Counted from the first letter of the stretch, positions 1 through 64,000 are shown. The stretch is DNA of 64,000 bases from Acidobacteriota bacterium (GCA_963666215.2 CAXWPL010000001.1:192001-256000); one strand, 5' to 3'. Translations and numbers: made by a program. Notes: generated by a model not told the origin, from the sequence alone.

Positions 1-1776
1 GGCGCCATCCGCAGGGCCGAACAGCATGGCGAAGTGAGTGCCTCGCCCTGGGCGAGAGCGCACCTCGATTCGCGCGCCGTGCTGTTCCAGTATCCGATAG
101 ACAATCGACTAGACAATCGACAGCCCGAGCCCCGTGCCCGCGGCGGAGCCAGAGACGAAGGGACGGAACAGGCGGTCGATCTCGCCAACGTCCATGCCGC
201 ACCCGGTGTCTTCGAACTCGACCCGGGCGCCCTGCGGCTGGCGCACCACTCGTAGGCTCAGCCGACCTCCATCCGGCATGGTCTGGATGGCGTTTCGCGC
301 CAGGTTCCAGAAGACCTGCTTGATCCGATCGGCGTCTGCGAGGACGAACACCGGCTCGATGTCGGCGTCGTCTGGGACCTCGAGCACCAGGCGATGATCG
401 GGTAGCAGCTCCGCGGAGTTCTGCAGCAGGGCTACCGTTTCGCGGGCCAGGCGAACGATGTCCACATCGACAGGGTCCAGTCGTTTTGGCCGGGCATAGT
501 CAAGAAACTCGTCGATGATGGTGGAAAGGCGCTCTGACTCCCGCGTCACGATATCCATCAATTCGTGCGCCGGGGCGGTATCGAGCGGAATCTCACCTCG
601 GCGTAGCATCTGCAGCGAGCCCGAGATCGACGCCAATGGGTTGCGTATCTCGTGCGCCAGCGACCCCGCCATCCGCCCGAGCAAACCCATCCGCTCGTGC
701 AGCCACAGCAGCCGTTCCATGCGCTTGACCTCGGTCAGGTCCTGAAACATGAAAATCAACCCGCCGTTCATCGGGCTCCCCTGCTCACCCTCGACTTCAG
801 TCGAATCGCGGCGTGGCCGATCGATCTCGCTGGCGCGCGTCACACTCATGCCCACTACGCGATGCGCCTCACCCTCGGGCTCGATTCGATGCTCGGCGCG
901 GATGACTTGGTTGTCGTCATCGAGGCACCCATGCAAATCAAGGAGAAACTGCCTGTCGGAACGGAACGCCTCCCACGCCGGCCGACCGACGAGCTCAGAC
1001 TCGGCCAGCCCTGTAATGCGTTCTGCCGCGCGATTGGTGGCAACCACGAGCCCGTCTCGGTTGGTGGCGATCAGGCCGCTGCTCATCCCCGCGAGCAGCT
1101 GATGGTTGAGTGCTTCCAGCGCCTCAACGGCATACCGCTCCTGATCCAGCTGGCGATGTGCGGAGCGCAGGTGTTCTGCGACTCCAGAGGACACCCAGGC
1201 GAGCAGCGCCGTACCAACGAGCAATCCGAAAACACGAAGCGTGACCTCGGCCCCGCTCACAACCGGCGACGGAGCACCGATCTCGAACTCCCACGCAGGG
1301 AGGCGCCCCGATGCGATGAAGTGCGCCATCAGCCCGTAGGCCGCCGTAGACAGCGCGGCAATCGCAACAGCCTGCGGCCGCGTGGCAAGCGCGCCGGCGC
1401 CCCAGGCAATCAGCAGATACAGCAGCACGAACTGCGATCGAACCCCACCCATGTAGTACACCCAGAGGGTCGCTAGCAGAACGTCGATGGAAAGCTGGAA
1501 TGCGATCCACCCCGACCCCACCGGTCGGCCACCGTACGCCAGCGCGTAGAGCAGACCGGAGGCGTAGATCAGCGCGATCAGGGAAAGCAGGGGAGCTAGC
1601 GAGAACTCGGTCCCGACGAGCAGCTGAAAGTACAGAACCGGCGCCAGAAACGCGGTGGCGACGGTGCTGCGAACCAACAGCAATAGCCGCTGGCTCGAGT
1701 GGCCAGCCAGCGGACCGCCACTGGCGGCCATCCCTGTCCCACCCATCGCGCGTGCTGCAGCTGGAGCGTCTTGCAT
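1..1776 (-). pseudogene. pilS: PilS-like sensor histidine kinase (TM-PAS-HisKA-HATPase) interrupted by a premature in-frame amber stop; 3' end runs off the window
   Basis: H-box LAHEIRNPL, N-box QVFWNLARNA, G1 DTGCG, G2 GTGLGL; lies downstream of pilC. TAG at 109-111 is created by a 12-bp duplication, and the same frame continues SIVYRILEQHGARIEVRSRPGRGTHFAMLF to the window edge. Start placed at ATG 1776 behind an AAGGAAGGGG RBS. Confidence 0.85.
98..121. repeat. perfect 12-bp tandem duplication (TAGACAATCGAC x2) inside pilS
   Basis: Read directly at 98-109 and 110-121; minus strand reads CTG TCG ATT GTC TAG TCG ATT GTC TAT. Confidence 0.97.
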
Positions 1777-1783
1777 TGGCAGG

Positions 1784-1881
1784 CCCCTTCCTTCCCCCCA
1801 CACGTGGGGGGGGGGGAACGAGCCACGAGCCGCGCTCAGGTCGCGGCTCGCGTTGTCGTCCTGCCTCCCACTGGGATTCTA
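1784..1881 (-). promoter_or_regulatory. putative pilS promoter and structured leader with a C11 homopolymer that can pair with the RBS
   Basis: TAGAAT -10-like hexamer at 1876-1881, hairpin at 1824-1852, G11 run at 1806-1816 (C11 on the coding strand) complementary to the downstream GGGGGGAAGGAAGGGG. Confidence 0.45.
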
Positions 1882-1968
1882 TCGTCCCTGGCTCGCGACG
1901 CGTCCGGGCCGACCCGTCAGGTCGGCCGCGCTTGCACACGTCGGCGCTGCGTAGCGGACGAAATGGCT

Positions 1969-2004
1969 GGCGGTCGGAGTCACGCCCCAGCGACCCCGAC
2001 CGCC
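1969..2004 (-). terminator. strong hairpin downstream of pilC, possible terminator or processing site
   Basis: GGCGGTCGGGGTCGC-loop-GTGACTCCGACCGCC about 30 nt after the pilC stop; only a weak U-tract on the coding strand. Confidence 0.45.
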
Positions 2005-2035
2005 CTTTTCTCCGACGAGCCTCGTCTCGAGGCGT

Positions 2036-3235
2036 TCAGATCTTGTTGATCAGGTCGAACATTGGTAGGTACATCGAGACCACGATGCCGCCAATCACCA
2101 AGCCGAGGAACACGATCATCACCGGCTCCAGCAGAGACATCAAACCCTCGACCGCGGTATCGACCTCTTCTTCGTAGAAGTCGGCGATCTTGCTGAGCAT
2201 GGTGCCCAGCGCGCCCGTCTCCTCGCCTACCGCGATCATCTGCGTGACCATTGGCGGGAAGGCACCCGAGCTCTCGAGCGGCTCCGCCAGCGACTTGCCT
2301 TGCTCGATGCTGTCGCGCGTTGTGAGAACAGCGTCCTTGACGATGCGGTTGCCGGCAGTGTTGGCGGTGATCGTCAAGCTCTCGAGGATCGGCACGCCCG
2401 ACGACACCAATGTAGAGAGGGTGCGGCAGAATCGAGCCACGGCGATACGCCGCATGATCATGCCGATGACCGGCGTCTTGAGAATCAGCGAGTCGATCAG
2501 CAACTCTCCGCTGTCGGTCTTGTAGTACTGCTTGAGCGAGTAGATGGTGCCCATGATGCCGGCAACCACGAACGGGAAGTAGGCGGCGATGAAGTTCGAC
2601 GCCATGATGACGATGCGCGTTGGCAGCGGCAGCTGAGCGCCCAAGCCGGAGAACAAGGCCGCGAAGGTCGGAATGACCTTCCACAGAATAACCAGGACAA
2701 CCAAAACGGCCACGCTGACGATGACGATGGGGTACATCGAGGCAGCTTTCACCGCCGACTTGAGCTTGACCGCCTTCTCGATATAGGTGGCCAGCCGCCG
2801 CAGGATGATGTCGAGAATACCGCCGGCCTCGCCTGCGGCCACCATGTTGCAATAGAGATCGGTGAACACCTGCGGGTGCTGGCGCAGCGCGTCCGCAAGG
2901 TTGGCGCCGCCCTCCATCTCGCCGCGAACCTGATCCAGAATCCGGCCAAAGCCCTCGTCGTCAGCCTGCTTCGAAAGGATGTCGAGACACTGCACCAGCG
3001 GCAACCCGGCGTCGATCATCACGGAGAACTGCCGAGTGAAAACCGAAACCGCCTGATGGCTGACTTTCGACTTCTTCTTGAACAGCGAGAAGCCACTCTT
3101 GACCGGCTGCACCTTGGTAACTCGGATGCGCTTGCGACGCAGCTGCTGCGACACCGCATCGGCTGAGTCTGCCGTGATGGTGCCCCCTGTCGACTGACCG
3201 TTCCGACCGATCCCAGACCACTCGAAATTCGCCAT
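2036..3235 (-). CDS. pilC: type IV pilus inner-membrane platform protein PilC (T2SSF family)
   Basis: FTRQFSVMIDAGLPL, AGEAGGILD, VGEETGAL and MYLPMF motifs; downstream of pilT. Confidence 0.95.
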   Translation of the reverse strand: MANFEWSGIGRNGQSTGGTITADSADAVSQQLRRKRIRVTKVQPVKSGFSLFKKKSKVSHQAVSVFTRQFSVMIDAGLPLVQCLDILSKQADDEGFGRILDQVRGEMEGGANLADALRQHPQVFTDLYCNMVAAGEAGGILDIILRRLATYIEKAVKLKSAVKAASMYPIVIVSVAVLVVLVILWKVIPTFAALFSGLGAQLPLPTRIVIMASNFIAAYFPFVVAGIMGTIYSLKQYYKTDSGELLIDSLILKTPVIGMIMRRIAVARFCRTLSTLVSSGVPILESLTITANTAGNRIVKDAVLTTRDSIEQGKSLAEPLESSGAFPPMVTQMIAVGEETGALGTMLSKIADFYEEEVDTAVEGLMSLLEPVMIVFLGLVIGGIVVSMYLPMFDLINKI

Positions 3236-4437
3236 TATCTACCGCGATTGCGCGACGGACGCATGCGCGCCGGCGCGTTTCCCCCGGGTCCGCCAGGCGG
3301 ACGGGGTTCTCGCTGAAGCGTCTCAGAAAGGTCGCGCGGGTCGCTGCTCGCAGCGAGGGCCACCTCGGGGCTGATCTTGCGCTCCACAACCAATCGCGCC
3401 AGATCTTGGTTGAACGTCTTCATGCCGTGCCCAGCCTGTCCGGACTGCATCGACGACATGATCTGGTGGATCTTGCCCTCGCGGACCAAGTTACGAATGG
3501 CTGCGTTGGGAATGAGAACCTCCTGTACGAGGACCCGTCCCCTGCCCGAGATGTGCGGCAGCAGCGTCTGAGAGATCGCTCCTTGGAGAGTGAACGACAA
3601 TTGCGTGCGGATCTGCGATTGCTGCTCAGGCGGAAAGATGTCGATGATGCGGTTGATCGTCTGGATTGCCGAGTTGGTATGCAGCGTGCCAAACGTCAAG
3701 TGGCCGGTCTCGGCGAGCTTCAGCGCCAGACTGGTGCTCTCGAGGTCGCGCAGCTCACCAATGAGCACGCAATCGGGATCCTCGCGTAACGCCGAGCGCA
3801 TGGCCGCCGCGAAGGAGTGTGTATCGGCGTTGAGCTCGCGCTGGTTGACGATGCAGTTCTTGTGATCGTGCAAGTACTCGATCGGATCCTCGATCGTGAT
3901 GATGTGGTGTTTCTTGGTCTCGTTCACCAGGTCGATCATGGCGGCGAGGGTGGTGCTCTTGCCGCTGCCGGTGGGACCGGTAACCAGCACCAGGCCGCGC
4001 GGCAGGTTGCAAAGGTCCTTGAAGCCTTGTGGCAGCCCGAGCTCATCGAACGACGGGATCCGCCACGGAATCACGCGCAGCGCGCCTGCCACCGAACCCC
4101 GCTGCATGAAGACGTTGGCTCGGAAGCGGGCCAGGTCCTTGACGCCGAACGAGAAGTCGATCTCGAGCTTGTCCTCCATCGCGGCGCGCTGCTCGTCGCT
4201 CATCACCGCGTAGAGAAGCCCCTGCGCGGTCTTCGGGTCGAGCGGCGCGTAGGGCATCGGACTCAAGCTTCCGTCGATCCGTACCTGGGGCGGCACTCCC
4301 GCCGTGATGTGAAGGTCGCTTGCACCCAGCTCGACCATCTGCCGGAGAAGCTCGGAGAGATCGGGCACTGACCCACCGTGAGAGATCTGCGCGTTCGGAT
4401 CCCAGGTGACCGCACGTGCCGCTCCACTCATGGACAT
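3235..4437 (-). CDS. pilT: type IV pilus retraction ATPase PilT
   Basis: ASDLHI, Walker A GPTGSGKSTT, TIEDPIEY, LREDPD, His box GHLTFGTLHT, AIRNLVRE motif. Confidence 0.96.
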   Translation of the reverse strand: MSMSGAARAVTWDPNAQISHGGSVPDLSELLRQMVELGASDLHITAGVPPQVRIDGSLSPMPYAPLDPKTAQGLLYAVMSDEQRAAMEDKLEIDFSFGVKDLARFRANVFMQRGSVAGALRVIPWRIPSFDELGLPQGFKDLCNLPRGLVLVTGPTGSGKSTTLAAMIDLVNETKKHHIITIEDPIEYLHDHKNCIVNQRELNADTHSFAAAMRSALREDPDCVLIGELRDLESTSLALKLAETGHLTFGTLHTNSAIQTINRIIDIFPPEQQSQIRTQLSFTLQGAISQTLLPHISGRGRVLVQEVLIPNAAIRNLVREGKIHQIMSSMQSGQAGHGMKTFNQDLARLVVERKISPEVALAASSDPRDLSETLQREPRPPGGPGGNAPARMRPSRNRGR

Positions 4438-4484
4438 CCGCGTCCTCTCCTGGCCGTATCTCGGGGTGGCATGTCACGCATACC

Positions 4485-4600
4485 ATTCGATGTCAAAACG
4501 TCATATACCGATCTCGACCACATCTACGAAGATTATTCGTATGCTTTTCATCGCTAAACAATAGTATTAACCACTATTAGATAATTTTGATCACACTGGA
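4485..4600 (-). promoter_or_regulatory. AT-rich region upstream of pilT with two palindromes
   Basis: Abrupt AT-rich island; TACGAA-N5-TTCGTA at 4525-4541, AATAGT-N7-ACTATT at 4560-4578, TTGACA on the minus strand at 4491-4496. Confidence 0.5.
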
Positions 4601-4788
4601 TCGAATCGTATGTGTGCGGGTGCACCGCCGCCGTCACCACGATGAGACGGGCGCCAACGGGTCGTTTCCGGCCGGCGGCTCGATTGCCCCGACGCGGCTA
4701 CCCGCAGCCGAGAGTCCATCGAAGGATGTGGCGCGGCGTAGAGGTGGTGCGGGCGCTGGACAGCCGCGGGTGAGGGTGAAGCGACTTC

Positions 4789-5826
4789 CTAGGCGCGAGC
4801 GACCCGAATTTCGCCGTTACGGCGCTCGACGTACCAGTCGGCCGTGCGCGCCAGCCCGTCGCGGAACGACATCCGCGGCTCGTAGCCGATGAGCTCGGTG
4901 GCGCGATCGATTGCCGCCATCGAGTGCTGCACATCACCTGCTCGTCGGGCCGTGAATTCGGGCTCGATGTGGGTTCCCAGGTAATCGTTGAGCGCGGCAA
5001 CGAGATCGAGAAGGGTAGCGCTCTCTCCGACCCCGATGTTGATGGCCTGCCCGGCCGCGTCATCCGTTGCCGCCCCGAGATCATCAACGTTGGCAGCGAG
5101 CAGGTTCGCGGCCACAACGTTGTCGATATACGTGAAGTCGCGCGACTGCGTGCCGTCGCCGAAAATCAGCGGCGACCGCCCGTCGAGCATGCACGCGACG
5201 AACTTGGGGATCACCGCGGCGTAGTCGGAAGCCGGATCTTGACGCGGCCCGAAGACGTTGAAGTAGCGAAGCGCCACCGTCTTGATGCCGTACTCACGGT
5301 GCCAAATTGCCAGGAGCTCTTCGCCCGCGAGCTTGCTGAGCGCATAGGGAGAAAGCGGCGTAGGCGTCATGGTCTCGATCTTCGGCAACGTGGGGGTGTC
5401 GCCGTAGACCGACGACGAACCCGCCATCACGAGCCGCTTTACGCCCGCCTCACGACAAGCCTCGAGCAGGCGCGACGTCCCCTCGATGTTGACTCGGAGA
5501 GTCGCGGCCGGGTCAAGAAAAGAGCGCGGCACGGAAGCAATGGCCGCCTGATGGAAGACGGCATGGACACCATCGAGCGCGCTACGGTAGGCATGCGAGT
5601 CGAGAATGCTCGTTTGCAGCAGCTCGAGGTTGGTGGCTTCGCCGATGCCCCACGCCGTGCCCGACTTACTTCTTGCGAAGCCCAGCTCATCGGCGACGTC
5701 ACTCAGGTTGTGCACATAGCCGCTGAAAAGATCGTCGACGACAACAACCCGATGGCCGCGCTGCAGCAACGCCGACACGATGTGCGAGCCAATGAACCCT
5801 GCGCCACCAGTTACCAGATACTTCAC
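4789..5826 (-). CDS. NAD-dependent UDP-sugar 4-epimerase (WbpP/GalE-like extended SDR)
   Basis: [24 protein letters not shown] (YxxxK), [24 protein letters not shown]. The GTG start at 5826 overlaps the pilB stop (GTGA). Confidence 0.92.
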
Positions 5827-6285
5827 AGTGTCGTCTCCCGGAGAACCTCTTCGACCGAGGTAACCCCCTGCCAAATCTTCACGAGGCCGCTCTCGCGCAA
5901 GGTGATCATCCCTTCCGCGCGAGCCTGTACCTTGAGCTCGGCGTTGTTAGCACCGTTGAGGATCAACTCGCTCATTCGACCGCTCAGCTGCATCACCTCG
6001 AACAGCGCGACGCGGCCCTTGTAGCCGGTCTCGTTGCATTTGTCGCAGCCCATCGGGTGGTACACCGTCACCGCCATCGCTTCCTCGGCGGCAAAGCCTA
6101 CCTCCATCAAGGCTTCCGGATCGCAAGGCGCCACCTCGCGGCACTGCGAGCACAGCCGTCTCACCAGGCGCTGAGCAACAATCAGCTGCACCGATGACGC
6201 CACCAGAAAGCGCTCGACGCCCATGTCGATCATGCGGTTGATCGTGCTCGGTGCGTCGTTCGTATGCAGCGTCGACAGCACTAGG

Positions 6286-7328
6286 TGTGAGTTCTAGGTA
6301 GGTTGTTCACGAACTCACCCCTGAGAGCCGAGCGATCGGCGGTGTCATGCCGATGCCGGCGTGGGGGCGGTGACGATTGTAGTGGTTGAGCCAGGGCCGT
6401 AGAGCTCGAGTACGTCGAGCTGAGGTCTGGTAGCAGGTGCCGTAGGCCCACTGCTCCTTGAGTGTGCGGATGAAGCGTTCGGCTTTGCCGTTGGTTCTGG
6501 GGGTGTAGGGCCGGGTGTAAATGTGCCGGATCTCGAGTTGATGGCATAGGCGATTGAAGCGCTTCGAGACGTAGCCAGGCCCGTTGTCTGTCATCACTCG
6601 GCGCACCGCTACTCCCATCGAAGCGAAGTGCTCGACGGCTCGCTGCAGGAACGCTGTGCAGGTGTGTTGGTCTTCGGCGGGCAGCACTTCGACGTACGCC
6701 ACCCGAGAGTGATCGTCGATAGCGACGTGGGCGTTCTCCCAGCCGACGCCGTAGGCCCGCTTGGAGCGGTCGCCGTGGATGCGGTGTCCAGGTCGCCGGA
6801 TACGGGCCAGTTTCTTCGTATCCAGGTGCAGTAGGTCACCGGGGTGCTCGTACTCGTAGCGAACGATCTCGGGCTTGGGCTCGAGCGCATCAAGCTTGGC
6901 GAGTCCGAGCCGCTTCAGCCACGCCGAGACGGTCGAGCGCGGCACAGCCAACCTTCGGCTGATCTGCCAGGCCGTCAGTCGCCGCCGACGTAGCTTGTCG
7001 ATCTGCCTCACAACTCCAGCGCTTGTTGCGTGCGGACAGCACGTCGGCCGGCTTGATCGATCGAGCAGCCCGGCCTCACCTTCTCGCTCGTATCTATCCA
7101 GCCACTTGTAAACCGTTCGAGCCGACACGCCGAGCGCCGCCGCCGTTTCCGTCACGGGCTCCGCCCGCTCCCGGACTCGGCGGACCATCTCTCGGCGTAT
7201 ATACGGCATCGTGCGGGCGTTACCATGCAGCTGCATCGGGCGCTCCTTCTGAGGTCGTGGAGTCTTTTGAACAACCCCATTGATCTCAGAAGTGAGCCCC
7301 GATGTGAACAACCTACTTAGAAAACACA
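6286..7328 (-). mobile_element. IS481-family insertion sequence, copy 1 (1043 bp)
   Basis: TGT...ACA ends, 25-bp imperfect IRs (22/25), 6-bp TSD ACTAGG at 6280-6285 and 7329-7334. Confidence 0.97.
6307..7236 (-). CDS. IS481-family DDE transposase (309 aa)
   Basis: MQLHGNART start, HTH, PGDLLHLDTKKL, AIDDHSR, VMTDNG, TNGKAERFI, YNRHRPH. Confidence 0.96.
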   Translation of the reverse strand: MQLHGNARTMPYIRREMVRRVRERAEPVTETAAALGVSARTVYKWLDRYEREGEAGLLDRSSRPTCCPHATSAGVVRQIDKLRRRRLTAWQISRRLAVPRSTVSAWLKRLGLAKLDALEPKPEIVRYEYEHPGDLLHLDTKKLARIRRPGHRIHGDRSKRAYGVGWENAHVAIDDHSRVAYVEVLPAEDQHTCTAFLQRAVEHFASMGVAVRRVMTDNGPGYVSKRFNRLCHQLEIRHIYTRPYTPRTNGKAERFIRTLKEQWAYGTCYQTSARRTRALRPWLNHYNRHRPHAGIGMTPPIARLSGVSS

Positions 7329-8968
7329 ACTAGGTGGCCCGTCAGCGCGGCCTTGATGGCGATATTCGCGGTCTCGGCGTCGCGGATCTCACCCACCAGG
7401 ATGATGTTCGGATCCTGCCGCAGGAATGCGCGCAGCGCCGCCGCAAAGTTGAGTCCCACCTGCTCGTTGATCTGCACCTGGTTGATGCCGACCAGGTTGA
7501 ATTCCACCGGGTCCTCGGCGGTCATGATGTTGGTACCGATCTTGTTGATGTTCGAGAGCGCCGAGTAGAGCGTGTTCGTCTTTCCCGAACCGGTCGGTCC
7601 GGTAACCAACACGATGCCGAACGGAAGCTCGATCGCCGCTCTGAAGGCATCGAGTGACGATTTCTCGAATCCCAGGTCGGCGAGATTGAGCTTCAGGCCC
7701 TCGGGGTCGAGAAGACGCATGACGATCTTCTCCCCCCAGATCGTCGGCACGGTCGAGACGCGTAAGTCGAGCTCGCGCGTACGGTCGTCCAGCTTCACAC
7801 GAATCTTGATGCGACCATCCTGTGGCCTACGCCGCTCGGAAATGTCGAGCTCACTCATGATCTTGATGCGAGACGCGATTGCCCCCTGCATGGACTTCGG
7901 CGGTCTCATCACCTCGTACAGCACGCCGTCGATGCGGTAGCGGACGCGCTGAATTTTCTCGTACGGCTCGATGTGGATATCCGAGGCGTCGCGCCGCAGC
8001 GCGTCGGTGAGCAACAAGTTGACGAGCTTGATGACCGGCGCATCACCACCTGCTTGCGACAGCGACTCGAGGTCGATGTCCTCCTCTTCGACGATGTGGA
8101 GCTCACCGGGCCCGCGAATTTCGGCCTCGATGTCCTCCATCATCTGGCGCATCTTGGCTTCTTGCTCGTCGCCGTAGCACCGCCCCATCGCCTCGGTAAT
8201 CGCGCGCTCCGAGGCCACCAGAGGTTCGACCCGTCGGCCAGTGGCGAACTCGATGTCGTCGATGGCCACCACGTCGGTGGGATCGACCATAGCCAGACTG
8301 ACCGACTGAGAGTCGGCGGCGAGCGGCATGACCAGATAGCGCCGCGCCATGTCCTGGGGCACCAGGATCAGGATCTCGGGAGGTATCTTCGCGGCCTCTA
8401 CATTCGCTGCTGGCACGCCGAAGTGTGTCGACAGGAGCCCGATAAGGTCTTGTTCGCTGATCAGCTCGAGAACAACAAGGAGGTGTCCTAGCCGCTCGCC
8501 CGTCTCCTGCTGCATTTGCAGGGCACGCTCGAGATCCTGTTCGGAGACGAGTCCGCTCTCGATGACGATGCGCCCGAGACGCGCGCTCGAGTGTCGCCGA
8601 ACCGGATTGTTCCCCGAGCCGGAAGTGGTCGCAGTTCGCTCGCTGGAAGCCACGTCTCGCCTATTCTCATATCCCGACGTTCCGCCGACCGACTATCGGA
8701 GGCGCAACACGCCGAGAATCCCCTCGCCCCTGTTGGACGGACACAAGGGGCCAGAAGCCGCCGACACACCGCGCGAACGGACGCCGCCTGACCTCTAGCC
8801 GCTCAATCGAGATCAGCTTACCGAGACAGCCCTACACCACAAAGCACTAATTTCTTCTTCAAAGCGTGCAAATACATCGCCCTACATAGCATAGCGTCTT
8901 CGTGCCTATACACAACTGCTTGTGGCCATGCCCGACAGCCCTGGCCCACAAGTGGACCGAGGACGCAG

Positions 8969-9005
8969 AAAAATGGGCCGCGAGCGCCCCGCGCTCACGG
9001 CCCAT
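8969..9005 (-). terminator. intrinsic terminator after the small basic protein gene
   Basis: ATGGGCCGTGAGCGC-GGG-GCGCTCGCGGCCCAT followed by a T-run on the minus strand. Confidence 0.75.
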
Positions 9006-9036
9006 GCAGAGACCTGAAATTCGATCGTGCTGGTCG

Positions 9037-9495
9037 CTAGCCGCGCAACGCTGCCGCCAAGTCGGCCAGATAGTTGTCCACCCCCGCGGCAAGCTCGTAG
9101 GCGGCTTGTGGATCGCCACTACCGCGTAACGCAGCCAACACCTGCTGATCGCGATCAAGAACCAGCTGGCGCGCCGAGGCGACCCCGGCCGCCTTGCGCT
9201 GAGCGCTCGGCCGTCCGACAGGCGCTGAGCTCTTCTTCCGCCGTCCGTTCACGGGTTTGGCCTTCGGAGCAACAGCGGCAGCTGCCTTGCGGCGACGACC
9301 AGCCGGCGACTTCTTCTTGGCGCCGGCCTTCCTTTTCAGAGGCAGCATGTAAATGGCGTTGAACGACCTCTTCTGCATACCACGCGTGCTGCGATCGGCG
9401 GCGCCGGCGGCGGCCATGAACTCATCTAGCATCGCGTCTTTCTTGCGCTTGTATAGCGCTTCAACCGCCGCAGCGGCTTTTTGACTCTTGGGCAT
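9037..9495 (-). CDS. small Lys/Arg/Ala-rich hypothetical protein (152 aa)
   Basis: ATG at 9495 with GGAG RBS, plus its own promoter and terminator; helical N- and C-terminal segments flank a KKKSPAGRRRK-type basic linker. Confidence 0.8.
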   Translation of the reverse strand: MPKSQKAAAAVEALYKRKKDAMLDEFMAAAGAADRSTRGMQKRSFNAIYMLPLKRKAGAKKKSPAGRRRKAAAAVAPKAKPVNGRRKKSSAPVGRPSAQRKAAGVASARQLVLDRDQQVLAALRGSGDPQAAYELAAGVDNYLADLAAALRG

Positions 9496-9540
9496 TCCGG
9501 ACTCCAAACTGGTGCTTGAAACAAGAAAATGGTCGAGTGC

Positions 9541-9569
9541 ATGCTAATTGATTAACCGACCGTTGCCAA
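9541..9569 (-). promoter_or_regulatory. sigma70-type promoter of the basic protein gene
   Basis: TTGGCA-N17-TAGCAT on the minus strand. Confidence 0.55.
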
Positions 9570-9703
9570 CGGCGCGGCGGACGCTCCACATGTTGATCGC
9601 GGCGTGTAAACTCGCCGCACGCGTCCAAAGAAAGCTCGGCGGGCATGAATGATCGGCCCCGGAATCGCCGTGCACAATCGTGAAGCGGTACCGAAGCCGC
9701 TGA

Positions 9704-10414
9704 CTATGAGCCCGAGCCAGCGAGGAACAGCCATTCGCTGTAGCGAACGCGCTTACGGTATATGCGCACGCTGTCCTGCTGCGAATAGGAGCCCACTCCT
9801 ATGATGCCGTTGGACGCTCCTGGACCGGTTGTCGAACCGGAGCCCGTGAAACCCTGACCGCCGAGACCGCGCGATTGGCCGAAGCCAGTGGAGCGGCCCG
9901 ACGTACTACCGGCGTTCTCGAACATATTGGGCCGTCCAGTCTGTGTCGCGGCTCCTGAGCCTCCAAAACCGGTCGCGGACCCTCCGATGCCAATTCCGAC
10001 CCCGTCGACTGCTTCGGCGAAATTCCCGAGCAGCAGATCAATCGTTCCGTCGACAAGATCTTGGTTACGGAACACCCGCCACTGGCCGTCGGCAACCATC
10101 GGATCGGGATACAGCTGCCGGATGCAATTGGCTTCGATGAGCTCATCCAGTTGCTCCGGTGCATCGCCTCCGGATTCCGCCTGAAAGCACTGTAGCGCTC
10201 GCACGTACTGCTGGCCTCTCCAGATCAACTCCTGTTCCTTCGCGCGCCGGTCAACTGCGACGATCGAAGTCACCACCAGCCCGAGGGCAACGTTGACCAC
10301 TGCCACCGCGATCATGAGCCCGACCAGGGTGTAGCCGTCGGCACGACAGACCGCGTCGTCTACATGGCGCAGATGCCATCGCCTCACCGTGATTGAAAGA
10401 TCACCATTCGGCAT
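9704..10414 (-). CDS. prepilin-like (pseudopilin) protein lacking Glu5, with Gly/Ser/Thr-rich insertion
   Basis: G|YTLVG cleavage motif plus hydrophobic helix, KEQELIWRG, IRQLYPDPM, IIGVGSYS...YSEWLF; start codon uncertain. Confidence 0.8.
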   Translation of the reverse strand: MPNGDLSITVRRWHLRHVDDAVCRADGYTLVGLMIAVAVVNVALGLVVTSIVAVDRRAKEQELIWRGQQYVRALQCFQAESGGDAPEQLDELIEANCIRQLYPDPMVADGQWRVFRNQDLVDGTIDLLLGNFAEAVDGVGIGIGGSATGFGGSGAATQTGRPNMFENAGSTSGRSTGFGQSRGLGGQGFTGSGSTTGPGASNGIIGVGSYSQQDSVRIYRKRVRYSEWLFLAGSGS

Positions 10415-10823
10415 ACGGAACCCCGTTGAGCCCTTCGCCCTCGGCACCCGACCAGAGCTCCCAGATGCCGGCCGGCTGTCCCTGATCAACCATCATCCAC
10501 GGCGCGAACTCAACCTGCCAGGTGTCGGAAGCCTTCGTAATCGGGTCCACCGGGATGCTACGCAGATAGCCCTCTTCAACAAGGGCCTCGAGCGCCGGTG
10601 GATAGAGCCCCTTGTCGGTGACGTACTCCTCTAGTGAGCTTCGCATCCGCTGAAGATCCTCCAGCAGAACGGCTTCGCGCGCCCGCAGTGTGGCGTCCTG
10701 ATACGCAGGCAAAGCGTAGACAACGAGGATTCCGATTATCGCCATCACGACGATGAGCTCGAGCAACGAGAAGCCGTGCTGCCGGCTACTCCAACACCCG
10801 TCGACGCAGCGGTCGTCAGTCAT
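10401..10823 (-). CDS. GspG/PulG-like pseudopilin
   Basis: G|FSLLE N-methylation motif, REAVLLEDL, YPPALEALVEEGYLRSIPVDPIT. Confidence 0.9.
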   Translation of the reverse strand: MTDDRCVDGCWSSRQHGFSLLELIVVMAIIGILVVYALPAYQDATLRAREAVLLEDLQRMRSSLEEYVTDKGLYPPALEALVEEGYLRSIPVDPITKASDTWQVEFAPWMMVDQGQPAGIWELWSGAEGEGLNGVPYAEW

Positions 10824-11937
10824 CTTCGACCTCCGTCCAGTCGAGCACCGCAGTCAGAAACCCGTGGTCACGGGATTCGATGCGTTGATAGAGCGAATCG
10901 AGGTCTCGCCAGGAGGCAACGCAAGAGATCAGCTGCTCGGCTGGCAGCTCCTCGCTCAAAACCATGTCCAACAGGTAGGCGACGTTCCGCTGCGCAGTAA
11001 AACGAATGTCCCGCGGATCAACGTCGACATCGGGTGTATAGCCGCAGGCAATGAGGCTGAGTTGCTTTCGATAGAAATATGCCGGGTCGAGCGGATTGTA
11101 GTCAGGCCGCGGTTGACGCCGTCCAGGGAAGCCCAGCACACAGACGGTTCCTCCAGGCCGCGCCAACTCGAGAGCGGCGCGCCAATCGGCCCAAAGCTCG
11201 CTCGTCGTGACAACTATGTCGACGCCCGTGCCGCGTGTGGCGCGGTCGAGATCCGACCTCCACGCCGGCTTCGAGGCCGCAGCACCGCGCGCGTTGAGAC
11301 GCCCGCCGACCGCAGGCTCGTCTGCCTCGCTGAACGACGGCTTTTCGTAAGCCCCCGCGGCGCCGAACTCGAGCGCACGCTGGCGATTCTCAGGTTGGTT
11401 GCTGAAGCCGAAGACGCGCGCGCCGAATCGACTCGCCACAGCCACCGTCGCCAACCCGAGCGTACCGAGTCCGAGAACAGCGACATACTGACCCGGCTTG
11501 AGATCTCCACGCAGCAGCGCGCTGTGACCCTGGTGAAACAGATAGGTCGTCGAGGCTCGAACGAGTTGATCCTCGGTATAGCCCTCCATCACCTCGGGCA
11601 GCTTGAATAGAATCTCATCCTCGTCGCAGACGAAGTGGCTGCGATGCGACTGCAACGTCAAGATCAGATCGCCTGGCGCCAGTGCCGTGACCCACTCGCC
11701 CGTGGCAACAACGCGTGCGAGGTTGCAGTAACCGACCACTCGCGAGTGTGTGCGGTCGGGGCGCAGCGGCCGGAGACCCTCGTAGGCGGCAAGCTCGGTG
11801 CCGGGCGAGATCGCGGTGTACAACGTCTGTGCGGCAATCTCCCGGAACCCGAGTCCTTCGAGCACCAGCGTCTCGCGCCGGACCTCTAGTCTTCGAGGCT
11901 CGACCACGTGTACAACGCGTGCATCTACGCTCCTCAC
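10816..11937 (-). CDS. MDR-family (zinc-binding alcohol dehydrogenase-like) oxidoreductase
   Basis: AISPGTELA, GYCNLARV, Rossmann GLGTLG, GVDIVV, ARPGGTVCVLG; 8-bp overlap with the downstream pseudopilin. Confidence 0.85.
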   Translation of the reverse strand: MRSVDARVVHVVEPRRLEVRRETLVLEGLGFREIAAQTLYTAISPGTELAAYEGLRPLRPDRTHSRVVGYCNLARVVATGEWVTALAPGDLILTLQSHRSHFVCDEDEILFKLPEVMEGYTEDQLVRASTTYLFHQGHSALLRGDLKPGQYVAVLGLGTLGLATVAVASRFGARVFGFSNQPENRQRALEFGAAGAYEKPSFSEADEPAVGGRLNARGAAASKPAWRSDLDRATRGTGVDIVVTTSELWADWRAALELARPGGTVCVLGFPGRRQPRPDYNPLDPAYFYRKQLSLIACGYTPDVDVDPRDIRFTAQRNVAYLLDMVLSEELPAEQLISCVASWRDLDSLYQRIESRDHGFLTAVLDWTEVEDD

Positions 11938-11952
11938 GCTGTTGAATCCGCG

Positions 11953-12927
11953 TTACCAGTCACGATAGTTCGTCCCGTCAATCGCTTTGGCCAGGCTCTT
12001 GGAGTACACGTCGAAGACGTTGCCTCCACACCACAACCGGTCGGCCGGAGGCTCGCCGTAGCAGCGCAGACCCCAGTCATCTTTCCCGGTCAGCGGGTCT
12101 ATCGGCATACGGCGCAACAAGATCAGTTTCAACGGCTGTCCGTCGGGGCCGACGATCGGCTCCGACGGTGCATCGCCGGCGGCGTCGGTGCCGCCAGGGC
12201 CCACGGCGCCGAACCCGGAAGCGCGGCCAAAGCCGCTCTGGGCGCTCTGCCCGCTCTGGCCCAGCGATCCGGTACCGCCTCTCGAAGCTGAGCTCGCTTG
12301 CCGCATCTGAGCCAACCGATCGGCAAACCTACTCGAAAGTTGCCCGCCGCCAGCCGCGTTCGCTCCACCAAAGCCGCCGGGAGTCGAGCGCACGTCCGCG
12401 CCGCCGCCCCTCGCGCCAGGGCCCCCCAGCCCGAAGCCGCGACCACTCGGGCCACCCGGAGAGAGGCCCGTGCCCGCGCTTCCGACGCCGGCCAAACCGC
12501 CACCACCCTGTTCTTCATCCTCGGCCAGTTGCTGCTGCAAGCCTCCCGTGAGTCCAGCCCCGGTCGACGAGTAGACATCTGACACCTGCGGCGCCACAGG
12601 CGGCATCTGGGCGACTAGCGCGACACCTTCCACCAGGACCTCGAGTGACGGAGGATACCCGTGCATCTGTTCGTCGACCTCGATAAGGCCGGCCTGCGCG
12701 GCATCGTGATAGCGATCGATCGCGTCGCGCAAGATCCGTAAGTTCTGGCGGAGCCTGTACTCCTCTGAGCGCTTCACGCTCCAGCGCGCCAGGGGCAATG
12801 CCGCGGACGCCAACAGCCCGACGATGGCGACGACAATCACCATCTCGATAAGAGTGAACCCTCGACTGGCCGCGGAATCGCGCCGGCGGAGGGAACCGCG
12901 CGACACGCTGCGCCGGCACCGCATCAT
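11953..12927 (-). CDS. GspG-like pseudopilin with a very long Gly-rich internal insertion
   Basis: G|FTLIE, LRDAIDRY, GYPPSLEVLVEGV, then ~160 aa low-complexity sequence, then LRRMPIDPLTG...NVFDVYSKS...YRDW. Confidence 0.88.
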   Translation of the reverse strand: MMRCRRSVSRGSLRRRDSAASRGFTLIEMVIVVAIVGLLASAALPLARWSVKRSEEYRLRQNLRILRDAIDRYHDAAQAGLIEVDEQMHGYPPSLEVLVEGVALVAQMPPVAPQVSDVYSSTGAGLTGGLQQQLAEDEEQGGGGLAGVGSAGTGLSPGGPSGRGFGLGGPGARGGGADVRSTPGGFGGANAAGGGQLSSRFADRLAQMRQASSASRGGTGSLGQSGQSAQSGFGRASGFGAVGPGGTDAAGDAPSEPIVGPDGQPLKLILLRRMPIDPLTGKDDWGLRCYGEPPADRLWCGGNVFDVYSKSLAKAIDGTNYRDW

Positions 12928-15098
12928 GGCGTCCCCGACACGCGCACCCTGGAGGGGGACGGCGACACCGGAATCGGCCGGCCCTCGGAATTGCGCAGCA
13001 CCGACGACGCGAAGCGAATGTCGCTTTCTCCCGCGGCGATCGCCTCGAAGGTGAGCGTGGCGAGCGTGCCACTCGCAAGCACTCCGCCACCGTCCCCCAC
13101 GCGGCCGATGCCAATCGCCACACTCCCCTGCTGTCCGCCGACGGCCTGGAAGCTGGTTCGAGCTCCATCGCTACTGAGCACGGAGCCTTCCGTTGCCTCG
13201 ATAAAGCGCAACGCTACGGCGTTGTAGCTAATTCGCAGTCCGGCATTGTTGATCTCGGCCGATCCGGAGAGATTGATCTGCACGCTGAACCGCTGGCCAA
13301 CGGTGGCGGTCAGGATCGCCGGCGTGATCGAGATATCGACCGGGTCGACCGGGTCGACGCCACCTGCCCGGTCGCCCTGGTTGTTCTGGCCACGGCCGCG
13401 GCTGGAGCCCCGACCGCCACCAGTCGAGCCGCCGCCGACATTAGCCTCGGTGCCTACATAGACCGTTTCGAGATCCTCGGCCCTGATGTCCGCCATGCGA
13501 ATGATGTGCGGCGTGATCGCCAACACGATGTCGTTCTGGCTTACCTGCTTCTCGGTCGACGTGAAGATGTTTCGCAACAACGGAATGCTTGACAACACCG
13601 GAATACCGCGAAGCACCGTGCGCTCGTCGTCCCTCAGCAGCCCGGCGAGCAGGTTGGTCTCACCTTCGAGCAACCGCAGAGTCGTCTGCAGGCTTCGAGT
13701 CGAGAATATCGGCAACTGCTGCGGTCCGGTCTCACCGATTACCGACGAGACCTCGATCTCGAGCTGTAGGGTCACCTGATTGTTGTGATGCACTCTTGGC
13801 GTGGCACTGATCCGAATACCAACGTCGCGGTATTCGGTGGTCGAGATCGGAATCACATCGCCGCCCGAAGTGTTCTGCGGGTTGAACGTGGTCGACACCA
13901 CGGGACGTTGTTCGCCAACGAGCATCGACGACAGCTGGCCGTCGGAAGCCCGCAGTTGCGGGTTGGCGATGAGCTTGAAGTCGGTGTTCTCGCGCAGGAA
14001 CTGATACCGCAGTGACGGCACGGTGATGAACACGTCCTGTTGCGTGATGTTGCCGAGATCCTTCAGGGCAAGCCCGACATCGGTCTGGCTCACCGAAGCG
14101 ACCGTAGCAAAGCTCGACAGCGACAGCCCATACTGATCGAGCAGCGCGCGGTTGACTTCGAAGATCTCGACGTCCAAGAGTACCTCGCCGCGCGCTTTGT
14201 CGATCGAGCCGATGATGCGCTCGGCGAGCTCGACAACCTCCGGCGTGTCTCGAATAGTGACCACGTTGAGCTCGGGGTCCTCAGCGACCAGCCGCGCCTG
14301 CAAGATCGTCCGTAGCGTGTTGGCCACCACCTCCGCCTGCGCGTTCGACAGGTAGAATGTCCGCATCACCTGCGTTGTGTACTGTCGGCGTTTGTTTTGG
14401 TTGTCGGGCGCGATCAGAATCGTGTTCGACGACATGACCCGGTAGAAGTGGCCATACGTCAAGGTGATAATCGCGAGGGCCTGCTCGAAGGGGGTGTTTT
14501 CCAGGAAAAAGGAAGTCTCCTCGTTGTCAACATCAGGATCGAACAGCACATTGATACCGGCGAGCCGACCCATCGCGCGGTAGATCTCCTTGAGAGTCGC
14601 GCGCCGGTAATCGAATGTCATCGCACCGGTAGTTCGCGGCTCCAGCATCGGAGTAGGCGACGCGGCCGTGCGTGCGCTCTCGACCGCGTCCTCCAGAGAG
14701 GTGCGGCGTGAGCGTCGGTCGCGTTCTACATCTTCGAGCTCTTCACTGACGTTGCGCAGATCGATCGCCGCGGCCTCATTGGTGGGGTCGAGCCGTACCG
14801 AGAGCTCGAGCTCGAGTTGGGCGCGCTTCAGATCGCCCACACGATGCTGCTTGAGCCCCTCCTGCCGATGGAACAACGCCGCGTTCGTGCGCGCCATCAC
14901 GAGCTTGGATCGGGCCTCTTGATTGTCGGGGTTCTCGTTGAGCACTTCCTGGTATTGGGCGATCGCGGCATCCCAATCACCTTGCCGACTGAGAGCGTCA
15001 CCGCGACGTAGCATCTTGCCGGATGCACAACCGCTCATCGCGATCGCGGCGGCAAGCAGCAGCGTCGCCGAGAGGATCGAAGGCTGTTTCTGACTCAT
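12924..15098 (-). CDS. gspD: secretin (GspD/PilQ family) lipoprotein with N-terminal TPR and C-terminal cohesin-like domain
   Basis: Lipobox MSGC, TPR, RTFYLSNA N-domain, ANPQLRASDG, YRDVGI, GIPVLSSIPLLRNIF, ITPHIIR; C-terminal beta-sandwich GTLATLTFEA. Confidence 0.9.
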   Translation of the reverse strand: MSQKQPSILSATLLLAAAIAMSGCASGKMLRRGDALSRQGDWDAAIAQYQEVLNENPDNQEARSKLVMARTNAALFHRQEGLKQHRVGDLKRAQLELELSVRLDPTNEAAAIDLRNVSEELEDVERDRRSRRTSLEDAVESARTAASPTPMLEPRTTGAMTFDYRRATLKEIYRAMGRLAGINVLFDPDVDNEETSFFLENTPFEQALAIITLTYGHFYRVMSSNTILIAPDNQNKRRQYTTQVMRTFYLSNAQAEVVANTLRTILQARLVAEDPELNVVTIRDTPEVVELAERIIGSIDKARGEVLLDVEIFEVNRALLDQYGLSLSSFATVASVSQTDVGLALKDLGNITQQDVFITVPSLRYQFLRENTDFKLIANPQLRASDGQLSSMLVGEQRPVVSTTFNPQNTSGGDVIPISTTEYRDVGIRISATPRVHHNNQVTLQLEIEVSSVIGETGPQQLPIFSTRSLQTTLRLLEGETNLLAGLLRDDERTVLRGIPVLSSIPLLRNIFTSTEKQVSQNDIVLAITPHIIRMADIRAEDLETVYVGTEANVGGGSTGGGRGSSRGRGQNNQGDRAGGVDPVDPVDISITPAILTATVGQRFSVQINLSGSAEINNAGLRISYNAVALRFIEATEGSVLSSDGARTSFQAVGGQQGSVAIGIGRVGDGGGVLASGTLATLTFEAIAAGESDIRFASSVLRNSEGRPIPVSPSPSRVRVSGTP

Positions 15099-16357
15099 TG
15101 GCTTTTTCTCTTCTTGTTGGCCTTCTCGGTATTCCCTCGAGTACGAGCCTCGTCGAACGTATTGCCGGTCTGTTCTTTTTCTTCCTTGCGCAGCGAGAGG
15201 CGCGTTCGTAGCCCGCCAGCCTCGAGCACAGCGTGGATCATGCCCACTTCGGTCACGCGATAGCCGTCGGGCAACAGATCGCCGGCGGTTACCACGTGGA
15301 CCTGCGTCTCATCCACCAACGTCGCGTAGAACAAGCCATCGGTGCGCACCACTCCGACCAGCGTGTGCGGCATCACCGGGCTGGGCGCACTGTCGCCGCG
15401 ACGGCGGTCGTCGCGAGCACGGGATTCGCGCTCGGCTTCGGCCGCGCGTTGCCGCTGCGCCTGGGCAATGACCGTGGCGCCAAAAGCGAACAGATTGCGG
15501 TTCGACGCGAGTACTTCACTGGCCCCCGCCAACGTGTCGAGCCGATCGAGATCGAGATCGAAGATGCCGGCCTCGACGGGAATCGTCGGCAGCTCCGCCA
15601 GCTCGTCGCGCAATCGTTGTGCGGTGGCCAGCGCACTCGCCGCGTCAACCGGGTTATCGCCTCCGCCGTCGCCGAGCGCGGCCGGGGTTGAGCCGTTGAC
15701 GGTGCTGGGGCCGGCGAGCTCGTCGTTGACCTCGGCGCTGGTGTCGATGACGACCGGATCTTCTGGTAGCTCACCGGCGCGAGCGTAAGCCGGGTCGATG
15801 AAAGCGGTCAGGCTGAGCTGCAGCTGCAAGATACCAGCGGCCTGCCCCTGAGGCGGGGTCGACAAGGCGACACGTTCGACAAGCATGAAGCTCGGGCCGG
15901 TGAGCAGATCGTGCAGCACTCGTCGGATGGACGAGTACGAGCCTCGTACCGGCGCGTCGATCTGCAGCTGCACCAGCGCCAACTCGTTCGCCGGCTGCGG
16001 CTGATAGCCAATCCGGTCGTTCTCGAGCCCGGCCGCGTCGATCGCCGAACGCAACGTCGAGACGACGTCGGCCGTGGTGCCTGAAGCGCGACCCACCCGG
16101 TCGCGCAACTGCTCCAACTCCGCCTCCGCACCCAGAATTCGACCGTACGAAAGCCGCGCACGCTGCAGCGCCGGATCTACCGTCGCTCGCGCTCGCTGCA
16201 CGTCCTGCGCTGCCGCTGACGTCACCGAAGCGGCCGCCCAACGCGGCCGCGTCCAGCCGAAATAACCAACGACATTGGCCGCGACAAGCGCCACCACGAG
16301 AACAATCGGTAGGCGGATCGCGCGCCAGGCGCCCCCGAGCCGAAGGTCGAAGCTCAC
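15095..16357 (-). CDS. PilO/GspM-like protein fused to a C-terminal PilP/GspC-like segment
   Basis: TM helix, coiled coil, PVRGSYSSIRR ferredoxin-like motif, then RNLFAF and VVTAGDLLPDGYRV; operon position. Confidence 0.65.
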   Translation of the reverse strand: MSFDLRLGGAWRAIRLPIVLVVALVAANVVGYFGWTRPRWAAASVTSAAAQDVQRARATVDPALQRARLSYGRILGAEAELEQLRDRVGRASGTTADVVSTLRSAIDAAGLENDRIGYQPQPANELALVQLQIDAPVRGSYSSIRRVLHDLLTGPSFMLVERVALSTPPQGQAAGILQLQLSLTAFIDPAYARAGELPEDPVVIDTSAEVNDELAGPSTVNGSTPAALGDGGGDNPVDAASALATAQRLRDELAELPTIPVEAGIFDLDLDRLDTLAGASEVLASNRNLFAFGATVIAQAQRQRAAEAERESRARDDRRRGDSAPSPVMPHTLVGVVRTDGLFYATLVDETQVHVVTAGDLLPDGYRVTEVGMIHAVLEAGGLRTRLSLRKEEKEQTGNTFDEARTRGNTEKANKKRKSQ

Positions 16358-16953
16358 CGCGAGCCCCCCGATCCACCGCCCGCCGTGTTTTGACTCAACA
16401 AGTAGCGCGCGCCAAGGGTCATGCGGTATAGCCCGTCCGGGCCACGTTCCTCTCGCGTCGGGTAGATCTCCGTGAAGGCGGGCTCGGCTTCCAAAGAAAG
16501 TAGTAGATCCTGCAGACGCGCTGGATCGTCAGCGGCCGCCACCATCGACACGCGCACGTCGCCACCTCCCTCGACCGCCGGCTGTACTAGCTCGAGCCGC
16601 ACGCGATCGGGCAGCAGGCCCTCGAGGTCGTTGAAGATGTCGTCCCAAGGAATGGCTCGCCAGGAAATAACCGCGTTGCCGATTTCCACTGCGGCCGCCG
16701 CGGCGCGCCCTCGGCTCACGTCAGCCACTTGTTTGAGGTCCTCGACCTCGGCCTGCCAAGCATCCACCTCGGTAGACCTGATGGTCATCGCCCTGCCGTC
16801 TGTTGGCTGAGACGGCCACGAGAGCCAAGCCACAAGCAGGCCGTGCATCAACGTCACAGCGGCCGCGGTTGCCGCGACACCGCGCAGCCAGCGCCGTACG
16901 CGTCGCACGTTCTCGACCGGCGCGGTGGCGAGATTCACCGGCAAGTGCTTCAT
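16354..16953 (-). CDS. PilN-like assembly protein
   Basis: VNLAT N-terminal motif, TM helix, WDDIFNDLEGLLPDRVRL; start placed at ATG 16953. Confidence 0.8.
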   Translation of the reverse strand: MKHLPVNLATAPVENVRRVRRWLRGVAATAAAVTLMHGLLVAWLSWPSQPTDGRAMTIRSTEVDAWQAEVEDLKQVADVSRGRAAAAAVEIGNAVISWRAIPWDDIFNDLEGLLPDRVRLELVQPAVEGGGDVRVSMVAAADDPARLQDLLLSLEAEPAFTEIYPTREERGPDGLYRMTLGARYLLSQNTAGGGSGGSR

Positions 16954-17020
16954 CGGTCGTTGCTCCCCGAGCCTGTGTGCCCGGGGCGGCTCTGCAGCAG
17001 CCGCAAGCTCATATTCGTCG

Positions 17021-17989
17021 TCATCCGCGAAGGGCCCCCAGCAGAGCGTCGGTGTGGTCGAACCTCCGAGCAGACCAACCAAGTCCATCGCAACACTCGA
17101 TGGCCGCGGCACTCCAATCGTCGCTGCCGCACACCCACACGTCGTCCACACTCATCTCGAGCCGCTCAGCGATGAACCGCTGCAAGGAAGGCAACTCCTG
17201 TCCAAGCCGAGCTGCCGGCACGCGAGCCCTCCAGGAACGATGAAAGCGCGGCACATCGTCCGCCTCCACCATGCAGGCGAGGGAGCCGTCGGCGTCACAG
17301 AGAATGAGTCGTCTTGTCGAAGAGCCTGCCGATTCCCTCGGCAGCCCATTCATACCGTCGCGGCCACCTCCTGATCGGGCGCCGCTCGAGGCGTGCGACA
17401 CCGCCGCCGAGGCTGCCAGCGTCCATGGAACGACGCGCCCGACGGTCCAGCCAACCTCACCCAACAGGCCTTCGTACTCGTCGATAAGCGCCGCTTGTGA
17501 GCCAATCGAAAGCAGCCAGTCGGTTGGCGCCGGATCTGCGATTGCAGCGCCGTCGGTGGCCGCGTCGGCAAGAGGCTGGCCAGACAACACGGCCCAATCC
17601 ACCCGGGCATCACCCTCGTCCAGCGGCAACAGATCGCGAAGCACCCATCGCGCCATCACCTCGCCCTCGCGATGGTTCGGCACCCCACCCTCGAGCGGCG
17701 CAGACGCCACCTTGGCCGTGGCGTCGGAGAGAACGAGCGCGACGAGCTCCGGATGCTTGGCAAATCCGCGGTCGCGCGCGGTCGCCACCATCTGCCGGAA
17801 CGCCGGTAGAACAACAGCGCGATCGGCGATGTTGGGGCTCTTGAGCCCTGGTCGCAAGGCTCCTTCAGGGAGCTCCACGTCGGCGATGTGCGTCACCTTC
17901 AACGTGCCGTTCCCCTGCGCCACGACCAGGCGCAACCGATCGGCTCCCACAGCCACCGCAACGCGCTCGCGTCGCCCGAACCAACTCAT
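17021..17989 (-). CDS. PilM/GspL-like cytoplasmic assembly protein
   Basis: LPEGALRPGLKSPNI, LVLSDATAKV, EYEGLLGEVG; lies between gspE and the pilN-like gene. Confidence 0.7.
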   Translation of the reverse strand: MSWFGRRERVAVAVGADRLRLVVAQGNGTLKVTHIADVELPEGALRPGLKSPNIADRAVVLPAFRQMVATARDRGFAKHPELVALVLSDATAKVASAPLEGGVPNHREGEVMARWVLRDLLPLDEGDARVDWAVLSGQPLADAATDGAAIADPAPTDWLLSIGSQAALIDEYEGLLGEVGWTVGRVVPWTLAASAAVSHASSGARSGGGRDGMNGLPRESAGSSTRRLILCDADGSLACMVEADDVPRFHRSWRARVPAARLGQELPSLQRFIAERLEMSVDDVWVCGSDDWSAAAIECCDGLGWSARRFDHTDALLGALRG

Positions 17990-18025
17990 CGGAGAAGTCT
18001 CCCTCTACTGATCACAGGCGCCCGG

Positions 18026-19693
18026 CTAGTCAACAAACGTCACCTTGTTGATCTCACGCAGCGTTGTCACCCCAGCGCGGACCTTGTCGAGCGCCGAGTC
18101 GCGCAGGAACGTCATCCCCTCGAGCGCCGCTTGCCTCTTGATCTCGGAGGCCGGCCGCGACTCGAGGATCATCTCGCGCACGGCGTCCGACAAATCAAGA
18201 AGCTCGGCAATGACGGTGCGCCCGTGGAACCCGGTGCCACGGCAATCGCCGCAGCCGGTGCCCTCGAACAGAACCACCCCCTCCAAGTCTTCTGGACCCA
18301 ACCCGGATTCCTCGAGCAGCTCCGGAGTCGGTTTCACCTCGACCCGACAGCGCGGGCAAATTCTTCGAACCAACCGTTGCGCTAGGACGCAGTTGAGCGC
18401 TGAGACGAACTGGTAGGCCTCGACCTGCATGTTGAGCAAACGACCGATGACATCGACAACGTTGTTAGCGTGCACCGTGGTGAAGACAAGGTGCCCCGTC
18501 AGCGCCGATTGGACGGCGATATTGGCCGTCTCGGGGTCGCGGATCTCGCCGACCATGATGATGTCGGGATCGTGTCGCAGCACCGACCTCAGCCCGCGAG
18601 CAAAGGTGAGGCCCTTCTTTTCGTTGACAGGAATCTGTGTGATTCCTGGCAGCTGATACTCCACGGGATCCTCGATCGTGATGATCTTCTCTTCCTCGCT
18701 GCGAATCTCCGACAGGCAGGCGTAGAGCGTGGTTGTTTTGCCTGAGCCGGTCGGACCGGTAACCAGGAACATGCCGTAGGGCTCGCGGCTGTACTTGCGG
18801 GCATTGCGCAGCTGACTCTCTGTAAACCCCAAGCTGTCGAGCCGGAGCTCCGTGAATTCCTCCGACAGGTACCCCTTGTCGAGAATACGAATCACCGCAT
18901 CCTCACCGTGGATCGACGGCATGATCGAAACGCGGAAGTCGACCCGCCGGCCCTGCAGGTTGAGCTTGAAGCGACCGTCCTGTGGGACCCGCTTCTCGGC
19001 GATGTCGAGATCGCTCATCACCTTGATGCGCGAGATGATCGCGTCGTGATGGCGGAGCTCGATCGGGTCGAGTGCCTGATACAGAACGCCGTCGACGCGG
19101 TACTTGATCCACACCGAGTGATCGCGCGTCTCGATATGAATATCTGAGGCACGACGCTGCAACGCATTCAGCAGTGCCGAGTCGACGAGCCTGATAATCG
19201 GGTGACTCGCGTCGGTCGCGAGGCTGGCGAGCGTCAGACCCTCATCGTCCTCGGCATCGGCTTGCGTGCGCGCATCGGGCTCGAAGCGCTGCGTTACGGA
19301 GGCCAGAATACGCTCGCCTGCTCCCGCCCGTCTCAGCGCCCGCTCGACCGCGTTGGGAGCCGCCGCATTGACTTGAATAGGCGCGTCGAGCAGTCCCTCC
19401 AGCGCGTCGACGGCGCCCATATCCGCAGGGTCGGCAAGCGCCACCACGAGGGTCGCCGACTCGTCGTCACGGCGCGAAAGAGGAATGAAGGTGTGTCGAA
19501 CCATGAGCTCGATCGGTACTTGATCGAGGAGCGCGCTGTCGAGGATCACGTCGTCGAGATCGACGAAGGGGACGCCGAGCTCGAGCGCGCGGCGACGGGC
19601 AAGAGCGTCGAGCGCGGAGCCGCCACGAACCGAAGTGCCTCCGGAGAGCAACTCGCCCGACTCAACCGCATTGTCGACTCCGCTCGCGCTCAT
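18026..19693 (-). CDS. gspE: GspE/PilB-family assembly ATPase (intact paralogue)
   Basis: ASDIHIE, PQDGRF, GPTGSGKTTTLY, LRHDPD, GHLVFTTVHAN, CPRC/CGDC. Confidence 0.93.
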   Translation of the reverse strand: MSASGVDNAVESGELLSGGTSVRGGSALDALARRRALELGVPFVDLDDVILDSALLDQVPIELMVRHTFIPLSRRDDESATLVVALADPADMGAVDALEGLLDAPIQVNAAAPNAVERALRRAGAGERILASVTQRFEPDARTQADAEDDEGLTLASLATDASHPIIRLVDSALLNALQRRASDIHIETRDHSVWIKYRVDGVLYQALDPIELRHHDAIISRIKVMSDLDIAEKRVPQDGRFKLNLQGRRVDFRVSIMPSIHGEDAVIRILDKGYLSEEFTELRLDSLGFTESQLRNARKYSREPYGMFLVTGPTGSGKTTTLYACLSEIRSEEEKIITIEDPVEYQLPGITQIPVNEKKGLTFARGLRSVLRHDPDIIMVGEIRDPETANIAVQSALTGHLVFTTVHANNVVDVIGRLLNMQVEAYQFVSALNCVLAQRLVRRICPRCRVEVKPTPELLEESGLGPEDLEGVVLFEGTGCGDCRGTGFHGRTVIAELLDLSDAVREMILESRPASEIKRQAALEGMTFLRDSALDKVRAGVTTLREINKVTFVD

Positions 19694-20982
19694 CCCACCA
19701 CCTGTACGATTCGGAACAAGGGCAAGTACAACGACAGCAGGATACTCGCCACGATCAACCCCATGATGACCAGCATTGCGGGCTGGATCAGGCCGACCAT
19801 GGTCGTGACCTGGCGCTGCAGCACCTCGTCGTAGGTCTTGGCCACGTGCTCGAGCATCGTTTCGAGCGAGCCGCTCGATTCACCTACCTGAACCATCTCG
19901 AGGCCGAGCGGCTCGAGCAGGCCTTGTGTCTCGAAGGCGAGATGCAAGCTCGAGCCTTCGGTGACGCGCTCGGCCACGTTCTGAATGCGACGACGATAGG
20001 CTCGGTTCGCGGTTCCCTCGGCGGTAACCCGCAGGGCGCGCACCAGCGGGGCACCGCCGCGGAGCAGGGTCGACAGCGTGCGCGCCGTCTCGAGCCCCAG
20101 ATAACGCAGGCGAAGGTGGCCGAGCCCGGGGACCCGGAGCTTGGCCGCGTCGAGGATGTCACGACCCGCGTCGGTTCGAGCCCAGCGACTGAAGAGCGTG
20201 CCACCTCCCACGGCTGCTGCGAGCAGCAGCAGCCCGTACGCGCTCAAGAAGTGAGAAAAGCCCACCAGCATCCGAGTCGTCAACGGCAGCTCGGCATCCG
20301 AGGCAGAGTAGAAATTTGCGAATCGCGGGATCACGAAGATGATCAGGATCATGACGACGATCGCCGAGATGACCAGCAGCACGAGCGGATAGATCATCGC
20401 GGCGGTTACCTGCAGGCTCAAGGCCCGCGAGCGCTCCAGGTGTTCGGTGTACCGCCGGATCGGTGTAACCACATCGCCGCTGGCCTCTCCGACCTCGAGC
20501 GATGTCACGAACAACTCGGGCAACCCGACACGCTCGATCTCTGGACGGAAGGCTCCGGAGAGGCTTTCCCCGGTTGCCACCCCGGCGCGCACCCGGTCGA
20601 GCATGCTGCCGACCACGCTGCCTGAGCGGCGCGTCCTCAGGATGTCGATGCAGCGGAGCAACGGTAGGCCTGCGCCAATCAGCGCGGCGAGCTCTTGGTT
20701 GAGAAGCAACAGGTCAGATGTCGCCACGCGAGCGCGGCGCTCGAACCAGCCCCGCTGTTCTTGCGCTCCGGAATGGCTATCTCTCCCGCCGCGCGGCTTG
20801 GTCAGCGCGTGCCAAATACGCCGCCCGAGCGCAAAGCTGCCGGAGGCATGCTCTTCGACCTCGAAAACCTGAAGGCCCTCGTTCTCGAGAAGCTCGCGCG
20901 CCGCATTCGGCGATGCCGCCGACACCAACCGCGCGGCCAGCGCGCCCTGCGTCGTTCCGACGCGACAGCGAAAATCGCCCAT
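19690..20982 (-). CDS. gspF: GspF/PilC-family platform protein
   Basis: NQELAALIGAGLPL, VGEASGD, MIYP, VGESSGSL, LYLPLF. Confidence 0.92.
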   Translation of the reverse strand: MGDFRCRVGTTQGALAARLVSAASPNAARELLENEGLQVFEVEEHASGSFALGRRIWHALTKPRGGRDSHSGAQEQRGWFERRARVATSDLLLLNQELAALIGAGLPLLRCIDILRTRRSGSVVGSMLDRVRAGVATGESLSGAFRPEIERVGLPELFVTSLEVGEASGDVVTPIRRYTEHLERSRALSLQVTAAMIYPLVLLVISAIVVMILIIFVIPRFANFYSASDAELPLTTRMLVGFSHFLSAYGLLLLAAAVGGGTLFSRWARTDAGRDILDAAKLRVPGLGHLRLRYLGLETARTLSTLLRGGAPLVRALRVTAEGTANRAYRRRIQNVAERVTEGSSLHLAFETQGLLEPLGLEMVQVGESSGSLETMLEHVAKTYDEVLQRQVTTMVGLIQPAMLVIMGLIVASILLSLYLPLFRIVQVVG

Positions 20983-20999
20983 TGCAGTCGGCGCGCCCG

Positions 21000-22064
21000 C
21001 TAGCGCTGTGCCGTGGCGGCAGGATCGCCGTCCGCCGCGGGCAACAACCGGAGCGCCACAACCAAAGAAGTCACCTGCTCGCCAATGTCCGGGAAGCCGA
21101 TCACGAAGATCTTGCCAGCTTCCAGTCGCAGACTCCCGCCCTGTGACTGACCGGCACCGATGAGCGTCACATCGTTCAGCGAGCCGTCGGAAGCAACGCT
21201 GAAGCGCAACACGTAGCCGGGCGCGAGCTCGGCCTCAATCGGTTCCGACAGCTCGGTCAAGGCACCAGCCTCGCCCTGCCAGCGACCGAGGAGGGCGTAG
21301 TCGACGAACGGCAATGTGCCGCGCAGGCGAGCGCGGACGTCGGCAATGGCAGAGCCGCCACCGGCTCCAAGGAAAGTCTCCCCAACGAGGGCGTCAGCCG
21401 GCGCAGATCCCGTGTAGCCGCGCAGCAGCCTGACGTCCAGACGACGGCTTGCCAACGATGGCGGACTGTCGGCTAGGTCGCCGCGCCGTTCGATGGGCGC
21501 CGATTCGGCCACTATGCGGACATCGGACGGCGAACGGTCACCGTCCAGACCAACCGACCCGCCGGCTCCGGCGGCGTCATCGGCGCGACGTTCTGCCTCC
21601 GGTAAAAGCAACACCAACTGATCGGGATCGTTGTCCTCCGACGTGAGCAACGGCTCAACCTCGCCCCGCTCGGCGGCTTCGGACGCGCTGGGACCCGTGC
21701 CGCCCGTCGCTGCGCGACTGTCAGGCTGGGCGCCCGCGGCGAGCGATGAGCCGCTCGGCACTGCCGGCGTGGTGGGGTCGTCAAGCAAACCCGAGAGCAC
21801 GAGCCCGGCGCCGATGAGCACTACAGCCAGCGCCCCGGCGGCAAACGCGTATCGAGTGTGCGTGAAGACCGGCGTGCGTCCGCGGCCGAACGGCCACCAG
21901 GTGGCGCGATCGTCAACCGGCGGCTGCAGCTCCCTGGCCAAACGCTGCCAAGCTCGACGGCTGTCGAGCTCAGCGGTCGACCGCCCCGCAAGGTTGCGAA
22001 AGACATCTTCCGGGCCCGAATCGCCGTTCTGGTCGCTGTGAAATCCGTTGGGACCTTCGCTCAT
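21000..22064 (-). CDS. single-pass membrane protein, putative anti-sigma factor with extracytoplasmic C-terminal domain
   Basis: ATG 22064 with AGGAGGAG RBS, AWQRLARELQ helix, one TM, low-complexity linker; ECF sigma lies upstream on the same strand. Confidence 0.55.
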   Translation of the reverse strand: MSEGPNGFHSDQNGDSGPEDVFRNLAGRSTAELDSRRAWQRLARELQPPVDDRATWWPFGRGRTPVFTHTRYAFAAGALAVVLIGAGLVLSGLLDDPTTPAVPSGSSLAAGAQPDSRAATGGTGPSASEAAERGEVEPLLTSEDNDPDQLVLLLPEAERRADDAAGAGGSVGLDGDRSPSDVRIVAESAPIERRGDLADSPPSLASRRLDVRLLRGYTGSAPADALVGETFLGAGGGSAIADVRARLRGTLPFVDYALLGRWQGEAGALTELSEPIEAELAPGYVLRFSVASDGSLNDVTLIGAGQSQGGSLRLEAGKIFVIGFPDIGEQVTSLVVALRLLPAADGDPAATAQR

Positions 22065-22276
22065 GACTCCTCCTGGATCTTTCATACGGAGCCGACGCTG
22101 CGAACGTCCAACGCCGTTCCACTGACGACCCGTCGGGGCGAGCGCGCTACCCGTCGATTCGAACGCCACTCGGCTCGATGGGCGTACAGCCGACGGCCCG
22201 CCGTGCAAACGAAGTAGGAACCTGCAGAGTCGGGTAACCTCGTGCGAGAAGGATTCCGCGCTCAGGAGAAGAAACC

Positions 22277-23029
22277 ATGACAGCCGAACGCGCCGCAGGC
22301 ACCACCGGAGCTGCCGGCGCGGATGGCGGCGAGTTGGCCGACGCGACCCTCGGAGCCAACCCGTCGCCCGAACGATCACGGATGAGGTTGCTAGGGAGCC
22401 GCAGGGGTGTGGGATTAGCGGCGGTCGCGGCGCTTCTGCTGCTCTTGACCGCACCGAGCTGCCTGGGAGCGATCGGCCACTGGCTCGTGGTGTCGGACGA
22501 GCTGGCGCCCGCTGAGGCGATTTTTGTTCACGCCGGCCGAGTGCCGTTTCGTGCCATCGAGGCGGCGCGCATCTACAACGACGGCTTCGCCCCGGAAGTC
22601 TGGCTGGCGGACATCGCGCCAACGATGGAATCGGCGGCGCTGGCTCGACTGGGTATCGAGCGCCACGAGTCCTGGTTCTACAACAAAAAGGTTCTCGAGG
22701 CGATGGGGGTGCCCTCGGAGGCGATCCGTCGGCTCGACCAGCCGGTGCTCAACACCTACGACGAGATTCAGTCGGTTGTCGGCGAGTTGCAACGCTTGGG
22801 CGCCCGCCGGGTCATTCTCGTGACCTCGATGCAACACACGCGGCGAGTACGGGCGGTCTGGCGAGCCCTGGCCGACGATCAGGTGTCGGCCATCGTCCGC
22901 CCCACGCGACGCGACTCCTTCGACCCCGACGGATGGTGGCGCAACACCACCGATATCAAAGCGGTCTTCGTGGAGCTTGTTGGCCTGGTCAACGTAGGGT
23001 TGGGGTTCCCCTTGCGCCCTGAGCAGTAA
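22277..23029 (+). CDS. YdcF/DUF218 (ElyC/SanA-like) family protein
   Basis: N-terminal TM, RAIEAARIY, GVPSEAI, NTYDE, ILVTSMQHTRR; AGGAG RBS. Confidence 0.85.
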   Translation: MTAERAAGTTGAAGADGGELADATLGANPSPERSRMRLLGSRRGVGLAAVAALLLLLTAPSCLGAIGHWLVVSDELAPAEAIFVHAGRVPFRAIEAARIYNDGFAPEVWLADIAPTMESAALARLGIERHESWFYNKKVLEAMGVPSEAIRRLDQPVLNTYDEIQSVVGELQRLGARRVILVTSMQHTRRVRAVWRALADDQVSAIVRPTRRDSFDPDGWWRNTTDIKAVFVELVGLVNVGLGFPLRPEQ

Positions 23030-23061
23030 AGTGGCCCCGGCCCGGCGCATCGAAATCCGTC

Positions 23062-24984
23062 TCAGGACGCGGTGGAGTCCTCCAGCAATTCTTTCGGAGG
23101 CCCGAGATTGGCTTCGGGAAGGATTTCTGCAAAGAGATCTCGCACCATCTGATGGTCGGCGCTGGTTGACAGGGCGCGAAGCCTGTCCAGCGCCGAGGCC
23201 ACGTGGTGCGGCGGCAATGGCGGGATCCTGCCGATGAAGATCTTGGGATGACGAGTCTTCGCCAGTTCCTCGGCGTCGTGACCGATCTCCTCGAAGAGCT
23301 TCTCCCCCGGTCTGATACCGCTGAACTCGAGGGCGATATCCACGTGCGGCACGAAGCCGTGCAGCGAAATCATGCGCTCGGCCAGGTCGACGATGCGCAC
23401 AGGCTCACCCATGTCGAGAACGAAGATCTCGCCACCCTCGCCCATCGCCGCCGCCTCGAGAACCAGGTGGACGGCCTCCGTCACGGTCATGAAGTAACGC
23501 CGCATCTCCGGGTGCGTGACCGTCACTGGCCCACCGGCGTCGATCTGTTCGGCGAAGATCGGCAACACCGACCCGGCCGACTCCAAGACGTTGCCGAAGC
23601 GCACGGCGACATATCGGGTATCGAAGCGCGAGTCCAAATCCTGTATCGCCAGCTCGGCGAGACGCTTGGTCGCGCCCATGACCGAGGTCGGGAAAACTGC
23701 CTTGTCCGTGGAGATCAACACAAACGTCTCGACACCGGAACAACCCGCCCGCTCGGCGAGCGTGTGGGTGGCGAGGACGTTGTTGCGTACGGCCTCAGCG
23801 GCGTTCGACTCCATGAGCGGCACGTGCTTGTGGGCCGCCGCGTGGACGATAATCTCGGGCCGAAGCTCCCGGAAAAGGTACTCAACGCGGTGGGGGTCGC
23901 CAATATCGCCGACGATTGCCGAGATATCGGTGTCAGTGGAGCGAGCCTGAAGCTCGCGATCAATCTCGAAGAGAGCGTTCTCGGCGCGTTCGACGAGCGC
24001 CAGGCTATGGGGTCGAAAATGGACGATCTGACGCGCCAGCTCGGCGCCAATCGAGCCCCCGGCACCGGTCACCAGCACGCGCTTGCCGCTCAGGAAGTGG
24101 TCGAGACGGTCGCGATCGAGACGCAGCGGCTCACGTTGGAGCAGCTGCTCTGGATCGACCTGACGGAAGCGGCTGATCTCCAGATTTCCCTGCAGAAGCT
24201 CGTAAAGGCCGGGGACCTTTCGCACTCGCAATCCTAGCTGGCCGGCGAGCTCTCCGACCCGTCGAACCACCGCCGATTGCGGCTCGGCGATCGTAATCAC
24301 GAGCTCCTGGATCTCGTGCTCTCGCACCAGTCGCGGCAGCTCGTGCGTCGTGCCGAGAACCCTCACTCCATTGATGACCATGCCGCCCTTGAGCGGATCG
24401 TCGTCGACAAAGCCAATGATCTGAACGGCCACGTCGCCGCGGTTCTGGATCTCGCGGGCAGCCAGGATCCCGGCACGGCCCGCGCCCACCAGCAGCACAC
24501 GCCTGAGCTGTTGGTGCGAATCCTGCCGCCGCCGTTCTGTGCTCTCGAACAACATCCGCCGCGCCACCCGCACGCCCAGGAGGCCGAGAAACGCCAACGC
24601 GGCATTGATGAAGATCACCGAAAGCGGCACGCGCCAGGCCTGGAAAGTCGGCGGCAGTAAGACGCGCAGGATCAACAGCGGCACCGCCGTAAACAGCATC
24701 GCACGGCCGAACGCGGGTAGATCCCGTAGACCCGTGTAACGCCAGACGAAAGTCTGCGCACCAGCGACGACCAGTCCGGCGAACTCGAGGGCCAGCACGA
24801 TCGGGAGCTGCGTCACCATGGAGCGAAAGTTATTCGCCGGGACCGCGAAATCGAAACGCAGCTGGTAGGCAAACCAAAATGAGGCGGCCAGCACCGAGAA
24901 GTCGGTCAGGAGCAGAGCCCACCGGCGTGGAGAGCGCATGTTCAACCGCGGCGCGGTGCTGAGCAGCGAAGGGGATGGGCTCAT
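23062..24984 (-). CDS. membrane-bound UDP-GlcNAc 4,6-dehydratase (PglF/WbpM/CapD family)
   Basis: Four TM helices, VGAGRAG, VTGAGGSIG, HAAAHKHVPLME, ISTDKAV, MGATK, VRFGNVL, GIRPGEKL. Confidence 0.94.
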   Translation of the reverse strand: MSPSPSLLSTAPRLNMRSPRRWALLLTDFSVLAASFWFAYQLRFDFAVPANNFRSMVTQLPIVLALEFAGLVVAGAQTFVWRYTGLRDLPAFGRAMLFTAVPLLILRVLLPPTFQAWRVPLSVIFINAALAFLGLLGVRVARRMLFESTERRRQDSHQQLRRVLLVGAGRAGILAAREIQNRGDVAVQIIGFVDDDPLKGGMVINGVRVLGTTHELPRLVREHEIQELVITIAEPQSAVVRRVGELAGQLGLRVRKVPGLYELLQGNLEISRFRQVDPEQLLQREPLRLDRDRLDHFLSGKRVLVTGAGGSIGAELARQIVHFRPHSLALVERAENALFEIDRELQARSTDTDISAIVGDIGDPHRVEYLFRELRPEIIVHAAAHKHVPLMESNAAEAVRNNVLATHTLAERAGCSGVETFVLISTDKAVFPTSVMGATKRLAELAIQDLDSRFDTRYVAVRFGNVLESAGSVLPIFAEQIDAGGPVTVTHPEMRRYFMTVTEAVHLVLEAAAMGEGGEIFVLDMGEPVRIVDLAERMISLHGFVPHVDIALEFSGIRPGEKLFEEIGHDAEELAKTRHPKIFIGRIPPLPPHHVASALDRLRALSTSADHQMVRDLFAEILPEANLGPPKELLEDSTAS

Positions 24985-25198
24985 GACCTATCGAATCCGG
25001 GAAACTAGCTGGCGGTCCGACACTCTTGCTTCGCCTCCTACCACGGGATTGCTGGTCGTCTAGATCGCCGATTATAGTGGACGCTTGGCCGTTCCTGGAC
25101 GCCTGAGCACAGCCCCAGCCAACGTGAGCGGCCAACTGCGGACCCTCGAGCGCACGTCGGCGAGGCGGGTTCGAGCGAGGCTGGCACGTTACGACGAT

Positions 25199-26335
<1,137 letters not shown>

Positions 26336-26363
26336 CGAGTGAGCGTAACGCGTGTGCCGGTGT

Positions 26364-27146
26364 TCACCGCGCCGCTCCAACGTTGTCGTTGGAGGGCTGC
26401 GTCCCGAACTTCCGTAAATACTCGGGGTAGCGCTCGGCGATCCCCTTTCGGAGGGTCTTTCGAGCGAGGGCGACGTGGCTGCGTACCGTCGAAAGGCTGC
26501 AACCGAGAATCTCGGCGACCTCTCGGGCATCGATTCCCTCGATAATGCGGAGGGCGAAGGCCGCCCGCTGTTGAGGAGGCAACCCGTCAGCCAGATCGTC
26601 CCACACCGCTTGGACCTCGGCGCTTCGCGCCGGCAGACTCACGTCGGATGATTCGCTCGGCGCGGGCACGGCCTCCAGCGTCACAGCCGCGGGCCCGGCG
26701 TTCTCGTCGGATGCGTCGCGCAGCGGCACGCGCCGCCGCGCCTCGGTTCTGCCTGAGCGCCAGCGATCGATGGCCTTGTTGGTGGCGATGCGTGTAAGCC
26801 AGGTGTCGACAGCGAAATCGGTGCGATAGGTCGAAGCGCTCTTCCATAGCGCCAGGAAGGTCTCCTGCAGCACCTCCTCGGCGGTCGCCGCGTTGCCGAC
26901 AATCTGGTAAGCAACGAGATAAACATGGCGATGCTTGCTCTCGAAGAGCACCTGGAAAGCAGCCTCGTCGCCTTGGGCGACGGCGGCCAGCAGCGCGGCG
27001 TCGGCGACGCGCGTCGGGCTCGGCTCGGCTTCAGCTTGGCCGAGCGCCAACTCCTGAGGCTGCTCTGGCTGTTGCCTCCGCTCAGGTCGCTCTGGCTCGC
27101 AGACCGACGAGCCGCGGCCCACAAGCCCACCCTCGCGCTCTCCCAT
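26364..27146 (-). CDS. ECF RNA polymerase sigma factor
   Basis: GDEAAF, AEEVLQETF, TWLTRIATN (region 2); LPPQQRAAF...EVAEILGCSLSTVRSH (region 4). Confidence 0.92.
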   Translation of the reverse strand: MGEREGGLVGRGSSVCEPERPERRQQPEQPQELALGQAEAEPSPTRVADAALLAAVAQGDEAAFQVLFESKHRHVYLVAYQIVGNAATAEEVLQETFLALWKSASTYRTDFAVDTWLTRIATNKAIDRWRSGRTEARRRVPLRDASDENAGPAAVTLEAVPAPSESSDVSLPARSAEVQAVWDDLADGLPPQQRAAFALRIIEGIDAREVAEILGCSLSTVRSHVALARKTLRKGIAERYPEYLRKFGTQPSNDNVGAAR

Positions 27147-27152
27147 GTGACG

Positions 27153-28181
27153 CTAACGTTCCGCGGCGTGAGCTAGCGAGGGCACCTGGATGACTTCCGT
27201 CTTGCGTCCGAAGATCATCTTGCCCGCGCTCGTCTGCAACACCGACTTTACCTGCAGCTCGATCGTGTCGCCGCGGTCGTCGCGGGCATCGTCGACCACG
27301 ACCATCGTGCCGTCGTCGAGGTCCCCCACCCCCTGTCCAGCCTCCTTGCCCTCCTTGCCCTCCTTGACGATATAGACCGACATGCGCTCTCCCGGCAGGT
27401 AGGCCGGTTTGAGAGCCTGCGCCAGCTCGTTGACGTTCAGGGTTTCGACACCGCGCACGCGTGCCACCTTCTGCAGGTTGAAGTCGTTGGTGACGACCTT
27501 CGCGTCCAGCTCCTTGGCGAGCTGCACCAACTTCAGGTCCACCTCCGGGATTTCCGGGAAGTCGGTCTCGGAAACCTGCAACGTCAACCCAGGCATCTTC
27601 TGCAAGCGCTGGAGAATGTCGAGGCCGCGGCGCCCGCGGTTGCGCTTGAACGCGTCGGTTGAATCGGCGACCTGTTGCAGCTCGCCAATGACGAAGTGAG
27701 GCACAACCAGAACACCGTCAATGAATCCCGCTTCGGCCACCTCCGCGATGCGGCCGTCGATGATCACGCTGGTGTCGAGCAGCTTGTACCAGCGTGACTC
27801 GCCACGGTCGCCGAACCAGCTCTTGATCGCGCCCGCGGTGATCCACTCGCCCTTCTTGGCGCCAACGATCACTCCCAGGTAGCCGAAGATGAGCAAAGCG
27901 ATGATCTGCAGGACCGTCCGGCCGCCGTCAGAGATCTGAATCAGTCGCGCCAGCAAGCCGAGTCCGAGCGCGAACAGCAACCCCAACGCACCACCCAGGA
28001 GCCCGCCGACGAGGACATTCGACGGCAGGCTGCGCAACTTGACCTCCACGGCAATCGTCGCCGCCGACAAAGCCAGCCCGATCACCAGCCCATTGTTGGG
28101 CCCGATCTCCCAGGGCTCGGCGAAGTAGCCGCGCGCGCCGCAAAGCACCACGAATAGTGCGCGAACCAGCATCGTGCCCAT
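27153..28181 (-). CDS. membrane-anchored PIN/TRAM domain protein (YacL family)
   Basis: LDTSVIIDGRI, KRNRGRRGLDIL, TNDFNL, DDGTMVVV, VLQTSAGKMIF. Confidence 0.93.
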   Translation of the reverse strand: MGTMLVRALFVVLCGARGYFAEPWEIGPNNGLVIGLALSAATIAVEVKLRSLPSNVLVGGLLGGALGLLFALGLGLLARLIQISDGGRTVLQIIALLIFGYLGVIVGAKKGEWITAGAIKSWFGDRGESRWYKLLDTSVIIDGRIAEVAEAGFIDGVLVVPHFVIGELQQVADSTDAFKRNRGRRGLDILQRLQKMPGLTLQVSETDFPEIPEVDLKLVQLAKELDAKVVTNDFNLQKVARVRGVETLNVNELAQALKPAYLPGERMSVYIVKEGKEGKEAGQGVGDLDDGTMVVVDDARDDRGDTIELQVKSVLQTSAGKMIFGRKTEVIQVPSLAHAAER

Positions 28182-28304
28182 GGAAAGACGGATGCTCCTG
28201 ATGGAGTTGGGGGAATCGGCATGCGCGCTCGCTCGTGAGACTTACTCGTGGGGCGCGCACGGAGAGATTATAGACGCCTACGGCGCTCCGTCTCCGAGCA
28301 CACG

Positions 28305-28334
28305 AAAGGCCGGAGAGCACACGCTCCCCGGCCT
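28305..28334 (-). terminator. intrinsic terminator of hsp20
   Basis: GGCCGGGGAGC-GTGT-GCTCTCCGGCC-TTT on the minus strand, ~25 nt after the stop. Confidence 0.7.
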
Positions 28335-28356
28335 CCCAACGTGCGGGCTCGACGGC

Positions 28357-28821
28357 TCAGTTCACTTTGACGGCAATCTTCTTGGGCTGGGCGGCCTCGA
28401 CCTTCGGCAAGACGATCTCCAGCACGCCGTTCCTGAAGTTGGCATCAATCGCATCCTGATCGACGAGGTTCGGAAGGCCGAACATGCGGTGGAAGCTGCC
28501 GTAGCGGCTCTCCAGGCGGCGGTAGTGTCCCGCGTTCTCCTCGTTCTCGAGCTTCTTCTCGCCCTTCAGGCTCAGCCGGTTGTTCTCGACGGTGATCTCC
28601 ACCTCTTCCTCCGACAGTCCGGGAAGCTCGGCGCGGATCCGGATCTCAGTGTCGTTCTCGACGACATCCATCGGTGGCGCCCAGGTCGACGCGCTCTGGT
28701 TATCGGATCCCTCCGACTGATCTCGACCGGCGAGAGCGCCGCCGAGCACGCGATCGAGCTGGCCGGCGAGGTTGGCAAAGCCTGTGAGGTCATGAAACGG
28801 GTCGTAGCGACGGACGAGCAT
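28357..28821 (-). CDS. Hsp20/alpha-crystallin small heat-shock protein
   Basis: WAPPMDV, AELPGL, ESRYGSFHR, ANFRNGVLEI; GAGGAGG RBS before ATG 28821. Confidence 0.95.
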   Translation of the reverse strand: MLVRRYDPFHDLTGFANLAGQLDRVLGGALAGRDQSEGSDNQSASTWAPPMDVVENDTEIRIRAELPGLSEEEVEITVENNRLSLKGEKKLENEENAGHYRRLESRYGSFHRMFGLPNLVDQDAIDANFRNGVLEIVLPKVEAAQPKKIAVKVN

Positions 28822-28937
28822 GTTAGCTCCCTCCTCTTGATGTGGTGACAGTGCGCTTGCCAGCCGACCCGAGATCAAGCCGTGTCTATGTGGTAGACCC
28901 GTGCCGTACCGGCGATTTCTTGAACTGATATCTCAGG

Positions 28938-28967
28938 ATAATAAAATCTTAGTCTCTTACTGTCAAG
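28938..28967 (-). promoter_or_regulatory. sigma70 promoter of hsp20 overlapped by a HAIR-like imperfect inverted repeat
   Basis: TTGACA-N17-TATTAT; CTTGAC-N8-ACTAAG spans the -35 and spacer. Confidence 0.7.
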
Positions 28968-29102
28968 TCTTATCAGCACAGATGCGGAGATCTTGACGCG
29001 GGCGTGAGTCGAGGCGAAGTGGAGATCCGAAAGCCGCACGAACCGTTTTGTACCCGCCGCTCGTCACGAAGCCGGGGTGGCGAGCGACGAGCTCGCGACT
29101 CG

Positions 29103-30017
29103 CTACGGATGTGCCAGAGACTCGAGATACGCGGCGACAGATTCACGCCAAGGGGGCAACGGCCGCAATCCGAGCTCACCAGCGCGCTCCGAGCCGAGCG
29201 CCGTGTAGGCGGCGCGCGGCGCCGCCGCGCCGTATTCAGCCGCCGTCGTCGGGCGCACAAGGGAGAGCACGCCGGCGGCTCTGAAGGCCTGCCGAGCCAG
29301 CCGATACCAGGAGCACTCGCCGTCGCCGGCGACGTGGAAGAGCCCCGTGGCGCCGCACCCGAGCAGGTACCAAATGCCGGCCGCCAGATCGGTGGCACTC
29401 GTAGGGCTGACAACCTGGTCGTTCACCACGAGAGTGGGCTCGCCACGCAAAGCGCGCGCGTACATACGCTCGACGAACGATCGGTTGCCGTGTCCCGTGT
29501 GCGGTCGACCGAAGACGCAGGAAGTCCGGATCACCATATGTACGGGCGACGCCGCCAGCACCAAGTGTTCGCCAGCCAGCTTCGACGCGCCGTATACGTT
29601 CAGCGGCTCAGCCCGGTGGCTCTCGAGAAAGGGCCGTCGGCGCGGGCCGCTGAATACATAGTCGGTCGACAGGTGCACCAGACGCGATCCGACCGCTCTG
29701 CAGCCTCGCGCCAGGTTGCCGGCGGCAATCGAGTTGACGCCGAACGCCTCCTCCGGCTCGGTCTCGCAACGGTCTACGGGCTGGAAGACCGTGCAGTTGA
29801 TCACGGCGTGCGGTCGCAAACGCTGCAGCGCCTCGTTGACCGCAACGGCGTCACGGATGTCGAGATCGTCGCGGCCCCAGGCGAGCACCGTCGCCGGATC
29901 GCGCCCGGCAGCCGCGGTGGTCTCTACGAGGGCGTGGCCCGCCTGGCCAAGGGCACCAAGAATCAGGACCGCGGGGCGCTCCGCCGGGACTCTCCTTCCC
30001 ACTTCTGAGTCGGCCAC
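29103..30017 (-). CDS. rmlD: dTDP-4-dehydrorhamnose reductase (RmlD family)
   Basis: GALGQAG, VDRCETEPE, HLSTDYVF, YGASKLAGE, VNDQVVSPT. Confidence 0.9.
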   Translation of the reverse strand: MADSEVGRRVPAERPAVLILGALGQAGHALVETTAAAGRDPATVLAWGRDDLDIRDAVAVNEALQRLRPHAVINCTVFQPVDRCETEPEEAFGVNSIAAGNLARGCRAVGSRLVHLSTDYVFSGPRRRPFLESHRAEPLNVYGASKLAGEHLVLAASPVHMVIRTSCVFGRPHTGHGNRSFVERMYARALRGEPTLVVNDQVVSPTSATDLAAGIWYLLGCGATGLFHVAGDGECSWYRLARQAFRAAGVLSLVRPTTAAEYGAAAPRAAYTALGSERAGELGLRPLPPWRESVAAYLESLAHP

Positions 30018-30024
30018 TCCGACC

Positions 30025-31482
30025 TCAGTAGCGGAACGAATAGCCGCCGCCGAGAAAAACCTGCCGCAGGTTGTCGCGCAGCAAGTCGTCCCAGCCGCCG
30101 GTCACGAAGAAGCGCCCGAACACAAGGTACTGAGCTCTCAGCTTGACGTGCGGGTCGGGATCGCGCCCGAGGTCCCATGCCTCGGCCGACAGGCGCAAGC
30201 GATTATCCGGCCCGAAGTAATCGATCCCGAAGCCCGCCTCGCTCTCTACAACGCCGCCTCGGAACTGCCAGTTGTTAACGCGCTGAGCCAAAACCGCACT
30301 GAAAGTGAAGCCCTCCTCGCGAACGAGCTGGCGCTGGATGGTGCGATCGAGGACGAGGCCGAAATCGTCCAGGGTCTCCGTGACGGTGTTGATTTCGGTG
30401 AAGCCACCGATGTTGTCGTCCACCAGGTGAAAGATCGCGGCACGGTCCGATGCCTCTCCGAGCTCCACCCGCAGGCCGAAATAGTTCCGCGTCGAGTCGC
30501 TACGTTCGTAGAACTCCGAACGCAAGTTGAAGCTGAAGCGTGCCTGACCGACGCGGCGAAAGAAGATGTCGCCGGCGGCCAGCGTGTCGTCGATGCTCTC
30601 GAGCGCATCGTTGAGCTTCCGGACCGTGTTGGGCTCGTTGACGATCTGCGCGAAGCTGCCCTCGCCGCGACTCATCTTGGAGAGGATCTCCTCGAGATCG
30701 GTGGCCGAGCGGTTCAGCGTTTGGGTCACCTCACGCAATCCGTTCGCGGTTTCGCCGATGTTGCCATCGTTGGCGTCGATCAGAGTGCTCACGTCGGCCG
30801 CCAGCTGGCGGAATTCGGCAACCATATCGGGAAGCGAATCAACCAGTTGCGTCGACAGCGTGTCGAGATTCGCCACCACGCCGTCGAGTCCAGCGAAGCT
30901 GTTGGCGAGAATCGGCCGGTTTTGAATGAGCATGTCACGCAACTCGCCGGTGAGCCCCTGGACGTTGACCAGGATGTCGCGCAAAGTCGCCTCGCCTTCC
31001 GCGGTTCCGAGCACACGGCTCAACGCGTCGGTCGTGCTCTTGAGGTCAGCGGCGATGCCGCCAACCACGGTAACGAGCTGGTCGACGGAAGCGGGCGCGC
31101 CGCCTTTGATACGGTCGTTGTCCCCGACGACTCGGCTGGTCGGCGAGCCCGGCCGAATCTCCAGGATTCGGTCACCCAACATGCCGGTGGAGCCGACCAC
31201 CGCGAGCGCATCCTCGTAAACTCGCACGTCGCGGCGGATCCGCAGCGTCACTTCCGCGAAACCATCTGCGGTGAGGCCGACGCTTTCGACGCGCCCGACG
31301 TTCACACCGGCGAGCTGTACAGGATCATCTACGCGCAGACCGGCGACGTTGGAGAACCGCACGCTCACGGTGTACGTCTGGTCGAGATCGAGCCGGCCGA
31401 GGTTCTCGATTCGAATGACGAAGAACGCGAGCGCGGCGACACCAACGAGGACGAGGATGCCGACGCGGGCTTCGGTATTCAC
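30025..31482 (-). CDS. MlaD/MCE family protein with long helical region and C-terminal beta-rich domain
   Basis: N-terminal TM, FSNVAGL...VQLAGVNVGRV, GMLGDRILEIRPG; GTG start after GGAGG. Confidence 0.88.
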   Translation of the reverse strand: MNTEARVGILVLVGVAALAFFVIRIENLGRLDLDQTYTVSVRFSNVAGLRVDDPVQLAGVNVGRVESVGLTADGFAEVTLRIRRDVRVYEDALAVVGSTGMLGDRILEIRPGSPTSRVVGDNDRIKGGAPASVDQLVTVVGGIAADLKSTTDALSRVLGTAEGEATLRDILVNVQGLTGELRDMLIQNRPILANSFAGLDGVVANLDTLSTQLVDSLPDMVAEFRQLAADVSTLIDANDGNIGETANGLREVTQTLNRSATDLEEILSKMSRGEGSFAQIVNEPNTVRKLNDALESIDDTLAAGDIFFRRVGQARFSFNLRSEFYERSDSTRNYFGLRVELGEASDRAAIFHLVDDNIGGFTEINTVTETLDDFGLVLDRTIQRQLVREEGFTFSAVLAQRVNNWQFRGGVVESEAGFGIDYFGPDNRLRLSAEAWDLGRDPDPHVKLRAQYLVFGRFFVTGGWDDLLRDNLRQVFLGGGYSFRY

Positions 31483-31563
31483 GGAGAACCCTCCAGGCTG
31501 CGGGTCGGGCATCTCGCGAGCGAGACGCGAGTGTTCCGTAGCATAGCGGCTGCGGCGAGCGGA

Positions 31564-32385
31564 CTACAGTCCAGTGATCGGACCCTCGGCGCTGCCGTGA
31601 ATGAACTGCTGTATCACGGGGTTGTCGCTCTGCTGAATCTCCTCGGGCGTGCCGATCGCCTCGATCCTACCCTTGTAGAGCATGGCGATGCGGTCGGCGA
31701 TCTTGTAGGCCGACACCATGTCATGCGTGATCGTCAGCGACGTCACGCTCATGCGCTCGCGCAGCCCGATGATCAAATCGTTGATCTGGTCGGCGAGAAT
31801 AGGGTCGAGCCCGGTGGTCGGCTCGTCGTACAGCATCACGTCGGGGCCCAACGCGATCGCCCGAGCCAACCCGACACGTTTCTTCATACCGCCGGAGAGC
31901 TCCGACGGGGCCTTCTTCTCCGCGCCCTCGAGTCCTACCCAGCGCAGAACCTCGGAGACGCGATCGGCGATGCGCTCGGCATCCCACTTCGTGTGCTGTC
32001 GCAGGGCGAAGGCAACGTTCTCCCCGACGCTCATCGAGTCGAACAGCGCGGCGTACTGAAAAAGCATTCCCATCCGGCGGCGGAGCATCACAAGATCGCT
32101 CGCCGTCTGCGCCGACACATGCCGCCCGTCCACGAGAACCTCGCCCGAGTCCGGCTCCAAGAGCCCAATCACGAGCTTGAGGAGGACGCTCTTGCCGGCG
32201 CCGCTGGTGCCGATGATCACGAGCGACTCGCCGCGCTCGACGGTCAGGTCGATCTCGCCGAGAACCTGCAAGTCACCGAAGCGCTTGGATAGCGCGCGCA
32301 ACTCGATGAACCGCTCGTCGGCGGCACACGTGGCTGCCCCGTCGGCGTCGAGGGGAGTCGCTGCAGTCGGCATCACAGATTCCAC
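31564..32385 (-). CDS. mlaF: MlaF/Mkl ABC transporter ATPase
   Basis: GTSGAGKS, LFDSMSVGENV, LSGGMKKRVGLARA, YDEPTTGLDP. Confidence 0.92.
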   Translation of the reverse strand: MESVMPTAATPLDADGAATCAADERFIELRALSKRFGDLQVLGEIDLTVERGESLVIIGTSGAGKSVLLKLVIGLLEPDSGEVLVDGRHVSAQTASDLVMLRRRMGMLFQYAALFDSMSVGENVAFALRQHTKWDAERIADRVSEVLRWVGLEGAEKKAPSELSGGMKKRVGLARAIALGPDVMLYDEPTTGLDPILADQINDLIIGLRERMSVTSLTITHDMVSAYKIADRIAMLYKGRIEAIGTPEEIQQSDNPVIQQFIHGSAEGPITGL

Positions 32386-33158
32386 AGACTGAGCAGCAGC
32401 TTCGTAAGGAAGAAGTCGGACACCAGAATCGCCATGCTGCTCGTGACCATCGCTCCGGTTGTGGCCCGGCCTACGCCCTGAGCCCCACCCGATGTTCGAA
32501 AGCCGCGCGCGCAGCTGAACAGAGCGATCATGATCCCGAACAGCGAAGCCTTCAGCAGCCCGCCAGCGACGTCCTGAATGTCGAGGAAGTCAAAGCTCGA
32601 GTTCCAATAGGCGGTCGGCGCCGCGCCGAGCATGCGCACCGCGACCGCGTAACCACCGAAGATACCCATCAGATCGCCGATCACCACGAGTATCGGCAAC
32701 ATCAAAGCGGCGGCGAGCACGCGCGGCACCACCAGATACCTCACGGGATCGACAGCCATCGTCTTAAGCGCGTCAACCTGTTCCGTGACCATCATGGTGC
32801 CGATCTCCGCAGCCATTGCGGACCCGGCGCGCCCGGCAACCATGAGCGAGGCCATCACCGGCACGAGCTCGCGCGTCATGCCGCGGGCTACGGCGAATCC
32901 CACCAGGCCGGTGGCGCCAAACTTCGCGAAGCCCTCCCAGGTTTGCAATGCGAAGACCGCGCCGGAAAACCCAGCGGTTACGAGCACGACCGGGAGCGAT
33001 CGATTGCCGATCTCGAACATCTGCGCGAACCAGCTGCGTACGTAGTACGGGCCGCTCACGAGACCGGCGATGGTCGAACCGAACAAGAGAGCGGTCTCGC
33101 CAGCGTCGGAAGCGAGTCGCACGGCCCATTGGCCGACGGCTGTCAGTAGGCGGGTCAT
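32373..33158 (-). CDS. mlaE: MlaE ABC transporter permease
   Basis: RELVPV, AGRAGSAMAAEIGTM, EQVDAL, YLVVPR, GGAQGVGRATT. Confidence 0.93.
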   Translation of the reverse strand: MTRLLTAVGQWAVRLASDAGETALLFGSTIAGLVSGPYYVRSWFAQMFEIGNRSLPVVLVTAGFSGAVFALQTWEGFAKFGATGLVGFAVARGMTRELVPVMASLMVAGRAGSAMAAEIGTMMVTEQVDALKTMAVDPVRYLVVPRVLAAALMLPILVVIGDLMGIFGGYAVAVRMLGAAPTAYWNSSFDFLDIQDVAGGLLKASLFGIMIALFSCARGFRTSGGAQGVGRATTGAMVTSSMAILVSDFFLTKLLLSLWNL

Positions 33159-33436
33159 TGGATTTGTTCCGTCGCCGACCGCTCGGCTGTCGGGCGGTCG
33201 AACGCCGCCGGCGTTGCCTCGTTCAACGGCCGACGATATTGCAGGACTTGCCCGGCTTCCAGGGCTGGCGAGAATACACGGGGCACGCGGCCTCCCAGGC
33301 TACTGAGCACTTCGTGCGGGTTGCGGTTGGCCCGGCGCGCGATCTCCTCGACAACGACGGCGCCCGGCACAACGCCGCCTTCCGGCTGCGATCCGCTATG
33401 CAACCACACCGTATCGCCGCGCCTGGAGTTGTGCAC
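33155..33436 (-). pseudogene. orphan, diverged duplicate of the alanine racemase 3' end
   Basis: GDTVWL...VEEIARRANRNPHEVLSSLGGRVPRVF matches the alr C-terminus; its stop overlaps the mlaE start (ATGA). Confidence 0.85.
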
Positions 33437-33513
33437 GTCGGCAGCAGAACGGGAGCACGGGGCAACGAGCCCGACCTCGGCGCCTTGCCAAATCGCTGGA
33501 GCTCGGAGCCCCG

Positions 33514-34446
33514 TCAGGTATCGGCGCGCTCGGGCAGTCCGAGCTCGTAATCCTGAAATGCGTCAGGCGCATTCAGCAGGTCTGCAACTTCGTCATGGTT
33601 CTCGACGATGATCTCGATCGGCCGGTTCGTTTGCTTTTGGAACCGACGATCGATCACCGGCGTTGGGGAGATACCGAGCAACGGGAAAATCGAGCGCTCG
33701 AACGCGGCCTGAGGATCTGCGCAGATGTCCTCATAGCAAACGACAGCGCCATGCTCGCTCAGAACTGGCAGCTTCATCCACTCTTCGTTGATGGCTCTCA
33801 CTGCGGCGAAGTACGACCGGATCTTCACGTTGGAGAGCCGGATCGTCCGATCTGTTTCCACGTAAGTCCGACCGGCGCTCCATCCAGTCTCCCCGGTCAC
33901 GCCGCACATTGCATGCGAAATCAACTGGCGGGACATCGACCGTCGATAAAGAACGACGAACTTGGCGGTTGGAAAGGCTCCGTGGAGATCGGCCACCGTA
34001 ACCCCTCCGATCTCGAAATGCTCATACTGGAGCTTGACGGCGCAGATGCGGCTGTCGATGGCCTGCAAGCACTGGCTGAGATAGGAAAGGCACAGATCCT
34101 TCGAGGAGAATACCGGAGGGTCGTACGACGTACGCAACAAGTGCGGCCCCCTCCTGTGTCGCCGAACCCAGCGCCCAAGACTCTTCCTGGCCACCAGCCA
34201 GAAGGGGCCGAAGTACATCTTGGAGACGTGCCTCGAGACATTCCCGAGGACCTCGAAGTCGAACGCTGCACCCGGAATCGACTCCAGGAGCCCCAGGAAA
34301 TGCTTGCTGCCAGATCGCGGCGTAAAGAGAAGAAAGACGGGCTGTCTGTCTTCCAGACTGGACACCTTCGCAGCCGCGATTCTGCGCTCGACAAAACCCC
34401 ACGCGAAACGTGACTTGAGCTCGGCGATCTTGGGCATGTCGTCCAA
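33514..34446 (-). CDS. PAPS-dependent sulfotransferase (Stf0-like)
   Basis: 5'-PSB FTPRSGS, 3'-PB LYRRSMSRQLIS, CYEDI, KQT...IVENHDEV; start may be ATG 34437. Confidence 0.8.
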   Translation of the reverse strand: MDDMPKIAELKSRFAWGFVERRIAAAKVSSLEDRQPVFLLFTPRSGSKHFLGLLESIPGAAFDFEVLGNVSRHVSKMYFGPFWLVARKSLGRWVRRHRRGPHLLRTSYDPPVFSSKDLCLSYLSQCLQAIDSRICAVKLQYEHFEIGGVTVADLHGAFPTAKFVVLYRRSMSRQLISHAMCGVTGETGWSAGRTYVETDRTIRLSNVKIRSYFAAVRAINEEWMKLPVLSEHGAVVCYEDICADPQAAFERSIFPLLGISPTPVIDRRFQKQTNRPIEIIVENHDEVADLLNAPDAFQDYELGLPERADT

Positions 34447-34486
34447 TCAGGTGCCGTAGGGCAGTGAGGGAAATGGGGGACGCGGG

Positions 34487-35836
34487 CTACAGCGAACCCT
34501 CCGCCAGCGCTATATCAGGCGCCAGCGCGGTCGCACTCGATGGCGCGCCGTCGGGCAGGGCTCGCGGGGCGTTCAGGAATACGCGCGGCACGCGACCTCC
34601 CAGCCTACTGAGCACTTCGTGCGGAATACTATCGGCTCGGCGCGCGATCTCTTCCACCGCGAAGGAGGGCTCGGCCAAGCCCTCCGCCTGTGGCCCGCCG
34701 AACAACCACACCGTATCGCCGACCGTGGCGTCCGGCACGTCGGTCACATCGACGATCGTGGCGTCCATGCTGATGCGCCCGACGATCGGCACTCTGCAAC
34801 CTCTCAGAAGCACCTCGGCCGGCCGAGAATGGCGCCCGTGAGGGCTTGGATGACTCAGCGCTCGCGGTAGGCCGTCATGGTAGCCGAGCGGGAGCACGCC
34901 GAGCCGAGTCCTCCGTTCAGGGCGAAAGCTCATGCCGTAACCGACGGCGGTACCAGCCTCCGCCCAGCGGAGAGCCGCCACGCGCGTGCGGAGACTCATC
35001 ACTCGGCGTAGTCGGAGCGGCGAAGGCTCACACGCGAGCGTGGCGCCGTACAGCGCCAGGCCGGGGCGAACGCCCGTGAATCCCTCGGGCCCGGAGTCGC
35101 GCCAGGTGACCGGGTGGTGAGCGACGCCGGCGCTGTTGGCCAGGTGAGCCCATGGAAGGCTGAGACCGGCTTCCCCAAGTCCGAGGAGAATGCGCCGGAA
35201 GCTGGCCGCCTGTTCGGCAACGAAGTCGTGTTCGGCACTGCCAGCCAACGCGCCCGCGGTAGCGAGATTGGAGAACAGCCCGCCGAGTCGAATCTCGGGG
35301 CTACTCATCAGATCGCTGGCGAGCGCGACGACCGGCTCGATGTCGGGGCCAACACCAAGACGTCGCATCCCGGTGTCGACTTTGATTTGCACATCAACAA
35401 CCCGAGCGTTGCCTCCCTTGCGCACCGCGGAACGCAGCCGTCCTGCTGCTGCGGCGTCAGATACGGCGGCGATCAGTCGGTGCTCGACAACCAGGCGATA
35501 CGGATCGCGCTCCCCGCCGTTGGCGAGCGTAGTCATCACCAGGACCGGAGCGTCAATACCTGAAGCTCGCAGCTCGGCGCCCTCGCTCGCCGTGGCAACA
35601 CAAAAGCCGCTTGGGCGAGACTTACCGCACATTTGCAGCGCGCGAGCCACCTGCGCGGCGCCATGACCGTAGGCGTCGGCTTTGACGACCGCCCATACGT
35701 CGGTCGGCGCCACGTACTTCGCCACTTGGCGATAGTTAGCGACACAGGCCCCGAGATCGATCTCGGCAACGGTCGGCCGACAGTCGCTTACGCCCACAGC
35801 AACGCTCCTACGGCCGGCGCCGGGACGAGGAATCAC
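34487..35836 (-). CDS. alr: alanine racemase
   Basis: AVVKADAYGHG (PLP Lys), KVDTGMRRLG, HLANSAG, VRPGLALYG, VGYG, VGRISMD; start uncertain. Confidence 0.95.
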   Translation of the reverse strand: MIPRPGAGRRSVAVGVSDCRPTVAEIDLGACVANYRQVAKYVAPTDVWAVVKADAYGHGAAQVARALQMCGKSRPSGFCVATASEGAELRASGIDAPVLVMTTLANGGERDPYRLVVEHRLIAAVSDAAAAGRLRSAVRKGGNARVVDVQIKVDTGMRRLGVGPDIEPVVALASDLMSSPEIRLGGLFSNLATAGALAGSAEHDFVAEQAASFRRILLGLGEAGLSLPWAHLANSAGVAHHPVTWRDSGPEGFTGVRPGLALYGATLACEPSPLRLRRVMSLRTRVAALRWAEAGTAVGYGMSFRPERRTRLGVLPLGYHDGLPRALSHPSPHGRHSRPAEVLLRGCRVPIVGRISMDATIVDVTDVPDATVGDTVWLFGGPQAEGLAEPSFAVEEIARRADSIPHEVLSRLGGRVPRVFLNAPRALPDGAPSSATALAPDIALAEGSL

Positions 35837-35901
35837 CGACGCCCGCGCCGCAGCGATCCCATCGGTGGCCTGCCCATGCCGTTGAGGGCGAGAGCACGGT
35901 T

Positions 35902-37272
35902 CTAGAACTCAGACTCGGGTGCTTGCGACGGCTCTGCGAAAAGGGTGAACGACTTGAGGAACACCAGCGGCACCATGCCGATCGGCCCGTTTCGTTGCTT
36001 CGAGATGATCAGCTCCGCGCGCCCCTCGAGGTCGGGGTCGTCCCTGTCGTAGACCTCGGGACGAAAGATAAACGCCACCACGTCGGCATCCTGCTCGAGG
36101 TTGCCCGACTCCCGCAGATCGGACAGCTGCGGCCGATGCCCTGCGCGTGATTCAGGGGCGCGTGATAGCTGCGACAGCGCCAAAACCGGAACCTCGAGCT
36201 CCTTGGCAAGCGCCTTGAGGCCGCGCGAGATCTCACCGATCTCGAGGTTGCGGTTGTCGGCGCGGCCCGAGGCGCGGACCAGCTGCAGATAGTCGACCAC
36301 GATCAGATCGAGCCCGTGCTCGGCCTTGAGCCGACGCGCCTTGGCACGCATCTCGAGCACGGTGATCGCGGCGCTGTCGTCGATGAAGATGCGGGCGCGC
36401 GAAAGCTCCTCGAGCGCCGAACCCAACCCGTCCATGTCGGACTTCGAGAGAAACCCGGTCGCGAGCTTGTGGGCGTCGACCTTGGCCACTGCTGTCACCA
36501 AGCGCCGGATCACCTGCTGCACCGACATCTCGAGCGAAAAGAAGCCGACACAGCGCGGCGGCTCGCCGGCTGCGGCGCGCTTGGGGTCGAGCGCGACGCT
36601 CTGGGCGATGTTGAGCGCGAGCGAAGTCTTCCCCATGGAAGGGCGCGCCGCGAGGATGACGAGGTCGCCGGGTTGCAGTCCCGCTGTCATCGAGTCCAAA
36701 CGCGAGTATCCCGTGGGGAGGCCGGTGACAAAGTCGCCCCGCTTCTGCAGCTCCTCGATCTGGCGCATCGTGTCGAACGCGAGATCGCGCACCGACACGA
36801 AGCCGCGCCGCACCTTGCCCTCGCTGATCTCGAAGATCGAGTGCTCGGCCAGGTCGAGGAGCTCGTCGGTGTCCTTGCCGCCCTCCATCGCCTCGCTGAT
36901 GATCGAGCTGGCGGAAATGATGAGCTGGCGGCGTGCCGATTTGTCCTTGACGATGCGCGCGTAGTGCTCAACGTTGGCGGTGCGAGGCAGCCCGTCGATG
37001 AGCTCGGCTATGTAGGCGGAGCCCCCAGCGCGCGCGAACGTGTCGCGGCGCTCGAGCTCTTCGCGCAAGGTAATCGGATCGATCGCGTCGGCGCGCTCCG
37101 ACAGCGACGACATCCCCTCGAAGATGAACCGGTGCGCGTCGTCGAAGAAGTCGCCGGCAACGATCTGCTGCGCCGCGACGTTGAACGCCTCGTTGTCGAG
37201 CAGTACGGCGCCGAGCACAGAGCGCTCGGCATCGCGACTGCTCGGTAGCGATCCTGTATCGCCGACGCGCAT
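35902..37272 (-). CDS. dnaB: replicative DNA helicase DnaB
   Basis: AERSVLG, AARPSMGKT, FSLEMS, VDYLQL, LSQLSR, SDLRESG, KQRNGP; no intein. Confidence 0.98.
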   Translation of the reverse strand: MRVGDTGSLPSSRDAERSVLGAVLLDNEAFNVAAQQIVAGDFFDDAHRFIFEGMSSLSERADAIDPITLREELERRDTFARAGGSAYIAELIDGLPRTANVEHYARIVKDKSARRQLIISASSIISEAMEGGKDTDELLDLAEHSIFEISEGKVRRGFVSVRDLAFDTMRQIEELQKRGDFVTGLPTGYSRLDSMTAGLQPGDLVILAARPSMGKTSLALNIAQSVALDPKRAAAGEPPRCVGFFSLEMSVQQVIRRLVTAVAKVDAHKLATGFLSKSDMDGLGSALEELSRARIFIDDSAAITVLEMRAKARRLKAEHGLDLIVVDYLQLVRASGRADNRNLEIGEISRGLKALAKELEVPVLALSQLSRAPESRAGHRPQLSDLRESGNLEQDADVVAFIFRPEVYDRDDPDLEGRAELIISKQRNGPIGMVPLVFLKSFTLFAEPSQAPESEF

Positions 37273-37352
37273 CCTGTTCCCTCGAGCGCCGCTGCGCGAA
37301 CCTGCCCTGTTCGCGCCGGTGCCTTGACTGGCGGTTACAAGCGGACCGGAGC

Positions 37353-37820
37353 CTAGGAGCCCTCCTCCTCGGCGACGACGTTGACCTTCACGGTGCCAAT
37401 CACACCGTGCGAGAGCGCGATCGGCACGGTGTGCTCGCCCACTTCTTTGATCGGTTGCTCCAGATGGATGTGGCCGCGGTCCACGTCGAAGCCACGCTCG
37501 TCGAGCGCATCGCCGATGTCGACCACGCTCACCGAACCGTACAGCGAGGACTCCTCGCCTTCGATCACCTTGCGCGACATCGTCAGAACGACCACCGACA
37601 GACGCTCGGCCACAGCCTCGGCAGCGGCACGTTGCTCCGCGGCGGCAGCGCGCAGCTTGCCCATCTGCTGCTCAACCGTCGCGATGTTGGCCTTGGTCGC
37701 GGGCACCGCCAGATTCTTGGGCAGGAGGTAGTTGCGCCCGTAGCCGTTGGCCACCTCGACGAGATCCCCTGGCTGCCCAAGGTGCGTTACCGCTTGTTTG
37801 AGGATCAGCTTCATGTTCAC
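37353..37820 (-). CDS. rplI: 50S ribosomal protein L9
   Basis: MKLILK, LGQPGDLVEVANGYGRNYLLP, LYGSVS. Confidence 0.97.
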   Translation of the reverse strand: MNMKLILKQAVTHLGQPGDLVEVANGYGRNYLLPKNLAVPATKANIATVEQQMGKLRAAAAEQRAAAEAVAERLSVVVLTMSRKVIEGEESSLYGSVSVVDIGDALDERGFDVDRGHIHLEQPIKEVGEHTVPIALSHGVIGTVKVNVVAEEEGS

Positions 37821-37823
37821 GGC

Positions 37824-38072
37824 CTAGCTGCTCCCCACGTACGGAAGCAAGGCGATCGTCCGGGCGCGCTTGATCGCCTGTCGCAGCATCCGTTGGTGTT
37901 TGGCCGAGGCCCCACTCGTGCGACGCGGGATCATCTTGCCGCGATCGTCGACGTATCGGCGCAACAGGTCGACGTCTTTGTAGTCGACGTAGGTGGCCTT
38001 GTCGCGTGTTAGACGATCAACCCGGCGCCGGCGCCTGAATCCGCCTCCGCCCCTCTTTACTCGTTGCTGCAT
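37824..38072 (-). CDS. rpsR: 30S ribosomal protein S18 (cysteine-free form)
   Basis: [35 protein letters not shown]. Confidence 0.97.
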
Positions 38073-38074
38073 CG

Positions 38075-38869
38075 TCAGTCCTCCTCCGACTCGGCCGGTT
38101 CAGCCGAGCCCGCGTCATCTTCAGCCGGCGCGCCGTCTGACGCCATGTCACCGCTTTCCGGAGCTCCGGACTCGTCCGTGGCCTTTTCCGTAGCGCCCTC
38201 GGAGCCTTCATCAGTAGCCCCTTCGGCGACCGTAGGCTCACCCGATGGAGCGTCGACTTCTTCCGACTCCGCGGGCGCATCGCTCTCCGAACCATCGGTC
38301 GCATCGGCAGACGGCTCATCCGCCTCCGCCGGCGCAGCGTCGGTTTCGACGGGAGCCGGAGCGACCTGCGGATCCTCCTCGGTCGAAGTGGGCTCGACGG
38401 CGTCGTCGGTCTCGGTTTCTTCCTTCGAGACCGTGGCTCCGAACACCTCTCCGGCAGCCAGCGCCGCGGCCTTGGCTATGGCGCGCTCGCCTGCGGCCGC
38501 AACCTGGGCAGCCGCCAGCGCCTTGTCCTCATCCGAGATCTCCAACTCGGCCAGCTGCTTGCGAACCACCACCTCCTGAGCGCCTGTCAGCCTGACGACG
38601 ATCTCGCGGAGGATCGACTCGCGATAGCGGGTGTGAGCGCGAAACTCGTTGGGGAGAGTTGGCGGCCCCTCGAGCTGGAAGAGGACGTAGATACCATCCT
38701 CGAACCTCTGGATGCGATACGCCAGGCGGCGACGTCCCCACTTGTCGACCCGCAGGATATCTCCGCCGGACGACTCGATCTGGGTACGGAGCCCACCGAT
38801 GATGGCGTCGACTCCGTCGTCATCCTCGTTGGGCGAGATGATGACAACAATTTCGTACAGGCTGGCCAT
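38075..38869 (-). CDS. rpsF: 30S ribosomal protein S6 with long acidic C-terminal extension
   Basis: [22 protein letters not shown]; ~165 aa Ala/Glu/Asp-rich tail. Confidence 0.95.
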
Positions 38870-38873
38870 GATT

Positions 38874-38920
38874 CTCCCCTCGGCCTATGGCCCCACCTCG
38901 AAGATGGGGCGAGGAGCAGT
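38874..38920 (-). promoter_or_regulatory. S6:S18 ribosomal protein leader (rpsF autoregulatory RNA)
   Basis: TGCTCCTC-GCCCCATC-TTCG-AGGTGGGGC-CATAGGCC-GAGGGGAG directly before the rpsF ATG; outer stem sequesters the SD, as in the known Bacillus-type leader. Confidence 0.7.
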
Positions 38921-39024
38921 GCCGTCCTCGTCCTGCCGTGAGCCAATGCTCCGGCGGGCTGCGTCGAGGGCGGACGGTGAAAAAACGTTAGAAGCGTATC
39001 TCGAGCTGGTTGGCGCCTCGACAG

Positions 39025-41073
<2,049 letters not shown>

Positions 41074-41100
41074 GGAGGGTCTCCTGTGCGGCAGCGAGCC

Positions 41101-41685
41101 TCAGGGCTCGATGGCCGGATCCTTCTGATTGAAGCTGTTCATGGCCGTGCCGAAACCGCGGCGCAAGATCATGCGCACCGCGGCCGTGGCGCGATCGATC
41201 ATTCGATCGCGGAGCTCCATTTCGTCGTCGTTGAACTTGGCCAGGACGTAGTCGGCCGCGTTTCCCAGGTCGTGGGTGCCGCGCACGCCCAACCGCAGCC
41301 GCGCGATCTTTTGCGTGCCCAGCTCGGCGATCAGCGACTCTAGTCCGCGATGCCCACCCGTTCCACCCGATCGGCGCAACCGTAGTGCACCCAGCGGCAG
41401 GTCAATGTCGTCGTAGGTCACCACTACGTCTCGAGGCTCGATCTGTAGTGAGCTGCAGGCTTGCGCCACCCCCAGTCCACTGCTGTTCATGTAGGTCCGT
41501 GAACGCACGAGCCACAGGTTATCGGCACCGAGCCGAAGCTTTTCCAGCTCGACCCATTCTTTGGTTCGGCGCTCGACAACCTTGCCCTTGGCCACAAGGT
41601 TGTCGAGCAGCAACCATCCGGCGTTGTGCCGCGTTTCGGCGTACTCGGCCCCAGGGTTGCCAAGTCCAACCAAGACTCGCACCAT
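41101..41685 (-). CDS. pth: peptidyl-tRNA hydrolase
   Basis: VGLGNPG, TRHNAG, TYMNSSG, DDIDLP, GGHRGL, RLRLGV. Confidence 0.96.
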   Translation of the reverse strand: MVRVLVGLGNPGAEYAETRHNAGWLLLDNLVAKGKVVERRTKEWVELEKLRLGADNLWLVRSRTYMNSSGLGVAQACSSLQIEPRDVVVTYDDIDLPLGALRLRRSGGTGGHRGLESLIAELGTQKIARLRLGVRGTHDLGNAADYVLAKFNDDEMELRDRMIDRATAAVRMILRRGFGTAMNSFNQKDPAIEP

Positions 41686-41712
41686 GCCTCCGCGAGCGTC
41701 GTGGCGAACCGC

Positions 41713-42387
41713 CTAGGAGCCGGGTTCGCCTTCCTCTCCGTCCTCCTCGCCAATAAGCTCGGGCTCCTCGCTCAGACCCAGCAGATCGTCCTCGAGCGTC
41801 TCGGTCTCGATCTCCTCCTCGACACGCGGCGCGGCGATGATGAGCAACGTCTGATCGGCCTCGTCGAGCACCTCGACCCCTTGCGGCACCTGGAGGTCCC
41901 TCACATGCGCCACAGCGCCAATATCGAGCTCCGTGACGTCGATCCGGAGAGTGTCGGGAATGTCGTTGGGCAGGCAGCGCACGTGCACTCGCCGCATGAT
42001 CAGGTCCAGGGTCCCTTTCTCGATCTTCACCCCATGGGCTTCGCCGACAACCTCCACCGGGACGTCCACATCGATCGGGTCCAGGAGCGAGATGCGCAGG
42101 AAGTCCGCGTGCAGGATCCGATGCGACACCGGATCGATCTGAAAATCGGATATCAGAGCCGTCTGCATGCGTTCATCGTCGGGAAGTTGCAGCGTCAGGA
42201 TCGAGTTTTGCCCACCATCCGATTGGAGAATCGCGATCACCGCCTTGGGGTCGACCGTGATCGGCCGCGCATCGCGACCGCCACCGTACAGCACGGCGGG
42301 AAGCTTGCCCGCGACCCGGAGACGCCTGGCCACGTTCGTGGAACCAGGCTCGCGAAGCTCCACATCTACTCTGGTTGATCTGTTCAT
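41713..42387 (-). CDS. rplY: 50S ribosomal protein L25 (Ctc form)
   Basis: ARRLRVAGKLPAVLYG, QIDPVS, HADFL, CLPNDIP. Confidence 0.96.
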   Translation of the reverse strand: MNRSTRVDVELREPGSTNVARRLRVAGKLPAVLYGGGRDARPITVDPKAVIAILQSDGGQNSILTLQLPDDERMQTALISDFQIDPVSHRILHADFLRISLLDPIDVDVPVEVVGEAHGVKIEKGTLDLIMRRVHVRCLPNDIPDTLRIDVTELDIGAVAHVRDLQVPQGVEVLDEADQTLLIIAAPRVEEEIETETLEDDLLGLSEEPELIGEEDGEEGEPGS

Positions 42388-42468
42388 TGGTGATACCTCG
42401 CTATCGATCTCGCATCGGTACGGCGGCCCCGAGAGGGGGGACGAGCGTTTCGTGCAACGCCAGGGGCG

Positions 42469-43416
42469 TCAAATGAATAGCCGCGAGATGCTCGTTTCTT
42501 CGTGGATGTTGCGGATGGCGGCGCCGAAAAGCTCGGCGACCGAAAGAACCTCGAAGCGCTCGCAGGCAGCGGCTTCGGGAGAAAGCGGAATCGTATCGGT
42601 AACGAAGACGCGCTCGAACGGACTCGCCTCGATGTTCTTGACGGCGTCGCGCGACAGCACGGCGTGCGTGGCAAACGCGTAGACCTTCGTAGCGCCAGCC
42701 TCGAGGACGGCCCTGGCGCCCTTCGTGAGAGTCCCGGCAGTGTCGATCATGTCGTCATAGAAGCAGCAGACGGCGCCGGCAACGTCACCCACGACCGTCA
42801 TGTCGGCGACTTGATTCGGCCGCGGTCGACGCTTGTCGATGACCGCAAGGCTCGCCTCGAGCCGCTTGGCGATTGCTCGCGCACGCTCCACGCCGCCAGC
42901 ATCGGGGGACACCAGCATGAGATCGCCCTCCAGCCCCTCGATGCACTTCAGCGCGATCGGAGCGGCGAATAGATGATCGAACGGGATGTTGAAGAATCCC
43001 TGGATCTGTCCGGCGTGGAGATCCATCGACAACACCCGGTCGGCACCGGCAACCGTGAGCAAGTCAGCCACGAGCTTCGCCGAGATCGGTACCCGCGGGC
43101 TGTCCTTCTTGTCTTGCCGGGCATAACCGAAGTACGGGATGACCGCGGTGATCTGTTTCGCCGACGCGCGCTTGGCGGCGTCGATCATGATCAGCAGCTC
43201 CATGAGGCTGTCGTTGACCGGTCGGCACGTCGATTGGATCATGAAGACGTCGACACCACGGATGTTCTCGCCGATCTGACAATTCACCTCGCCGTCGGCG
43301 AAATGCGTGACCTCGATGTCGCCCAGAGGCGCCCCGATCGCCACCGCGATGGCGCGAGCGAGATCAGGGTTGGCGTTGCCCGTAAAGAGCTTGATCTGTT
43401 CGAGGTCGCTGGGCAT
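42469..43416 (-). CDS. prs: ribose-phosphate pyrophosphokinase
   Basis: FADGE, PYFGYARQD, DLHAGQIQGFF, VSPDAGG, DDMIDTAGT. Confidence 0.98.
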   Translation of the reverse strand: MPSDLEQIKLFTGNANPDLARAIAVAIGAPLGDIEVTHFADGEVNCQIGENIRGVDVFMIQSTCRPVNDSLMELLIMIDAAKRASAKQITAVIPYFGYARQDKKDSPRVPISAKLVADLLTVAGADRVLSMDLHAGQIQGFFNIPFDHLFAAPIALKCIEGLEGDLMLVSPDAGGVERARAIAKRLEASLAVIDKRRPRPNQVADMTVVGDVAGAVCCFYDDMIDTAGTLTKGARAVLEAGATKVYAFATHAVLSRDAVKNIEASPFERVFVTDTIPLSPEAAACERFEVLSVAELFGAAIRNIHEETSISRLFI

Positions 43417-43486
43417 GGCTGACGGCCGTCGCTACTGGCAGAGGTCGCGGGCTACTTGCCTGGGATCGCCGGATCGAGCTCGAAGG

Positions 43487-43560
43487 CTGGGGCGGCAGGA
43501 TTCGAACCTGCGAATGCCGGATCCAAAGACCGGTGCCTTGCCTGACTTGGCGACGCCCCA
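43487..43560 (-). tRNA. tRNA-Gln (anticodon TTG); CCA end not encoded (G-CCT)
   Basis: TGGGGCG/CGCCCCA acceptor stem, anticodon loop CT-TTG-GA, GCAGG-TTCGAAT-CCTGC T-arm; conserved position before prs. Confidence 0.96.
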
Positions 43561-43642
43561 AGGTTTCCACGAGGCGCAGTTACCTCGCGCTGAACAAACT
43601 GGCGGGACGAACGAAAGGTACGAACGCCCAAACGGGCACTGC

Positions 43643-43672
43643 ATTATACGCGCGTCCCGCTCGACCCGGCAA
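43643..43672 (-). promoter_or_regulatory. sigma70 promoter of the tRNA-Gln/prs operon
   Basis: TTGCCG-N18-TATAAT. Confidence 0.7.
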
Positions 43673-43738
43673 ACAAGCATCGAACGCCCGACACAGGCCG
43701 TCACCTTGGTCGGCAAATCAGCTGCGGCAGCTCGCACA

Positions 43739-44698
43739 TCAGCGTAGCAGACCACCCTCACGCGCTAGCTCCTCGAGCGCCATCGTCACCGTCTCGCCCA
43801 TGTCGGGCACGGCGAAGTCTGCCGGTCCGAATCGCGGATTGAGCTCCGCTTCGCCGATCAGTCGCAGATCGAGTCCGAATCGATCTTCGACATCGAGATG
43901 AATCCGGCTGGGGACGGCGCCACCGGAACCCACCGGTCCGGGAACCCACGACTCGACGGCTGCGATCACTCGCCCACCCGTATTCGTGTGCTCGATCGTT
44001 TCGAAGCGCAGCGTCACCGGGTGCAGCCAGGCCAGCGTGCGGCCCTCACCACGCAGCAGCTCAACGCGCACACGGCGCCGGTCGGCGTCCCAGACCACGG
44101 TGGCCGGTTCGGCCTCCGAATCGACGCCGCAACCGAGGAAGAGCGCCACGGTGTCGGCTGCCAGAAGGGGCACTCCAAGGGCGCGGCCGAAGCGCTCGTC
44201 GCCGCCCGGTCCGTTGACGGCCCCCCTATACAAGACGTCGGCCTGGTCGGCGAACCAAACACCGATCTCCACGGCGCTGGCCACCAGTAGGGCCTCGACC
44301 TGGCCGACCGGAGAGTAGCCGCGTATGTCGATGCGACTGGGTGACTCGACCCAGACCGAGACATCGAAGCTGCGACGGCCAATGCCTCGCGACGCACGCA
44401 CGGTGTAGTTGGCGACCAAACCGCGGACCCCCGCGCAATCGGCGCGGGCGGCGAGGAGAAACGAGGCGGGGTCGGCCTGTGCACGAGCCGCGACCTGAGG
44501 ATGGGTTGCCACCCAGCCACCACGGGCGCAACCGGAAGCCAACAGAGCCAGGCTCAGAAAGATACTCAGGGGAACCTTCCGAACCAGGGCCACTGGTGGC
44601 GCCGTGCTCCTCGCAGCGCCCCGGCGCCGCCCGATTGTCCCTATAATTGGCGCCTGCACCGATTCCACCGCTCCTCTGAGTACCTCAACACCGGACAA
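43739..44698 (-). CDS. LolB/DUF4292-like lipoprotein; true start probably near 44593
   Basis: Lipobox LASG-C, beta-rich body ([20 protein letters not shown]); occupies the usual lolB position upstream of tRNA-Gln-prs. Confidence 0.6.
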
Positions 44699-44706
44699 GG
44701 GTAAGG

Positions 44707-46002
<1,296 letters not shown>

Positions 46003-46003
46003 C

Positions 46004-47046
46004 TGTGTTTTCTAAGTAGGTTGTTCACATCGGGGCTCACTTCTGAGATCAATGGGGTTGTTCAAAAGACTCCACGACCTCAGAAGGAGCGCCCGATGCA
46101 GCTGCATGGTAACGCCCGCACGATGCCGTATATACGCCGAGAGATGGTCCGCCGAGTCCGGGAGCGGGCGGAGCCCGTGACGGAAACGGCGGCGGCGCTC
46201 GGCGTGTCGGCTCGAACGGTTTACAAGTGGCTGGATAGATACGAGCGAGAAGGTGAGGCCGGGCTGCTCGATCGATCAAGCCGGCCGACGTGCTGTCCGC
46301 ACGCAACAAGCGCTGGAGTTGTGAGGCAGATCGACAAGCTACGTCGGCGGCGACTGACGGCCTGGCAGATCAGCCGAAGGTTGGCTGTGCCGCGCTCGAC
46401 CGTCTCGGCGTGGCTGAAGCGGCTCGGACTCGCCAAGCTTGATGCGCTCGAGCCCAAGCCCGAGATCGTTCGCTACGAGTACGAGCACCCCGGTGACCTA
46501 CTGCACCTGGATACGAAGAAACTGGCCCGTATCCGGCGACCTGGACACCGCATCCACGGCGACCGCTCCAAGCGGGCCTACGGCGTCGGCTGGGAGAACG
46601 CCCACGTCGCTATCGACGATCACTCTCGGGTGGCGTACGTCGAAGTGCTGCCCGCCGAAGACCAACACACCTGCACAGCGTTCCTGCAGCGAGCCGTCGA
46701 GCACTTCGCTTCGATGGGAGTAGCGGTGCGCCGAGTGATGACAGACAACGGGCCTGGCTACGTCTCGAAGCGCTTCAATCGCCTATGCCATCAACTCGAG
46801 ATCCGGCACATTTACACCCGGCCCTACACCCCCAGAACCAACGGCAAAGCCGAACGCTTCATCCGCACACTCAAGGAGCAGTGGGCCTACGGCACCTGCT
46901 ACCAGACCTCAGCTCGACGTACTCGAGCTCTACGGCCCTGGCTCAACCACTACAATCGTCACCGTCCCCACGCCGGCATCGGCATGACACCGCCGATCGC
47001 TCGGCTCTCAGGGGTGAGTTCGTGAACAACCTACCTAGAACTCACA
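46004..47046 (+). mobile_element. IS481-family insertion sequence, copy 2 (1043 bp)
   Basis: Same IRs as copy 1; TSD ACTAGC at 45998-46003 and 47047-47052; one synonymous difference from copy 1 seen. Confidence 0.97.
46096..47025 (+). CDS. IS481-family DDE transposase (309 aa)
   Basis: Protein identical to copy 1 in the ORF track; AAGGAG RBS. Confidence 0.96.
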   Translation: MQLHGNARTMPYIRREMVRRVRERAEPVTETAAALGVSARTVYKWLDRYEREGEAGLLDRSSRPTCCPHATSAGVVRQIDKLRRRRLTAWQISRRLAVPRSTVSAWLKRLGLAKLDALEPKPEIVRYEYEHPGDLLHLDTKKLARIRRPGHRIHGDRSKRAYGVGWENAHVAIDDHSRVAYVEVLPAEDQHTCTAFLQRAVEHFASMGVAVRRVMTDNGPGYVSKRFNRLCHQLEIRHIYTRPYTPRTNGKAERFIRTLKEQWAYGTCYQTSARRTRALRPWLNHYNRHRPHAGIGMTPPIARLSGVSS

Positions 47047-47236
47047 ACTAGCGCGCGCGCCTGACCGGGTAGCGAATCGGCGCTACACTGGCTGCCTGCT
47101 CAAGGGGTGGAGGAGTGAGTCGGCCGATGCCGCTGCCATGGCGCGCTAGCGCGCGCCAACGCGACGGTGATCGTCGAATTCATGAAACACTGGAGCGTTC
47201 GAGACCTTCAGGACATTCGAACCAAAAGGGGCCCGC

Positions 47237-47908
47237 ATGAAGATTTTCCTCGACACGGCCAACATCGAAGAGATTCGTGAAGCGGCCGACACTGGCGTGC
47301 TCAACGGCGTCACCACGAACCCATCGCTCGTGGCCAAAGAGGCGCGGCCATTCGAGGACATCATCGCGGAGATCTGCGACATCGTCGACGGTCCGGTGAG
47401 CGCCGAAGTGGTCTCGACACACTACGAGGGCATGCTTGCCGAGGCGCGGGCACTGGCGCCGATTCACGAAAACGTCGTCGTCAAGATCCCGCTTATCCGC
47501 GAAGGCATCAAAGCGGTTGGAACGCTCTCCCAGGAGGGAATCCGCACGAACGTCACGCTGTGTTTCTCGCCGCTGCAGGCGCTGCTCGCCGCCAAAGCGG
47601 GAGCTTCGATGATCTCGCCCTTCGTCGGTCGGCTCGACGACATCAGCCACGACGGCACGGAGCTGGTCGAGCAGATTGTCGCGATTTATCAGAACTACGG
47701 CTTCGCCACGGAAGTACTGGTGGCCTCAGCTCGGCACCCGCGGCACCTCGTGGAAACAGCGTTGATGGGGGCCGACATCGCTACGATGCCGTTCAAGTTG
47801 TTCAACGCGATGTTCAACCACCCACTTACTGACAAGGGGCTCGCGGCCTTCCTTGCCGACTGGGACAAGGCGCGCGACTCGGTCGCCGCGGCGCCGGTTT
47901 CCGGCTAG
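47237..47908 (+). CDS. tal: small transaldolase (TalC/MipB-like family)
   Basis: [19 protein letters not shown]; Glu in SAEV and Phe in SPFVGR indicate transaldolase rather than FSA. Confidence 0.92.
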
Positions 47909-47949
47909 GCCGGGACCAGGCGAGCTCAGGCGACCGCACGGCCACGCGC

Positions 47950-49539
47950 ATGTCCGACCCAACTGGAACAACCGAAGAGGCTCGGGGCAACGCCGATCCG
48001 CACGCCGAGCTCGAGAGGCGCAAGGCGGAGGCTAGCGCCGGTGGCGGTGAAGCGCGTGTGCGGCGTCAGCACGACGCCGGCAAGCTCACCGCTCGCGAGC
48101 GCCTCGACTACCTGCTCGATCCGGACACGTTCCAGGAGCTCGACCGCCACGTTCGCCACCGGTGCCGCGATTTCGGCATGGCCGACAAGCAGATCGAGGG
48201 CGACGGCGTCATCTCCGGCCACGGCCGCATAGACGGCCGGATCGTCTATGTGTTCGCGCAGGATTTCACGGTCTTCGGCGGCAGCGTTTCGGAGGCGAAC
48301 GCGGCCAAGATCTGCAAGATCATGGACCTGGCGATGAAGGTGGGCGCTCCGGTCATCGGCCTCAACGACTCCGGCGGCGCGCGCATCCAGGAGGGCGTCG
48401 CTTCACTCGCGGGTTATGCCGACATCTTTCTGCGCAACACGCTCGCTTCCGGCGTAGTGCCGCAGATCTCGGCAATCATGGGCCCCTGCGCCGGCGGGGC
48501 GGTCTACTCTCCGGCGATCACCGACTTCGTTGTCATGGTTGAGAACACCTCCTACATGTTCCTCACCGGCCCCGAGGTCATCAAGACGGTGATGCACGAG
48601 GAGGTCACGGCGCAGGAGCTCGGCGGCGCCGCGGTGCACAACTCACGCAGCGGTGTGGCGCACTTCGCCGCCACGGATGACCGAGAAGCGCTAGCGACGA
48701 TCCGTGAGCTGATCTCCTTCCTGCCCAGCAACAACCGGGAAGATCCACCGCGCCGAGACCCCACCGACGATCCCCGTCGCGCCGACGCCGAGATCGACGC
48801 GATCGTCCCCGACGACCCCAATCGGCCGTACAACATCGTCGACCTCATCGGTCACGTGGTCGACCACGGCGAATTCCTGCAGGTGCATCGCACTTTCGCG
48901 CCGAACATCGTGGTTGGACTAGCCCGTCTTCACGGTATGCCGGTTGGCATCGTAGCCAACCAGCCCGATCATCTGGCCGGCACGCTCGACATCGATGCCT
49001 CGGTAAAAGCGGCTCGTTTCGTCCGCTTCTGCGACGCGTTCAACATCCCGCTCGTCGTTTTCGAAGACGTCCCGGGCTTCCTGCCGGGCACCGTGCAGGA
49101 ATTCGGCGGCATCATCAAACACGGCGCCAAGCTACTCTATGCCTTCGCCGAGGCTACGGTCCCGAAGCTCAACGTGATCACCCGCAAGGCCTACGGCGGG
49201 GCGTATTGTGTCATGGCGTCGAAGCACCTCCGCACCGATGCCAACTTCGCCTACCCAACCGCCGAGATCGCGGTGATGGGCCCCGAGGGCGCGATCAACG
49301 TGCTCTATCGCCGCGACCTGGCCGAGGCCGACGACGCTGCAGCCGACACACTGCGAAGTCAGAAAGTCCAGGAGTTCCGCGACAAGTTCGCCAACCCGTA
49401 CGTAGCCGCCGAGCGCGGCTGGGTGGACGAGGTCATCCGGCCCCGCGACACACGCCGAAAGCTCATCCAGGCGCTGCTCGCGCTGGAGACCAAGGTCGAC
49501 ACCAACCCGCCGAAGAAGCACGGCAACATCCCGCTCTAG
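47950..49539 (+). CDS. pccB: acyl-CoA (propionyl/methylmalonyl-CoA) carboxylase, carboxyltransferase subunit
   Basis: [46 protein letters not shown]. Confidence 0.92.
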
Positions 49540-49629
49540 AACGTATTCTGAAAGATCCTGCGGTGAGCCTGAGCCCGCATCGGCATCGATCTTTCTCGAG
49601 GACTCCACACGCTCCGCAGGGATAACCGC

Positions 49630-51183
49630 ATGCGTTCGATCCGCCGCATTCTGATCGCCAATCGCGGTGAGATCGCCGTTCGGGTGATCCGCGCCTGCCG
49701 CGACCTCGGCCTGGAGTCGGTGGCGGTCTACTCCGATGCCGACCGCGAAGCGCTGCACGTGCGCTACGCCACGAGCGCCCATCGGCTGGGCCCGGCGCCG
49801 GCGACGGAGTCGTACCTCGACGTCGAACGTGTTCTTCGAGCGGCCCGCGACAGCGGCGCCGACGCCGTTCACCCGGGCTACGGCTTTCTTGCCGAGAACG
49901 CCGCCTTCGCCCGAGACTGTGCCGCGGCGGGGCTGACATTCATCGGCCCGAGTCCCGAGGTGATGTCGACCGTTGGTGACAAGAACGAAGCGCGCCGAAT
50001 CGCCGAGCGTGCTGGCGTCCCCACGGTCCCCGGCAGTCCCGGCCCCGTCGAGAGCGCCGCTGAAGCGGCCGAGTGGGCCGACAAGCTCGGCTTTCCCGTC
50101 ATGCTCAAGGCCATCGCCGGCGGCGGCGGCAAGGGAATGCGGCGCATCATGACAGCCGATGAGCTCGAATCGGCTTTCCGACTCGCCTCGAGTGAGGCGA
50201 CATCGGCGTTCGGCGATGGTCGCCTTTATCTGGAAAAGCTGATCGAGGCCCCTCGCCACGTAGAGATCCAGATTCTCGCCGACGAGCACGGCAACCGTGT
50301 CCATCTGGGAGAGCGCGAATGCAGCCTGCAACGGCGCCACCAGAAGGTCCTCGAGGAGGCCCCCTCCCCCATCGTCGACGATGAGCTGCGGGCGCAAATG
50401 GGCTCCGCCGCGCTGGCGATAGCCCAGGAGGCCGGCTACACCAGCGCCGGCACCGTGGAGTTTCTGCTTGCCGACGGCGACGGCCACAGCGGCAGCAAGA
50501 GCTTTTATTTCATCGAAGTGAACGCGCGCCTGCAGGTCGAGCACGCGGTCACCGAAGCGCTCACCGGCATTGATCTGGTCGCCGCTCAGATCGCCATCGC
50601 CGAGGGACGAGAGTTGCCCTTCCGGCAAGAGGACATCACTCGGCGCGGCCACGCGATCGAATGCCGCATCTACGCCGAAGACCCGAGCAACAACTTTGCG
50701 CCGGCTCCAGGTCGCATCCACGGGCTGCGCATCCCCGGCGGCCCGGGCATACGCGACGACTCCAGCCTGTATGAAGGCTACGAGGTCCCGGTTCACTACG
50801 ACCCGCTGATCTCCAAGCTCGTCGCCTGGGGACACGATCGACCGAGCGCCATCGCTCGCATGCGGCGCGCGCTCGAGGAATACAAAGTCGTCGGCATCGC
50901 GACAACAATCCCGCTGTTTCAGCGGGTTCTGAGCGACCCGGATTTCGTGGCCGGACGGTTCGACACCGGCTATCTCGACCAGCTGCTGGCCACCGACCGC
51001 GAAGCCGTCGATCTGCCGAGGGAAGAAGAGATTGCCGACGTCGCGCGTCTGGCAGCGGCGCTCCGGACCTTTCTGGCCAGCGAACAGCGCGCGTTCGCTC
51101 CGCGCCTGGGAGGCAGCGCTTCCATGTCGGCATGGAAGCATGCCGGACGACTCGCGGCCCTCGGCGGGCTCGCAAAATGCTGA
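49630..51183 (+). CDS. biotin carboxylase subunit of acyl-CoA carboxylase
   Basis: ANRGEIA, HPGYGFLAEN, GGGGKGMR, RECSLQRRHQK, RLQVEH, YDPLISKL. Confidence 0.95.
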   Translation: MRSIRRILIANRGEIAVRVIRACRDLGLESVAVYSDADREALHVRYATSAHRLGPAPATESYLDVERVLRAARDSGADAVHPGYGFLAENAAFARDCAAAGLTFIGPSPEVMSTVGDKNEARRIAERAGVPTVPGSPGPVESAAEAAEWADKLGFPVMLKAIAGGGGKGMRRIMTADELESAFRLASSEATSAFGDGRLYLEKLIEAPRHVEIQILADEHGNRVHLGERECSLQRRHQKVLEEAPSPIVDDELRAQMGSAALAIAQEAGYTSAGTVEFLLADGDGHSGSKSFYFIEVNARLQVEHAVTEALTGIDLVAAQIAIAEGRELPFRQEDITRRGHAIECRIYAEDPSNNFAPAPGRIHGLRIPGGPGIRDDSSLYEGYEVPVHYDPLISKLVAWGHDRPSAIARMRRALEEYKVVGIATTIPLFQRVLSDPDFVAGRFDTGYLDQLLATDREAVDLPREEEIADVARLAAALRTFLASEQRAFAPRLGGSASMSAWKHAGRLAALGGLAKC

Positions 51184-51704
51184 TCGACGTTACCCTTTCG
51201 ACCGACGATCGGCCGACCCGGTACCTTATTGAGCGGCGTGGCGATCGACTGCACGCGTTTCGAGTCGCGGAAGATAGCAAGATCTCCGACGAGATCGAGC
51301 TTGATTTCAGCATGCCCGAAGCGAACCTCTACTCGCTTCTCGTCCAGGAGCACTCGTACGAGGTCTACGTAAGCGAGGCATCCGGCGAAGAGGACGAGCT
51401 CGAGGTTCATGTGCTCAGCCGAATTCTCCGCCTTCGGGCTGTAGACGCTCGACGACCGCGTGCCAGGCTAGAGGCAGCCGACGTCAGCGGTGCGGCTCGC
51501 ATCTTGGCTCCGATTCCCGGACGCGTGGTCAAGCTGCTGCAACAGCCCGGAGCGGCGGTGCGGCGCGGCGACGGGATCATCGTGCTCGAGGCCATGAAGA
51601 TGGAAAACGAGCTCAAATCACCGCGCGACGGGGTGGTCGCCACGATCGAGGTCGAAGAGGGTCAGGGGGTCGAGGGCGGCAGCCTGCTGGCGATCATCGA
51701 GTGA
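51177..51704 (+). CDS. biotin carboxyl carrier protein
   Basis: APIPGRVV, EAMKMENE; ATG 51177 overlaps the upstream gene. Confidence 0.92.
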   Translation: MLIDVTLSTDDRPTRYLIERRGDRLHAFRVAEDSKISDEIELDFSMPEANLYSLLVQEHSYEVYVSEASGEEDELEVHVLSRILRLRAVDARRPRARLEAADVSGAARILAPIPGRVVKLLQQPGAAVRRGDGIIVLEAMKMENELKSPRDGVVATIEVEEGQGVEGGSLLAIIE

Positions 51705-54700
51705 GCGATTCGGGCGCCAACAAAACCCCCCGCAGCGACGCCGACCGGCGGACTGCGGCCGGCGCGAATGAAGGATTTCGGGCACGGTCCCGAGAACGCC
51801 CACGCCGGCGCTGGAGCTGGTTGGCAGCGGTACCGTTCATCGCCTTTCTGGCGGCGTGGGCCGTGCTCGAGAGCCGATTCGCCGCCGAGCCCCTGCGCCG
51901 GCTCGTCGAGAACCGTGCCGCGGAACTGCTCGGCGGCGGCAGGGTAGAGATCGGCAAGCTCGACTTCGACCTCCTGCCGCTGCGAATTGAGCTCACAGAC
52001 CTGCGGGTCTGGTGGACCCTGTCGATAGACGGTGCCCCTCGTGGAGACACCGGCGCCGTAGTGCCCGGGCAGAGCGAGACCACTCCAACGCTCCGTGCCG
52101 ACCGATTGGCCGCTCGGATCGCAGCGTCGAGCTTGCTACGGCAACGCATCGAGTTCCTCGCGATCGAGCTCGATCGACCCCACATCCATCTCGACAGCGA
52201 TGATGGCCGCACCGCCAGAGCGACCGATCCTGACGATCTCGGCGACCTTGTGAGCGTGCTCGACTCCGAGGTCGGACCACCCGATGCGTCTCCTGGTTTC
52301 GAGGTCGTCGTCCAGCAGGTGGTGGTCACCGACGGGACCGTCGAGATCAACCATCGGCCAGCTCGCCTCCAGGGCGAGCTTGGCGGCATCGAGCTGCGCA
52401 TCGCGTCCCTCGAAGCGGCGTCGGGAGCCGCCGGGGCCTCCAGAGCCTCCGGACCAGCCGCAGGGGCAAAGCGAGGCAGCCTGAGCGTCGCTCGCGGCAG
52501 CCTTCTGCTCGGCGACCCGGACACACCGACTGCCAAGCTCGTATCGGTGCGTTTTGAAACCGAGATTGTGCGCCGCGATCGCAGTGGCGGCTTCGACGTA
52601 GAGTCGATGCTGCTGGAAATCGGATCGAGCCGACTCGAGGGCAGCGGCTCAGCGGCCGACGTGGCCAACGGCGAGCTCGCGGTGCGTGGCGAGATTGACC
52701 TCGCCGAGCTGTTTCGTCACTGGTCGCCACCGTGGCCGGGGAGTCACTCCGGGTTGGCCTCGATTGACGGCCGCGTGGAGCTCAGCGACGGGCTACCGCG
52801 CTTCGAGGGTCGGCTCACGACCGCCCGCGCCGTCGTCGCCGACCTGCCGCTCCTCGACGTCGCAACGGAAGTCGAGCTGGCACCCCACACGATCGCCCTG
52901 CGCGAACTGACCGCGCGACTCCTTGGTGGCTCGTTGCGGGGCTCGCTGGAAGTCCAGCTCGAGCGTGATCGGCCGGCCGCCCTGAGCGTCGACTATGAGC
53001 TCGCCGAGGTCGACGCGGCACGCCTTTCGCGCTGGCAACCGCTGCAGGGCTGGCGTTTCGCCGGCGCGCTCGCAGCCGTTGGTCAAGCGTCGTGGTCGAC
53101 TCCCTGGAGGCAAACTCTCACCGGCAACGGCACCATAACCGTCGGAGCGCTCGAGGCTCATCCGACGACCAACGACTTCGTCGCCACGGGCTCGGAGGCG
53201 GCCGTCGCGGTCGACGCTTCCACCGATCGCTCGACTTTCGGGCGCCAGCACCCGACTCCAGCGCTGCCGTTGCCAGCGCACGCCGCGGCCAGCTACCGCA
53301 TGCGAGCCGGAGCAGTCCTGATCGACAGCGCCGAGCTCCAGTTGCCAGGATCACGGCTGTGCGCCAGCGGTCGTGTCGGCGGAGATCGTCAACTACTGCT
53401 GGCCCTCGACATCGAAACCTCCGACCTCCGCAGCCTCGACGAGCTCGTGGCGCAAATCCGTACGCCGTCGTCACCGCCCTCCAACTCGCTGGTCCCGGCA
53501 GTCTCGACAGATTCAACCCAGGCGACCCCGCCTGCGGGCGCATCCGCCTCTGTTGGGCGGATCCCAACGGGCGGCCAGCTAGCGAGCATCGGCCCGCGGG
53601 CCCAACGGCTGGGGCTGCGCGGCGTCGGTCGAGCCGAGCTTCGCGTGACGGGCACCACGGCGGCACCACAGATCGCCGGCTCGGTCATGGCGCAGTCGCT
53701 GTCGATCCGGCAGACAGTGGTAGGTACCCTCGAAGCCCGTCTGAGAACCGAGCAGAACCACCTCAGGCTGAGCGATCTACGCCTGCGTCAGGCATCGGGT
53801 GAGGTGACGGGCGTCGGGGCGTTCCGCCTCGGTGGCAGCACCGGCGACGCATCTGCGTCGCCCGAGGAACTGGGCAACGACGACTTCGAGCTGCGTCTGA
53901 ACGCGGTGCGCTATCCACTGCGCACGCGAATCAGCGTCGGCGACGAGCGTCGCGATGTCGCCGGAGCGTTCGACGGCTCGGTGGAGGTGCGCGGAAGCTA
54001 TTCCCGTAGCCGCGAAACGCCCAACGATATCCGGCGAGACTCGACCGCTGGGTCGTGGACCGCTCTCTTCAACCTCACCGCCTCCGACTTCCGCGTAGAC
54101 GGCAGCACGCTCGGACTCGCTGCGGCGGAAGGAACCGCCGCTCCGGGCATCTGGAACATCCGCGCCCTCCAACTCAACGGCCCGATCGCGAAGGGCAGGG
54201 GCAGGCTGACCATCAGTCCCGGCCTGGTGGACCTGGAGACAAACTTCGAGCACGTCGACCTTGCCCCGGCCCTTGCGTTGGGCTTGCCGAGCAGCGAAAT
54301 TGCGGCACGCGGCAGCATTGGCGGCACGGTGCGTCTCGCCGGCGCTCCGCACGCGCTCTCAGGGATGGCGCGCCTTCATGCCGACGATCTCGTGCTCGGC
54401 GGTGTTGCGCTCGGTGCGCTACAGCTCGGCGCCACGGCCGGATCCGGCCTCTTCTCGCTGCGCGCCGTCGGCAGCGCACCTCCCACGAGCTCGAGCTCGA
54501 TCGCCTCGCCGGCCTTGCCGCCGCGCGCCACGACGGTGACGGCGATCCCGAACTTGCCAGCGGCCCCCGACAGCGCGTGGACGGCGGCCGCCATTGTGGC
54601 GACGGTGAGCTCGGCTGCGGAACCGTCAGCCGCGTCTGAGCTCGTCGGCTGGCCCACAACCGTGCACGCGCGCATCAATGGCGACGTGGCACGCGCCCTG

Positions 54701-56977
54701 CTCGCCGAGGCCGGCTACAGCCTGCCCGCTCAGGTCCGAATGACGGGAGCGGCTCTGCTGCGTGGCAAGGGCCAACTGGGCGGCCAGGCCACTCTGAGTG
54801 ATTGGACCGGTAACCTGGAGGTCGAGGGCCTGCGATTCGACCGCCCCCCAGATCTGCTGTTCAGCGCCCCGCACCTTGAAGTCACGCTGGCCGACGACCG
54901 CTTGCAGGCTACGGCGCAGATCGTCTCGGACGCCGGCGATCTCGAGTTCGGCGCGGGACTGCAGCTTGCCGATCGATCGCTCGAAGGGCACTTGAGCGGC
55001 AATGTTGACCTTGCCGCGCTCGCCAGCTTGACGCCCGGCGTCGACGCTGCCGGCAGCGTCGACGCACACCTGACGCTCGGCGGCACGCTGGATGCTCCGC
55101 GCGGCGACGGCGAGCTGACCATCAGCGGCTTGACGCTGGGCTCAGAGGGCATGCCGTACAACCTCGAGGAGGGCGCCGCCACGATCAGCATGGCTGGCGA
55201 CATGCTGCTCCTCGAGGTGATGGAGGCGTCGGTCTCGGGCGGCCGGCTGACCGGCTCTGGGAGCCTGGCGTTGCGTACCTTGCTTGCAGCGGCGCGAGGT
55301 GAAGCTGCGGGAGTCACCGAGGATTCGGTGGCCGATCCAAGGGCTGCGGGCCATATCGATCTCCTCCTCGAGGCGCTGCCGCTCACACCTCTGTTGGCAC
55401 GCTGGCCAGCCGCCGCACGCCTCATCGACGACGGCGAGGTGACCGCCAGCGCGACGCTCGAGGGCAGCGGTCTCGACTGGCGCGCCTATCGCGGTGGAAT
55501 CGATGTCACGCAACTGCGACTGCGCATTGGCGAGTACAGACTCGGCCTCGATTCAACCGCGAGTGCGCGGCTGGCGGCTGGCGTCGTTCATTTCGACCCA
55601 CCTGCGGTGCTCACGGGAGCCGGCACCCACCTGACGCTCGCCGGGCGCCTGGTCCTGTTCAACGAGCCCGGCGAGCGCCGTGGCAGGATCGAGGGGAACG
55701 ACGAGCGGAGCACGGAGCTGGTGGCTACAGGCGTGATCGGACTCGATCCGTTGAACGCACTGAGTCCGACCTGGGGGATCGGCGGCCGAGCCACCACCGA
55801 CCTACGTATCGTCCGCGGCGGAGGTGCCGGCGATTCCTTTGCACTGCTCGGTAAGGTGCACATCGCCGACGGCGTAGTCAGTCCGCCACCTCTGCGGCAG
55901 CCGATCACCCGCATCGCCGCTGACCTCACGTTCAACGGCCGTGAGATCACGATAACGGACCTTACCGGCGAAACCGGCGGCGGCTCCGTCGCCAGTAGCG
56001 GACGCGTTGTGCTGCCGCCCAACGAGCGCGTCGCGTTTTCTTTCACCACCCGCTTCCGCGAGGCGCTCCTACGGCTCGAACGAGACGTGCGAATCGTGGC
56101 AAGTGCCGATCTGCAGCACGACGGTACGAGCGAACGGTCGCGGTTGTCGGGGCAGATCACGCTGCATGAGGGCACGTATCGCCGCGATCTCGAGGCCGAC
56201 GACGCGATCCTCGAGATTCTCGAGGCACCCGAAACCGAGTCCGACCCCCTACTCGCGACCGTCGATCTCGACCTCCAGGTTGACGGCGCCGGCGACTTGA
56301 TCATCGAGAACAACCTGGCTGAGGTCGAAGTCTCGGCCGACCTCGACGTCCGAGGCACGCTCGACGAGCCGGTCATTCTCGGGCGCTCGGTCCTTCTTGA
56401 AGGTGACCTCCTTTGGAACGGCAACACCTTCGAGATTGATCGCGGCACCGTCGAAATGAACAACCCGTTCGTCACCGAGCCCGTCTTCGAGATTCGCGCC
56501 CGCACGACGGTGCGCAGCTATTCGGTCGACCTGACCTTCTCTGGGTCGTTCCAGCACGGGGTCAAGTTCTCGTATACCTCTACGCCGCCGTTGTCGGACC
56601 TCGATCTCGTTAACCTACTGGCGTTTGGTGAAGAGCCTGGAAGTGCGGCACTCCGAGAGCGTTACGAGGCCGCCGTCGGGCTGCAGGCAACGAGATACCT
56701 CACCGACCAGTATCTGGCGCAGGTCGAAGAGGGTGCCCAGCGGATTTTCGGAGTCGATCGGTTCCGCCTGGCGCCTACGCTGGTTGGTTCGCGTACCGAC
56801 CCGTCTGCACGGCTGACGATTGGCAAGCGCATCGCGCGCGACCTGTACGTTACCTATTCGCGCCTGATCAACAGCGGCGAGGATCAGCTCCTGTTGGTCG
56901 AGTACCAGCTCTCGCCAACCGTGCGTATCACCGGGATCCGCGACGAAGATGGGTCCCTAGTTGTGTTTTCTAAGTAG
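51701..56977 (+). CDS. tamB: TamB/AsmA-like protein; native C-terminal 11 aa replaced by IS-encoded VVFSK
   Basis: N-terminal TM, long beta-taco-like body, DUF490-type end (IENNLAEVE, RGTLDEPVILG, STPPLS, RLTIGKRI, LYVTYS); upstream of an Omp85 gene. Confidence 0.88.
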   Translation: MSDSGANKTPRSDADRRTAAGANEGFRARSRERPRRRWSWLAAVPFIAFLAAWAVLESRFAAEPLRRLVENRAAELLGGGRVEIGKLDFDLLPLRIELTDLRVWWTLSIDGAPRGDTGAVVPGQSETTPTLRADRLAARIAASSLLRQRIEFLAIELDRPHIHLDSDDGRTARATDPDDLGDLVSVLDSEVGPPDASPGFEVVVQQVVVTDGTVEINHRPARLQGELGGIELRIASLEAASGAAGASRASGPAAGAKRGSLSVARGSLLLGDPDTPTAKLVSVRFETEIVRRDRSGGFDVESMLLEIGSSRLEGSGSAADVANGELAVRGEIDLAELFRHWSPPWPGSHSGLASIDGRVELSDGLPRFEGRLTTARAVVADLPLLDVATEVELAPHTIALRELTARLLGGSLRGSLEVQLERDRPAALSVDYELAEVDAARLSRWQPLQGWRFAGALAAVGQASWSTPWRQTLTGNGTITVGALEAHPTTNDFVATGSEAAVAVDASTDRSTFGRQHPTPALPLPAHAAASYRMRAGAVLIDSAELQLPGSRLCASGRVGGDRQLLLALDIETSDLRSLDELVAQIRTPSSPPSNSLVPAVSTDSTQATPPAGASASVGRIPTGGQLASIGPRAQRLGLRGVGRAELRVTGTTAAPQIAGSVMAQSLSIRQTVVGTLEARLRTEQNHLRLSDLRLRQASGEVTGVGAFRLGGSTGDASASPEELGNDDFELRLNAVRYPLRTRISVGDERRDVAGAFDGSVEVRGSYSRSRETPNDIRRDSTAGSWTALFNLTASDFRVDGSTLGLAAAEGTAAPGIWNIRALQLNGPIAKGRGRLTISPGLVDLETNFEHVDLAPALALGLPSSEIAARGSIGGTVRLAGAPHALSGMARLHADDLVLGGVALGALQLGATAGSGLFSLRAVGSAPPTSSSSIASPALPPRATTVTAIPNLPAAPDSAWTAAAIVATVSSAAEPSAASELVGWPTTVHARINGDVARALLAEAGYSLPAQVRMTGAALLRGKGQLGGQATLSDWTGNLEVEGLRFDRPPDLLFSAPHLEVTLADDRLQATAQIVSDAGDLEFGAGLQLADRSLEGHLSGNVDLAALASLTPGVDAAGSVDAHLTLGGTLDAPRGDGELTISGLTLGSEGMPYNLEEGAATISMAGDMLLLEVMEASVSGGRLTGSGSLALRTLLAAARGEAAGVTEDSVADPRAAGHIDLLLEALPLTPLLARWPAAARLIDDGEVTASATLEGSGLDWRAYRGGIDVTQLRLRIGEYRLGLDSTASARLAAGVVHFDPPAVLTGAGTHLTLAGRLVLFNEPGERRGRIEGNDERSTELVATGVIGLDPLNALSPTWGIGGRATTDLRIVRGGGAGDSFALLGKVHIADGVVSPPPLRQPITRIAADLTFNGREITITDLTGETGGGSVASSGRVVLPPNERVAFSFTTRFREALLRLERDVRIVASADLQHDGTSERSRLSGQITLHEGTYRRDLEADDAILEILEAPETESDPLLATVDLDLQVDGAGDLIIENNLAEVEVSADLDVRGTLDEPVILGRSVLLEGDLLWNGNTFEIDRGTVEMNNPFVTEPVFEIRARTTVRSYSVDLTFSGSFQHGVKFSYTSTPPLSDLDLVNLLAFGEEPGSAALRERYEAAVGLQATRYLTDQYLAQVEEGAQRIFGVDRFRLAPTLVGSRTDPSARLTIGKRIARDLYVTYSRLINSGEDQLLLVEYQLSPTVRITGIRDEDGSLVVFSK

Positions 56978-58010
56978 GTTGTTCACATCGGGGCTCACTT
57001 CTGAGATCAATGGGGTTGTTCAAAAGACTCCACGACCTCAGAAGGAGCGCCCGATGCAGCTGCATGGTAACGCCCGCACGAGCCGTATATACGCCGAGAG
57101 ATGGTCCGCCGAGTCCGGGAGCGGGCGGAGCCCGTGACGGAAACGGCGGCGGCGCTCGGCGTGTCGGCTCGAACGGTTTACAAGTGGCTGGATAGATACG
57201 AGCGAGAAGGTGAGGCCGGAAGCTGCTCGATCGATCAAGCCGGCCGACGTGCTGTCCGCACGCAACAAGCGCTGGAGTTGTGAGGCAGATCGACAAGCTA
57301 CGTCGGCGGCGACTGACGGCCTGGCAGATCAGCCGAAGGTTGGCTGTGCCGCGCTCGACCGTCTCGGCGTGGCTGAAGCGGCTCGGACTCGCCAAGCTTG
57401 ATGCGCTCGAGCCCAAGCCCGAGATCGTTCGCTACGAGTACGAGCACCCCGGTGACCTACTGCACCTGGATACGAAGAAACTGGCCCGTATCCGGCGACC
57501 TGGACACCGCATCCACGGCGACCGCTCCAAGCGGGGTGCGGCGTCGGCTGGGCGAACGCCCACGTCGCTATCGACGATCACTCTCGGGTGGCGTACGTCG
57601 AAGTGCTGCCCGCCGAAGACCAACACACCTGCACAGCGTTCCTGCAGCGAGCCGTCGAGCACTTCGCTTCGATGGGAGTAGCGGTGCGCCGAGTGATGAC
57701 AGACAACGGGCCTGGCTACGTCTCGAAGCGCTTGAATCGCCTATGCCATCAACTCGAGATCCGGCACATTTACACCCGGCCCTACATCCCCACAGTAAAC
57801 CAACGGCCACAAGCCGAACGCTTCATCCGCACACTCAAGGAGCACGGGCCTACGGCACCTGCTACCAGACCTCAGCTCGACGTACTCGAGCTCTACGGCC
57901 CTGGCTCAACCACTACAATCGTCACCGCTCCCCACGCCGGCATCGGCATGACACCGCCGATCGCTCGGCTCTCAGGGGTGAGTTCGTGAACAACCTACCT
58001 AGAACTCACA
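56962..58010 (+). mobile_element. IS481-family insertion sequence, copy 3 (1049 bp, many small indels)
   Basis: Same IRs; flanks CCTAGT (56956-56961) and CCTAGG (58011-58016). Confidence 0.95.
57054..57989 (+). pseudogene. frameshifted IS481 transposase (real decay or consensus error)
   Basis: Indels versus copies 1 and 2 near 57081, 57219, 57537, 57785-57812, 57845 and 57928. Confidence 0.7.
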
Positions 58011-58050
58011 CCTAGGCATCGATTTCCAGGTGCGCAAGCGCATTCGATAG
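58011..58050 (+). pseudogene. detached 3' end of tamB (L-GIDFQVRKRIR-stop)
   Basis: Joining across the IS gives GSLGIDFQVRKRIR-TAG in frame, directly followed by the tamA ATG at 58051. Confidence 0.9.
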
Positions 58051-60894
58051 ATGCTCGGAGCCGCAGCAGTCGCAATCTGGGCGCTGGTCTCGGCCACCGT
58101 CAGCGGACCGCCGCCGGCTGCGACCGCGGCCAGGGCTCCTTGGACGCCCACAGCGGCCTCGACCACGGGCGCCGCCGCGCGGCAGCTGCCGTCAGAACGA
58201 GTGGCCGCGATTTCCGTGGATGCGCCGAGCGCGGGGCTCGAGCGTTCCGCCGTCGAGGCCATCGTTCAAGTCGTTGGCGCGCCATACAGCATCGACGCCA
58301 TCCGCGACTCGCTGCAGAACCTGCTGGCACTGCCCGACATCGCCGACGCACAGGTCATCCGATCCGACCACCCGCGGGGCCTCCACCTGACCTTTGTCGT
58401 GTCGCCACAACCGCGGTTGCGACAAGTTCATCTGACTGGCGACGTCCCCGTGTCGAAGTCGCAGCTACGGCGCTCGCTTTCGATCGCTCCCGGCGACCCT
58501 CTTACCGAGGAACGGATCTGGGCCGAAGCCGAGCGACTCCAGCAGGCTCTCGCCGATCGCGGGTACTCACTGGCGTCGGTAGAGCCTCGTGTGCTGATCG
58601 CTGGCGACCCGACGCTCGGCACCCTCGCTCTGGCGGTGAGCCCAGGCACGCTCACGCGGCTCGGGGATTTTCAGATACAGGTCCAGATCCAGGACGACAT
58701 CCGGGGCGAGATCCAAGGCGAGACCGGGGGGCTCGACCAGGGAGAGCTCCGAACCACGCTCGGGATCGACTTCCGGGCCGGCCAACCCTATCGCCCGGAC
58801 GAGCTCGACCTCGGAATCGAGCGGCTGCAACGCTTCCTCATCGAGAAGCACTACTTCTTTGCACGCGTCGCCGTGCTCGAGCAGGCAATCGACCTGCAGG
58901 CGAACATCATGGACCTGGTGATTGGAGTTGAGGCCGGGCCAGTCGTCGACTTCGAGGTCACCGGACTCGACCAGCCGGAGGACGAGCTGCATGAGGTGCT
59001 CGCCGTTTTCGAGTTCGGCACTGTTGACGACTGGGCGCTCAAAGACTCCCGCCACGCCCTCGTCCGCAATCTGCAGCAACAAGGCTACTGGAAGCCGCTC
59101 GTCTCCTACAGCCGCGAGCGCGACGAGCAGGGTCGCAACGTCCGAGTACGACTCCGCGTGCTACGCGGACGGCAAAGCAAGTTGCAGAAGATCGAGTTCG
59201 TCGGCGGCGGGTCCATTCCGGAATCCGTTCTGCGTGCCGCGATACGGAGTCGAGAGAGCGGTTTCCTGAGCTCAGCGCGCTTCGTGAGCGAGTGGTGGAG
59301 TGAGGACCAACGCGCCATCGAAGCACTGTACCGCCGCAACGGCTACCTCGAGGCGCAGGTGGTCGACTCGGCGGTGATCAACGATCCAGAGCTTGGCGGG
59401 TTGCTCGCAAGGGTGGAGATCCGCGAAGGAGATCGTACGGTCGTCGCTAACGCAAAGATCGGGGTGGAGTCGATCTGGACGACAGCAGGAGTCGACACCG
59501 AGCGGCTGATCCAGGAGCTGCAGCTGCGACCGGGCGAGCCCTTCAACCCCCGCTGGGTACGACGTGACGCCGACCGGCTTCGCTCGCTGCTGGCCAACAC
59601 CGGCTACAGGCACGCGTCCGTAACGGGCGTGTACGAGCTCACTGAGCCCGGAGCCGTGATCACGTACGCCGTCCAGCCGGGCGAGCGCAGCCGTGTCGGC
59701 CGCGTGCTCGTGGCGGGAAATTCGACAACCAAAGCGGACGTGATCCGTCGAGCCCTGACCTTCGTTCCCGGGTCTCCATACTCCCTCGCCGACATCCTCG
59801 AGAGTCAGAGTCGGCTCTACCGACTGGGAATCTTCGACCGCGTCGACGTGCGCTCGGTGACGCCAGAGCACGCCTCCAGCGACCCGACGCTACTGGTAGC
59901 GGTGCGCGAGGCGCCTCGCATGTTCGTGGGCTACGGCGGCGGCATCGACAGCGAGGAGGGCGCACGAGCTCGCCTGTCTCTGGGACACGACAACCTCTTC
60001 GGACGTGACCTGCAGGCATCCGTGAGCACACGCCTGTCGTTGCGCGAGCAACGCGTGCAAGGACTCCTGGTGGAGCCCTACCTGTTCGGCCACCGCCTCG
60101 AGTCGACGTTGAGCGCGTACTTCGAAAGCGACGTCGAACAGTCGTTCGACGTCGAGAGGCTCGGTGTTTCGTTCCAGATCCTCAAGCGCCACACCCCCAC
60201 GCTCACCAGCAATCTGCGGTACACATATCGGCGCGTGAAGACGCTCAACGTCGACATCGATCCGGCACTGCTCAAACCTGAGGACCGCTCGACCACGGTC
60301 GGTGCCCTGGGCTACACGTTCATTCGCGATACCCGCCCCGACCCCATCGACCCGCGCGAGGGCATGTACCACACAGCCGATGTGGAAATCGCGACGGGCG
60401 CACTGGGCTCTGCGACCAACTTCGCGCGACTCTTCGGGCGCTCGTTCTTCTACCAGGAGCTCGGCGGAGGAGTTGTTCTCGCCATCGCGCTGCGCGCCGG
60501 CCTCGAACTGCCGTTCGGCAACGACGACTCGGTGCCGCTAGCGGAGCGCTTCTTTGCAGGCGGCTCTGTGACACTCCGCGGCTTCGGCCTCGACGAGGCA
60601 GGGCCACTCGACGTCAACGGCCGGGCGGTGGGCGGAGAGGTGCTGCTGATCGGCAACGTCGAGCTGCGAGTACCCCTCCGAGACAAGATCGGCGGCGTTC
60701 TGTTCGCCGATTTCGGCAATGTTTTTTCCGACCTCAACGGTGTCACACTCGGCGAGATCCGCGAGACGCTCGGCTTCGGCCTGCGCTACCACACGCCGGT
60801 CGGGCCGGCGCGAATCGACGTCGGAAGGCTAATCGACCGGCGCGCCGGTGAACGGTCGTTCCGACTCTTCGTGTCGATTGGACATACTTTCTGA
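58051..60894 (+). CDS. Omp85-family outer-membrane protein (TamA/BamA-like, multiple POTRA domains)
   Basis: POTRA repeats (YRRNGYLEAQV, LYRLGIFDRV), NLFG, ERFFAGGSVTLRGF, GLRYHTPVGPARID, C-terminal SIGHTF. Confidence 0.92.
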   Translation: MLGAAAVAIWALVSATVSGPPPAATAARAPWTPTAASTTGAAARQLPSERVAAISVDAPSAGLERSAVEAIVQVVGAPYSIDAIRDSLQNLLALPDIADAQVIRSDHPRGLHLTFVVSPQPRLRQVHLTGDVPVSKSQLRRSLSIAPGDPLTEERIWAEAERLQQALADRGYSLASVEPRVLIAGDPTLGTLALAVSPGTLTRLGDFQIQVQIQDDIRGEIQGETGGLDQGELRTTLGIDFRAGQPYRPDELDLGIERLQRFLIEKHYFFARVAVLEQAIDLQANIMDLVIGVEAGPVVDFEVTGLDQPEDELHEVLAVFEFGTVDDWALKDSRHALVRNLQQQGYWKPLVSYSRERDEQGRNVRVRLRVLRGRQSKLQKIEFVGGGSIPESVLRAAIRSRESGFLSSARFVSEWWSEDQRAIEALYRRNGYLEAQVVDSAVINDPELGGLLARVEIREGDRTVVANAKIGVESIWTTAGVDTERLIQELQLRPGEPFNPRWVRRDADRLRSLLANTGYRHASVTGVYELTEPGAVITYAVQPGERSRVGRVLVAGNSTTKADVIRRALTFVPGSPYSLADILESQSRLYRLGIFDRVDVRSVTPEHASSDPTLLVAVREAPRMFVGYGGGIDSEEGARARLSLGHDNLFGRDLQASVSTRLSLREQRVQGLLVEPYLFGHRLESTLSAYFESDVEQSFDVERLGVSFQILKRHTPTLTSNLRYTYRRVKTLNVDIDPALLKPEDRSTTVGALGYTFIRDTRPDPIDPREGMYHTADVEIATGALGSATNFARLFGRSFFYQELGGGVVLAIALRAGLELPFGNDDSVPLAERFFAGGSVTLRGFGLDEAGPLDVNGRAVGGEVLLIGNVELRVPLRDKIGGVLFADFGNVFSDLNGVTLGEIRETLGFGLRYHTPVGPARIDVGRLIDRRAGERSFRLFVSIGHTF
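58672..58731 (+). repeat. five degenerate 12-bp tandem units in a POTRA loop
   Basis: CAGATACAGGTC CAGATCCAGGAC GACATCCGGGGC GAGATCCAAGGC GAGACCGGGGGG. Confidence 0.6.
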
Positions 60895-61664
60895 TGCGGC
60901 GAGCGACACATCGACTGGCGTGCGGTTGGATCACAACGCTGGTCTTTGTCCTCGCAATCGCAGCGCTGTCGTTCTTCGCGACATCGCGGACGGCAACGGC
61001 GAGCGCTGCGACCTGGCCCGCGACCGGGCAGGCAAACGTGATCGATGGCGTCGCCGCCGTGATCAACGGCGAGGTCATCAGCCGCGGTGAGGTGGCTCGC
61101 GAGACCATGCTGTTACACAACGCCAGGCTCGCTCCATTGGTCCCGGGCTGTGGCCGAGTCGACCTCCCTGAGTCTCGGTCAACGATCCTCTCGGATCTTG
61201 ACTCCGACGACACCTCGGCCGTGCTGACCTGCCTGATCGACGGCCGGCTCGTCCTGCAGGAAGTGACGCGGCTACCGGTGCCAGCGGGGCTAGCGGAAGT
61301 CGTGGAGGCCGACTACGAGATGCTCGCCTCCTCCTTCGTGTCTCGCGAGGAGTTCGATGTGACCGCCGCGCGAGCCCAACTTTCACCAACCGACGTCCGC
61401 CACCGCCTCAGCCTGCGAGCACGCGTGGAGGCCTATGTGGACGCCCGATTCCGGGCGAGCGTGGAGATCACGCGCGAGCGGGCCCAGCGGCACTACGCCG
61501 ACGTGGTCCTTCCAGAGTTGCGCCAGCGCGGCCTCGAGGAGCCACCGTTCGACCAGGCACTGGCGTCGGTAATCGACATCCTACGGGAGGCCGAAGTGAA
61601 CCAACGGGTAGAATCGTGGCTCGCCGAGCTCCGGGAGCGCGCCACGATTCGGCTCGCCCGCTAG
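60894..61664 (+). CDS. SurA N-terminal-domain-like periplasmic chaperone without PPIase domain
   Basis: Signal peptide, IDGVAAVINGEVIS, LIDGRLVLQE, WLAELRERATI. Confidence 0.75.
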   Translation: MRRATHRLACGWITTLVFVLAIAALSFFATSRTATASAATWPATGQANVIDGVAAVINGEVISRGEVARETMLLHNARLAPLVPGCGRVDLPESRSTILSDLDSDDTSAVLTCLIDGRLVLQEVTRLPVPAGLAEVVEADYEMLASSFVSREEFDVTAARAQLSPTDVRHRLSLRARVEAYVDARFRASVEITRERAQRHYADVVLPELRQRGLEEPPFDQALASVIDILREAEVNQRVESWLAELRERATIRLAR

Positions 61665-61732
61665 GCCGCGTTCCGCGGGTTCGACGAACCCGGCAACCCG
61701 GTGATTGTTCTCCAGCCCGGAGCTCAACGCGC

Positions 61733-62887
61733 ATGGCTCGTCAGGCCCAGTCAGATCGCAGCGCCGATACCGCCCGCAAGCTTGCGCCCGGAATCATCGG
61801 CTTCGACTCGCTGATCGGGAACGACTCGGTCATCGCCGGGCTTCGGCGCGCCTTGGGGCGTGCCACCCTGCCCCAAGCCATGGCCTTCAGCGGCCCGGCC
61901 GGCGTGGGCAAGGCCACCTGTGCTGCGCTGATAGCGCAAGCGATCAATTGCCGCGGATCTAGCGGAACCAGCGGAAGCAGCGCAGAGGCCCCCTCGGACG
62001 CCTGTGGGCACTGCGTACCGTGCGCCAAGATCGCCCGCGGACTTCATCCCGACGTGACTTGGGTGGCGCCCGAGCCGCGAGCCATCTCGGTTGCGCAGGT
62101 GCGCTCGATCGTTGAGCAGGTAGCATACGCGCCGTACGAGGGACGCCGGCGAGTGGTGATCTTCGACGACGCCCACACGATGAACATCGCGGCGCAAAAC
62201 GCCCTGCTGAAAACGCTCGAGGAGCCGCCGCCCTCGTCGAACTTGATCCTCGTAACCGCGGCCTATGGCAGCCTGCTGCCGACCGTACGCTCACGTTGCC
62301 AGGAGCTGCGCTTCTCTCCGCTGTCGCACGACGACGTATGCGGCTATCTCGCAGGCCTCGGCGTCGAGCCGCGAGAAGCGCGCCTGCGCTCGCGACTCGT
62401 GCCGGGAAGTCTCGGGGCCGCGCTGAGCGTCGATCTCGAAGAATACGAGCACCAGCTCGAGGTTGTGGTGAGCGCACTGCGCTTCGCGCTGGCCGGCGGC
62501 GCCGGTGTTGTGACCGCTGGCGAGGCGCTCGCCGATGCCGGTAACGGCGAAACCGCCACTCAGCGCGCGGCCAGTATTCTGCGGGTCTGCCGCGACGTCC
62601 TGCGCGACCTGTGGCTTCTCGCCAGTGGTGCAAACGAACAGTTGTTGCTCAATCCCGAGCGCGCCGACGATTGGCGCGATTGGGCGGCGGGTCTTGACGG
62701 CGACCGACTGACACGGGCGCTGACCGCGCTCGACGCGGGCATCGCCGGCTTCCTTTCGGGCATCCAACCCAACATTCGACTCGCGATCGAGCAGACCCTG
62801 GCCGACGTGGGTGGCGCACTCGGCTACCCGTCAGCTCCTGGATCTTCCGACCTCCGTGCTGGAGCTGGCGCCCGCGGCGCAAGCTAA
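61733..62887 (+). CDS. holB: DNA polymerase III subunit delta-prime
   Basis: GPAGVGK, CGHCVPC, HPDV, AQNALLKTLEEPP, LLPTVRSRC; start placed at ATG 61733. Confidence 0.9.
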   Translation: MARQAQSDRSADTARKLAPGIIGFDSLIGNDSVIAGLRRALGRATLPQAMAFSGPAGVGKATCAALIAQAINCRGSSGTSGSSAEAPSDACGHCVPCAKIARGLHPDVTWVAPEPRAISVAQVRSIVEQVAYAPYEGRRRVVIFDDAHTMNIAAQNALLKTLEEPPPSSNLILVTAAYGSLLPTVRSRCQELRFSPLSHDDVCGYLAGLGVEPREARLRSRLVPGSLGAALSVDLEEYEHQLEVVVSALRFALAGGAGVVTAGEALADAGNGETATQRAASILRVCRDVLRDLWLLASGANEQLLLNPERADDWRDWAAGLDGDRLTRALTALDAGIAGFLSGIQPNIRLAIEQTLADVGGALGYPSAPGSSDLRAGAGARGAS

Positions 62888-62912
62888 CGCGAGCCACCCG
62901 GTTGATCCTCTC

Positions 62913-64000
62913 ATGACACCTCCCTCCAACCCCCTGGTCGGTTGCACGATGGGAGACCCCGCGGGCATCGGCCCGGAGGTGCTCCTGCGTGGGGTTGAGC
63001 AGCTGCTGCTCGAGGATCGCGACGAACGTTTGCTCGGCGGCCCCTTGCTGGGCCGCCCATCACCGGAGCTCCATGCCACGCTGGCGGCGGCCCAGGAGGG
63101 CGAACCGCCGGCGCCACCTGGAATCCTGCTCGTCGGCGACGCCACGGTCCTCTGCCAACGCGCAGCGGAGCTCGATGTGTCCCTCACCATCCGGCCGGTG
63201 CCCGATGCCGCCACGGCGCGCGCTGCCCACGAGGCAGGAGAGCCGGGCCCTTGGGTGATTGATTGCACCGACGCCAGTGGTGTCGGGCTCGGGCGGCCCT
63301 CGCCAGCTAGCGGCCGCGCGTCCCTGGAGTGCCTCGCGGTTGCCGCCGCCCTCGCCGAGACCGGTCAAATCGACGCTCTGGCCACTGCCCCGCTGAGCAA
63401 GGAGCTCGTCGCGCTGCATCAACCACGCTTCCTCGGTCACACCGAGTATCTCGCCGAGCGTGCGTCGCTCGCCCTCGCGAGGACCACCACGCGCTACTCT
63501 GGCGACACCTCACAATCAACACCCGCGATATCAGTCGAGCAGATCGAGCCGATCATGCTGTTCGCGGGCCCCCGGCCCCACGTCGCCCTCCTGAGCACCC
63601 ACCTACCGCTCGTCACCGCCCTGGCGCGCATCCGACGTCCAACTGTCGTCAGGATGCTCGCGAGGCTCAGCGAGCTCTGGAGCGGTGCTTTCGGCGATCG
63701 GCCACGTATCGCTCTCGCCGCACTCAACCCCCACGCCGGGGAAGGTGGACGGCTCGGCGGTGAGGAGGCCGATGTGCTCGCGCCCGCGGTTGTGGATGCA
63801 CGCGTCGTGGGTGTGGATGCGGTCGGCCCTTACGCCGCCGACAGCGTTTTTCTGCGCCCCGATGTCGACGTCATTCTGGCGCTGTACCACGACCAGGGAA
63901 CGATTATCGCCAAGCGATCCGCAGTGCCAACCACCAACGTCACGCTAGGGCTCCCCTATCCGCGGACCTCACCCGATCACGGGACAGCCTTCGATCTCGC
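62913..64000 (+). CDS. pdxA: 4-hydroxythreonine-4-phosphate dehydrogenase PdxA family (partial, runs off window)
   Basis: MGDPAGIGPE, GHTEYL, THLPL, LNPHAGE, YHDQG and RTSPDHGTAFD, all in one frame; absent from the ORF track because there is no stop in the window. Confidence 0.93.
   Translation, partial: MTPPSNPLVGCTMGDPAGIGPEVLLRGVEQLLLEDRDERLLGGPLLGRPSPELHATLAAAQEGEPPAPPGILLVGDATVLCQRAAELDVSLTIRPVPDAATARAAHEAGEPGPWVIDCTDASGVGLGRPSPASGRASLECLAVAAALAETGQIDALATAPLSKELVALHQPRFLGHTEYLAERASLALARTTTRYSGDTSQSTPAISVEQIEPIMLFAGPRPHVALLSTHLPLVTALARIRRPTVVRMLARLSELWSGAFGDRPRIALAALNPHAGEGGRLGGEEADVLAPAVVDARVVGVDAVGPYAADSVFLRPDVDVILALYHDQGTIIAKRSAVPTTNVTLGLPYPRTSPDHGTAFDL

Follow-up and report, generated by a model that had tools for sequence, protein, structure and literature searches.

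Probable recent, stepwise loss of type IVa pili in an insertion-sequence-rich lineage of Acidobacteriota

Type IVa pili have probably been lost recently, and stepwise, by ordinary mutation in an uncultured, IS-rich lineage of Acidobacteriota. We analysed a 64-kb stretch of DNA, hereafter the window, in which a cluster of type IVa pilus genes (pilB-pilT-pilC-pilS) carries two lesions: an IS481-family insertion sequence splits the extension ATPase gene pilB, and a short tandem duplication stops the sensor kinase gene pilS. These lesions are young, polymorphic and separable, because near-identical sister contigs carry intact PilB, and an IS-broken pilB together with intact PilS.

The 5' part of pilB (7331-8653, minus strand) covers codons 1-441, with an MshEN-type N-terminal domain, Walker A, Asp box and Walker B. 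The 3' part (5823-6281, minus strand) covers codons 442-593, with the His box and the zinc-binding C-terminal region. Between them lies a 1,043-bp element (6286-7328, minus strand, in the same orientation as pilB), so that the gene is split between Walker B and the His box without loss of coding sequence. The transposase (6307-7236) scores 310.4 bits on the NCBIfam model NF033577 'IS481 family transposase' (cut-off 224), and also matches the Pfam families LZ_Tnp_IS481, rve and rve_3. The element is flanked by a perfect 6-bp target duplication, CCTAGT (6280-6285 and 7329-7334), and has terminal inverted repeats that agree at 22 of 25 positions. Read on the minus strand, the junctions are GGC CAC CTA GT, then the element from TGTG to CACA, then CCTAGT GCT GTC G. 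The 5' open reading frame continues for five codons into the element (VVFSK) and ends at 7313. Pfam finds MshEN and positions 3-240 of 370 of T2SSE in the 5' part, and positions 240-370 of the same profile in the 3' part. The two halves are contiguous in all 56 related loci that hold both, joined by a single codon (Leu) that lies inside the target duplication. Similarly, an intact sister PilB of 593 aa (P0242) is identical to the window's 5' part over residues 2-440 and to its 3' part over residues 443-593, and scores 736.5 on the PilB model TIGR02538 (cut-off 675.65), as expected of an extension ATPase. The splitting of pilB by IS481, reported in the first-pass annotation, is thus confirmed by the target duplication, the inverted repeats, the transposase score and the contiguous relatives.

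The window contains two further copies of this element, which the first-pass annotation does not mention. One (46004-47046, plus strand, target duplication ACTAGC) differs from the copy in pilB by 1 mismatch and lies in the stop codon of glyA, which is left whole. The other (56962-58010, plus strand) is degenerate, with several indels and a broken transposase frame, and lies at the 3' end of tamB, upstream of bamA. The sequences flanking the three copies (CCTAGT/CCTAGT, ACTAGC/ACTAGC and CCTAGT/CCTAGG) all follow the pattern NCTAGN. This target is rare: the window has 52 CTAG against about 208 expected, and only two in pilB, one of which received the element. The element itself is abundant, with 268 members in the 90% identity cluster of the transposase and the exact sequence on 12 contigs. 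Sites are also used repeatedly, since some sister contigs have the element in the opposite orientation at the tamB site (tail LVVSSR instead of LVVFSK). With an abundant element and a rare target that is used repeatedly, the hit in pilB is not surprising by itself.

The second lesion lies in a pilS-like sensor histidine kinase gene (109-1776, minus strand; the gene caller of the protein collection places the start at 1731). The predicted protein has a transmembrane region, PAS and HisKA domains, and a HATPase_c domain cut at profile position 80 of 111 (Pfam). A 12-nt unit, GTCGATTGTCTA on the coding strand, is present twice in exact tandem (98-121, minus strand; TRF: period 12, 2.0 copies, 100% match). 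The sequence reads TCG ATT GTC TAG TCG ATT GTC TAT: the duplication keeps the frame and the TAG arises at its junction (109-111, CTA on the plus strand). The earlier claim that a duplication stops pilS is therefore upheld and can be made more specific, the duplication being in frame and the stop created where the copies meet. The stranded 3' remainder (1-108, minus strand) shares the frame of the upstream open reading frame and runs off the window. It encodes HATPase_c positions 78-106 of 111 and continues as YRILEQHGARIEVRSRPGRGTHFAMLF, exactly as in the intact alleles P0245 and P0246. Coverage of this domain is 2-80 of 111 in the window's PilS against 2-105 of 111 in P0246. After the G-x-G-L-G motif, the sequence continues with no stop or insertion at this point in any of the 67 relatives whose match reaches the end of PilS, and the 12-nt duplication is absent from these 67 and from the two sister alleles. 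One of the 67 runs off its contig and another stops 13 residues later. In 70 of 80 related loci such a PAS-HisKA-HATPase kinase comes after pilC, and a sigma-54 response regulator lies directly behind it in 45 of the 58 related loci with room for one. Homologues carry the name PilS in one source. Pilin-type genes follow in one related locus (L003); in our case pilR and pilA would fall past the left end of the 64-kb window.

The leader of pilS contains a run of 11 cytosines (C11; 1806-1816, minus strand), 30 nt ahead of the start codon (ATG at 1776), as the first-pass annotation had indicated. No other homopolymer in the window reaches a length of 7; twelve runs of 6 come next. After C11 come ACGTGT, six G, the ribosome-binding region AAGGAAGGGG, 7 nt and the ATG. 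No run of 8 or more was found in the pilC-pilS interval of 70 relatives, and the 1,246,503 bases of related loci contain none that reaches 10. The predicted fold pairs C11 with the G-rich block (z = -2.5). When we varied the length of the tract in silico from 4 to 15, the predicted accessibility of the ribosome site ranged from 0.31 to 0.47 with no clear effect of length, and no promoter was recognised around it.

The other pilus genes of the cluster are whole. The retraction ATPase gene pilT (3235-4437, minus strand) scores 482.1 bits on TIGR01420 (cut-off 319.1). The platform protein gene pilC (2036-3235, minus strand) has two T2SSF domains (Pfam) and relatives that cover residues 1-399; its best NCBIfam model is PilC (451.2 bits, below a strict cut-off of 700), followed by GspF (391.6, below 424). 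Since PilT and PilC are full length when compared with Pfam, NCBIfam and relatives, and the PilB halves are identical to the intact 593-aa allele, we agree that these genes show no other decay. A gene for an NAD-dependent sugar epimerase, not mentioned in the first-pass annotation, lies between pilB and pilT (4789 to about 5832, start uncertain, minus strand; Pfam Epimerase, 219.5 bits); its best NCBIfam match is a TviC-type C-4 epimerase, below cut-off. None of 80 related loci has a match to it within the fetched flanks, and judging from these sequences it is outside the conserved pilus cluster.

A neighbouring cluster (9704-20982, minus strand) has only whole open reading frames according to Pfam coverage. 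It encodes an ATPase (18026-19693, minus strand), a platform protein (19690-20982, minus strand), three prepilin-type proteins, a secretin with TPR and cohesin domains, a Zn-ADH-like protein, GspM-like and PilN-like proteins, and one protein without assignment. It had been presented as an intact, T2SS-like gspE/gspF cluster. The integrity of the ATPase, platform protein, secretin and pseudopilins holds, but the type does not: none of the equivalog models for GspD, GspE, GspF, GspG and GspM reaches its cut-off in this cluster. For the ATPase, the GspE model gives 530.3 and the PilB model 531.7, both below the equivalog cut-off, and the other scores are 285 for GspF (cut-off 424), 127.7 for GspD (351) and 39 for GspG (88.9). 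The sole pass among the models for these components is Pfam T2SSM_b (24.3, cut-off 21.7). As no NCBIfam equivalog model reaches its cut-off, we describe the cluster as secretion/pilus-like and assign no type to it.

Protein look-ups in the protein collection retrieved near-identical sister contigs, and these place the two lesions in time. The intact PilB (P0242) is on a 793,512-bp contig that also has the window's exact secretin and GspF sequences. The intact PilS end is found in P0246 and P0245, both on near-identical contigs. Intact alleles thus exist among close relatives, which supports the earlier view that the lesions are very recent. A 21,268-bp contig has the IS-broken pilB (P0243, P0249) together with intact PilS. 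Two contigs have the exact IS-tailed PilB (P0001) and three the exact truncated PilS (P0121); the longest contig listed for each is the same 972,574-bp contig, and both lesions are therefore present in an assembly other than that of the window (774,370 bp). On a 392,941-bp contig, the IS-tailed pilB also has an extra stop after codon 255. Many sister contigs have truncated essential genes, such as the gene of BamA. The truncation of essential genes indicates that these contigs contain frameshift errors, and we therefore relied on them only for intact states and for tails derived from the IS. Judged by identity of secretin, GspF and PilB, the window's nearest strain has an intact pilB, whereas a more distant one, in which 7 of 724 secretin residues differ, has the element at the same pilB site. 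To give this pattern, the element must have inserted twice independently or been precisely lost once.

We propose that the loss of pili proceeded in two steps. A very active IS481-family element that targets the rare CTAG split pilB. Pilus assembly should then have become impossible, because PilB is the sole extension motor of the system, leaving pilT and pilC whole yet presumably useless. The 12-nt duplication would later have created the stop in pilS within a sub-lineage. We infer this order from the sister contig in which pilB contains the IS and pilS is intact. The stop removes the last quarter of the ATP-binding domain of the kinase, such that its partner PilR should stay unphosphorylated and pilin transcription should be low. 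This expected effect on pilin expression is extrapolated from Pseudomonas, and it differs between organisms. The hit in pilS may reflect neutral decay after the first, since with pilB dead it is also expected from relaxed constraint, or it may have been selected for stopping wasteful pilin production. Pilus-specific phages are a textbook cause of selection on piliation, and the coexistence of intact and broken alleles fits fluctuating or recent selection on this trait. Simple relaxed constraint would account for it as well. Both lesions are revertible in principle, by loss of one repeat copy or by excision between the 6-bp target duplications; we regard them as mutational accidents and not as an evolved switch. 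That both are of cleanly revertible types, with the C11 outlier adjoining, is a coincidence if they are pure accidents, and this counts against our reading.

The same lesions might have arisen without any pilus-specific selection, from IS expansion and general gene decay that struck one cluster twice by coincidence. We consider this unlikely, although some observations agree with it: the three IS copies in 64 kb, the large transposase cluster, and the split tamB and other truncated genes on sister contigs. The element occupies 3 of the 46 CTAG sites that preceded insertion, and pilB and pilS have 4 of the 46; by our own arithmetic, the chance that these genes take one hit or more within the window is then about 24%. 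A genome-wide rate of pseudogenes and IS high enough to explain both hits by chance had been named as what would refute the earlier reading, and the abundance of the element supports this in part, a hit in a pil gene being roughly a one-in-four event within the window. On the other hand, a truncated domain pattern was found in none of the 41 other open reading frames scanned in the window, and the two IS copies outside pilB lie at the ends of genes. Moreover, the sole exact duplication-type lesion in the 64 kb is also in the pil cluster, which accounts for about 6 kb of the 57 kb of coding sequence; we estimate, post hoc, a probability of a few percent that both lesions would fall there. It is far less probable that the lesions are artefacts of misassembly, or of mixed sub-populations in a metagenome-assembled contig. 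The window's alleles do form a mosaic, with pil genes matching the 972,574-bp contig and secretin and GspF matching the 793,512-bp contig, and the third IS copy is full of indels. Yet the target duplication in pilB is perfect, each broken allele is found exactly on 2 or 3 contigs as described above, and roughly 45 other genes in the window have no frameshifts.

The first-pass annotation had offered very recent selection against pili or a contingency locus. Recency is supported and selection is plausible, but no test made here supports a contingency locus. In such a bet-hedging locus, piliation would be toggled by insertion and precise excision of the IS in pilB, by duplication and deletion of the 12-nt unit in pilS and by slippage of C11, and the population would escape pilus-specific phage and later regain pili. 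We judge this improbable, and likewise its layered form, in which a site-specific IS481-family element acts as a reversible gate on the CTAG of pilB together with the pilS repeat and a newly evolved C11. Reverting either lesion restores the exact wild-type sequence, on and off alleles coexist on near-identical contigs, and the lesions are found separately. The empty pilB site in the closest strain and the occupied one in the more distant strain are compatible with a reversible gate, and precise loss, if chosen to explain them, favours a switch. C11 stands out strongly from a genome in which homopolymers are otherwise avoided. Short tandem duplications are known to revert: a 30-bp duplication in BP3410 of B. 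pertussis is reported to disappear at about 1e-6 (PMC8546581), one of 12 bases in pilD to revert by slippage (PMC13170266), and agr duplications and poly(A) tracts to revert as well (PMC6686034). Against this, IS events are described as typically infrequent and one-way, and as distinct from phase variation (PMC11868660), and the IS481 inactivations in B. pertussis are called permanent (PMC8546581). The same-site reinsertion at tamB implies that shared occupancy needs no excision. The duplication does turn pilS off, but two copies of a unit do not make a standing array. C11 lies outside coding sequence, with no clear predicted effect of its length, and neither repeat is kept up in relatives (runs of 8 or more in 0/70 intervals, the duplication in 0/67 PilS). 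Finally, the further stop gained by the IS-broken pilB of one sister contig looks like decay and not like toggling.

Stepwise loss by ordinary mutation has counterparts in known systems, and so do the features that recall a switch. In some simple-sequence contingency loci, a homopolymer tract lies in the promoter or leader of a gene for pili or fimbriae, as does the C-stretch of Bordetella fim. C11 resembles the latter in being a long C run directly upstream of a pilus-related gene in a genome otherwise without such runs; it differs in that it is not conserved in relatives, no promoter is recognised around it and no effect of its length is predicted. The insertion in pilB resembles prn::IS481 of Bordetella pertussis: the IS family is the same, the element is about 1 kb, duplicates 6 bp of NCTAGN and has many copies, and a surface-structure gene is knocked out in some strains but not in others. 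IS481 is reported to use NCTAGN, to give 6-bp repeats and to have struck the same prn site in both orientations (PMC3279416), as seen here at tamB. Unlike in that system, our host is an uncultured environmental acidobacterium and not a host-restricted pathogen, the target is a pilus extension ATPase, and the copies were counted in the window only. Phage-selected pilus loss in P. aeruginosa affects the same machine. Its recurrent targets are pilB and the PilS-PilR pair; it is reported to strike pilB and pilR repeatedly and to include the revertible 12-base duplication in pilD, matched here by a 12-nt in-frame tandem duplication (PMC13170266). In our case the duplication is in pilS and acts by a stop codon. 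A further parallel is the manganese exporter gene BP3410 of B. pertussis, in a genome likewise rich in IS481: the gene is reported to be inactivated by a short, exact tandem duplication of 30 bp, and to be restored when one copy is precisely lost (PMC8546581). That duplication is described as fixed in about 98% of strains and argued to be adaptive (PMC8546581), whereas the one in pilS is on 3 contigs only and coexists with intact alleles.

We identified the genes of the leftmost 8.7 kb with Pfam and NCBIfam profiles. All lie on the minus strand: pilB, in two pieces split by an insertion sequence (8653-7331 and 6281-5823), a gene for an NAD-dependent sugar epimerase (4789 to about 5832), pilT (4437-3235), which scores 482.1 on TIGR01420 (cut-off 319.1), pilC (3235-2036), with two T2SSF domains in Pfam, and, after a spacer of 260 nt, a gene for a pilS-type sensor kinase (1776-109) with PAS, HisKA and HATPase_c domains, whose last codons reach the window edge. 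The order pilB-pilT-pilC-pilS is conserved in metagenome-assembled genomes of Acidobacteriota (Thermoanaerobaculia, Vicinamibacteria and others). A scan of genome contigs with PilC as the query retrieved 80 related loci, all from such genomes, every one of them at most 62% identical and none conspecific. In these, pilT lies ahead of pilC in 76 and pilS comes after it in 70. Of the 58 loci extending far enough, 45 have a sigma-54 response regulator after pilS; one locus (L003) has prepilin-type genes downstream of pilS. The epimerase gene had no match within the fetched flanks of the 80 loci and could be a lineage-specific insertion, possibly tied to pilin or surface glycosylation. Its best NCBIfam match, a TviC-type UDP-GlcNAcA C-4 epimerase, scored below the cut-off.

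The first-pass annotation had proposed that pilB is split by an IS481 element, and the sequence bears this out. The element (6286-7328; 1,043 bp) starts with TGTG and ends with CACA, its terminal inverted repeats agree at 22 of 25 positions, and the direct repeat CCTAGT is present on both flanks. Its 309-aa transposase scores 310.4 on the 'IS481 family transposase' model, above the cut-off of 224. Excising the element and one copy of the repeat in silico restores the His box of secretion ATPases, and in all 56 related loci with both halves of PilB these adjoin via exactly one Leu codon, the one within the repeat. The break separates Walker B from the His box. From what is known of how these ATPases are built, neither fragment would be expected to work as one.

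The second proposed lesion, a duplication stopping pilS, is equally clear. Positions 98-121 consist of two exact copies of a 12-mer (Tandem Repeats Finder), and the coding strand reads ...CTG TCG ATT GTC TAG TCG ATT GTC TAT CGG.... The duplication is in frame, and the TAG is formed at the junction between the copies, immediately after the G-x-G-L-G box. As a result, the Pfam match to HATPase_c covers positions 2-80 of 111 in the window versus 2-105 in an intact allele. A stop or insertion at this point is absent from all 67 relatives whose match reaches it (one of these is cut by the contig end and another stops 13 residues later). Recoding of TAG as a non-stop was rejected, since many genes of the window terminate in TAG. 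The premature stop also creates a new CTAG at 109. In Myxococcus, pilA is reported to be expressed without need of pilS. Under the PilS-PilR model of Pseudomonas (PMC6058289, which lists Kilmury and Burrows 2016 among its references), truncation of PilS would be expected to reduce pilin transcription.

Sister strains were found by look-ups of exact sequences and 90% clusters in a protein collection. The exact TamB of the window occurs there on a single contig, of 774,370 bp, which is probably the one that the window comes from. Many of their contigs also bear truncated BamA, TamB or GspF, and thus contain frameshift errors; hence, we restricted inferences to intact states and IS-derived tails. 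The 793,512-bp contig encodes a PilB of 593 aa (P0242) that corresponds, with zero differences, to the N-terminal half of the window protein (residues 2-440), Leu-Val and the C-terminal half, and that scores 736.5 on the PilB equivalog (cut-off 675.65). Its PilT differs from that of the window at 2 of 400 residues, and it represents a very close yet distinct strain. For pilS, undisrupted ends are found on the 28,673-bp contig (P0245) and on the 21,268-bp contig, which encodes a PilS of 602 aa (P0246) without the duplication. The survey of related strains called for by the first-pass annotation has therefore yielded intact alleles of both genes, and their persistence in near-identical contigs supports the 'very recent' of its first explanation.

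These contigs also inform on the order of events. The 21,268-bp contig combines its intact PilS with an IS-tailed N-terminal half of PilB (P0243, ending in GHLVVFSK) and a separate C-terminal half (P0249). The two lesions are thus separable, and the IS would have preceded the duplication if the insertions in the window and in this contig are one event. Two contigs are listed with the exact IS-tailed PilB (P0001) and three with the exact truncated PilS (P0121); the 972,574-bp contig is the longest in either list, so the double-lesion haplotype was assembled at least twice. A more distant strain, represented by the 392,941-bp contig (its secretin differs at 7 of 724 residues), has the IS tail (P0413) plus a PilB fragment of which residue 255 is the last (P0241). 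In the window this residue is followed by a CAG codon, and a single change to TAG could account for the stop. We rejected P0241 and another variant with a frameshift-like tail (P0244) as independent selected lesions, because the same contigs have truncated BamA, TamB and GspF, pointing to assembly frameshifts. Reading the state of pilS on the contig with intact pilB from the cluster tables was also rejected, since these are incomplete (for example, they list one sequence of the neighbouring ATPase, on 3 contigs, and 7 variants of the secretin). Two further variants concern pilB. One (P0293, 54,175-bp contig) ends in GHLAGC at the very codon of the IS insertion. The other (P0028, 9,557-bp contig) diverges after GPTG into a tail of 66 residues without a match in the window and with a marginal one (E = 0.015) in one related locus.

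The neighbouring cluster (9704-20982) was described as an intact T2SS-like system. Its wholeness is confirmed: three prepilin-type proteins, a secretin, GspM-like and PilN-like proteins, an ATPase and a platform protein are all encoded by whole genes. The equivalog models do not place it in the T2SS, as all its NCBIfam equivalog scores are under the cut-off and its ATPase fits PilB (531.7) as well as GspE (530.3). 'T2SS-like' is a fair label on these profile matches. The secretin (12924-15098, minus strand) has a TPR region at its N-terminus and a cohesin-like domain at its C-terminus, and a gene resembling Zn-dependent dehydrogenases (10816-11937, minus strand) lies among the pseudopilin genes. 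The secretin and GspF of the window are found exactly in the 793,512-bp contig and are each one residue off those of the 972,574-bp contig, which matches the pil proteins of the window exactly. This makes the window a mosaic of strains within 20 kb (1-8653 versus 9704-20982), by either recombination or consensus mixing.

How far chance accounts for the lesions depends on the abundance of the IS and on its target sites. The window has three copies. One (46004-47046, plus strand), which differs from the pilB copy by one base, lies in the stop codon of glyA, where the target duplication ACTAGC preserves the stop. Another (56962-58010, plus strand) lies at the 3' end of tamB, just upstream of bamA; numerous indels have left it with a disrupted transposase frame. 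The 90% cluster of the transposase has 268 members and the exact sequence occurs on 12 contigs; the IS is very active in this lineage. CTAG is four-fold under-represented in the window (52 occurrences, where base composition predicts about 208), and many CTAGs are stop codons. This steers an IS targeting NCTAGN to gene ends, which is why the other two copies are harmless. Not counting sites inside an IS or duplicated by its insertion, the window offers 46 targets, and the IS occupies 3 of them; two of the 46 lie in pilB and two in pilS. From these counts, three random insertions would hit pilB or pilS at least once in about 24% of cases, and pilB alone in about 13%. Taken alone, the insertion in pilB is unremarkable. 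The pilS duplication, the window's sole exact lesion of this type, is likewise inside the pil cluster, and no truncated domain patterns were seen in the 41 other ORFs scanned. Both lesions falling in the pil cluster by chance is unlikely (a few percent, on a post hoc estimate). Yet a dead pilB leaves pilS free to decay, and the second lesion needs no special explanation.

The tamB site (56956-56977) varies between strains. TamB ends in LVVFSK in the window and in LVVSSR in the 972,574-bp and 793,512-bp contigs (P0424, P0428), and the latter is what the reverse-complemented right end of the IS encodes, i.e. the opposite orientation at the same CTAG. These tails indicate either independent insertions or a polymorphism in orientation, which might account for the noisy third copy as well. 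In B. pertussis, IS481 is described in part of PMC3279416 as using one prn site in both orientations. Two sister contigs each have a different frameshift that splits tamB, at positions 13 codons from each other (about 54570-54610, codons 957-970); one falls at a C5 run. The tamB of the window is whole in this region, and the frameshifts may be either genuine variants or errors of assembly.

The C11 tract reported in the pilS leader was located at 1806-1816, followed by ACGTGT, G6, AAGGAAGGGG, seven bases and the ATG. It is the sole homopolymer of at least 7 in 64 kb, the next longest being twelve runs of 6. The longest in the related loci is 9, over 1,246,503 bases, and runs of at least 8 are absent from the pilC-pilS intervals of all 70 relatives. 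We therefore regard it as a real feature, unusual and lineage-specific. A scan of its surroundings (1700-2100) for patterns of sigma-70 promoters and terminators found none, and Rfam matched only a tRNA in the whole window (43487-43560), with nothing in the leader. The spacer has two strong GC-rich hairpins (1820-1860 and 1960-2005, minus strand), both without a U-tail; one is an 11-bp stem just upstream of C11. The native leader folds somewhat better than shuffled sequences (z = -2.5; 5 of 200 equally good), and in the predicted fold the C run pairs with the G-rich ribosome-binding block. When we varied the run from 4 to 15 in silico, the probability that the ribosome site is unpaired stayed at 0.31-0.47 without trend, which gives no clear sign of a translational switch dependent on tract length.

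The first-pass annotation had offered selection against pili or a contingency locus as explanations. A piliation switch driven by revertible lesions has several attractions: reversion of either lesion restores the wild-type sequence exactly, alleles in the on and the off state coexist in near-identical strains, the pilB site is empty in the closest strain and occupied in a more distant one, and the C11 tract is an outlier. Short tandem duplications can also revert in other bacteria. Sections of the respective reports describe loss of a 30-bp duplication in BP3410 at about 1e-6 (PMC8546581), slippage reversion of a 12-base duplication selected by a pilus phage in pilD of P. aeruginosa (PMC13170266), and reversion of agr duplications and poly(A) tracts (PMC6686034). 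However, IS-mediated changes are characterised in PMC11868660 as usually infrequent and one-way, the repeat features are not conserved among relatives, and reinsertion at the same site could explain the pattern between strains without excision. One sister strain has even added a second stop to its IS-broken pilB, and IS481 inactivations in B. pertussis are considered permanent in a section of PMC8546581. We thus favour a recent stepwise mutational loss of pil function over a switch. Selection against pili may plausibly have contributed to this loss; in P. aeruginosa, pilB and pilR are recurrent sites of the mutations that pilus phages select, according to part of PMC13170266.

Should reads reveal switching, the locus would join the few examples of phase variation in bacteria that are not pathogens; at present, it stands as a clean and well-documented instance of recent gene loss. 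Type IV pili serve in adhesion, motility and DNA uptake, and are phage receptors. A genome bin listing pilB, pilT, pilC and pilS would score this bacterium as piliated, which on the gene sequences would probably be wrong. The burst of the IS moulds strain-level variation in a major surface machine, and an uncultured lineage of Acidobacteriota hosts an expansion of an IS481-family element akin to that of Bordetella.
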